From Macrostomum lignano (taxonomy: Eukaryota), in assembly GCA_002269645.1 (NCBI GenBank), contig NIVC01001887.1, positions 124,001 to 188,000 on the forward strand: 64,000 nucleotides of DNA, read 5' to 3'. Each line of letters opens with the position of its first letter. Position 1 is the stretch's first letter. A program made the translations under genes and the position numbers. Under the pieces are notes generated by a model. That model was not told where the DNA came from. It saw only the letters and a program-made list of their open reading frames with translations, and made no database searches. Shown one piece after another: positions 1 to 64,000 of this stretch.

Positions 1-1400
1 TGTCTGTCTAATATGTGTCACTGCCTGTCTTCTGTGTGTCACTGTCTGTCTTCTGTGCGTCACTGTCTGTCTTCTGTGTGTCACTGCCTGTCTTCTGTGT
101 GTCACTGCCTGTCTAATGTGTGTCACTGCCTGTCTTCTGTGTGTCACTGCCTGTCTTCTGTGTGTCACTGCCTGTCTTCTGTGTGTCACTGCCTGTCTTC
201 TGTGCGTCACTGTCTGTCTTCTGTGTGTCACTGCCTGTCTTCTGTGTGTCACTGCCTGTCTTCTGTGCGTCACTGTCTGTCTTCTGTGTGTCACTGTCTG
301 TCTTCTGTGCGTCACTGTCTGTCTTCTGTGTGTCACTGCCTGTCTTCTGTGTGTCACTGCCTGTCTAATGTGTGTCACTGCCTGTCTTCTGTGTGTCACT
401 GCCTGTCTTCTGTGTGTCACTGCCTGTCTTCTGTGTGTCACTGCCTGTCTTCTGTGTGTCACTGTCTGTCTTCTGTGTGTCACTTCCAGTCTAATGTGTG
501 TCACTGCCTGTCTTCTGTGTGTCACTGCCTGTCTTCTGTGCGTCACTGCCTGTTTTCTGTGTGTCACTGCCTGTCTAATGTGTGTCACTGTCTGTCTTCT
601 GTGTGTAATTGCCTGTCTTCTGTGTGTCACTGTCTGTCTTCTGTGTGTCACTTCCAGTCTAATGTGTGTCACTGCCTGTCTTCTGTGTGTCACTGCCTGT
701 CTTCTGTGCGTCACTGTCTGTCTAATATGTGTCACTGCCTGTCTAATGTGTGTCACTGCCTGTCTTCTGTGTGTCACTGCCTGTCTTCTGTGCGTCACTG
801 CCTGTTTTCTGTGTGTCACTGCCTGTCTAATGTGTGTCACTGTCTGTCTTCTGTGTGTCACTTCCAGTCTAATGTGTGTCACTGCCTGTCTTCTGTGTGT
901 CACTGCCTGTCTTCTGTGCGTCACTGTCTGTCTAATATGTGTCACTGCCTGTCTAATGTGTGTCACTGCCTGTCTTCTGTGTGTCACTGCCTGTCTTCTG
1001 TGCGTCACTGCCTGTTTTCTGTGTGTCACTGCCTGTCTAATGTGTGTCACTGCCTGTCTTCTGTGCGTCACTGCCTGTTTTCTGTGTGTCACTGCCTGTC
1101 TAATGTGTGTCACTGTCTGTCTTCTGTGTGTAATTGCCTGTCTTCTGTGTATCACTGTCTGTCTTCTGTGTGTCACTTCCAGTCTAATGTGTGTCACTGC
1201 CTGTCTTCTGTGCGTCACTGTCTGTCTAATATGTGTCACTGCCTGTCTTCTGTGTGTCACTGTCTGTCTTCTGTGTGTCACTGCCTGTCTTCTGTGTGTC
1301 ACTGTCTGTCTTCTGTGTGTCACTTCCTGTCTAATGTGTGTCACTGCCTGTCTTCTGTGTGTCACTGCCTGTCTTCTGTGTGTCACTGCCTGTTTTCTTT
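1..1400. repeat. 21-bp minisatellite (TGTGTCACTGCCTGTCTTCTG)n, runs off the window start
   Basis: Tandem units visible directly; 7-aa periodicity (CHCLSSV) in the ORF track. Confidence 0.97.
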
Positions 1401-1769
1401 GTGTGCTGTCACTGTCGCATTTCACCGTTGCCATGGGGACGCCCAGCAATAGCCGCAGTCCCCACATGTGTGCAGTTAATCCATCACCTCTCAGGCTGAG
1501 CCTCTCTGCCCAAGATTAAGCTTTGAGAATGTTTACCAAAAATAGCCACCGGAATGTGGGAGCGGGCAGGCGATGAATCAAATGCTCAGAAATGAAGTCT
1601 TCTCCCGGCTAAAGCAGATTTCCCAGCTAGATTGGAAAGGAGATTCCAATAAAAATATTTAAATGGCCGCCTTGAGTTTTTTCCAAGATTTTAAAGAAGT
1701 CAACTTCATTTGCTTTTGAGAATTGGCTGTCCTTTTGCAATTTCTGACTGCCTTCCTGGATGTTCCAGG

Positions 1770-2503
1770 ACTGCACTGGCTGTCCTGGGTATCTCAGACT
1801 CTGTCCTGTGTATCTCAGACTCTACCCTGGGTATCTCAGGCTCTACCCTGGGTATCTCAGGCTCTATCCTGGGTATCTCAGACTCTATCCTGGGTATCTC
1901 AGACTCTATCCTGGGTATCTCAGGCTCTATCCTGGGTATCTCAGGCTCTACCCTGGGTATCTCAGGCTCTATCCTGGGTATCTCAGACTCTATCCTGGGT
2001 ATCCCAGACTATCCTGGGTATCCCAGACTATCCTAGGTATCTCAGACTCTATCCTGGGTATCTCAGAATATCCTAGGTATCTCAGACTCTATCCTGGGTA
2101 TCTCAGACTATCCTAGGTATCTCAGACTCTATCCTGGGTATCTCAGATTCTATCCTGGGTGTCTCAGACTCTATCCTGGGTATCTCAGACTCTATCCTGG
2201 GTATCTCAGACTCTATCCTAGGTATCTCAGACTCTATCCTGGGTATCTCAGACTCTATCCTCCTGCGTATCTCAAACTGCGCTGGCTGTCCTGGGTATCT
2301 CAGACTCTATCCTGGGTATCCCAGACTGCACTGGCTGTCCTGGGTATCTCAGACTCTATCCTGGGTATCCCAGACTGCACTGGCTGTCCTGGGTATCTCA
2401 GACTCTATCCTGGGTATCCCAGACTGCACTGGCTGTCCTGGGTATCTCAGACTCTATCCTGGGTATCCCAGACTGCACTGGCTGTCCTGGGTATCTCAGA
2501 CTC
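1770..2503. repeat. 21-bp minisatellite (CTCTATCCTGGGTATCTCAGA)n
   Basis: Tandem units; 7-aa period GYLRLYP in the ORF track. Confidence 0.95.
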
Positions 2504-2930
2504 ATATTTAGGTAGTCTGGCAAGCAATTCCACCAAGACAAGGACGAGCGGGATTAAGCCAAAAGTACATTTCACTAATTCGCACACTTCCAGTTCAACC
2601 AGGTTGAACTCTGCTTTCCCTACCAGGTGGTTCCGGGATTTAAAAGCGGCCTGGGCTGCTGGCTCCCCAGCTGCCAGCAATTCCGGGTGTTGGGAATTAA
2701 AAGCGGGGACTGCGGCTCTCCTAGGTTTTTAAGGCTTTGTAGGAAATCAAAAAATTCAACCAAAATCACGTGACAGTCAAAATTTACCGCAATATTTTTT
2801 AGGTATTGACAGCTGTATTGACTCTCATTTCCTCACTTAACACAAAAGATCAAAAAGTTAAAAGTCTAGCAAAAACGGCACTGTTCAGATATCATGCACA
2901 GCTGTGCATGTCCAAAACTGCTACTTGCAG

Positions 2931-4823
2931 TAGTTCGCAATCACCACTACTGCATTGACCTCCTCCTCCAGAAGCTGTACGAGGCCAGCGAGAGCGACCG
3001 CGCCGAGCTCAAGCAGCGCATCGGGGAGCTGAGCCGGCGGACCCGGCAGCAGGAGACTCAGCTGAGCGCGGCGGCGCAGGACTGGCTGAAGAAGAACCGC
3101 CAGCTGGGCGTCATGCGGGAGGACGTGCGCTGGAAGAAGGTTGGAAAATTTCTGGGATGCAATTTCGGATGCTTTTGTGCGCGAGCGTAAGGATGCGGAG
3201 TGTCTGTGGGTGAGGATGTGGAGTGTCTGTGGGTAAGGATGCGGAGTGTCTGTGGGTGAGGATGCGGAGTGTCTGTGGGTGAGGATGCGGAGTGTCTGTG
3301 GGTGAGGATGTGGAGTGTCTGTGGGTGAGGATGCAGAGTGTCTGTGGGTGAGGATGCGGAGTGTCTGTGGGTGAGGATGCGGAGTGTCTGTGGGTGAGGA
3401 TGTGGAGTGTCTGTGGGTGAGGATGCGGAGTGTCTGTGGGTGAGGATGCGGAGTGTCTGTGGGTTTCTGTGGGTGAGGGTGCGGAGTGTCTGTTGGTGTC
3501 TGTGGGTAAGGATGCGGAGTGTTTGTGGGTGTCTGTGGGAAAGGATGCGGAGTGTCTGTTGGTGTCTGTGGGTAAGGATGCGGAGTGTCTGTGGGTGAGG
3601 ATGCGGAGTGTCTGTGGGTGAGGATGCGGAGTGTCTGTGGATTTCTGTGGGTGAGGGTGCGGAGTGTCTGTTGGTGTCTGTGGGTGAGGATGCGGAGTGT
3701 CTGTGGGTAAGGATGCGGAGTGTTTGTGGGTGTCTGTGGGAAAGGATGCGGAGTGTTTGTGGGTGTCTGTGGGAAAGGATGCGGAGTGTTTGTGGGTGTC
3801 TGTGGGAAAGGATGCGGAGTGTTTGTGGGTGTCTGTGGGAAAGGATGCGGAGTGTTTGTGGGTGTCTGTGGGAAAGGATGCGGAGTGTTTGTGGGTGTCT
3901 GTGGGAAAGGATGCGGAGTGTTTGTGGGTGTCTGTGGGAAAGGATGCGGAGTGTCTGTGGGTTTCTGTGGGTGAGGGTGCGGAGTGTCTGTTGGTGTCTG
4001 TGGGAAAGGATGCGGAGTGTTTGTGGGTGTCTGTGGGTGAGGATGCGGAGTGTTTGTGGGTGTCTGTGGGTAAGAATGCGGAGTGTTTGTGGGTGTCTGT
4101 GGGAAAGGATGCGGAGTGTCTGTGGGTTTCTGTGGGAAAGGATGCGGAGTGTTTGTGGGTGTCTGTGGGTGAGGATGCGGAGTGTCTGTGGGTTTCTGTG
4201 GGTGAGGGTGCAGAGTGTCTGTTGGTGTCTGTGGGAAAGGATGCGGAGTGTTTGTGGGTGTCTGTGGGAAAGGATGCGGAGTGTTTGTGGGTGTTTGTGG
4301 GAAAGGATGCGGAGTGTTTGTGGGTGTCTGTGGGAAAGGATGCGGAGTGTTTGTGGGTGTCTGTGGGTAAGAATGCGGAGTGTTTGTGGGTGTCTGTGGG
4401 TAAGGATGCGGAGTGTTTGTGGGTGTCTGTGGGAAAGGATGCGGAGTGTTTGTGGGTGTCTGTGGGAAAGGATGCGGAGTGTTCAAAGGAAAGAGTTTTC
4501 TAGTGCCCTGCTCTGAGCCCGAAGGTCCCAGTGCGCGTGTTTTCTCAACGCCTACAGCCACCAACAAATCTCCTCTCAATGCTTTCCCTCTTGCTCAGAT
4601 TGAGTCCCGCGTGACCCACAAGCTGGACATGGGCAGCACGGCCACCTACGAGCTGCCGAAGGCGGCCTACCTGCCCAAGCGGCTCGCCCAGTCGCTGAAA
4701 GAAGACGGTGGAGGCGGAGGCGGGGGCAGCGGCTCGCAGAAGCGGAGCGATTCTCCTCAGCGATCCCCGCCAAAGTCGAGCAGCGGCGCCAGGAAGGAAG
4801 GCCGGAAAAGCACGGCAGCATAG
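2931..4823 (+). CDS. Last two exons of an unidentified coiled-coil protein gene: exons 2931(or 2934)-3139 and 4599-4823 (stop TAG); upstream exons not identified, probably before the window start
   Basis: GC-rich codon-like exons; NAGNAG acceptor (CAG TAG at 2928-2933); donor GT at 3140; acceptor AG at 4597-4598; phase-0 join reads ...REDVRWKK|IESRVTHKLD...; heptad-like helical segment. Family not recognised. Confidence 0.75.
3190..4482. repeat. Intronic minisatellite: 23-bp unit (GAGTGTCTGTGGGTGAGGATGCG) changing to a 33-bp unit
   Basis: Tandem units; the later part shows an 11-aa period (MRSVCGCLWER). Confidence 0.95.
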
Positions 4824-5118
4824 CGCTTGGTCTGGTTGCTGAGGACTGACTGTTTGACAGGACTGCACCTGAAACCATGTATATACCTGCCCGCTTGTTT
4901 CTTGATTGTTTCTAAGTACACTGACGCACTAAATTATCGACTTCCGCTCCGTATAAAAGTATTGACTGGATTTTGTGACCGGCAATGATTAGGCGATTAA
5001 AATTTGAAAAAAATTGTGCCTTACGTTTATTTAATTTAATTTATTAAAAATTGATTGCAGAGTGGAGGAAGCAAGTGGGGACCGAAAATTGACAGATTTT
5101 TCAAGCACATTAGCTGAT

Positions 5119-5823
<705 letters not shown>

Positions 5824-5824
5824 A

Positions 5825-5833
5825 TCCTCCCCG
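5825..5833 (-). other. Polypurine tract (GGGGAGGA) abutting the 3' LTR
   Basis: Purine run immediately 5' of the 3' LTR on the element strand. Confidence 0.75.
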
Positions 5834-5979
5834 GCGAAAAAGATCCATAACATTCGAACGAATAATTCGAAGGAAACATAAGAACAGTAAAACATTCGAA
5901 ACAATATTGGTATAAAGAATTTCTCGCTTTCAAATAATTCGCAATAGTCAGTAGAACAGTCACTGAGTCAATTAACAAT

Positions 5980-8900
5980 TCAACCGGCCACATAGCGATC
6001 CACCGGCATCCGCCTACGCACCGGGTAGCGTCTCGGGGGAGGCTCCACGTCCGCCTCATCGCCGTCGTGCGCCGCGTGCGCAAAGGGCGGCTGCAGGAAG
6101 CGCTCTCCGTCAGGGACTGGCAGGATCCGCGGCCGCAGACGATTCACATTCACCCTGCGGGTCCGGCCGTTCTCGATCTTTCGAATTTCGACTACCAGAT
6201 CCCGCTGCGACAGCACCTGCCAGCCCGGCTCCCAGTACGGCGCCAGCTTGGAACCCCTCAGCTCGATGCGCAGCAGGACCTCGTCTCCAGGACTGAACGT
6301 GCGCAGCTGCCAGGTCGACCTGTCGTAGCCGCTCTTTTGCTCGCCAGCCGCCTGCACCAGATGCTCCTCGACAAACTCTCGAATTCGCAGCAGGTCGGCC
6401 TCGAGCTTGTCGGCGTAGGTGCGCACGTCATAAAATCGCCTAGACTGCTGGCTGATGACCGGCAGGCTCGGATTGCGCCCGGTGAACACCTTCAGTGGCG
6501 GCAGCTGTGTTGAGCAGTGCACCCGGGAATTGTAGGACAGCAGGATCAGTGGCAGCTTGTCCTCCCACTCGCTCTCTCGCTCGGTGAAACACCTGAGTAA
6601 CTGTAGCACTGACTTGTTGCCCGACTCTGCTAATCCGTTGTCTTTGGGATTGTAAGCCGTTGTTCTTGTCTTCGTGACTCCCAGGCCTCGCAGAGTGTCT
6701 TGAAAAAGCTGAGACTCGAAATTCGGTCCTTGATCGGAGTGGATGACTCGGGGAAGTCCAGTCTGGGAGCAGATGGAGAGGAAGGCGCGAGCAGTAGTCT
6801 CAGCAGTCTGGTCAGGAATCGCCACGGCCGTCAGGCACTTGGAAAACTGATCTTGAGCCACCAGGAGGTATTTGTTGCCGCGCGATGATGGCGCCACCTT
6901 GACGATGTCGATAGCCACAGAATCCCACGGCGAGCCGATTGGCAGTTCTCCGAGTGGCGCGCTGGTCCGCGAGCCCGCTTTCTTCTCCTGACAGACAGAA
7001 CAACTCTTGCAGTGTTGCACGATGTCTTCAGCCATGCCGGGCCAGTAGGCGGTCAGTTTCAGTGTGCGGTAGCATTTCTCGGCTCCAAAATGACCTCCCA
7101 GACCTTCGTGAGCGTTGGTCAAAAACTGTTGTCGAAGCCGCGCTGGCACCACTGGAACCTCCCGCAGGCCGTCCGGGTCATTGAACTTGCGCAGTAGAAC
7201 ACCGTCATCATCCAGCTTCAGCTTCTTCCAGATTCTGCCGAGTTGCTGCAGTGGTCCTGCTCGCCATCTGGGTGCAATTTCTGCGTCCTTGTCCATCGCC
7301 TGAATCACCTGGCTGAGCTCCGGGTCATGTCGCTGCGCAGTTTTGAGCTCTTCAGTGTCGATTTCCGGAGTCAGCTGTGTAGCTGCGACTTCTTGGCCGT
7401 GCAGTCTGGACAGCGCGTCAGCATCTGTGTTCTCAACGCCTCTTCGGTACTTGACGGTGAAGTCGAACTCTTGAAGCAGCAGACACCATCGTCCTAGCCT
7501 GCCGTAGCTGTCAACTCTCTGTGAATCGATGTAGGTGAGCGGGCAGTGATCCGTGTGCACCGTGAAATGCTTGCCGAGAAGATAGTGGCGAAAAACTTTG
7601 AATGCGTGCAGGATGGCCAGGCACTCCTTTTCTGTTGCAGAGTATTTCTTCTCAGCTGAATTGAATGCGCGGCTTGAGAACTCGATCACCGCCTCGCCTT
7701 GCTTCAGAATTGCACCGACTCCGCTGCCACTGGCATCCGTGAAGACTGAGAACTCCTTAGTGAAATCCGGGTTCACCAGGATCGGAGGACTAATTAGGCA
7801 CCTTTTGAGCTCGTCGAAGGCCGTCTGGCATTCCGAAGTCCAGTCAAATGGGACGCCCTTGCCAGTCAGATGGTGCAGCGGTGCGGCGATGGCAGCGAAG
7901 TTGGCTACATGGCGTCGGTATTGGTTGCACAGGCCGATGAACTGACGCACCTCCTTGGCTGACCTCGGCTCTCTCCACTGCTGAATTGCCTCCAGCTTCT
8001 CCTGGCTGGGCTGGGCACCATCCTTTGAATACCGTGTGCCGAGAAAGGTCACTTCGGGTACCGCGATCTTGCACTTGGAGCCTCTTAATGTCAGTCCGGC
8101 TGCTCGAAGTCGCTCGAAGGTCTCTCGAAGTTGCCGCAGATAATCCGACTTGGTCTTTGAGAAGCACAGGCTGTCATCGAAGAACGTGAAGACGAAATCG
8201 CAGCCGTTGAACACTTTTGACATTAGCATGCAGAATGTGCTTGGGCCCCCCGACAGACCTTGGGGCATTCTCTTAAATTGGTACAGCGGCATCCCTGGTC
8301 CCGGACAGAAAGCAGTTTTTAGCTTGTCTTCTTCTGCCATCGGAATTTGAAAATAGCCTCCATTGAGATCCAACACAGAGAACACTGAACTGCCTGCGAT
8401 TCGATCTCTTGCCTCCTCCATCAACGGAATTCCCTGTGCAGAGCGAATAGTCTTCTTGTTGATCTCTCGATAGTCTATGGTCAGGCGGAGACTGCCATCC
8501 TTCTTTGTCACGTACACCGGTGGGGCCACGTACGGACTTTCGCTCAGCTCTATCACGTCGTTCTCCAGCAGTTCCTGAATTAGCTGCTCTACCTTCTCCC
8601 GGTAATGCACAGGCATTCGGCGCGGTGGCACTCGGACAGGTACTTCATCCGAGAGAACAATTCGGTGCTGTTGCAGATGAGTTAGTCCCGGCTTTTTCTT
8701 GAACAAGTCTTTGAACTCCACCAGCAACCGTTGTACATCAGGGTCGTCGGTAGTCGGCAACTCGAACTCTTCACAGCTGAACTCGGGGACGAGAGCGTCT
8801 TCGATGTCAACTGGATCGTCGGTGTCAGCCTGGAATCTGGTGCTGCAGACTTGGCCGGCTTCTTGTGAAGATCCTGTGAAGTCCAGTTGCAAATTATGCT

Positions 8901-9315
8901 TGCCGATGAAGTCGACTCCAACAATGACAGGGCAGACCAAACCTGACACAACGAAAAACAATTGCCGGGCTGTCACTCCACCGACTGTAAGTGGCAATTC
9001 GATTTGCCGTTCTATGCTAATTGGCTGCTTGTTCACTGAATGAAGTTGCACTCTGGCTGCAGTTGCCTGTCTGAGCTGGGATTTTGTCAGGATGCTGGAC
9101 TCAACTAGTGAGCACTGGCTTCCGGTGTCTAACAGCGCCTTCACACTTCTGCCATCAAGCTTGCACTCACACTGCGATAGTCGGTCGGGCGCGACGCTGC
9201 ATCCGTTGAAGATCCCGCCGACTGTGAGCGCCGGCTTTGAAGCCGCTGCTGCTGGGCCCGCAGTTACTGCTGGCCGGGGTTGCGGGCCCGCACACCCCAG
9301 CCTCTGGCGTTTCCC
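5980..9315 (-). CDS. pol: Gypsy Pol (protease, RT, RNase H, integrase), probably expressed as Gag-Pol by -1 frameshift
   Basis: Protease LLDTGS; RT FTFFDD; RNase H TDASG; integrase HHCC (HEGLGGH...CSVC) and D,D35E; uninterrupted ORF 5980-9336. Confidence 0.96.
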   Translation of the reverse strand, partial: GKRQRLGCAGPQPRPAVTAGPAAAASKPALTVGGIFNGCSVAPDRLSQCECKLDGRSVKALLDTGSQCSLVESSILTKSQLRQATAARVQLHSVNKQPISIERQIELPLTVGGVTARQLFFVVSGLVCPVIVGVDFIGKHNLQLDFTGSSQEAGQVCSTRFQADTDDPVDIEDALVPEFSCEEFELPTTDDPDVQRLLVEFKDLFKKKPGLTHLQQHRIVLSDEVPVRVPPRRMPVHYREKVEQLIQELLENDVIELSESPYVAPPVYVTKKDGSLRLTIDYREINKKTIRSAQGIPLMEEARDRIAGSSVFSVLDLNGGYFQIPMAEEDKLKTAFCPGPGMPLYQFKRMPQGLSGGPSTFCMLMSKVFNGCDFVFTFFDDSLCFSKTKSDYLRQLRETFERLRAAGLTLRGSKCKIAVPEVTFLGTRYSKDGAQPSQEKLEAIQQWREPRSAKEVRQFIGLCNQYRRHVANFAAIAAPLHHLTGKGVPFDWTSECQTAFDELKRCLISPPILVNPDFTKEFSVFTDASGSGVGAILKQGEAVIEFSSRAFNSAEKKYSATEKECLAILHAFKVFRHYLLGKHFTVHTDHCPLTYIDSQRVDSYGRLGRWCLLLQEFDFTVKYRRGVENTDADALSRLHGQEVAATQLTPEIDTEELKTAQRHDPELSQVIQAMDKDAEIAPRWRAGPLQQLGRIWKKLKLDDDGVLLRKFNDPDGLREVPVVPARLRQQFLTNAHEGLGGHFGAEKCYRTLKLTAYWPGMAEDIVQHCKSCSVCQEKKAGSRTSAPLGELPIGSPWDSVAIDIVKVAPSSRGNKYLLVAQDQFSKCLTAVAIPDQTAETTARAFLSICSQTGLPRVIHSDQGPNFESQLFQDTLRGLGVTKTRTTAYNPKDNGLAESGNKSVLQLLRCFTERESEWEDKLPLILLSYNSRVHCSTQLPPLKVFTGRNPSLPVISQQSRRFYDVRTYADKLEADLLRIREFVEEHLVQAAGEQKSGYDRSTWQLRTFSPGDEVLLRIELRGSKLAPYWEPGWQVLSQRDLVVEIRKIENGRTRRVNVNRLRPRILPVPDGERFLQPPFAHAAHDGDEADVEPPPRRYPVRRRMPVDRYVAG
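9254..9315 (-). promoter_or_regulatory. -1 programmed ribosomal frameshift signal: G_GGA_AAC slippery heptamer, 7-nt spacer, predicted pseudoknot
   Basis: Heptamer at 9309-9315 is phased X XXY YYZ in the gag frame; pol lies in the -1 frame; stem 1 9294-9301/9273-9280; stem 2 pairs the loop with 9254-9262. Confidence 0.85.
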
Positions 9316-10073
9316 GGCTGTCGCCTGCTGTAGCAATCTCTGGCAATGTGGCCGGCCTTGTGGCAGTTGTAGCAGATGATGTCAGACTTCGAACGGTGCT
9401 GCGGTCTCGTTGTGCTGCTCGTCCTCACTCCACAGGCTGCCAGCTGCTGCAGCTGGGAACTCAGGGTGCTCACCGATGCCTGCAGACTCTGCACAGTGTC
9501 CCGCAGCTCCTGAACTTCGCTGGATTGGCTCGGCTGAGGTTGCACCGCTGCTGCTGGGATGCTTGGCGAGCTGTGCTGCATCAGTAGCTGGGCCTTTTGA
9601 AGCGCTTGCTCTGAGGTCTTAACGCTGGAGTCCGCGCGAATCTGCCAGCTCACGGATTCGGGAAGGCCACAGACGAACTGATGGAACAGCAGAGCCTCTT
9701 GAGCATCTTTGTTGTCCACGGAGGAGCTTTTGAGCATCTTCTTTAACTCGTAAAGATACATGCGTGGAGTCTCATTCGACAAAATCTTCCTTGATTTGAA
9801 CGCCTCCATGACGGCGAAGTGCTCGCGGTTCGGGTGGAATGCATCATCCAATGCCTGGACTACTTTGTCGTAGTCTGCCTGATCTCCTGCGGACAGTTCC
9901 AAATAAACGACGAGAGCCTCGCCATCCAAAAATGTGGCCAGTCGCTCCGCTTTGCACGTGTCCCACTTGTTGACTTTTGCGCATACATTGAAACGCTGCA
10001 GCCATTCCTTAAAGTTGCCGGTACTGAAAACTCTGGGCAGCGCTGCACTGGCGGTCGAAACTTTCTCAGCCAT
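9264..10073 (-). CDS. gag: Gypsy Gag (269 aa) with a CCHC zinc knuckle
   Basis: CYNCHKAGHIARDC knuckle; capsid-like N-terminus (EWLQRF...KAERLATFLDGEAL); ATG just after the PBS. Confidence 0.93.
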   Translation of the reverse strand: MAEKVSTASAALPRVFSTGNFKEWLQRFNVCAKVNKWDTCKAERLATFLDGEALVVYLELSAGDQADYDKVVQALDDAFHPNREHFAVMEAFKSRKILSNETPRMYLYELKKMLKSSSVDNKDAQEALLFHQFVCGLPESVSWQIRADSSVKTSEQALQKAQLLMQHSSPSIPAAAVQPQPSQSSEVQELRDTVQSLQASVSTLSSQLQQLAACGVRTSSTTRPQHRSKSDIICYNCHKAGHIARDCYSRRQPGNARGWGVRARNPGQQ

Positions 10074-10084
10074 TCTAGAATAAT

Positions 10085-10098
10085 TTGCTCTGCTACCA
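10085..10098 (-). other. Primer-binding site complementary to the 3' end of initiator tRNA-Met
   Basis: TGGTAGCAGAGCAA begins 2 nt after the 5' LTR; complements ...CUCUGCUACCA of metazoan tRNA-iMet. Confidence 0.88.
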
Positions 10099-10100
10099 GT

Positions 10101-10316
10101 TGTAGACTAAGGCAGAGAGATACAACTGAGAGTTGACGAAGCCTCTTGGCGTTTATTAGATCGATACGCAGGTTAAATACGATACAACGATTGTTACAAA
10201 ACTGGGTATAAAAGATAGAGACAGGGGTGGGTGAAAAGCACGTACATGCTGTACAATAGCAACCCCCACCCCGCTCTAGCGACTGGCGCATACAAGTACA
10301 CTTGCAACTCACTACA
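10101..10316 (-). repeat. 5' LTR (216 bp)
   Basis: Identical by eye to 5608-5823. Confidence 0.97.
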
Positions 10317-10818
<502 letters not shown>

Positions 10819-10824
10819 CAGTGC

Positions 10825-11763
10825 TTAGCGCAGAATCACGGCCAGTCTATCGGCCAGCTGGCCGCTCGAACTCCAGGCCACATCTGGCTGCGTGCTGTAC
10901 AGCAGTTTCGGTGGGGAGGTCACCTCGCCGGCCCAGCTGCAGATGTCAGTGGTCTCGAGCGCCAGCATGAGGCCGCGGTCATTCGGGCAGGTGTTGTACA
11001 GGTAGCTGATGAAGAAGCTGCGGTTATGAACAGTATCTCCGGGAATGCCGAAGAAGTTGAAGGTCCGGCTAGCGAGGTCGGAGACAGGCCAGCTGGCCTT
11101 CAGCCGGTCCCGAGAGAACCAGTTGGTCCTGTTCAGCTCGTGAGGCGACACCGCGAGGTCGAAGGTGACCTTTACGACAACAGAGTCGGCGACAGAGAGC
11201 TGGACGACGGCCTCCTTGAAGGTGAGCTTCGGCGCCACTGCGGGCAGCTGGTCGATGGTGCTGGCGCGGAACAGGTCGGGCAGGAGGCTGGCGGAGTTGG
11301 GCGCGCCCCGAACGGCGGACCCGTTGCTGCGGCTCGGCGAGTCGACCAGGTCGAACGACTTGACGCCGACGCCCGCTCGGATGCTCAGCGCGAGGAAGCC
11401 GCGCTCGGCGACGTCGCAGGACACGAGGCAGCGGCCCCCCGCCGAGGCCGAGACGGGGCAGGCGGCGAAGTCGCCGCAGTCGGTCGAACGACGCTCGCAG
11501 ACGTCGGAGGCGGCGTCCCACGTCACCGACTCGCGCGCCGCGGCTCCCATCGGCTGCGGCAGGTCCAGCCGGAAGCAGCCGCGGACGCCTTGGCTGCCGC
11601 TGGCGACTCGAACCGGCGGCTCGCAGGTCGAGGCGAACTGCGACTCCGTGAAGCAGCCGGGCTGTCCCGCGCCGGCGCCGGCGGCCAGCAACAGCCCCAG
11701 GAACGTCAGCAGAGGCGCCAACTTCAGGGGCGCGCTTACTCGGATCGCGAGCTGAGCAGCCAT
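10825..11763 (-). CDS. Intronless secreted protein, 312 aa: signal peptide, Cys-rich segment and a C-terminal domain of unknown function
   Basis: ATG-to-TAA ORF with host-like GC3 bias; hydrophobic N-terminus (LLTFLGLLLAAGAGAG); C-terminal WFS..RL..SW..DL...C.ND.G..C.W..LLYS..AD pattern. Confidence 0.85.
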   Translation of the reverse strand: MAAQLAIRVSAPLKLAPLLTFLGLLLAAGAGAGQPGCFTESQFASTCEPPVRVASGSQGVRGCFRLDLPQPMGAAARESVTWDAASDVCERRSTDCGDFAACPVSASAGGRCLVSCDVAERGFLALSIRAGVGVKSFDLVDSPSRSNGSAVRGAPNSASLLPDLFRASTIDQLPAVAPKLTFKEAVVQLSVADSVVVKVTFDLAVSPHELNRTNWFSRDRLKASWPVSDLASRTFNFFGIPGDTVHNRSFFISYLYNTCPNDRGLMLALETTDICSWAGEVTSPPKLLYSTQPDVAWSSSGQLADRLAVILR

Positions 11764-12308
11764 TCAGCTTGCTTTGGTAGGCGAGAAGGCAGCGACTCCT
11801 ACCGACCGATGCGCAGAGGTGCGGGGAACATGGGCAAGCTGAGGGACTGGCCTGGGCTGATTAAAAAGCCTTTAGAATGTACTTCAGTATTCTGCTGCTT
11901 CAATGGGCAGCCTTAGCAACCATTGTTGCAGGGATTCTGCAGCTCAACCATGGTATTGGGACTTCTGGCCTCCACTCCAGCTCTGCAAGCTGCTAAAATG
12001 ACTGCAAAGCTGTGAATAGCTGATGAAGAGATGCTTGTTGCGTGTGATGCAAGTCCCGGAGATCCGCATAATGAAGCTGAGTTGGGTTGTTTGCATTGGC
12101 AAATAAAGGCACTACTTCACCACAGTCTTCGTCGTGGCAGCATTTATTTTTAGAAGCTTCTCCTTATGTCAAGACAAAACAGTCTGAATGCAAATCATTT
12201 TGTCACAAACTGAATTATGGCTCCTGAATTATGGAATGGCCAGCTGCAGGTGATTGACAGGTTGAAAGGCTTGGGTTTTATTAAGATGGCTTACACGTGT
12301 ATGTCTGC

Positions 12309-12720
12309 AGAGTGTCTGTGGGAGAGGATGCGGAGTGTCCGTGGGTGAGGATGCGGAGTGTCTATGGGTGAGGATGCGGAGTGTCTGTGGGTGAGGATGC
12401 AGAGTGTCTGTGGGTGAGGATGCGGAGTGTCTGTGGGTGAGGATGCGGAGTGTCCGTGGGTGAGGATGCAGAGTGTCTGTGGGAGAGGATGCGGAGTGTC
12501 TGTGGGTGAGGATGCAGAGTGTCTGTGGGTGAGGATGCAGAGTGTCTGTGGGAGAGGATGCGGAGTGTCCGAGGGTGAGGATGCGGAGTGTCTGTGGGTG
12601 AGGATGCGGAGTGTCCGTGGGTGAGGATGCGGAGTGTCTGTGGGTGAGGATGCGGAGTGTCTGTGGGTGAGGATGCGGAGTGTCTGTGGGTGAGGATGCG
12701 GGAGTGTCTGTGAGTGAGGG
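12309..12720. repeat. 23-bp minisatellite of the same family as 3190-4482
   Basis: Same unit GAGTGTCTGTGGGTGAGGATGCG, same orientation. Confidence 0.95.
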
Positions 12721-13028
12721 TATCCTAATACAGACGCACCTATTGTTACGTACTTCTTGAAGAGCAGAATTTTACTGTGACTGGGTCACACGTTGGAACT
12801 TCAAAATTAATTATTGACTTTTGCTTAAAATGCACACGAACCTGGGGTCCCGCCCGCTCGCTTGCACCAGCATTTCGTGCTAATTTGGCAGCAAAAGCAC
12901 TTACTAAAAATTATTAATAACATGAGTAACGAGCTGCGCTACTCATAGTAGCAAGTCTGAGGTTGGAAAAGGGGCTTTTTTATTTTATGAGCCATGCCTC
13001 TGTTCTCGCTACTGACTTTTCTATTTCT

Positions 13029-13652
13029 ATGACACCATTCAGAGACACTGAGCACTCTCTGGAACCTCATGACAGCATTCAGAGACACTGAGCACTCTCT
13101 GGAACCTTATGACACCATTCAGAGACACTGAGCACTCTCTGGAACCTTATGACACCATTCAGAGACACTGAGCACTCTCTGGAACCTTATGACACCATTC
13201 AGAGACACTGAGCACTCTCTGGAACCTTATGACACCATTCAGAGACACTGAGCACTCTCTGGAACCTCATGACACCATTCAGAGACACTGAGCACTCTCT
13301 GGAACCTAATGACACCACTAAGAGAATCTGAGCACTCTCTGGAACCCTATGACACCACTCAGAGACACTGAGCACTCTCTGGAACCTCATGACACCACTC
13401 AGAGACACTGAGCACTCTCTGGAACCTCATGACACCATTCAGAGACACTGAGCACTCTCTGGAACCTCATGACACCATTCAGAGACACTGAGCACTCTCT
13501 GGAACCCTATGACTCCATTCAGAGACACTGAGCACTCTCTGGAACCTCATGACACCACTCAGAGACACTGAGCACTCTCTGGAACCTCATGACACAACTC
13601 AGAGACACTGAGCACTCTCTGGAACCTCATGACACCACTCAGAGACACTGAG
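13029..13652. repeat. 40-bp minisatellite (GACACCATTCAGAGACACTGAGCACTCTCTGGAACCTCAT)n
   Basis: About 15 head-to-tail units with no spacers. Confidence 0.95.
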
Positions 13653-13937
13653 AAACTATCAGGCGACACTCCTGTCTGTTATGGACCCTAATCGCAGCCA
13701 ATGTACATTGGAGAGCAAATTCCATGGGTGCATTGCGGGCCAAGGCAAGTGAAGCGCTGCTCATTGGCTGCCCGAACGAGCCCGGCGGCACAGCTAAAGC
13801 GGTTTTAATCGGCAGATCTCTTGGGCATTGGCTGGCTGTGGGTAGGCGGAACGACTCGGAGAGCAAGCAGACTTAAGCACTGGCTGAACCGGCATGGCGC
13901 AGATGGCCAGTCGGATCGGCTCCCACATGCGCAGGCG

Positions 13938-23065
<9,128 letters not shown>

Positions 23066-23079
23066 CTGTACAAGTCAAA

Positions 23080-23515
23080 GATGGGTTGCGGAGATCCCAG
23101 CTGAGAAAACTATGGGTTGCGGAGATCCCAGCCGAGAAAACTATGGGTTGCGGAGATCCCAGCCGAGAAAACTATGGGTTGCAGAGATCCCAGCTGAGAA
23201 AACTATGGGTTGCGGAGATCCCAGCTGAGAAATCTATGGGTTGCGGAGATCCCAGCTGAGAAAACTATGGGTTGCGGAGATCCCAGCTGAGAAAACTATG
23301 GGTTGCGGAGATCCCAGCTGAGAAAACTATGGGTTGCGGAGATCCCAGCTGAGAAAACTATGGGTTGCGGAGATCCCAGCTGAGAAAACTATGGGTTGCG
23401 GAGATCCCAGCTGAGAAAACTATGGGTTGCGGAGATCCCAGCTGAGAAAACTATGGGTTGCGGAGATCCCAGCTGAGAAAACTATGGGTTGCGGAGATCC
23501 CAGCTGAGAAATCAA
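23080..23515. repeat. 31-bp minisatellite just after the receptor stop codon (CTATGGGTTGCGGAGATCCCAGCTGAGAAAA)n
   Basis: About 14 units. Confidence 0.95.
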
Positions 23516-24159
23516 TGGACTGCAGGGATCTTGGTAGCAGGATTTACCTTTCTAGATTAGCTCCACACGCATAGGAAAGTGAGTACTTTATACCGGCTGG
23601 CACAGTTTCACGCAGCTCAGTCGCGCACCTCATTGCTCTCCTGACTGCATGCTTGCATACGGAACTCTGTGCCGCTCTTAATTAGTTAATTACAGATGCA
23701 CAAATACATAATGAATATTTTGACAGTCGAGGAATAATCCAAAAAAATTTCACTTCTACCTACTAATAGTAACAGTACGCAGATTTGTGCACGCCAATTA
23801 AAAAATCAACAAGGACAAGAAATACAATTTATTTTGTCAAACTCGAAAGAATCTCTCAGGTCAAGTCAGAGCGCCAACTTCATGCTGTCGCAATGCTCCA
23901 CCGAGTGCTGCATAGGCAAAGCAGAATTGAAATTGAAAATTTATTTAAATAGAAAAAGAATCAAATAAAACCCGGTCAGTAAGCATATGGAAATCAAATG
24001 CTTATACGATAAAAATACTGCACTGCAATGCGGTAACAACATTGGCAAATGCCTACAAAATTAACGGACTGCTTGATAGGAAATCAATTAAAATAGCTCT
24101 AAAAGCAACTCAAAAAGATGACAGGTACCTGACTTTTGTCATCTTCGAGTCAATGAGTC

Positions 24160-26830
24160 TCAGATGGCGCTGGGAGGCTGGGAGACCAGGCGGACCAGGC
24201 CCTCCTGGAAGACGGTGGCCACCAGGGCTCCGTCGCGGCGCCACATGTTGCCCTTGTTGGTGGTCCGGCCGCGCCCGCCGAACAGGCAGTGCGCCTCGTA
24301 CAGCACGAACTCGTGCGGCAGCAGCGGCTCGTGGAAATAAACCGAGTGATCCAGCGAGGTCACGAAGGCCGCCTGCAGGGACAGGTCGCTGACCAGGCCG
24401 CCACGCAGGATGCCCATGTCTGCCATGTAGGTCGTCAGCACGTGGCTCTGCCGCACCGCGGTCGGCGACATCGCAGGCGAGCTGCCAGAGGCTGCAGCGG
24501 TCCCGACAGAAGAGGCGTCGGCAGGCTCTGGCGGCGGCGCGTCCCGGGCCCGCAGCCACATGTGCACCTTGGGCTCGTCGGCCGGGCGGACGCGGTAGTA
24601 AACCAGCGGGTCGGTGGGCTGAATCTCCAGGCTGAGCCGGCTGTACATGTCCAGCTGCGACTGCGCGTTGCTGCGCAGCTCCGAGCTCAGCTCCTCGTTC
24701 CTGCGGGGAGGCCGCTCGCTTGACGACTAAACTGCACCTGGATGCGCGCTTGGGCCGCTGGTCCCCGACCCGGTATGCTCAGCCATGAGTACAGTTGGGA
24801 GCCGCTGGTCCCCGACCTGGTGTGCTCAGCCATGAGTACAGTTGGGAGCCGCTGGTCCCCGACCCGGTATGCTCAGCCATGTGTACAATTGGGAGCCGCT
24901 GGTCCCCGACCCGGTATGCTCAGCCATGTGTACAGTTGGGAGCCGCTGGTCCCTGACCCGGTATGCTCAGCCATGTGTACAGTTGGGAGGGGAGCCGCTG
25001 GCACCCGACCCGGTATGCTCAGCCATGAGTACAGTTGGGAGCCGCTAGTCCCCGACCCGGTGAGCTCAGCCAGAAAAGATAAACTCCAAAAGGATAAATT
25101 CCAGTATTGGGAAACAAAGAAATAAACATTAAACGGGTAGCCCATTAAATATAACAAAATCGCAATTTGAGAATCGAAATAAATTAAAACAAATGAGTTT
25201 TAAGAAACGAACTTGCGCAGATGCGGCAACACAAACTGCCTGTAGAGGTCCGGTTCCGACTCTCGTCTATCAGCACTGGACGATTGGTCCAATGCTGACA
25301 AGCTTTCGATTAATAAAGCATAAATATTGGAATATTAGGCCTCGATTGCAGTTACTTGGACTAGAAAGCTGGGCTAGGACTGTTTGGGTGAGTAATTCAT
25401 GCCTAGATTGTCTGTTAGTAGTGAGTTGCGCACATTAAAGAATAATTCTCGCAACGTAATAATAACACTATCTAAAAATGATATTTTGCCCTAAAAACCG
25501 CTAGCGGATGAAACGGAATCTTTTTGCATGTACGAGTAGAGAAATGAAGTCTCAAAGGATTTGGGTAAAAGGCTGGTGTAAACTATACCTCTTATGCCTC
25601 GTCAGCTAATTAGTACTAGGCTATTGGAATCCCAGATCAGCAGGCAAAAAGATAAGCCAAAACTCACTTGGCTGCCGCGGTGAGGAAGCCAATGACATCC
25701 AGCGACTCGGCTGGTGGCACCTTCGGCATGGGGTGGTTGATGTGCACAACGTCGCCCTCCGGCAGGGAGAACGAGGCGATCATGGTGAAGATGGCGCGGT
25801 CATCCTGCACGCCCTCGATGCTGCGGCTACTGTAAAAGGGGCCGTCTCGGACTCGTCTGACCCGAAACTCGACGGGCTTCGTCTTGTCACCTGTGGCAGG
25901 GGGTGCGCGACCGTGATTGTAGGTAGGTAATTGAGGGTCTGAGAGGAGCTTCAGTCTTATTAATATAGGTGATCGATGCTCCCAACTGTCACGGGGTCCC
26001 CTCCCAACTGTCACGGGGTCCCCTCCCAACTGTCACTGGGTCCCCTCACAACTGCCCCTGGGTCCCCTCCCAACTGTCACTGGGTCCCCTCCCAACTGTC
26101 ACTGGGTCCCCTCCCAACTGTCACGGGGTCCCCTCCCAACTGTCACGGGGTCCCCTCCCAACTGTCACGGGGTCCCCTCCCAACTGTCACTGGGTCCCCT
26201 CACAACTGCCCCTGGGTCCCCTCCAAACTGTCACTGGGTCCCCTCCCAACTGTCACTGGGTCCCCTCCAAACTGTCACTGGGTCCCCTCCCAACTGTCAC
26301 TGGGTCTCCTTCCAACTGTCACTGGGTCCCCTCCAAACTGTCACTGGATCCCCTTCCAACTGTCACTGGATCCCCTTCCAACTGTCACTGGATCACCTTC
26401 CAACTGTCACTGGGTCCCCTCCAAACTGTCACTGGATCCCTTCCCAACTGTCACAGGGCCGCCGCTATCCCCTCCCCACCCGCAGGGCTCCAGACACTCA
26501 CCGGCAGCGATGAAGTAGCTATGGAGGCTGTGGCAGAACCTGTCCTGCGGCACGGTGCGATAGGCGGCCGAGAGGCACTGGGCAGCCACCTGACCGCCAA
26601 AGATAGCCCGCTTCGTGCCCTGCCACATCTGCGAGTCGCTGGGGAAATAAAATTATGCTCAGTGAAAAAAACTCGCTCCCGAAAAAATACGATTAGAAAA
26701 TAATGCCTCCAGCTGCTTACCTGGGCAGCAGCACGGACCGGAATACGTCCTGGCCCAGCGGCTCCAGCTCGAACAGCAGTCGGGCCAGACTGGCGAAGTA
26801 GGAGACTCGAGACGCCGTAGACGTAGACTC
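24160..26830 (-). CDS. ACOT8: Acyl-CoA thioesterase 8 (TesB family). Exons 26830-26721, 26638-26502, 25890-25668, 24700-24160; start codon not located
   Basis: Motifs FELEPLGQDVFR, IFGGQVAAQCL, HSLHSYF, YMAD, SLDHSVYFH, ATVFQEGL; phase-compatible GT-AG joins. Confidence 0.9.
24755..25070. repeat. 47-bp intronic minisatellite
   Basis: GGGAGCCGCTGGTCCCCGACCCGGTATGCTCAGCCATGTGTACAGTT units. Confidence 0.9.
25980..26455. repeat. 22-bp intronic minisatellite (CCCAACTGTCACTGGGTCCCCT)n
   Basis: Seen directly. Confidence 0.93.
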
Positions 26831-26947
26831 CTGAAGATTAACAGGATTTGTTTTGATGGAGCAGTAAAGTCTACTGTGCCTCTGATTGTTGCCCTACTGG
26901 ATCATGCCCTAACCGTTTGAGGACACGGGGAAGAGCGGAGTGGGATT

Positions 26948-28330
26948 CAAGCAAGAGTGAAGTGGGACACAGGGAAGGGCGGAGTGGGACAGGTGTGGGA
27001 CACTGGGAAGAGCGGAGTGGGTCAGGTGTGGGACACTGAGAAGGGCGGAGTGGGACAGTTGTGGGACACTGGGAAGGGCGGAGGGGACAAGTGTGGGACA
27101 TGGGAAGGGCGGAGGGGGACAAGTGTGGGACACAGGGAAGAGCGGAGTGGAACAGATGTGACTCGGGGAAGAACGGAGTGGGACAGGTGTGGGACACTGG
27201 GAAAGGCGGAGTGGGTCAGGTGTGGGACACTGGGAAAGGCGGAGTGGGTCAGGTGTGGGACACAGGGAAGAGCGGAGTGGGTCAGGTGTGGGACACTGGG
27301 AAGAGCGGAGTGGGTCAGGTGTGGGACACAGGGAAGAGCGGAGTGGGTCAGGTGTGGGACACAGGGAAGAGCGGAGTGGGTCAGGTGTGAGACACTGGGA
27401 AGAGCGGAGTGGGTCAGGTGTGGGACACAGGGAAGAGCGGAGTGGGACAGGTGTGGGACACAGGGAAGAGCGGAGTGGAACAGATGTGACTCGGGGAAGA
27501 GCGGAGTGGGTCAGGTGTGGGACACTGAGAAGGGCGGAGTGGGACAGGTGTGGGACACTGAGAAGGGCGGAGTGGGTCAGGTGTGAGACACTGGGAAGGG
27601 CGGAGTGGGACAGGTGTGGGACACTGGGAAGAGCGGAGTGGGTCAGGTGTGAGACACTGGGAAGGGCGGAGTGGAACAGGTGTGGGACACTGAGAAGGGC
27701 GGAGTGGGTCAGGTGTAAGACACTGGGAAGGGCGGAGTGGGACAGGTGTGGGACACTGGGAAGAGCGGAGTGGGTCAGGTGTGGGACACAGGGAAGAGCG
27801 GAGTGGAACAGGTGTGGGACACTGAGAAGGGCGGAGTGGGTCAGGTGTGAGACACTGGGAAGGGCGGAGTGGGACAGGTGTGGGACACTGGGAAGAGCGG
27901 AGTGGGACTCCAGGAAGAGTGAAGTGGGTCAGGTGTGGGACACTGGGAAAGGCGGAGTGGGACAGGTGTGGGACACTGGGAAAGGCGGAGTGGGACAGGT
28001 GTGGGACACTGGGAAGAGCGGAGTGGAACAGATGTGACTCGGGGAAGAGCGGAGTGGGACACTGAGAAGGGCGGAGTGGGACAGGTGTGGGACACTGGGA
28101 AGGGCGGAGTGGGACAGGCGTGGGACACTGGGAAGGGCGGAGTGGGACAGGTGTGGGACACTGGGAAGGGCGGAGTGGGACAGGTGTGGGACACTGGGAA
28201 GGGCGGGAAGGGCAAGTGTGGGACACAGGGAAGAGCGGAGTGGAACAGATGTGACTCGGGGAAGAGCGGAGTGGGTCAGGTGTGGAACACTGGGAAAGGC
28301 GGAGTGGGACAGGTGTGGGACACTGGGAAG
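26948..28330. repeat. 33-bp minisatellite between beta-tubulin and ACOT8
   Basis: 11-aa period QVWDTGKGGVG. Confidence 0.93.
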
Positions 28331-29294
28331 GGCTTGTATCGGGTAAGTCTGAAGACAGGTGCAATGAAGAGATATTTCCCGACGAATCGTAATATTAATC
28401 CCTAGAGATTCAGAGCAGGAGACTAAGCAAATGAGAAGCAGTTTGGACAGGCAGTTTCTGCCAGGTCGAAAAGATCAGATCTGATATCTAGTAGCCTAGT
28501 GAATATCAAGGACTCATTTTTAGCACAGAAGAGCGAATAAGGGTTATTGAAGTAGAAAATTGAATGTACCGGTAACCTTGCTGATATAAATTCCACAATA
28601 GTCCATAGTTGGATGGCTTTGAATGCTGTTTAGCGTAACTAGGAAACTGGAAACTGGATTGGGGGGTCTCTGAATACTAACCGGGAGGCCTAAACCACAA
28701 TTCGACAGTCAATGTTTAGCCTCTTAGACCAATTTCAGCCGCAGATAAACACAGAGGCCCAGTTCAACTATACACAGTAAATTATAAAGTCGAATTCCAC
28801 AGCGATTTAATGAGTGAACGACGAACACGAAAGGCGGTGATAAACGATCGAACACGTGAGAGCGGGTTTTATTTGTCACAAAGTTGGTAAAAAGAGCAGC
28901 CGAAGCAGCCCGGCGGTGCAGCCAGAACTAACTAATAACCGATAATTAAATAGATTAAAATATTATAAGAGACTCGGGAGCAGGCGGATAGAATACTGTG
29001 GAGGCGGGAAGTGCTGACTGGATGTGCTGGTGGCGCGGACAGAGGAAGTGCGGAGCGGACCCGCAACCAGTGGACTCTGGCAGTAGTATGCAGGGTATAG
29101 ATAGAAGATTTTGGAAAATAGTAGAAAAGATTTTTTAGGCGTAGAGAGCAAAAAAGCATCGACCAGTGTTCAGATTGCACTAGCAAAAGCTGACGAGAAA
29201 AGCATAGAAAAAAGAATACAACGCGGATTGCAGTGCGGATTTGGAGACGGGCGCCATTAGAGTGCGTAGGATAAAAGTACACATTTCGGACTCG

Positions 29295-31053
<1,759 letters not shown>

Positions 31054-32804
31054 CTAACAGAAGGGCCAGGACGGGGCCGTGTTCGCCTATTTATGACAGA
31101 AACAAACTGGCTGAGTCACGCCAGCCGAATCTCTTTCCCTCCCTGCCCACTCCCTACCAATGGAAGTTCAGCCAGCCATGCAAGGCAACGCTCGCCTAAC
31201 GGGGGTGGGTTCGGGTTGCCGGGGACGGCTGCAAAGCCTCCGGATCGAGGCAACGCAGTGTGCAGCAGCAGAAAAAGGATGAAATATAGGTTGGTTAAGT
31301 CAATAGTGGCTGTGCACTAAACAGACTGCAAAACTAAATGCATGCCGCCAGATTCAATGCACTGCACAACTCTCGTCTGATGAGAGAAAAGAGGAAGGAC
31401 AATTTCCTTAGATTCTATTTCACAAATAGTCGATATAGTCGATACAGAACTGCCGCGTTCGCAGCAAAACAGGCTAAACCCTTACAATTGTCAGCTAGAA
31501 GAAATGAAACACTACCCGGAGACATTAGATCTAACCAGAAAGTCAGGAAAAAAGTAAGAAATTTGAGCAGAAAAGACAAAAAAACGGGCAGGACACAAAG
31601 GAATGCTAATATTTAACTTACCAAATAATAGGTCTAGTCTGTTAACTGAGAGCTGTGTTTGTGCCTTTCACTGACTTGGCTGAGCGAGAGGAGCGAAGGG
31701 AAGGACAGTCTTACTTTATTTCCTGCTCCACCCTTTTAGCTGGGACCCCCACCCCACGCCGGGGGTTGGCTATCTGGGACTGGACAAGCCCGGAGTGGGG
31801 TGGGTGCATTAGCCCTTGCCGCGGCCCAGCCCATCCCGCCCATGGTCAAAAAACACGCCTTGCTGAGTCAGGCGCAGCTCAACCGCTGGATTGGGGGGAG
31901 GGGTAGAATTATATTTTATGAATCGATAAATTCAATCAAAAATGCAACCCTTAAACACTGTTATACCCTGACATAATAGTCTATCTTAGCATTATTATTA
32001 CACAGCCAATTGTGCAGCAGTTAGTCGATTTAAAATCAAAAGCCATAAAATAGAGGGAAGGCAGCGATGTACACAAACTAATTGATTTTACAGCTGTCTG
32101 CACGAGATACTAGAAGACTGACTGGATGGACCACTTAGCCCATTTGCGTGTAAGCTACTGCCAGTTAATTAAGTAGAAAGTTAAACAGAAGAATTTTAAT
32201 GCATTTTAAAGACCGCTCATAATTTATTTGCTCTCGTTGCCTGCCTCTTAGCTTAAACCCTTTAACTGAGTCTCTCCATACAAAACCTCTACCAGTCCCA
32301 CTGACCCAATTTTATTGCCTTTCTCGGCGTTCATCCTAAGCTGCAATGTACATTTCAGTGGCTAATGTACATTATGGGCTGAACCAATAGCGAATTGTTT
32401 ACGCCTACAGACTAGGCTTCTAAACTTATCAGTCAGTCAGCTGCCTTAAAGTAGCTGATGTATGTATTCTTATGTATTATTTCTTGCTACTGAACTGGAA
32501 GTAGAAAGCAGTTTTACTATGCATTTTATGCCTAATTGGCCCATCGAGTTAGTTATATTAGTATGTGATATGCACTGACAAGAAATGCCTCTAGCTCTGA
32601 CAAACATGCGAAAATGGATACTCAGCCTCAGACGCATTCTGCAATCAGCACTGTAAAAACTCACCCAAAACACTTTGAAAATTATTCAATTGTGACAGTT
32701 TTAATCCACCGAAAGTCCATATTATTTCCCTCTAAAAATAGTTAATATGTGTACACTTCGAAGAAACAGGCAATAGAGTTAACCTAAATTATGGGGTAGC
32801 TGAA

Positions 32805-33255
32805 ACCTGTGCTGAATGATGGGATAGCAAAACCCTGTGCTGAATGATGGGGCATAAGAGCATCTAATGCTGAATGATGGGGTAGTAGAACCCTATGCTG
32901 AATGATGGGGCATAGCAGCATCTTATGCTAAATGATGAGGCATAGCAGCATCTTATGCTGAATGATAGGATAGCAGAACCCTGTGCTGAATGATGGGGCA
33001 TAAGAGCATCTAATGCTGAATGATGGGGTAGTAGAACCCTATGCTGAATGATGGGGCATAGCAACATCTTATGCTAAATGATGAGGCATAGCAGCATCTT
33101 ATGCTAAATGATAGGATAGCAGAACCCTGTGCTGAATGATGGGGCATAGTAGCATCTTGTGCTAAATGATGAGGAATAGCAGCATCTTATGCTAAATGAT
33201 GGGGCAGAACCCTGTGCTGAATGATAGGGTATAGTAGCACCCTGTGCTAAGTGCT
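32805..33255. repeat. About 28-29-bp degenerate minisatellite (TGCTGAATGATGGGGCATAGCAGCATCT-like)
   Basis: Seen directly. Confidence 0.85.
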
Positions 33256-33788
33256 AGGATAGACATCTCATGTAAATAATTGATTAGATTAGCAGACTTA
33301 AGTCAATTGTCTCTTATCTTTTCAAGGTAGATATCAATTCAATTGATCAGAGTTTTCTCTGCATAAGGAAAACTATGCAAAACCTACGTACAAGAGTAAG
33401 AAAATCCTATATACTAAAAATTATTGGCTAAAATGTCTTGCATTTTAAGAGTACTTGTTAGGTTGCATTATGTGTTATAACAATCTATATGTTTGTTCAA
33501 TGTGTTAAATAAATACAAAAATATTTTAAAACTAAGAATGATTCTCGAGTTTGAATATGCAACCTACTAGTAATTAGGTAGAATACCAACTTACAGTCCT
33601 ATGAATAAGAATTGAAAGTTAATCTCTTTGTTATATTTTTTGCTTATTTATTTTTTGACTAGCTAAAATTAAATACAATTTTGTGTATTGCTTTGGTTCT
33701 ATTTTTGGCTATAAATATAACTTTGTTATGGTTTTGTATAAAAATATATTGGCTTTGAACATGTTTATTTTGGTATTCTTCGTACTTA

Positions 33789-34850
33789 CAAGGGCTGAGC
33801 ATAGTTGAGAGGTGGCTGAAAAAATCTAACACCATAGGTGTCAAGTACATTATATAAATACAATGTTTGTAAAGTTTCAGACACACTGGTCATATATATA
33901 GTGTCTGGCCTGTCTCCACAATGATTAAGGATAATGTTGCTGCTGTCTAGGCCATGGTTAAGGATGATACCCAAGTGACTATGGCCCAGATAGAGGCAGA
34001 AGTGGGCATCTTATCAGGATCCATCATCCTATATTCACAGCTTAACCTAAGCAAGATTTCTGCATCCTAGGTGCTTCATAAGCTGACTCTGAAGCAGAAG
34101 GAGGCTTGGGTGACCTGGTGCCATAGCCATACCATGCTTGACAGATTCAATGGAGGTAGCTCAAACTCAGTCTAGGATATCGTCAGTGATGACAAGTCTT
34201 GGATCTATGGTTTCAACCTAGAGACTAAACAACAATTGGCCCAGTGTATTCCAGTTGGCAACACACTAACATCTAAGCTTCAGTGAGAGCTCAGCGTGGT
34301 AAAACAGATGGTGACCATTTTTGTGGCAAAAACTGGTCATCTGGCCACAGTTCCACTTGTGCAGCAGTGCATAGTTACCAGTGACTAGTAGGCCAACATT
34401 TGCCTGCCAGAAGTGCTGAGCACTCTCTCTAGGCATTGGCCAAGGACTCCAGCTTGGGGCATCCTTCTCTATCATGACAATTCCCTAGCCCACAAGGCTT
34501 GACAAGTAGCGGAGTTTCTGGCTAGAGAGCACATTCAAGAGCTCGGTCATCCACCCAATAGTGCTAACCTGGCCCCTTGCAATTTTTTGTGTTTCTACAA
34601 ATCAAGTGTAGGATGCATAGAATGCACTATGGATCACCAGAAGCTACAAATAAAGGCATTCATCTAGTATATGGAGGAGGTGCTACTTTAGATTGGTCTA
34701 GCTGCTTTAGCAAGTGGTTCAAGTGCATAAAAATTTGCATTGAATCTGCTAGAAAGTACTTTGAAAAGAAAGATATAACTGTTTTTCTTTCTAACTATTT
34801 CTATTTCCATTTCTAACTTTATATCTGAAAACTTATTGTCTAGCCCTCGA
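33789..34850 (+). mobile_element. Decayed Tc1/mariner transposon, N-terminal part of the transposase deleted
   Basis: Translated remnants: ISAS*VLHKLT (WVPH), DIVSDDKSWIY (GDETW), YHDNSLAH, HPPNSANLAPCNF (YSPDL), KYFEK; TIR-like CAAGGGCT.../...AGCCCTCG ends. Left end uncertain. Confidence 0.8.
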
Positions 34851-35135
34851 TATTATTAGTTTGCACTTATAATTTAATTATCTGTTTAAAGTCTTTTCAA
34901 AAAATCTTTTTAATGATAATATATATATATCAATTTAATATATAATTATTGTTTGGAATAAATAGTTTTATGATAAATATTAAAAATATATTGGTTAAAT
35001 ACTAATTAGAACTCTTGCTTTACATAACTAAACCATTTATCTATTTGCTAGAATTATGATTTTAATCTTATATAGTTTGTGGTTATTCTAATTAGATTTA
35101 TTTGTGTGTGGTAAAGTTGCGCATCTGAGAAAAAG

Positions 35136-35347
35136 TAGAATTAAGAAGGTGAGCACTATCATTTTTATGCGACATGTTTTACCTTGTGTCAGGCATCGTC
35201 AGGCTCTTAAAATGAGTAACGATTTATTTGTTCATTAATATTTAACTTAGTCTTAACTAAGACTAAGAACAGGTCAATAAAAGTCAGAAATGTATATAAA
35301 TTAACAGTAGATTGTACAGTCTGATGGAGCGCTCACAGAGTTGCAAT

Positions 35348-35441
<94 letters not shown>

Positions 35442-36663
35442 TGAGATGAGCACAAGTGTACACCTAGAATACTCTAAGGAGGGCACTGGCACCGTGATTG
35501 GCAAGTTGCTTATTTAGGATTGGTTTATACGATTTTATATACAGGGCTTCAAGCACTTTTAGTCTGTACTCATTTGAGCACGTATGGATGGTGGAAAAGT
35601 TTTTATCTATTTGGCTGTCACAGCATTCTTTGCATATCATCAGGTGGTTGTGCAGGCTGACATCTTTGCCTATGTTCTCTACTTCTCACGTACAGGTGTC
35701 GGGTAGTTTCACCTATGTAGGTGATACTCTGGTCGCCAGAACATTGAAATTGGTAAATGACACCTGCCCATAAGGAGCTGGGAACGCAGCATTTCAAATT
35801 CTTAACAAAACAACCAATTAGGAAAACAAAACAACCACATTGGGAAATTCATTGATGGTAAAGTTGTGAATCCTAACAATAGACAGAATAAGGAAGAACA
35901 GAAAGATCTGAGGATTGATTGCACCCATACACCCGTATCTCCATTCCTTTCTATAGGCCTGCTTCTGTTCATTTAAAAAAGAACCTCATCAGAGCATTTA
36001 ATAAGTATTTAAATGTGAAGCTCATGGTCACTTTCCGTTGCAAGAAAATTGGTCATTTTGTTAAGAATTTGAAATTCCGCATTCCCAGCTCCTTACGGGC
36101 AAGTGTCGTTTACCAATTTCAATGCTCTGGCAACCAGAGTATCACCTATATAGGTGAAACTACCCGACACCTGTACGTGAGAAGTAGAGAACATAGACAA
36201 AAGATGTCGGCCATGCACAACCACCTGATGATATGCAAAGAATGCGGTGACAGCCAAATAGATAAAAACTTTTCCACCATCCATACATGCTCAAATGAGT
36301 ACAGACTAAAAGTGCTTGAAGCCCTGTATATAAATCGTGTAAACCAATCCTAAATAAGCAACTTGCCAATCACGGTGCCAATGCCCTCTTTAGAGTATTC
36401 TAGGTGTACACTTGTGCTCATCTCACTCTCTTTCTCTCCCTCTCTCCCCTCATTGCAACACTGTGAACGCTCCATTGGACTATATAATCTACTGTTAATT
36501 TATATACATTTCTGACTTTTATTGACCCATTCTTGAATCTTGGTCTTAATTGTTAAATATTAATGAACAAATAAATTGTTACTAATTTTAAGAGCCTGAC
36601 AATGCTTGACGCAAGGTGAAACATGTTGCATAAAAAATGATAGCACTCACTTTCTTAATTCTA
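35136..36663. mobile_element. Penelope-like element remnant: 5'-truncated + copy with GIY-YIG endonuclease end and 3' UTR (about 35900-36663), preceded by an inverted copy (35136-35819)
   Basis: VVYQFQC...YIGETTRHLYVRSREH in ORF 35919-36353; arms are reverse complements from AATTGG/TTTTGTTAAG out to TAGAATTAAG. Confidence 0.88.
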
Positions 36664-36779
36664 TTTATTTGTGTATATCTAGACATTAGACAACAATTAA
36701 AGAGCTAAAAACAATATATTTGACATAGAAATTAGTCAAATATAAAAATTTATATAGAAAATAGTCATTAAAAATTAAG

Positions 36780-37430
36780 ATTATGAGTGCTATCATTTTT
36801 TGCTGTGTGACATGTTTTGCCTCACATCAGGCATCATTAGGGCTTTGGCTCTTAAAAATTGTAATTACTTAGGCCTATTTATTTATAATTAACAATTTAG
36901 ACAAAATAGGTCAATAAAAGTTATAAATATATATAAATTAATAGTAGATTGCATAGTCTGGTAGAGTTCTCATAGAGTTGCAATGAGAGAGGGAGATGGA
37001 AAGAGAGAGTGAGATGAGCTTAAGCATACACCTAGAATTGGCATAGGCCCTACTATAGAGGGCATTGGCAGCATGATTGGCAAGTTGCTTATTTAGGATT
37101 GGTTTATACGATTTTATATAAAGGGCCTCAAGCATTTTGTCCAAAAAGGTTTTTTATAGGCCTAACTTTGTTAAGATTTTGAAATGCCATGTTCCCAGCT
37201 CCTTTCGGGCAGGTGTCACTGTCACTTACTAATTTCAATGCTCTGGTAGTAACCAGAGTATCACTACATACTACATAAGTAGAACTATCCAACACCTATA
37301 TGTTAGAATTTAAGAATATAGGCAAAAGATATCGGCCATGCACAACTAGGCCTACCTGCACAACCACAAAGAATGCTGTGACAACCTAATTTATAAAAAA
37401 ATTTCCGCCATCCATTGCTCAAATGAGTTA
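36780..37430. mobile_element. Third, more diverged and rearranged Penelope-like fragment
   Basis: Similar to both arms of 35136-36663 (GATTGGCAAGTTGCTTATTTAGGATTGG; CCCAGCTCCTT...; HHR-like core at 36809-36840). Confidence 0.8.
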
Positions 37431-38581
37431 CATGACTATGAGTACAGTCTAGATAAAATTGTTATTGCTTTCGATAGGAAGCAGACCCAATTTTCATCTT
37501 TTGATATACTGTGCCCTTTTTATAGCTCTATTGATATTCATAAATCTTTTAGTTCAGAAAAATTAGGATTTTATGCCAATTAGCTAATGCAAGCAAGCAA
37601 TCAATCCGTGCACTCCAGATATATTTATGATTAATTTAAACGGAAATAAAAATTGAAATGTCAGAAAAGGTTAACAAAATATGTTTTCTGTGTTGTACAT
37701 AACGCAATTTTTCGCCTTGTCGAAATTTTCACGTTATCAGTTAAAGTATTTTTATTACAGACTATAAAAAAATTGAAAGCAGAATTTATCTATTGTATTA
37801 TTTACATATTTAACTTGTACACTAATTACTTATTTTGTATGTTTTATGACAATAATTATCGTAGTATGCTTTAAATAATGATGTTTTAAAAAGTCTATTT
37901 TTTATTAGTTTAATAACATCCCTTTTTATAGTTCCCCGGAATAGAAAGCTGTTGCCGTAATTTTTTGGCTTGATCGAAATTCAGTAAATTAAAGTGATTG
38001 GCGATTGCTATTCCTATACTACTATAGTTTTGAGTCTATTAACTACACTAAGAATCAAATGTCATTTTAAAATGCTTTTCGAGATAAAAGATTCATGATT
38101 CATGATTATTTTAGTTCTCAGTTAGAAGGACAATGTTGAGTCTAAAATCAAAATAATAATGTTTTTATTTCTTTCAAAGCAGGACTTGATTCAATGTCTT
38201 TGTAAATATTTAATAGTTTCCTGTTTCAGTCTTTAGTATTCCCTGAATAACTAAAATTTTAAAGCTGTCAACTGTCATAAGATAATTTTGAAATTGCGAT
38301 AATTTCATTTATTTCTATAGTTCATTGTAGCAACAGTTTTAAGGTGTATTTCAGATATATTTAAATTGAATTGTACTTTTATGACTTATAAAATATAGAT
38401 TAATTTTATTTTGCCTTGAATTTGTAGGTGGTTTTGAGCTACATTTAATTTTATTTTATTGCAAAAATTCTTATTAAATCAACTCTTGTCTTCAATAAGA
38501 AGTAGGATAGGCCTACTTCTTCACTTTACATTCTTCACTGATATATTTGTGAAGAATGTTTATATAGGATAGGCCTATCAT

Positions 38582-41011
38582 GACCAAGATGGCCACATAC
38601 TAATATGGCCACAGCTCTAAGTGGCTGCTTGGATAAGAATAGGTCTATATATTTCCTCATTTCCTATTGGCTATGATTGGGATGGGGTATGACCTAGCTT
38701 CAAGTCTCGGAGAAGACATTTTGTTAGTGATATTAGATTAGTAAAACAAAGAACACTTCCCTTTATAGTAGGTATTACTACCTACTAAAGCCAGGGGCGC
38801 GTCCAGAGGTTTCAGGATGGGGGCCCAGTTAAGGCCCAATAAAAACTGAAGGGGCAATGCCAACATCTTGAATTGAGTTTTTTAATTATTGTAAAAGCTA
38901 ATTTTTTACTGAAAATGTAAAAATGACATCCAAAAAAGATCTCGAAAAGAATGAATACAATAGCTAAGTTGATTTAACTAACATTCTAAATGTTTTTTGT
39001 CCAAGAACACTTTTTAGCCTTAGGATTTGAAATTGGAAAATTTTTGAATATATAGTAGAAAGCTAAACACAAATTCATTGAACTTTATAATTTACTTTTC
39101 CTGGCAGATTCTCATCAAAAAACTCTGTTGGTTCATTTAATTATTAGCTAATCTCTGCAGAGTATATATTTTTACTGTGAGAGGAGAGGAGAAGTGAGAG
39201 GAGAGGGCAGAGAAGAAGGGGAGAGAGTAGGGAGGGAGAAATAGGAGGAGAGAGTAGAGGTGAGAAGAGGGAGAGATGAGAGAGATGAGATGAGAGAGGA
39301 GAGAATAGATAGGAGAAAGTAGAGAGCAGATAGAAGAGAGTAGATATGAGAGAGGAGAGAGATAGATAGGAGAGAGTAGAGAGATGAGAGTGGAGAAAAG
39401 AGATATTAGGGTGGAGGGTGCAAGCAGAGAGAAGAGAGGAGAGATGTTAAAAAGGGTAGTACAGATTAGAGATGAGGGAGAGAGGAGATAGATAGGAGAG
39501 AAGATCGAGACAAGAGAGGAGAGAGAGAAGAGGAGGGAAGTTTTGAGAGAGGGGAGAGTGAGGAGCGAGAAGAGGGGAGAGAGGAGAGTGTAGAGAGCAG
39601 AGAGAAATGAGAAGAGATAAGAGAGCAAGCAGAGATAAAAGAAGAAAAATGAGAGACGAGAGAGTAAAGTTAAGAGAAAAGAGATAAGGTGGTAGAGATG
39701 ACAGGAGAAATGAGAAATGAGAGATGAAAGATGAAAGAGGAGAGAGGAGAGTGGAGAGAGAAGAGAAGAGACAAGAGAAGAGAAGAGAGGAGAAAGGAAA
39801 GAGAGGAGTCATTGACGGGAAATAAAAGAGAGTACAGGGAAAAGACATGAAAGAACATATAAGAGATTAAAGTTGACAGAAGAGAGAGGGGAGAACAGAG
39901 AACAGAGACGAGAGTAAATTGACAAGAGATGGGAGAGTAGAGAGAACAGAGGAGAGAGAAGAGATTATGGAGACGAGAGGAGAGAGTAGGGAGAAGAGAA
40001 ATGTGTGAGAGCAAAGAAGAGAGACAAAGGGAGAAAGAAGTGGAGTAAGCAGAGAAGAGGAGAGAGAACCGACAACAAGGGAAAAAAGAAAGAGTATGGA
40101 GAGTATGGAGAGGGGAGAAAGTAGAGAGAAGAGAGATGGGGAGCGGAGAGCAGAGAGATAAGCAAGAGGAGAGAGGAGAGCAGAGAGAAAAGAGTGAGGA
40201 AAGAGGAGAGAGGAAAGAACAGAGAAGAGATGAGATGAGAGAAGAGAGAGGCAAGAAAAAAGAGAAATGTGAAGAGATAAGAGAGCAGAGATAAAATAAG
40301 AGAAAGGAGGGATGAGAGAAAAGACGTGAGAGAAGAGAGGTGGGGGAAGAGACAAAAGAAGAGGGGAGAGAGGAAAGAGGAAGAGATGACAGGAGAGACG
40401 AAAGATGAGAGAGAAGAGAGGAAACAGAAGCGAAGATAGAAGTTTCAAAGGATCCGAGGGATGTACATGTAGAGAGAGGCAGAGGTCAGAGTTTTCCTGA
40501 CTTTTCCAATACACGTTTTAGATCGACATTGCCTGATATTCTGCACAGCACCCCAGCCAACAAGATTAATGCTTGCCTCAATTCTTAATTTTACATGAAT
40601 TTACTCCATTTTATGTTTATCTCCATCCTAACTATTAATAATAGTTTAACTAGGATAATAGTTTCAAACCTATCTCAATATACTAAAACTGATGTGTTGT
40701 TTGTATATGTTAAAAGTTAAAGAAAGGTAGAGGTTAAATTAAGGTATTATTATGATAGAAGTAAGCAAAAATTGGAGTGCCCTCTTATCTCTCATCTTTT
40801 CTCTCTCTCATCTCTGCCCTCTCCTGTATCATCTTTATATCACCTCTTAGAGCCTACTACAAGTAGGAAATTAAGACTTGTAACCATTTTTGTCTTTAAC
40901 CCAATATACTCATAAAATTTTCTGACTGCCTGTCTAAACCCCCCCATTGCAAACCCACATCACCAGTTGTCATTTTCCGTGACCCCCACCCCAGCTGTGG
41001 CCATCTTGGTC
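38582..41011. mobile_element. Candidate non-autonomous TIR element, about 2.4 kb, enclosing the AG-rich tract
   Basis: Perfect 16-bp inverted pair GACCAAGATGGCCACA (38582-38597) / TGTGGCCATCTTGGTC (40996-41011). Confidence 0.4.
39175..40490. repeat. Degenerate AG-rich low-complexity tract
   Basis: Almost only A and G on the + strand. Confidence 0.92.
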
Positions 41012-41467
41012 TTACACCAGGCCTATACTATAAGATTTCATGCTAAATTATTTTTTAAAAGGAGGTAAAGTAAAAATATGTTTTTTACACAATTCTTTTA
41101 AAAATATTGAGTGTTTAATTATACTGAGGCTAACTTGTGCATAATAAGCTATCAATATTTTTCAACATTTTCTTCTGGACATTTTGGTAGCTATTATAAG
41201 TTTGTTACTAATTAGACTGTAGATCTAATAAATTTCTAATATAATGGCCCATTTATTATTTATAAAACAGACAATATTTTCAAAAAACAGTTCCATTGTT
41301 GTTTGTGATTTTTGTGGCTTAGAAAATATAGTAAGTGGATAACACTGATAGCTGTAAAATATTCATTACAACTCTACACGTTGCGCTTCTGCTGTCTGAG
41401 TTGGATTTTCTTAGGTTCACCAAAGCGTGAATGCACAACTGTCTTCCCACGTCTGAATCATTGCAGA

Positions 41468-44400
41468 ATGCGCTCCGATTCGGCAGCCGCGTCGACCGAC
41501 ACCAGTGGCGACGCAGCCAGAAAAGACACCGCCGCCGCAACTTCATCGCCGCCGCCAACGCCAAGAAGCCGCGACCTGCGCAGGAGTGGACGGTCCCGCG
41601 GCCGTAGCAGTGGCCCACTTGATGACCAGCCGGCCAGCCACCGGATCAACGGGGTCGAGTACCGCCTAGGCGACTGCTGTTACGCCGAGGAGCCTGGCCG
41701 GCCGGACGAGCCATACATTATTGGCCAGTTGGAGGAGATGCGGGTCAGCAGGCGCGAGGCGGCCAGCGTGAGGCTGCGCGTGTTTTGCCGGACTCAGGTG
41801 AGCTGCTGAGTTTTCGCGGAAAAGCGTTTGCTTATCGAAGAACCCCTCGTGCTCTGATCTGCTTGGCGCATTCACCCTTGCAATCGCCTTGACAATATTC
41901 CTGTCAGTTTCTAAGAATTGGCATCCAACCAACCCTGGGATCAGCCTCAAGCCAACCCTGGGATCAGCCTCAAACCAACCCTGGAATCAACCCTGGAATC
42001 AGCCTCAAATTAACCCTGGGATCAGCCTCAAACCACCAACCCTGGGATCAGCCTCAAACCACTAACCCTGGGATCAGCCTCAAACCAATCAGAATCAGCC
42101 TCAAACCACAAACCCTGGGATCAGCCTCAAACCAATCAGAATCGGCCTCAAACCAACCTTGGAATGAGCCTTAAACCAAACCCTGGAATCATCCTCAAAT
42201 CAACCCTGGAATCAGCCTCAAACCAATCAGAATCAGCCTCAAACCAATCAGAATCAGCCTCAAACCAATCAGAATCAGCCTCAAACCAATCAGAATCAGC
42301 CTCAAACCAACCTTGGAATGAGCCTTAAACCAAACCCTGGAATCATCCTCAAATCAACCCTGGAATGAGCCTCAAACCACAAACCCTGGGATCAGCCTCA
42401 AACCAATCAGAATCAGCCTCAAACCAACCTTGGAATGAGCCTCAAGCCAACCCTGGAATGAGCCTTAAACCAAACCCTGGAATCAGCCTCAAACCAACCC
42501 TGGAATGAGCCTCAAACCAAACCCTGGAATCATCCTCAAACCAACCCTGGAATGAGCCTCAAACCAACCCTGGAATCATCCTCAAACCAAACCCTGGAAT
42601 CATCCTCAAACCAAACCCTGGAATCATCCTCAAACCAACCCTGGAATCATCCTCAAACCAAACCCTGGAATCATCCTCAAACCAAACCCTGGAATCGGCC
42701 TCAAATCAACCCTGGAATCGGCCTCAAGCCAACCCTGAAATCAGCTTCAAACCAATCCTAGAACCAGCCTCAAACCAACCCTAGAACCAGCCTCAAACCA
42801 ATCCTAGAACCAGCCTCAAACCAACCCTAGAACCAGCCTCAAACCAATCCTAGAACCAGCCTCAAACCAATCCTAGAACCAGCCTCAAACCAACCCTAGA
42901 ACCAGCCTCAAACCAACCCTAGAACCAGCCTCAAACCAATCCTAGAACCAGCCTCAAACCAACCCTAGAACCAGCCTCAAACCAATCCTAGAACCAGCCT
43001 CAAACCAATCCTAGAACCAGCCTCAAACCAATCCTAGAACCAGCCTCAAACCAATCCTAGAACCAGCCTCAAACCAATCCTAGAACCAGCCTCAAACCAA
43101 TCCTAGAACCAGCCTCAAACCAATCCTAGAACCAGCCTCAAACCAACCCTAGAACCAGCCTCAAACCAATCCTAGAACCAGCCTCAAACCAATCCTAGAA
43201 CCAGCCTCAAACCAATCCTAGAACCAGCCTCAAACCAATCCTAGAACCAGCCTCAAACCAACCCTAGAACCAGCCTCAAACCAATCCTAGAACCAGCCTC
43301 AAACCAATCCTAGAACCAGCCTCAAACCAACCCTAGAACCAGCCTCAAACCAATCCTAGAACCAGCCTCAAACCAATCCTAGAACCAGCCTCAAACCAAT
43401 CCTAGAACCAGCCTCAAACCAACCCTAGAACCAGCCTCAAACCAATCCTAGAACCAGCCTCAAACCAATCCTAGAACCAGCCTCAAACCAATCCTAGAAC
43501 CAGCCTCAAACCAACCCTCAAGCATCGGCTCAACTTCCTACTTGACGAATTGTCCTGGACAATCTAAAGAATCTCCTCGGAGAAAAAATAACTATTCAAG
43601 AGCTCTCTGAGCCACAAGCCCTCAAAACCTGATGGATCCTTGCGCCTTCTCAACGCTCAGGACGTGCCGGACGCGGCCTACGAGGCGCAGGGCTGCCGCG
43701 ACAGCATGTTTGAAGGCGACCCCCGTCAAGAGGAGGCCCGCCTCCGCGAGCTGTTTCTCAGCGAAGCCCGCGAATCCTTGCCGGCCGCCAGCCTGCGCGG
43801 CCGCTGTCGAGTGGATCGTTATACGGATCTGGCGGCCGCTTCTGCTGGGTACCGCCTGCGGCCAGACGCCTTCTACTGCGTGTTCAACTACAGCCCCGAG
43901 ACCCGGCGGCTGTCCAGCACAAGGACTGAAATTCGAGTCGGCCCATCGTTTCAGGCCGAGCTGCCCGACTGCAGGGACGAGGTGCGCGGTTGGCTGGGCC
44001 TTCATGGGTTTGGGCTTCTGCGCTTCTTGGATGGCTGTTGGCGTTGGGCAGCTGTAGGCTCCTGCTGGGTAGCTGTAGGCTCTTGTTGGGTAGCTGTAGG
44101 CTCCTGCTGGGTAGCTGTAGGCTCTTGTTGGGTAGCTGTAGGCTCCTGCTGGGTAGCTGTAGGCTCTTGTTGGGTAGCTGTAGGCTCCTGCTGGGTAGCT
44201 GTAGGCTCTTGTTGGGCAGCTGTAGGCTCTTGTTGGGTAGCTGTAGGCTCTTGTTGGGCAGCTGTAGGCTCTTGTTGGGTAGCTGTAGGCTCTTGTTGGG
44301 CAGCTGTAGGCTCCTGCTGGGTAGCTGTAGGCTCTTGTTAGGTAGCTGTAGGCTCTTGTTGGGCAGCTGTAGGCTCCTGCTGGGTAGCTGTAGGCTCTTG

Positions 44401-47400
44401 TTGGGTAGCTGTAGGCTCCTGCTGGGTAGCTGTAGGCTCTTGTTGGGTAGCTGAATGCTCTTGTTAGGCAGCTGTATAGGCTCTTGTTGCGTATCTGCCG
44501 GCTCTTGTTGGGCAGCTGTAGGCTCCTGCTGGGTAGCTGTAGGCTCTTGTTGGGTAGCTGAATGCTCTTGTTAGGCAGCTGTATAGGCTCTTGTTGCGTA
44601 TCTGCCGGCTCTTGTTGGGCAGCTGTAGGCTCCTGCTGGGTAGCTGTAGGCTCTTGTTGGGCAGCTGTAGGCTCCTGCTGGGTAGCTGTAGGCTCTTGTT
44701 GGGTAGCTGTAGGCTCCTGCTGGGTAGCTGTAGGCTCTTGTTGGGCAGCTGTAGGCTCTTGTTGGGTAGCTGAATGCTCTTGTTAGGCAGCTGTATAGGC
44801 TCTTGTTGCGTATCTGCCGGCTCTTGTTGGGCAGCTGTAGGCTCCTGCTGGGTAGCTGTAGGCTCTTGTTGGGCAGCTGTAGGCTCCTGCTGGGTAGCTG
44901 TAGGCTCTTGTTGGGTAGCTGTAGGCTCCTGCTGGGTAGCTGTAGGCTCTTGTTGGGCAGCTGTAGGCTCTTGTTGGGTAGCTGTAGGCTCTTGTTGGGC
45001 AGCTGTAGGCTCCTGCTGGGTAGCTGTAGGCTCTTGTTAGGTAGCTGTAGGCTCTTGTTGGGCAGCTGTAGGCTCCTGCTGGGTAGCTGTAGGCTCTTGT
45101 TGGGTAGCTGTAGGCTCCTGTTGGGCAGCTGTAGGCTCCTGCTGGGTAGCTGTAGGCTCTTGTTGGGTAGCTGTAGGCTCTTGTTGGGCAGCTGTAGGCT
45201 CCTGCTGGGTAGCTGTAGGCTCTTGTTGGGTAGCTGTAGGCTCTTGTTGGGTAGCTGTAGGCTCCTGCTGGGTAGCTGTAGGCTCTTGTTGGGTAGCTGT
45301 AGGCTCTTGTTGGGTAGCTGTAGGCTCCTGCTGGGTAGCTGTAGGCTCTTGTTGGGTAGCTGTAGGCTCTTGTTGGGCAGCTGTAGGCTCCTGCTGGGTA
45401 GCTGTAGGCTCTTGTTGGGTAGCTGTAGGCTCTTGTTGGGTAGCTGTAGGCTCCTGCTGGGTAGCTGTAGGCTCTTGTTGGGTAGCTGTAGGCTCTTGTT
45501 GGGTAGCTGTAGGCTCCTGCTGGGTAGCTGTAGGCTCTTGTTGGGTAGCCTAGGCTCTTGTTAAGTAGCTGTAGGCTCTTGTTGGGCAGCTGTAGGCTCT
45601 TGTTGGGTAGCCGTTTTTGTCTCTTTATGGTTAGCCATTGACTTTTACTGAACCAAAAACAACTGCCATTGGCTTAGGTCACTAAACCGATAATAACATA
45701 ATCACAGGCACAGTTTTGGGCCTATTCTAACAACCATTTTAAGCATTTCCCTTCCAATTGGTGTCATCTGTTGCTTTTCCCAGTCTAAAAATAGATATCT
45801 GCTTCAGTTCGCAACTTAGCTTTATCTTGCATTAACAATTCAACAAAATATTCATTGAACGCAAGGCAGAAAATTGTCAAAAGCGCTCAGTTCCAGCAAT
45901 GAGACTCAAGTCAGGATGGCCGAGTGGTCTAAGGCGCTGCGTTCAGGTCGCAGTCCTCTTCTGAGGGCGTGGGTTCGAATCCCACTTCTGACAAAAAATT
46001 TTTTACTTTTCGCAAATTAGTTCCGCATTCGAGTCCAATGGTGATTGTTGCTTGTTTTGATAATTTTAGGCATCAAGGCTTAAGTTCTTGTATATTACGT
46101 TTCTTACAGTACTATTAGTAGTGCGATCTATCAAAATCATTTTGCCTATCATTCCGCAGGTTCCACAGATGCACCCGCTGGCTGACGAGGCTGGCCGGGT
46201 CTGGGAGACTCCCCGCTGGCTACCCGGCCACCTGGAGGACGAGGAGCTCCGCATGTACATCCGCGCTGCCCGCTCCTTGGCTGCCTTCGCCGGCTTCTGC
46301 GACCTCGGCAGCGCCAGCGAGGGTCAGGCATCGGCCGGCACCGACCGGACAGCGCAGCGGGCCCTCGACGCACTTCACGACCTCGACTACGATGTCCGGC
46401 TGGCTCTCCGCGTGCTGGTACGCAACCCGCGACTCAACGGCGCCGGTGGCGGTGGCTTCGATGACGGCGACTGCGGCGCACCCTGGTCGCGCGAGTGCGT
46501 GCGCCGCTTTCAGAAGGGCGTCCGCCAGTACGGCAAAAACTTCTGCCGAATCCGGCGCGAACTCTTGCCAGAGCGCCGGGTCGGCCAGCTGGTGCACTTC
46601 TACTACCTGTGGAAGCGGTCGCCGGCTTGCCCGAACGGTGCCCGGTCGGCGGGGAGACGCGGCGGCGGTGGCGGCGCCGCATCGCCAGCCGCTCAGTTCG
46701 AGCCGCTCTGCCGCAACTGCGAGCAAATCCCGGCGGCCGGAGACGGCGACCCGCTCTGTGGCGAGTGCCGCCAGTTTTACCTCAAGTACGGCGAGGACCG
46801 GCCTTGCCACAGCTCCCGCGCCGGTGCCAGCGCAGATGACACCGACGGTGCCAACGAGGTGGCGTCGGTGAAAGCCGAAGCTACCGCTGCCGCCAGCATC
46901 GCCCATACTGCAGAGGCAGGCGCTGGCGCAGACGCTGTAGACGGCGACGCCGAAGGTGAGCGCGAGGACTCGGACAGCTCAAGCAGCGAGGACAGCAGCA
47001 GCTCCAGTGACAACTCGATCGATGAAGCGATCGCTGCCTCCGATGACCCCCCGAGCACTTCGCGCACAGCAAGCAGGCGCGATTCCCCCTCTCCGCCGCC
47101 GCCTTCGTCCACAACGCCTCCTTCACCGACGCCCTCCCGTCCAGCTCCTGTCTGCAGTCCGGCCCCTCTGCCCTGCCGTCTGGCCGGCGCCCACGTCAGC
47201 AGCGGCGGCCGCTGCCTTCAGCGAGTCTGGCTACGCAGCGGAGGCCGCAACTCCTGCGCCCGCACCGACCTGCATTTTCAGGCGCCCGCGACGGCCAGCC
47301 GCGCCGACTCCAGCCGTCAGCCCACCTGTCGACCTGTCGCTGCCGCTCCCGCCTCTTCGTCGGTCCCGGCTGCATCGCCCTGGCCAACTTCAGCGCCGCT

Positions 47401-47926
47401 TTCTCGACCTCGTTCGACAGTAGGAGCCGCGGCGGAGGAGCAGCAGCGGAAGATGCTCGCCGCCGCCTGGCAGGCGGAGCAAGCGCGCCTGGCCGAGTTC
47501 GCCTACCTGCAGTCCGCCAGCTGCAGCAGCGCTAGGCAGCCGCCGCCTCCGCACTTTGGCCCGCTGATGCAGCCGCCACTATCGCCACACGAGTTCGCCG
47601 GCCACAGCGCCGCCTTTGGCCCGGATCCGTTTGCCGCCTTCGGCCGCCCCGCGATGCCGCTGCAGCCTCCGCCATCGCCGCACCATCACCAGCGACAGCA
47701 GCTGATGCAGCATCATCTGTTCAGAGCGCCGCAGCCCCCGCCTTCGTCGGAATTCGCACCCCTCTTTGCAGCTGCCGCGGCGGCTGCTTCCCAGCAGCAT
47801 CATCAGCAACAGCAGCTTCACCAGAGTATTGCTCAGCGTCATCAACATCAGGTGATGTGCGACCCCCGCTGCCTTCCATTCGACCCCGCTCTGCTGGCCT
47901 TCCCGCCGCTGCCGTCGCCTCGCTGA
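41468..47926 (+). CDS. RERE: RERE/atrophin-family corepressor (BAH, ELM2, SANT, GATA-like finger, atrophin-like tail), about 805 aa. Exons 41467-41797, 43661-43981, 46160-47926
   Basis: BAH YRLGDCCY...RELFLSE; ELM2 EIRVGPSFQAELP...YIRAARSLAAF; SANT FQKGVRQYGKNF...HFYYLWK; RNSCARTDLHF; phase-0 joins. Confidence 0.9.
41925..43515. repeat. About 23-bp intronic minisatellite, heterogeneous 5' half and homogeneous 3' half (AAACCAATCCTAGAACCAGCCTC)n
   Basis: Seen directly. Confidence 0.95.
44046..45612. repeat. 21-bp intronic minisatellite (GGGTAGCTGTAGGCTCTTGTT)n
   Basis: 7-aa period AVGSCWV. Confidence 0.96.
45910..45993 (+). tRNA. trnL-CAG: tRNA-Leu(CAG), inside RERE intron 2
   Basis: GTCAGGA.../...TTCTGAC acceptor stem, A box TGGCCGAGTGG, anticodon loop TTCAGGT, long variable arm, B box GGTTCGAATCC, T-run terminator near 45999. 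Confidence 0.96.
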
Positions 47927-48944
47927 GTTGCTGGGCGCAGCCTCTTCTAGCAGATGTTTGCGTGTCTTCAAAATCACAGCGCATTTCAGGTCTTAAGTGA
48001 GCAACAGAGCTCAATAGTGCTCGTCCTGTAGCTAGCAATGTTCACTAGCTTACCTTGTAAAGCAGAGCTCATTGCTTCTGATTTTTACCTTTAGATTGGT
48101 ATCAAGAATCTTGATAATCTCTTATTATACATTAACTTCTCATTTTTATGCTATCGAATTTCCCTTGAACTGATGCTACTTGCGACTGTTGCCTCCGTGA
48201 CTCCCGTGTGCCTTCAGCGACTTGGCTCTCCCCCAGCTCACTTAGCTTGCTTGCATTCAGTGGCACTTGATGTCTTGACTCAACTGACTACGCAGGGACC
48301 CGATACCTTTAGATTTGTTACTCTCAGTGTATTTTTTTCATTTTAGCTTTTGGCTTTTATGTGACTTTAGAACTGAAATCAGGTGTCCCATGATAGTTTT
48401 TCATTTTCATTTCCTCATCTAGTGCAGATGTTTACCCAATTCTATTTAGATTTTTCCTTTTGGTTCAACAGACGTGGTTATTTGTTTTTGTTTAGTGATA
48501 ATAGATTAGTCTCATTGACCCATTCTCGAGACACTAATTACGGTTAATCACTGGTTTTAATCACCTTTTATAGACTGATATTGGAATAATGATAGCTTTT
48601 ATTGAAAAAATCAGAGACTGCTTGAAAAATACAATTTTCAATGTCAACCCATCTCGGGTAATGGTGTGTACACTGGACCTGTAATTATTACACATAAATA
48701 ATGGAAAATCAGAATCTAATTCGATTCAAAAGTACACCCGTAAGCTTACGCCTGCTTAAGATCCTTAAGTTTGTTATGCACCAAACAAATGTTCGGGCAT
48801 ATAACTATTGTATTACACACCTGGAACTGCAACAGCGCATCTTCACTCTAAATGTATCTAAGGAATATAAAAGTGAAAATCAACATAAATGAACTTCTTT
48901 CGACGCAAAGAGTAAAGAGTAAAGAGCAAAGAGCAAAGAGTACA

Positions 48945-49470
48945 CTGATCAGGTTAGTGCCTTCACTTAGAACACCTTGAGCAAATGGCCCGCACCACTA
49001 TGGGAAATGGGAAATCTTTCATCAAGTTGGTGCGGCCCATTGTCTCCAGCATTACCAAGCGAGGGGCACTTACGCACGGTGCTCTCGATTTCAGCAGCGA
49101 TATGTAATTTGTTGAGCTTGGGTGGTAAGACCGGATGCCTGAGTCCTCGTTGTAGACATTGTAGACGTTGCTGTTGTGGGTTCGGGGCATGACTCTTAGT
49201 CTGCTTTTCGAGCCATACGCTCGTAGTCTACCCAATTTTGCCTCCAGTCTCGTCTTGTCTTGTTTGACTTGGACTTTCACAGCTCGTGAGACGAGTTGAG
49301 ATAGCACGGCGTAGGTCAGGAAGCTCAACTTTTCTTTGAGTTTTAGCTTGAAGCCTCGAATTTGCATTAGTAGTTTTCTTTCTTTCTGGGAATTGAGCTT
49401 GAGTTGTCTTCGGATGAGTTTCTCAGCGAGTCTGGCTGCGCAGCGGAGGCCGCAACTCCTTCGCTCGCAC
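48945..49470 (-). mobile_element. Fragment of the N-terminal ORF region of a Penelope-like element; CpG-retaining, host-type composition
   Basis: Basic helical ORF (RLAEKLIRRQL...KTRLEAKLGRL) followed in another frame by GLRHPVLPPKLNKLHIAAEIE, resembling the PLE pre-RT region; next to an HHR core. Family call from memory. Confidence 0.5.
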
Positions 49471-49547
49471 TGTTATAATTACAGTAAACGTTTGTTCTTT
49501 TTATCTCATAAAAGTTGTTGTGTGTGAGTAAAAAAATACATCAGACC

Positions 49548-49580
49548 CTGAAGATGGTCCTTGTTGGACCGAAACGCGTC
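49548..49580 (+). ncRNA. Minimal type-I hammerhead ribozyme-like core; stem I not formed
   Basis: CTGAAGA-T-GGTCC(TTGTT)GGACC-GAA-ACGCGT-C: conserved core, stem II, palindromic stem III and GUC triplet. Confidence 0.6.
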
Positions 49581-51422
49581 GAAAGAAGTTAATTTAACTT
49601 ATGTTGATTTTCAATTTATATTCCTTTGCGTTCTAAAGCGTGCTACCTTACCTCAAACGTAACTAAACATCAGATTATTGGAATGATCATGTGAAGTAAC
49701 TATATCGTATTCAAAAGCTTTCGGTTCCGATTTATAGTTCTCGATATAGTTCAAAAGTTTTCGATTTATAGTTCTTTCGGCAGCCATGTGTTTTACATGT
49801 ATGCACAGTTTCTCGTAATTTTTATTGTAAATTATTGACTACTACGAGCGTATCAGTTAGAAACGCATGAACTGCACGGAATAACTTGCATATGTACTTT
49901 TACTGCCATCAAAATTACATAATTACAGAAAAAATATACGAGGCAGTTTTCTCTGACGTTCAGGGTCAAATACGGTCAAGCTCTTAGTTTCAGCGAATTT
50001 CCGAGTGTATACGGTACATTAAAGTTACAGTACATATACACGTTACAGTGCAGTCATCACATATATACATTCCAATAGAAAATTTCAGAGGTCGATGAAA
50101 CGGAGAAGCGCTGTGAAACCGGGGCCGGTTGCAGAGGCAATCTTTACTGACAAAATTAGCTATTAAAAAAACTAGAATAAAATGAGAAATTAAGTTGTGT
50201 TGTAGTGTGCAGCTACTTAGAAAATTTTATTATTTGATGGAAATTATAAAACGTTTTGTTTTTTGCTTAATTTATATGCACCAGAAAAAAATGAAATTTG
50301 TCTTCTTCTATTAATTCCTTCCTGAGCACTGCCAGCACTGGCGCAGCCAAGAATTTGTGGAGGGGAGCGGAGTTAAGGACCACTGTAGTATCACTACTGT
50401 TGCTCACACACTCCTTTGGACGGACTCTGGAAGGTAGAGACCACAGATATTATCTATTTTCGACCCAAAGTAGGCCGGAGGGGGTACGTGGCTTTGTATT
50501 TAGGCTAAAATGTGCTTGGCTCCCTTTCATTTTTATTAGGTTTCCCTGAGCGTCCCTGTGCGTCAATAGTGCGTCCCTGAGCACTAGGAAGGTTGAGGAA
50601 AATCTGATCGCAATAAAGAGAATATAGAACACAGTTTAGGCCGTAAAAAATAAACTAGTTAAAACAAATAGTATCAACAATATATATCTTGTTACATCTT
50701 CACGCAAATAGCTTGACGTGTCTGTGTTTATTTTAAATCCTAAAATATAAATGTAACTAACGTACAAAAATATGTCTTTGCAAATGAACTTTTTTATGTG
50801 TAACGGATAAGGTCAACTTTGTATTTTTCTATAAATTGCATGCGCTCACTCACTGCTTTATAGCGTATCTTTATTATAGATGTTATTCCATTTGAATCTA
50901 TGTAAAGCACAGTGTAGTTTTTGAAGGTAATTGAAGGTAATAATATTACCTGACTTTAAACCTTAACTTTAAGCTGCATCTTGATTAAACAGAAAGTTGT
51001 GATTTTGTTTATGATTATTGCTTGTGACTCTGAAAATTATTAAAAATAAAAATTTTTTTTAAATATCCTATTTTCAAGACTAGTTATTAATTTTATTGTA
51101 TTGTATAATATGATCATAGGCCTATGACTTGATATTTTAGCCTAATTTATTGATTTCGATGATCATAGGCCTGTAGCCAACTTAGGCCTATAATTTTTTA
51201 GGCTCTATGCTATGCCTATGGGCTATAGTAATTTTATAAGGCCAACCAAACTATTTTTACTATTTTTAAACTTTCTCAAAACTTAAGTACATTTTTTATT
51301 ATACCTTGTAGATCAAAACTTAAAAGTAGATTATTATACTCTTGAAAACAATTTTTATTTCAATTCAAGAGTTTCTTTTTAGGTCCTCAAATATTAAACC
51401 TATATACTATACTATACTATAC

Positions 51423-51717
51423 TATGGCAATGGCTAGAGTTCTGGAACTGGAACCCATTTTCTAAGGGCTATGAATCTGGCAGTGGTATTCCACTAGTGC
51501 CATTTATGGGTATAATATAGCAGAAACATTTTACTTTTAACAGGTGGTTGATATTGAGATTTTGTTCAAGATGAGATCAAAATGAAATGATAAGATTCAA
51601 AACAAGACACTTCTAATGTTCAAAGACTTCATTAGTAGATAACTGCCTATAGAAGACTGCCGGATCCATAGCCATTAGTAAATGGGTTCTGGTGCCGGAA
51701 CTCTAGCCATTACCCTA
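51423..51717. mobile_element. MITE-like element, about 295 bp, with 62-bp imperfect TIRs
   Basis: 51423-51484 is the reverse complement of 51656-51717 with about 10 mismatches, several at CCGG; TA-rich flanks. Confidence 0.75.
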
Positions 51718-52497
51718 TACTATGGTATATAGACTAGTCTAAAGGCTCTATTACAAATAACATTACATTTTGCAAATGAATAACATAAGTGCATATAATA
51801 TAAAAAAATAGGATAGGAACAAGTGACTCATTCATAAGTATGAACATAGACCCTATATTAGAAATGTATATCTATTATAGTTGTAGTTAAAAATGTGAAA
51901 TAAAAATCTAAATTATCTTTCAATAAGGCATATGAGACAACCTTTTATAGGAGCATATATGACTATGATATATAATAATCTATTTATTAAATGACACAAA
52001 ATAAGGATACCAAATTTTGCTATACTTAATAAATGAGTTAAAAAACTAGATACTTTTTAAAAAGCATCTGTGATATGCTTAAAGTCTAAGTAGATAATAT
52101 AAGAATATTTATATTAATTTTATATATAATACAAAGTTATATATATACAATTTTTCTAAATATTTCTAATATAATACATTTGCAAAGGCATACTTTTAAA
52201 GTGTATGCCTTTAGATATAAAAGTTATGTTTTGGATTTTGACAGATTTTTGGATTAACAAAAAAATTCTATATAGCATTAGTTAATTATAAGTTGTATAT
52301 AGCTTTTGCATTTAATCCTTAGTTTAGATATATAGATGACAGATAGATAGATGATAGATTATTTTGATATATATATATATAGTCTATAATATAATGTATA
52401 TAATAATGTACCCATATTTAGTTTCCTGTTTTTTTAACTTATACATTTCAATGCACAATAGCACAAGAAAAGCTAAACTGCTCCTCCAACCTCAGGG

Positions 52498-55400
52498 ATG
52501 AACCCCCAGCCTCCGCCAATGCAGCCAAGATCGATAAGCGGATGGCCGCTGCCCCTGGGCTGCAACAGTGCAGAGGCGCTGCCACCTTTCCTGACTGGCG
52601 CGGTGCCACCACTGCCGTTTCCCATCCCGTTCAGCCACCTGCCCGGCATGCAGGCCGATCCACGCCTGCGCGTTGCTGGCCTCGCCAGGCAGGACAGCTT
52701 TGACGAGGTGGCCAGCGGCGGCAGCAACGCCAGCGCTGGTGTTGGCGGCGGTGGGGTCGGTGGCGGCCCCAGCGGAAGCAGCGCCGGAGGCGGAGCCGCC
52801 ATGTCGCACAAGCAGGTCCGCCAGCGCCTCCAGGAGGTCATTCTCAACAAGCAGCGCAACAGGGAGCTGTCAAACTCGCCCCCGGAGTGGGCCTCGCCGC
52901 AGAGCAGCTTTGAGTCGGCCGGGTCTCCGCCCACCCGCTGGCAGGTAGGGCGCTGCCGGTTATGTGCGACCTTCGCTAGCCAGCTGGATAGGGTGTGAAG
53001 GCTGCTCCAGAGAGACGGTGCATATATAGGATCAGATGGAACCGGGGGAGATCGAGAATCCCTTATCCAGATAGACAGAGACAGATTCGCACGAAAATAT
53101 GAAATGAAAATTCCCAACCAGGTGCAGCACACATTCCCACTGCCGGCCGGATCCCCATTGAAGGACTTCCCGCTGCGCAAGACCAGCTCCGAGCCCAACC
53201 TGAAAGTCCGCACGGCCGCCATGCGCCACCAGCGGGGCGCCGCGCTGCTCGACCGGACGGCCAAGCGGCGGCTGCGCTCGCTTCTTGAGCGGTCAGGCAT
53301 CGGCAACGCCGCCGCCCCAGCAGCAGCGACAGCCACCGCCGTCTCCTCAGCTGCCAGCGGTGCCTCCGGCCAGTCGGTGGAGTGCCACGCCTCGCTGCCC
53401 AACTTGGCTGGCCTGAAAGCTCGCCTGAGCATTGCCGCCGCCGCCGCCGCCGCTGCAGCAGCCGGCGCTGGCGGTCCCGCCGCCCTCTGCCGGCCCGCGG
53501 AGTCGATGCCCCGCCGGCGGCCCGGCAAGCAGCTCAGCCGGACCCGGTCGGCGCCGCTGCCGATGCCCGTCTCGGCGGTGAAGGCGCAGCTGCGGCAGAA
53601 GGTGCTGCACCGGTCCGGCTCCGCCGACGATGCGCCCGCGGGCCCGCAGCCGCCTGGCTCCGCCGTGCCTCCGCCCTGCTGCGCCAGTCACGGAGCTGCT
53701 CCTCAGATCCGCGAGGAGGCCGAAGAGGATGGCCTGGCGATGCTGGAGCGGGCCTGCAGCACCCCGCTGATGCAGCTGCCGTCTCCCATTGCCGAGGAGC
53801 GGCCGAACGACCTGCTGCCCGCTGCCAGTGGCACCGCGTTGGCCTACGATGAAGGCATGCTGGCGCACCGCTGCCTGTGTAACCAGAGCCGCCTGCACCC
53901 GGAGAACCCGCTCCGCCTGGAGCTGGTCTGGCAGCGGCTGGTCGAGACGGGACTGGCAGCTCGCTGCATGCGCTGTCGGTAAGTGCGCGGCGGTTGGGGA
54001 TCCGGGATGTTGGGTGGTTGAGAATTGAGGATCCGGGATGTTGGGTGGTTGAAAATTGAAGATCTGGGAGTTGGGACAAGTTGATCTACAGTAAAATCAA
54101 TAATATCGTTCCTTTGCCCCCAAAGGTCCCGCAAGGCGACCATCGAGGAGCTGCGCCTGTGCCACGGCGAGATGTACAGCGTGCTGCACGCCACACAGCC
54201 GTCGCAGCGTACCCGCCTGGACCCGGCCCTGCTGCTGAACTTCAAGTTCGCCCAGCTGCCCTGCGGCGGATTTGGCGTTGACACGGACACGGTGTGGATC
54301 GAGGGCGGCACCGCCCAGGCCTGCCGGTTGGCCGTCGGCGTCCTGCTGGAGCTCTGCCAGCGCATCGTGCTTGGCGACTGCCGCAACGGCTTGGCGCTCA
54401 TCCGGCCGCCCGGCCACCACGCCGAGGACTCGCAGGCCATGGGCTTCTGCTACTTCAACTCCGTGGCCATCGCCGCCCGCAGTCTGGTCCGCTCCGGCCA
54501 GGCCGCCCGTGTCTGCATTGTGGACTGGGACGTCCACCACGGCAACGGCACGCAGTCAGTGTTCTACTCGGACCCCAGCGTGCTGTACATCTCGCTGCAC
54601 CGCTACGACGGCGGCGCCTTCTTCCCCGGCTCCGGCGCCGTGGAGGAGATCGGCGAGGGTCCCGGGCTGGGGACCAACATCAACATCGCCTGGTCTGGAC
54701 AGGTGAGACTCCTCCAGAGTCCATGCTGGGTTATCTATAGTGGCGAGCCCCTCTAATTAGTCTGCTGTATTGGCCAGCCCCTCTAATTAGCCTGCTGTTG
54801 AATTGGCTGTATTGGCCAGCCCCTCTAATTAGCCTGCTGTTGAATTGGCTGTATTGGCCAGCCCCTCTAATTAGCCTGCTGTTGAGTTGGCTGTATTGGC
54901 CAGCCCCTCTAATTAGCCTGCTGTTGAATTGGCTGTATTGGCCAGCCCCTCTAATTAGCCTGCTGTTGAGTTGGCTGTATTGGCCAGCCCCTCTAATTAG
55001 CCTGCTGTTGAGTTGGCTATATTGGCCAGCCTCGCTAATTAGCCTGCTGTTGAGTTGGCTGTATTGGCCAGCCCCTCTAATTAGCCTGCTGTTGAGTTGG
55101 CTATATTGGCCAGCCTCGCTAATTAGCCTGCTGTTGAGTTGGCTGTATTGGCCAGCCCCTCTAATTTCCATGCTATTGAAGCTAGTGTAATAAATCTCCC
55201 TTATCTTCCATCAAGCTTCCCAGTCTCACTTGACCCCTCCCCATCCCGCAGGTGATGGGTGACGCTGAGTACCTTGCCGCATTCCGCGCCATCGTGCTGC
55301 CAGTCGTTGCCCAGTTCTCCCCGACGCTGCTGCTCGTCTCCGCCGGCTTCGACGCCGCCCGCGGGCACCCGTCGAACCTCGGCGGCTACTGCCTGTCACC

Positions 55401-55752
55401 CGAGGGCTTCGCCCAGCTCACCGCCCAGCTTATCCGCGCCACCCCCGGCGGCCGCATCGCGCTGGCACTGGAGGGCGGCTACGACCTGGCCACGCTGCCC
55501 GACTGTGTGGAGGCCTGCCTCCGGGTTCTACTCGGCGAGCCCGAGCCCGCCCTGTCCGACGCCGAGAGGCACCGGCGGCCCAACCCGGATGCGGTGGATC
55601 TCATCCACCAGGTGGTCCGCCAGCAGCGCCAGTTCTGGGGCGACTGCCTCGGCCTGCCAAGCGCCGACACCATCGATATGAGCGTCGAGGAGGCGACGCG
55701 GCGGCTGCAGGCGCTGACTGTGTGCGGTGGTCCCTCGGAGTGCGGGGTGTAG
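52498..55752 (+). CDS. HDAC4: Class IIa histone deacetylase (HDAC4/5/7/9 co-ortholog), 793 aa. Exons 52496-52944, 53122-53978, 54126-54702, 55252-55752
   Basis: MEF2-binding motif KQVRQRLQEVILNK; 14-3-3 sites LRKTSSEP and RTRSAP; structural Zn ligands HRCLC...H and QLPCGG; RPPGHH, DWDVHHGNGTQ, AGFDA, LEGGY; phase-compatible joins. Confidence 0.95.
54745..55165. repeat. 42-bp intronic minisatellite
   Basis: 14-aa period GAGQYSQLNSRLIR on the minus strand. Confidence 0.93.
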
Positions 55753-55869
55753 AGGGGGGCGGTCCCTCTGAGTGCGGGATGTTCACTGTATTCTAAAAGT
55801 GACTATTTTAAGTCGCTGTCACTCCAGTCTGGGACTGATTGCCATATTAGATATGGCAGGCAATAATTC

Positions 55870-58800
55870 CTATTTTTAACTGCTAAAAATAGCCCTTATT
55901 GAACTCGCATCGGATCCGGGCGGCAGAAAATTTCATCCCATTTCTGTACCCTGAATTCAGTCGAGTGGATCTTATTTAAACAGAATTGTTGCTTTTTAAG
56001 TCTAAATTTAGCAGCAATAAACTCGAGGCCGTCATGAGTTCCAGTTTAGCGCAGCCCATTGTCCCAACTGCTCCCCCATTGTGCGTCCTTAGCTAGCTAG
56101 TCTGCGGCAGCGCGCCCTGGTGCCGCTATTGCTGTTAGTGATTCTGTGAAACTGTTCTAAATTCGGCACCCCAAGCGCCCGTTTAAATTTCCTGTTGTGT
56201 GGAGGCCTGCGGCGCCTTCGCATCTGGTTATTTATGTGTCTGTCTGCTTATATATAGATTTGTGTTCGTCAGCGCAGATGCCACAGCACATATTGTGTAC
56301 AGAATAGTTGCGCAGTCTGTGTGCATTCTCTCTTGTTTTGTGCTCAGCTTTTGACCCCTCTAATTTGCCAGTCAGGCTTTGCCCTCAGCCCGTTCACCGC
56401 TTGTGTTTGTGAATGTCCAATCAGCTGCTTTTTTGTGTCTGGCGCCCGGGCCGCGTAGCTGTAGCCCTCCTTGTACAGCCCCTCCCCTCATCCCTGACTG
56501 TCCGTGCACGCAAGCCAAGGCGCCACAACTGCTCTCTCTCTGCTACACTTCTCTTGCACGCTTTCGCGGTCCGCCACGTTTTTTGATTGATTAATTGATT
56601 GATCGAGAGTATATTTGAACTGACTTTTTGACTATAAGGATTTATTGTTGTGCCGGAGGTAGACACTGCACTTTAATACACTGTCAGCCAGTTCGCGTGA
56701 TCCCTTTTGTGTCCGAGCTGTTAAAAATTTTACACCCGTCTTCTCGGCGTTAATCTTCGCTTTCATTTTTTATCCAACAATCGGGACTGGCTTGCTTCTG
56801 AATCGACTAAATTTAGACTGGCCTCCACTGTGCTGACCCGGCCGCTCGTCTGTCTGCCCTCCCGTCCCACTCGCAGGCCGGCTAAATTTAGAGCCCGCGG
56901 CCTGCCTTATCCCCCAGCCAGCGTCTTCCGTAGCCGCCCTCCCTGTTCGTCTCCGAGGCCTCCTGCTCCCTGCTCTGCCCTAATCCCATCTTCCCGCTCT
57001 GTCCCTCCCGCTCCCATCCCCGGGCCGTGCGGACTTGACCAAGGAAGAGAAGCGCGGGCTGGCGAGGCCGGCAGCGGCAAAGGCGGCAGGGTAAGAGGGG
57101 ACAAGTCGGTGTTGACCGCCCTGCGCCGCTCCCACTCTCGCTGGTCCGGCAGGGATTTCTAATTTTAGCTGGCTTGCGACTGGTCGTTAATCCCACCTCT
57201 CTCTCTCTCCAGTTCCTCAGAAATCCCACTTCCTAGACACTAAACGGACGGAGGGGGCTCACTTCGCCTCTGCCTGCCTCCCTCCCTCCCTGTATTGGCC
57301 CAGCTGCGCCGTGCGCCTCATCGAGGGAGGGGTCCAGATTCCTTACTGACTGGCTGCAATCCCCCTTGCCGCCGTTGATCCCCGACTCTGTAGCAGTTTC
57401 TGAACAGAAGCAGCAAGGCAAGACGCGGCTGCCACCCTGCCAGGTCTGCTTCCCCGTCTACCCCTAGCAAAGAGCCATTCATCCGTCAGTAGCCGCGCAG
57501 CGCTCCGCCTGCAATTCAATGCCTGCTGCACTTCCTACCTTGCGTGTTCAGCTTCCCTAATAAACAGCCAACAATGCTAATGCACTATTCATGCCACTCC
57601 CCCCGCTAGTTTCTCAAACTTGCCGGCTGCTGCTTGAAGCTGAAGCGAAAGTATGAAGCTGACGCGCCTGGACTGCGGGGAGGCACCGTGGCAACTTGGC
57701 CGGTGCCGGCCCGACGGCCCTCACTCATCCATTGGAATGCTGCTGTTCCGCCGGACAGCTAATTGCCCTCCGCAAGCCCTCTGCAGTGCGTCATGTCTGC
57801 CTGTCATACCCGGCTTACAGCATCATCATTATTCCTACGTTTAGCAACGCTTCTTTTCTTCTTCAACTACCCGCTACTTCTGCTGCTGCGGAACGGAGCC
57901 AGTGCAAAAGTTCTGCAATCCACCGGCAGGGCCGGACTCTTGATTGTCCGCGTGGAAGAGCTGAAATAAGAGACGGGCAAACAGGGGTGCGAGGAAGACA
58001 AAAGGCAGCGGAGCAAAGCAACAAAACCCCAGGCCGGTGTCGCTTCACAACCGCGCCTCTCGGCTGCCACTGCGGCGCTCAACTTGGGCGCCCGTCCTCC
58101 CGACTGCTGGGCGGAAGTCGATCCCCCATGGCTTGTTCTCCCGCCCAAGTTTTCCCCGCATTCCGTGCAGAGGGACGGCTGGGGAGCCTCGGTTTGACGT
58201 CACGGGATTTTGCCGCCGGCTACTCGAGCGCCTTTCCCAGTGTTGATGGGGTGCAGGCACAGCCTGCGGCTCACTTTCACCTGAGCGCACCCCCTGCTGA
58301 GAGAGGCGAACTTAGAGAGGGGATTAATCCCTCCTCGGAGCGGGTTAGGAGAGTCAAAATTCTGGCAGCTCGAGTCAGCGAGGCTTTTTATTAATCCACC
58401 CCCCACCTCTCCGCCATTCACCTGGCAGCGCCTTGGGCCTCAGCAGGTCTGGCGGGCCCGACTGCTCACGTCAACAGCTCGGGCCGCGATGGAACGGATC
58501 GCGTGAGCAGCTCGGATTCTGGCTAAATTTAGCCAGCCGCATCAATTTCTGCTCGCAGCTTCCCGGTCCAGTTCGTGCTCCCTCTTTTGCAAAAAAATCC
58601 CCATAGTGGGAAAAGGGATTTGCTCGCCTGTGGCGGCTTAGCCGAGCTGCCGAGGGCGTGAAATCTTTGTCCGCCCTATTTTTAGCAGCAGCCGGGCCCC
58701 TGTTTGACTTCCCCGGTCGAACTTCCTGCCTCCCCACCCCGCCGTGATTAAAGAAACTTTTGCGCCCTCGCCGCACTTTGCCCCGTTTTCCACTGTTGCT

Positions 58801-59110
58801 GTTCGGGTTGCCGAATCAATTTAGTAATTAAAAAGAATTTGCCTGCGCGGCAGGAATGCAAATTCTCGAGCACTCAGGCGGACAAAGCGCGGGGGGAGGC
58901 AGGCGGTGTTGCGGGCCCGGTGGCTGCTCGGCTTCGCCCACAGGCTCTGCCCGAGCTGGGCTTCCTTCAATACCTGCCGTCCCTGCTGCCCTGTTTACCC
59001 GCGGCCAGCCATCCGGTTGCCATTTTGGGAATTCGCTCGCCGCCTTGGCAGCTGGCAGATCGGGGCTCCATCCGGATCTGGCCCCTGCTTGCCGAGGCCG
59101 CTATAAATAG
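55870..59110. promoter_or_regulatory. Cluster of MEF2 consensus sites (8 strict CTA(A/T)4TAG plus 2 YTA(A/T)4TAR); the last overlaps a TATA box
   Basis: Sites start at 55870, 55883, 56002, 56248, 56807, 56882, 57159, 58523, 58676 and 59101. Confidence 0.7.
56016..56021 (+). terminator. Candidate poly(A) signal of the HDAC gene
   Basis: AATAAA about 265 nt after the stop codon. Confidence 0.5.
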
Positions 59111-59371
59111 ACCCGCTTCCCCTTTCACTCAAAGCACGTTTCCCGGCCTGTTTTTTCTAAATCCAACTCCCCTTTTATCCTGATAGTGCTTCCTGTCTTC
59201 TTTGTCTCTCCCGAATCCTTTTCAGGCTTTGCAGTTCTGCTTCCTTTAATGCCAGCAGCCCGGATTTGTCGCCTCCTTCATCCTCAGATTGCAGCTTCTC
59301 AGCCCAGTCATAGCCTTTTACTCAAATTTCTAGATTAATTAGCCTTCTCAAATCCTCAGATCCTTTCTCAT

Positions 59372-60275
59372 CTCCCCAGATTCTCATCTCCCCAGATTCT
59401 CATCTCCTCAGATTCTCATCTCCCCAGATTCTCATCTCCCCAGATTCTTATCTCCCCAGATTCTCATCTCCCCAGATTCTCATCTCCCCAGATTCTCATC
59501 TCCCCAGATTCTCATCTCCCCAGATTCTCATCTCCCCAGATTCTCATCTCCCCAGATTCTCATCTCCCCAGATTCTCATCTCCCCAGATTCTCATCTCCC
59601 CAGATTCTCATCTCCCCAGATTCTCATCTCCCCAGATTCTCATCTCCCCAGATTCTCATCTCCCCAGATTCTTATCTCCCCAGATTCTCATCTCCCCAGA
59701 TTCTCATCTCCCCAGATTCTCATCTCCCCAGATTCTCATCTCCCCAGATTCTCATCTCCCCAGATTCTCATCTCCCCAGATTCTCATCTCCCCAGATTCT
59801 CATCTCCCCAGATTCTCATCTCCCCAGATTCTCATCTCCCCAGATTCTCATCTCCCCAGATTCTCATCTCCCCAGATTCTCATCTCCCCAGATTCTCATC
59901 TCCCCAGATTCTCATCTCCCCAGATTCTCATCTCCCCAGATTCTCATCTCCCCAGATTCTCATCTCCCCAGATTCTCATCTCCCCAGATTCTCATCTCCC
60001 CAGATTCTCATCTCCCCAGATTCTCATCTCCCCAGATTCTCATCTCCCCAGATTCTCATCTCCCCAGATTCTCATCTCCCCAGATTCTCATCTCCCCAGA
60101 TTCTCATCTCCCCAGATTCTCATCTCCCCAGATTCTCATCTCCCCAGATTCTCATCTCCCCAGATTCTCATCTCCCCAGATTCTCATCTCCCCAGATTCT
60201 CATCTCCCCAGATTCTCATCTCCCCAGATTCTCATCTCCCCAGATTCTCATCTCCCCAGATTCTCATCTCCCCAG
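59372..60275. repeat. Very homogeneous 16-bp satellite (AGATTCTCATCTCCCC)n
   Basis: Seen directly. Confidence 0.97.
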
Positions 60276-63200
60276 ACTCCCTCTCTCATCTCTCCAGATC
60301 CCCTCTCTCATCTCCCCAGATCCCCTCTCTCATCTCTCCAGATCCCCTCTCTCATCACCCCAGACTCCCTCTCTCATCTCTCCAGATTCCCTCTCTCATC
60401 TCTCCAGATCCCCTCTCTCATCTCCCCAGATCCCCTCTGTCATCTCTCTAGATCCCCTCTCTCATCTCTCCAGATCCCCTCTCTCATCACCCCAGACTCC
60501 CTCTCTCATCTCTCCAGATCCCCTCTCTCATCTCCCCAGATCCCCTCTCTCATCTCTCCAGATCCCCTCTCTCATCTCCCCAGATCCCCTCTCTCATCTC
60601 CCCAGATCCCCTCTCTTATCTCTCCAGATCCCCTCTCTCATCTCCCCAGATCCCCTCTCTCATCACCCCAGATCCCCTCTCTCATCACCCCAGATCCCCT
60701 CTCTCATCACCCCAGATCCCCTCTCTCATCTCCCCAGATCCCCTCTCTCATCTCCCCAGATCCTCTCTCTCATCTCCCCAGATCCCCTCTCTCATCACCC
60801 CAGATCCCCTCTCTCATCACCCCAGATCCCCTCTCTCATCTCCCCAGATCCCCTCTCTCATCTCTCCAGATCCCCTCTCTCATCTCTCCAGATCCCCTCT
60901 CTCATCTCCCCAGATCCCCTCTCTCATCACCCCAGATCCCCTCTCTCATCACCCCAGATCCCCTCTCTCATCTCTCCAGATCCCCTCTCTCATCTCCCCA
61001 GATCCCCTCTCTCATCACCCCAGACTCCCTCTCTCATCTCTCCAGATCCCCTCTCTCATCTCTCCAGATCCCCTCTCTCATCACCCCAGATCCCCTCTCT
61101 CATCTCCCCAGATCCCCTCTCTCATCACCCCAGACCCCCTCTCTCATCTCCCCAGATCCCCTCTCTCATCTCCCCAGATCCCCTCTCTCATCACCCCAGA
61201 TCCCCTCTCTCATCTCTCCAGATCCCCTCTCTCATCTCCCCAGATCCCCTCTCTCATCACCCCAGATCCCCTCTCTCATCTCCCCAGATCCCCTCTCTCA
61301 TCTCTCCAGATCCCCTCTCTCATCTCCCCAGATCCCCTCTCTCATCTCCCCAGATCCCCTCTCTTATCTCTCCAGATCCCCTCTCTCATCTCCCCAGATC
61401 CCCTCTCTCATCACCCCAGATCCCCTCTCTCATCTCCCCAGATCCCCTCTCTCATCTCCCCAGATCCCCTCTCTTATCTCTCCAGATCCCCTCTCTCATC
61501 TCCCCAGATCCCCTCTCATCACCCCAGATCCCCTCTCTCATCACCCCAGATCCCCTCTCTCATCTCCCCAGATCCCCTCTCTCATCTCCCCAGATCCCTC
61601 TCTCATCACCCCAGACCCCCCTCTAATCTCCCCAGACCCCCTCTCTCATCACCCCAGACCCCCCTCTAATCTCCCCAGATCCCCTCTCTCATCACCCCAG
61701 ATCCCCTCTCTCATCTCCCCAGATCCCCTCTCTCATCACCCCAGATCCCCTCTCTCATCTCCCCAGATCCCCTCTCTCATCACCCCAGATCCCCTCTCTC
61801 ATCTCTCCAGATCCCCTCTCTCATCTCCCCAGATCCCCTCTCTCATCACCCCAGATCCCCTCTCTCATCTCCCCAGATCCCCTCTCTCATCTCCCCAGAT
61901 CCCCTCTCTCATCTCTCCAGATCCCCTCTCTCATCTCCCCAGATCCCCTCTCTCATCACCCCAGATCCCCTCTCTCATCTCCCCAGATCCCCTCTCTCAT
62001 CTCTCCAGATCCCCTCTCTCATCTCTCCAGATCCCCTCTCTCATCTCCCCAGATCCCCTCTCTCATCACCCCAGATCCCCTCTCTCATCTCCCCAGATCC
62101 CCTCTCTCATCACCCCAGATCCCCTCTCTCATCTCTCCAGATCCCCTCTCTCATCTCCCCAGATCCCCTCTCTCATCACCCCAGATCCCCTCTCTCATCT
62201 CTCCAGATCCCCTCTCTCATCTCTCCAGATCCCCTCTCTCATCACCCCAGATCCCCTCTCTCATCTCCCCAGATCCCCTCTCTCATCACCCCAGACCCCC
62301 TCTCTCATCTCCCAGATCCCCTCTCTCATCTCCCCAGATCCCCTCTCTCATCACCCCAGATCCCCTCTCTCATCTCTCCAGATCCCCTCTCTCATCTCCC
62401 CAGATCCCCTCTCTCATCACCCCAGATCCCCTCTCTCATCTCCCCAGATCCCCTCTCTCATCTCTCCAGATCCCCTCTCTCATCTCCCCAGATCCCCTCT
62501 CTCATCTCCCCAGATCCCCTCTCTTATCTCTCCAGATCCCCTCTCTCATCTCCCCAGATCCCCTCTCTCATCACCCCAGATCCCCTCTCTCATCTCCCCA
62601 GATCCCCTCTCTCATCTCCCCAGATCCCCTCTCTTATCTCTCCAGATCCCCTCTCTCATCTCCCTAGATCCCCTCTCATCACCCCAGATCCCCTCTCTCA
62701 TCACCCCAGATCCCCTCTCTCATCTCCCCAGATCCCCTCTCTCATCTCCCCAGATCCCTCTCTCATCACCCCAGACCCCCTCTAATCTCCCCAGACCCCC
62801 TCTCTCATCACCCCAGACCCCCTCTAATCTCCCCAGATCCCCTCTCTCATCACCCCAGATCCCCTCTCTCATCTCCCCAGATCCCCTCTCTCATCACCCC
62901 AGATCCCCTCTCTCATCTCCCCAGATCCCCTCTCTCATCACCTTAGATCCCCTCTCTCATCTCTCCAGATCCCCTCTCTCATCTCCCCAGATCCCCTCTC
63001 TCATCACCCCAGATCCCCTCTCTCATCTCCCCAGATCCCCTCTCTCATCTCCCCAGATCCCCTCTCTCATCTCTCCAGATCCCCTCTCTCATCTCCCCAG
63101 ATCCCTTCTCTCATCTCCCCAGATCCCCTCTCTTATCTCTCCAGATCCCCTCTCTCATCTCCCCAGATCCCCTCTCTCATCACCCCAGATCCCCTCTCTC

Positions 63201-64000
63201 ATCTCCCCAGACCCCCTCTCTCATCTCCCCAGATCCCCTCTCTTATCTCTCCAGATCCCCTCTCTCATCTCCCCAGATCCCCTCTCATCACCCCAGATCC
63301 CCTCTCTCATCACCCCAGATCCCCTCTCTCATCTCCCCAGATCCCCTCTCTCATCTCCCCAGATCCCTCTCTCATTACCCCAGACCCCCCTCTAATCTCC
63401 CCAGACCCCCTCTCTCATCTCCCCAGATCCCCTCTCTTATCTCTCCAGATCCCCTCTCTCATCTCCCCAGATCCCCACTCATCACCCCAGATCCCCTCTC
63501 TCATCACCCCAGATCCCCTCTCTCATCTCCCCAGATCCCCTCTCTCATCTCCCCAGATCCCTCTCTCATCACCCCAGACCCCCTCTAATCTCCCCAGACC
63601 CCCTCTCTCATCACCCCAGACCCCCTCTAATCTCCCCAGATCCCCTCTCTCATCACCCCAGATCCCCTCTCTCATCACCCCAGATCCCCTCTCTCATCTC
63701 CCCAGATCCCCTCTCTCATCTCCCCAGATCCCTCTCTCATCACCCCAGACCCCCCTCTAATCTCCCCAGACCCCCTCTCTCATCACCCCAGACCCCCCTC
63801 TAATCTCCCCAGATCCCCTCTCTCATCACCCCAGATCCCCTCTCTCATCTCCCCAGATCCCCTCTCTCATCACCCCAGATCCCCTCTCTCATCTCTCCAG
63901 ATCCCCTCTCTCATCTCCCCAGATCCCCTCTCTCATCTCCCCAGATCCCCTCTCTCATCTCCCCAGATCCCCTCTCTCATCTCCCCAGATCCCCTCTCTC
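60276..64000. repeat. 22-bp satellite (AGATCCCCTCTCTCATCTCCCC)n with higher-order structure, runs off the window end
   Basis: Seen directly; variant units recur at a 1160-bp offset. Confidence 0.97.

Follow-up and report, generated by a model that had tools for sequence, protein, structure and literature searches.

The question raised by this locus is whether a dense cluster of MEF2 sites, spread over ~3.3 kb on the 3' side of a class IIa HDAC gene, forms a MEF2-controlled regulatory region, and which transcription unit such a region would serve. The locus comes from the flatworm Macrostomum lignano (assembly GCA_002269645.1, contig NIVC01001887.1), and the window analysed is a stretch of 64,000 nucleotides. 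A preliminary description had proposed either a feedback enhancer of the HDAC gene or the control region of a gene starting near 59130. The stretch is very probably a MEF2-controlled regulatory region. A tentative answer to the second part, held at somewhat less than an even chance, is that the 3.6-kb spacer would act as a MEF2-responsive cis-regulatory region with the HDAC gene as its likeliest target, in the manner of a 3' negative-feedback enhancer.

Sequence character of the spacer

The cluster lies in a non-coding spacer of 3.6 kb, single-copy in the window, between the HDAC stop codon (55752) and a minisatellite (59365); on the contig the spacer spans NIVC01001887.1:179,753-183,364. The GC content of 55753-59364 is 55.5% (A.18, C.31, G.24, T.26), which corrects the roughly 50% given earlier. 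The spacer had also been called non-repetitive, and tandem arrays are indeed absent from 55753-59364. The stretch has no match by BLAST in the rest of the window and none in the locus of the HDAC paralogue, which sets it apart from a dispersed repeat. The sole other copy found is a syntenic duplicate of the whole locus, and in the DNA compared the stretch is thus not a multi-copy repeat carrying the motif. An LTR or transposon origin was considered and dropped, as the stretch contains no terminal repeats, no transposon ORFs or domains, and no likeness to the gypsy LTRs of the window. The ORFs of the stretch gave no credible Pfam match, and Rfam searches at the gathering threshold and at E<=5 returned no family and no miR-1/133-type RNA.

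The MEF2 sites

Eight strict CTA(A/T)4TAG sites and two relaxed YTAW4TAR sites lie exactly where they had been reported (Table 1). They match the MEF2 consensus and fit no other motif known to us. The 18-bp palindrome around the strict site at 58523-58532 is perfect, as described, and was also recovered by self-BLAST. Four sites are perfect palindromes and the asymmetric sites occur in both orientations, which indicates recognition at the level of DNA. The sites at 55870 and 55883 sit within an 18-nt inverted repeat (55861-55901). The word CTAAATTTAG accounts for half of the strict sites, and some sites share longer flanks, such as GGCTAAATTTAG at 56880 and 58521. Otherwise the sites have only a motif core of 10-14 nt in common, and their resemblance stops 2-6 nt outside it.

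The flanks of the strict sites carry G/T at -1 in six of eight cases and A/C at +1 in all eight, a preference that presumably agrees with a JASPAR-type MEF2 logo and is given little weight. At their centres the sites have A-tracts that lack a TpA step (AAAAA, AAATTT, AATTTT, TTTTT). MEF2B SELEX favours centres of this kind, places CTAAAAATAG, the word at 55883, as its top-affinity 10-mer, and indicates that palindromic sites tighten the contacts (PMC7470950). In another flatworm, the schistosome protein SmMef2 binds CTAWWWWTAG in EMSA, including a palindromic variant, and the 5-kb upstream regions of candidate Mef2 targets surveyed there hold at most 1-2 strict sites (PMC3250504).

Table 1. 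Coordinates of the features of the HDAC gene and the adjoining spacer (window positions)
Feature	Sequence	Position	Strand	Remark
MEF2-binding helix codons	VRQRLQEVILNK	52816-52851	+	gene Mlig014955.g1; BLASTP
First 14-3-3/CaMK-type phospho-site codons	DFPLRKTSSEPNL	53164-53202	+	DFPLRKT identical in salmon protein
Second 14-3-3 site codons	LSRTRSAPLP	53533-53562	+	aligned with salmon LGRTQSAPLP
Catalytic motif codons	LEGGYDL	55468-55488	+	catalytic Tyr kept, as in arthropod HDAC4
HDAC stop codon	TAG	55750-55752	+	end of annotated gene
Sub-cluster A		55803-56011		site group
MEF2-like site	CTATTTTAAG	55803-55812		one mismatch; sub-cluster A; identical in second copy
Relaxed MEF2 site	CTATTTTTAA	55870-55879		mirror image of 55883 site
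Strict MEF2 site	CTAAAAATAG	55883-55892
Strict MEF2 site	CTAAATTTAG	56002-56011		palindromic
Candidate HDAC poly(A) signal	AATAAA	56016-56021	+	264 nt past stop codon; putative use
Sub-cluster B		56248-57168		site group
Relaxed MEF2 site	TTATATATAG	56248-56257
Strict MEF2 site	CTAAATTTAG	56807-56816		sub-cluster B; +1 flank A/C between copies, core intact
Strict MEF2 site	CTAAATTTAG	56882-56891		sub-cluster B
Strict MEF2 site	CTAATTTTAG	57159-57168		sub-cluster B
Palindromic CRE	TGACGTCA	58195-58202		full CRE in site-free gap
Sub-cluster C		58523-59110		site group
Palindrome	CTGGCTAAATTTAGCCAG	58519-58536		contains strict MEF2 site 58523-58532; sub-cluster C
Strict MEF2 site	CTATTTTTAG	58676-58685		sub-cluster C; -1 flank C/T between copies
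Strict MEF2 site	CTATAAATAG	59101-59110	+	candidate composite MEF2/TATA element
Initiator-like sequence	TCACTCA	59125-59131	+	25-29 bp 3' of TATA; candidate rightward transcription start
Minisatellite	16-mer TTCTCATCTCCCCAGA, then 22-mer unit	59365-64000		right boundary of cluster

Enrichment and partner motifs

Local Markov models of 55753-59364 predict 0.025 (order 0), 0.024 (order 1), 0.060 (order 2) and 0.145 (order 3, region-trained) strict sites. The earlier expectation of about 0.05 was therefore of the right order (models 0.02-0.15). The probability of at least eight strict sites ranges from 3e-18 to 4e-12 across these models. The other 60 kb of the window has exactly two, at 32732 and 45785, the number noticed in the preliminary description. 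Inside the stretch all ten TAW4TA octamers are YTAW4TAR and eight are strict, compared with 16 and 2 of the 64 octamers outside it (Fisher, p = 7e-6 and 1.3e-7, respectively). The site density is also ~40-fold that of ~92 kb of other M. lignano DNA, which contains 5 strict sites. In an unbiased k-mer scan the leading word is AAATTTAG/CTAAATTT, with 8 occurrences where 0.31 were expected (p = 1.8e-9), and this 8-mer remains significant at ~6e-5 after correction for 32,896 words, while no second word of the stretch survives multiple testing. None of 100 whole-window shuffles matched the observed count. The cluster is thus real and far beyond chance (P<=4e-12, the only significantly enriched word).

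E-boxes, which usually accompany MEF2 sites in muscle enhancers, are not enriched in the stretch (9 observed against ~13 expected); the form CAGCTG occurs 3 times against ~1 expected. The second genomic copy has TGATGTCA in place of the CRE, and with a single occurrence that is altered between copies it constitutes weak evidence. Two further words, TAATCC(C) (4-5 times) and CAGCTCGG (5 times), were tried as partners and rejected, as their nominal enrichment failed multiple-test correction.

Second copy, paralogue and other relatives

In the second genomic copy of the locus, which differs by 0.69% substitutions, all ten sites are identical. The corresponding spacer lies at NIVC01000004.1:276,031-279,665, and the HDAC genes of the two copies are Mlig014955 and Mlig032713. 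About 0.9 substitutions would be expected in the 100 bp of sites, with P(0) ~0.4, so that conservation between the copies has no power, and at a divergence this small (~0.7%) the second copy cannot prove constraint. The locus of a 59%-identical HDAC paralogue, Mlig002081, has no MEF2-site cluster, which makes the cluster a specific feature of the present locus. The HDAC relatives recovered by a metagenome scan all belong to distant animals or to bacteria and have no site cluster, so that the scan is uninformative.

The upstream HDAC gene

The gene directly upstream had been named as that of a MEF2 corepressor, and its product does belong to class IIa: it has a MEF2-binding helix, two 14-3-3 sites and a catalytic domain like that of HDAC4. 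Its best single-domain PDB match is HDAC4 (400 bits). The helix VRQRLQEVILNK aligns by BLASTP with VKMRLQEFVLNKKK of a salmon HDAC4-like protein. Human HDAC4 makes hydrophobic contacts with MEF2 through V171, L175, F178 and V179 (PMC10954479), and the M. lignano protein has V, L, V and I at these four positions. The motifs RKTSSEP and RTRSAPLP follow one another in the order of the vertebrate protein. The catalytic Tyr is kept in LEGGYDL, as it is in arthropod HDAC4, at the position where vertebrate class IIa HDACs have His.

The annotated protein is N-terminally partial, which leaves the position of the HDAC promoter uncertain. No glutamine-rich dimerisation domain is visible in this partial protein, and PF12203 is not among the Pfam domains reported for the protein. 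The 4.6 kb upstream of the annotated, partial gene (47927-52497) contain no strict sites and 4 relaxed ones, against 2.6 expected. If the AATAAA at 56016 is used, sub-cluster A falls in the 3'UTR of the gene. A literature search on the gene identifiers gave no match.

Proposed mechanism

The sequence shows the sites and their enrichment, the non-coding nature of the stretch and the identity of the HDAC; binding by MEF2, action as an enhancer and the gene that is served are inferred. Dimers of MEF2 would bind at the 8-11 YTA(W)4TAR sites and, in resting cells, would recruit the class IIa HDAC through the VRQRLQEVILNK helix, and the region would be silenced. Phosphorylation of both 14-3-3 sites would cause the HDAC to leave the nucleus, and MEF2 would then activate transcription. 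Were the region a 3' enhancer of the HDAC gene, a rise in MEF2 activity would raise the level of its own corepressor and so close a negative loop. The many high-affinity sites would be expected to give a steep response.

The feedback idea of the preliminary description keeps part of its footing. The HDAC gene is the nearest gene, since none is called within 10 kb downstream of it in either genomic copy; against the idea stands the lack of enrichment in the 4.6 kb upstream of the HDAC. A further reading, rather improbable, is that one of two flatworm class IIa HDAC paralogues either gained a 3' 'super-cluster' of high-affinity MEF2 sites or kept one from the bilaterian ancestor. If true, a corepressor gene would be under the direct, steep control of its target factor, and the HDAC could also be recruited back to this array and silence its own locus. 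MEF2 and the HDAC would then make up a self-contained oscillator or set-point device, with a wiring unlike the vertebrate HDAC9 promoter loop.

Alternative explanations

The strongest alternative is that the MEF2-driven region serves a unit transcribed to the right, with sub-cluster C, the TATA at 59101 and the initiator-like sequence as promoter and sub-clusters A and B as enhancers. Such a unit could be a lncRNA, or a non-coding first exon with the minisatellite in its intron, in which case the nearness of the HDAC gene would reflect chance or a shared domain. A start near 59130 (contig position about 183,131) had been the second suggestion of the preliminary description, and the candidate core-promoter sequence there fits it. 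The last MEF2 site, CTATAAATAG, coincides with the sole TATAAA of the 3.6-kb stretch (TATA part TATAAATA, 59102-59109), and the initiator-like sequence follows 25-29 bp later, within the 25-31 bp of a core promoter; this spacing after a canonical TATA box suggests a promoter firing away from the HDAC gene. Composite MEF2/TATA elements are reportedly present in muscle promoters, and one is said to have been described for Xenopus MyoDa by Leibham in 1994. A CAGCTG E-box lies 52 bp upstream of the TATA/MEF2 site, at 59049. Every site is upstream of 59131, and in the second copy the 3.4 kb that follow the minisatellite are free of sites. The array itself continues for 1.2 kb past the window, to the equivalent of 65229 (5.9 kb in total), and the minisatellites of the window are often intronic, as at 54741-55166 (HDAC) and 41927-45611 (MTA-like gene).

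What the rightward unit lacks is an annotated gene. Neither copy has a gene call in those 10 kb, and notable ORFs and Pfam matches are absent from 59131-59364 and from the DNA past the array. Reading the sequence by eye gave no convincing splice donor ahead of the minisatellite, and CTATAAATAG is also simply a common variant of the MEF2 site. A rightward promoter is possible on this evidence and on the whole doubtful.

It is improbable that the sites have no MEF2-dependent role, either as targets of another, perhaps lineage-specific, binder of A/T palindromes, for example with a boundary or architectural function, or as part of a young, low-copy mobile or duplicated sequence. The repeated use of CTAAATTTAG in half of the strict sites and the slightly longer flanks of some (GGCTAAATTTAG) would fit such an origin; the E-boxes are not enriched, and constraint is unproven from the second copy. 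The similarity between sites nevertheless ends close to the core, terminal repeats, transposon ORFs and matches elsewhere in ~92 kb of genome are lacking, and a single further copy was found, the syntenic duplicate. All ten sites also obey the MEF2 rule (TA...TA without exception, Y and R at the ends, W4 in the centre), a specificity that no other factor known to us shares.

Action of the sites in RNA, as AU-rich elements or hairpins of a long HDAC 3'UTR, is very unlikely. Sub-cluster A does follow the stop codon and precede the first AATAAA (56016), CTAAATTTAG contains AUUUA, and the sites at 55870 and 55883 form an inverted repeat. An RNA element would be expected to be strand-specific, yet A-rich and T-rich orientations both occur and half of the sites are palindromic. 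Invariant C...G ends are atypical of AU-rich elements, and seven sites lie past the first poly(A) signal.

An origin of the cluster in chance or base composition, which could be suspected because one reader scanned many motifs, is rejected in view of P<=4e-12 under the region-trained order-3 model, the whole-window shuffles and the 8-mer scan that stays significant after correction.

Comparison with known systems

The vertebrate HDAC9 loop runs through a MEF2 site in the promoter. The loop had been cited as established, and a passage of PMC3723562, citing Haberland 2007 (Mol Cell Biol 27:518), bears this out: MEF2 activates HDAC9 and HDAC9 represses MEF2. The M. lignano locus is alike in that MEF2 consensus sites adjoin the gene of a class IIa HDAC, and in that this HDAC is equipped with the MEF2-binding helix and signal-responsive 14-3-3 sites. 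Only if the sites drive the HDAC gene would it also be alike in having an activator that induces its own corepressor. In contrast to HDAC9, 8-11 sites lie up to 3.4 kb 3' of the stop codon and the upstream region is not enriched, so that the wiring would differ. The flatworm case is further distinguished by a cluster in one of two class IIa paralogues, and it is known from sequence alone.

Homotypic clusters of binding sites in animal enhancers and promoters are known, for example for Bicoid, Dorsal and Su(H) in Drosophila, and the 3xMEF2 'desMEF2' sensor transgene is built on the same principle. The present cluster resembles them in the repetition of one consensus over a few kb of unique non-coding DNA, with both orientations, irregular spacing and sub-clusters of a few hundred bp. 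Natural MEF2-dependent enhancers usually have one to three sites. Unlike these, the stretch has eight perfect sites, an unusual density, and half of them are one palindromic word.

The BZLF1 promoter (Zp) of Epstein-Barr virus combines MEF2 sites and a CRE-like element in a calcium-signal switch that is silenced by class II HDACs. We take CTAAATTTAG to be one of its MEF2 ('ZI') elements, and HDACs are presumably recruited to Zp. The flatworm stretch is similar in having multiple MEF2 sites and a CRE-type element (TGACGTCA at 58195). It differs in that Zp is a compact viral promoter of ~220 bp and the CRE of the flatworm is altered in the second copy. The exact word CTAAATTTAG is contained in Zp, as seen from primers (PMC5487075, PMC6082571), and binding of MEF2 to Zp is stated in a passage of PMC6082571 that cites Liu 1997.

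In the 2:4:2 HDAC4-MEF2A-DNA complex, an HDAC4 dimer bridges two MEF2-bound DNA sites (PMC10954479). The flatworm locus has several MEF2 sites within looping distance, beside the gene for a helix-bearing HDAC whose contact residues are hydrophobic too (V, L, V, I). The bridge depends on the glutamine-rich dimerisation domain, and no such domain is visible in the partial M. lignano protein.

Significance

M. lignano is transgenic and RNAi-amenable, and it provides a built-in control in the class IIa HDAC paralogue without a cluster, so that the feedback idea is directly testable. A snATAC/RNA multiome of the species exists (PMC11398382). With its 8-11 high-affinity MEF2 sites, the natural array would also give the flatworm transgenic toolkit a ready-made MEF2-activity sensor or muscle/neuron enhancer. 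If the spacer is a MEF2-driven HDAC enhancer, the MEF2/class IIa HDAC feedback logic of vertebrate muscle would also be present in Spiralia, and this logic would either be of ancient origin or have been rebuilt by convergence, on another architecture.

Site inventory and anatomy of the cluster

The unit analysed (55753-59364) begins directly after the HDAC stop codon and ends where the minisatellite starts. It contains 8 of the 10 strict sites (CTAWWWWTAG) that a pattern scan finds in the 64-kb window. The scan recovers the eight strict and two relaxed sites of the preliminary description, its two strict sites elsewhere, and its 18-bp perfect palindrome exactly; only the GC content, put at about 50%, is corrected, to 55% (A.18, C.31, G.24, T.26).

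The sites form three groups, A (55803-56011), B (56248-57168) and C (58523-59110), with a site-free gap of 1.35 kb between B and C. The four sites of group A lie within the 264 nt separating the stop codon from the first AATAAA (56016), and this group is thus probably in the HDAC 3'UTR. The perfect palindrome CTAAATTTAG makes up four of the sites, and the asymmetric sites are present in both orientations. Site 59101, CTATAAATAG, contains the only TATAAA of the stretch, with TCACTCA 25-29 bp downstream and a CAGCTG E-box 52 bp upstream of the site.

Positions of features in the window
Feature	Position	Strand	Remarks
Strict MEF2-type sites in the stretch	55883, 56002, 56807, 56882, 57159, 58523, 58676, 59101		CTAWWWWTAG
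Strict sites outside the cluster	32732, 45785		only two in the rest of the window
Relaxed sites	55870, 56248		YTAW4TAR
One-mismatch site	55803
Exact palindrome	58519-58536		18 bp
Minisatellite right of the cluster	59365 to the equivalent of 65229
BOX15_Mlig014955g1, class IIa HDAC	about 52.5 kb (52498) to stop codon 55750-55752	+	GT-AG introns
BAH-ELM2(-SANT-GATA-like) MTA-type gene	41312-47926	+	immediately upstream of the HDAC
HDAC-intron minisatellite	54741-55166		42-bp unit
Direct duplication across the HDAC stop codon	55726-55782		25 nt
tRNA-Leu(CAG)	45910-45993	+	inside the MTA-like gene
Ty3/gypsy LTR retrotransposon	about 5100-10830	-

Two adjoining palindromes are found at 55841-55901, in the probable 3'UTR, and could form RNA hairpins. 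One is TGCCATATTAGATATGGCA, a near-CArG sequence; in the second, the mirror-image MEF2-like sites 55870 and 55883 make up an 18-nt inverted repeat. A further palindrome, GGATTAATCC, is located at 58321-58330, and TAATCC(C) words of the K50 homeodomain (Otx/Pitx) type also occur at 56981, 57188 and 58392. TAATCCC is nominally enriched in the spacer (4 against 0.6 expected), which is not significant after multiple testing.

Enrichment and nature of the stretch

Markov models of order 0-3 fitted to 55753-59364 predict 0.025-0.145 strict sites, and the probability of at least eight is 3e-18 to 4e-12. All ten TAW4TA octamers in the stretch have Y/R ends and eight have C/G ends, whereas outside it 16 of 64 are relaxed and 2 of 64 strict sites (Fisher p = 7e-6 and 1.3e-7, respectively). 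In an unbiased word count the top word is AAATTTAG/CTAAATTT (8 against 0.31 expected, p = 1.8e-9), the sole word in the stretch that survives correction.

No tandem arrays, long terminal or inverted repeats, or transposon domains were found inside the stretch. BLAST of the stretch with itself and with the remaining window sequence returned small palindromes only, none of the eight ORFs of at least 80 aa matches Pfam, and Rfam gives no family even at E<=5. The stretch is therefore unique, non-coding DNA, and the earlier claim that it is not a multi-copy repeat holds within the window. Similarity among the sites is limited to a core of 10-14 nt.

The window has 34 tandem-repeat arrays, which add up to 21.2 kb or 33% of its length and are mostly minisatellites of 16-49 bp within introns and between genes. 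Each unit of the HDAC-intron array has CCCCTCTAATTAGCC, with a palindromic TAATTA homeodomain-type core; it scores as a MEF2 site with one mismatch, yet the TA required at positions 2-3 is missing. The duplication across the stop codon consists of GGTGGTCCCTCGGAGTGCGGGGTGT and GGCGGTCCCTCTGAGTGCGGGATGT, which are 88% identical. The retrotransposon has uninterrupted frames for gag (9264-10073) and pol (5980-9336; protease, RT, RNase H, and integrase domains), and a long (TAG)n/(AGT)n microsatellite lies in each of its LTR regions (5119-5612, 10316-10822). The tRNA gene lies between two minisatellite-filled introns, and strict site 45785 is 125 bp upstream of it.

MEF2 as the probable binding factor

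YTA(W)4TAR, the MEF2 consensus, is the motif of the cluster. SELEX-seq of MEF2B ranks CTAAAAATAG top among 10-mers and shows a preference for central A-tracts that lack a TpA step, and contacts are tighter at fully palindromic sites (PMC7470950). Centres of this favoured type are present in seven of the eight strict sites. Schistosoma SmMef2, a flatworm MEF2, binds CTATTTTTAG, CTAAAAATAG and, most strongly, a palindromic variant in EMSA, and the 5-kb upstream regions of its candidate targets carry no more than one or two strict sites (PMC3250504), so eight in 3.3 kb are unusual. The MEF2-bound EBV Zp promoter contains the exact word CTAAATTTAG.

The features of a MEF2-dependent module that this sequence by itself can show, consensus sites and their clustering beyond chance in non-coding, non-repetitive DNA, were found, and by inference from its motif content the stretch would be a MEF2-responsive regulatory module. 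MEF2 dimers would occupy the sites. Class IIa HDACs repress in the nucleus and are exported upon phosphorylation; nuclear HDAC would thus silence the module, and phosphorylation and export of the HDAC would activate it.

The HDAC gene and its neighbour

A near full-length model of the HDAC matches a Macrostomum lignano protein at 99% identity, and window 55000-64000 is 100% identical to L047, the locus of a protein clustered with that match, which places the window on contig NIVC01001887.1 of assembly GCA_002269645.1. The cluster had been placed directly behind a class IIa HDAC gene, and by its encoded protein the gene is of this class. HDAC4 is the best single-domain match of the catalytic domain (400 bits). 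In BLASTP, VRQRLQEVILNKQR aligns with the MEF2-binding motif VKMRLQEFVLNKKK of a salmon HDAC4-like protein, LSRTRSAPLP pairs with salmon LGRTQSAPLP, and DFPLRKT is common to both. The hydrophobic MEF2 contacts V171, L175, F178, and V179 of human HDAC4 (PMC10954479) correspond to V, L, V, and I. The catalytic Tyr is kept in LEGGYDL (55468-55488), a feature shared with arthropod HDAC4 and with the M. lignano paralogue, so the flatworm enzyme may be fully active as a deacetylase. The retrieved vertebrate class IIa protein has His at this position.

The MTA-type product is a corepressor subunit of the NuRD-complex type. Its gene adjoins the HDAC gene in a second genomic copy of the locus as well, but the adjacency is not preserved at the paralogous HDAC locus (L046).

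Second genomic copy and paralogue

The second copy (L045, contig NIVC01000004.1) has the same order of BAH/ELM2 gene, HDAC, spacer, and minisatellite. Its spacer differs by 0.69% substitutions and all 11 sites are identical, with two substitutions adjoining sites (56817, 58675); a CRE at 58195 is destroyed by one substitution. About 33 events fall in 3.6 kb, a rate that predicts just about 0.9 for the 100 bp of sites (probability of none about 0.4), so the intact sites prove nothing about constraint. Array lengths vary greatly between copies: the post-cluster array is 5.9 kb in the window and 2.9 kb in L045, and the 42-bp array has about 9.6 and about 5 units (12245-12450 in L045), respectively. 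The alignment shows 19 extra nt right after the HDAC stop codon in L045, a possible alignment-end artefact.

The second M. lignano class IIa HDAC group, Mlig002081, is 59% identical and likewise has 14-3-3 sites and the MEF2 helix. Over 28.7 kb, its locus contains 3 strict sites where 1.05 are expected, only one of them in the 10-kb 3' flank; the cluster is thus specific to one HDAC paralogue. A metagenome scan for HDAC relatives returned distant relatives only, none with clusters.

Target gene and alternative readings

The HDAC itself, in a MEF2-HDAC feedback, is tentatively the favoured target, at a little under even chances. No other gene is nearly as close, group A falls within the HDAC transcript or at its end, this paralogue alone has the cluster, and MEF2 induces HDAC9 in vertebrates (Haberland 2007, as cited in PMC3723562). 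MEF2-site enrichment was not found in the 4.6-kb region upstream of the HDAC, which counts against feedback. Feedback is also weakened by the TATA/Inr geometry at 59101-59131, which suits a promoter firing rightward. The cluster would then serve an unannotated rightward transcription unit, a reading that is less probable and not mutually exclusive with HDAC feedback. In both copies the 10 kb downstream of the HDAC are free of called genes, and neither a strict site nor an ORF with a credible Pfam match occurs in the 3.4 kb readable beyond the L045 minisatellite.

A non-MEF2 or non-regulatory origin of the sites is unlikely. Action at the RNA level is highly improbable, as asymmetric sites in both orientations argue for recognition of double-stranded DNA. 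A chance cluster is negligible at the probabilities computed from the local background.

As a sequence object the cluster, statistically striking as it is, belongs to the homotypic binding-site clusters. Among known systems the HDAC9-MEF2 loop, with one MEF2 site in the promoter, comes closest; here 8-11 sites are 3' of the gene, in a different phylum and at one paralogue only. The region possibly works like this loop, but is not classed as an instance because the 4.6 kb upstream of the gene show no enrichment of MEF2 sites to match the HDAC9 promoter site. The idea of HDAC feedback is directly testable in this transgenic, RNAi-amenable animal, which has a built-in paralogue control.
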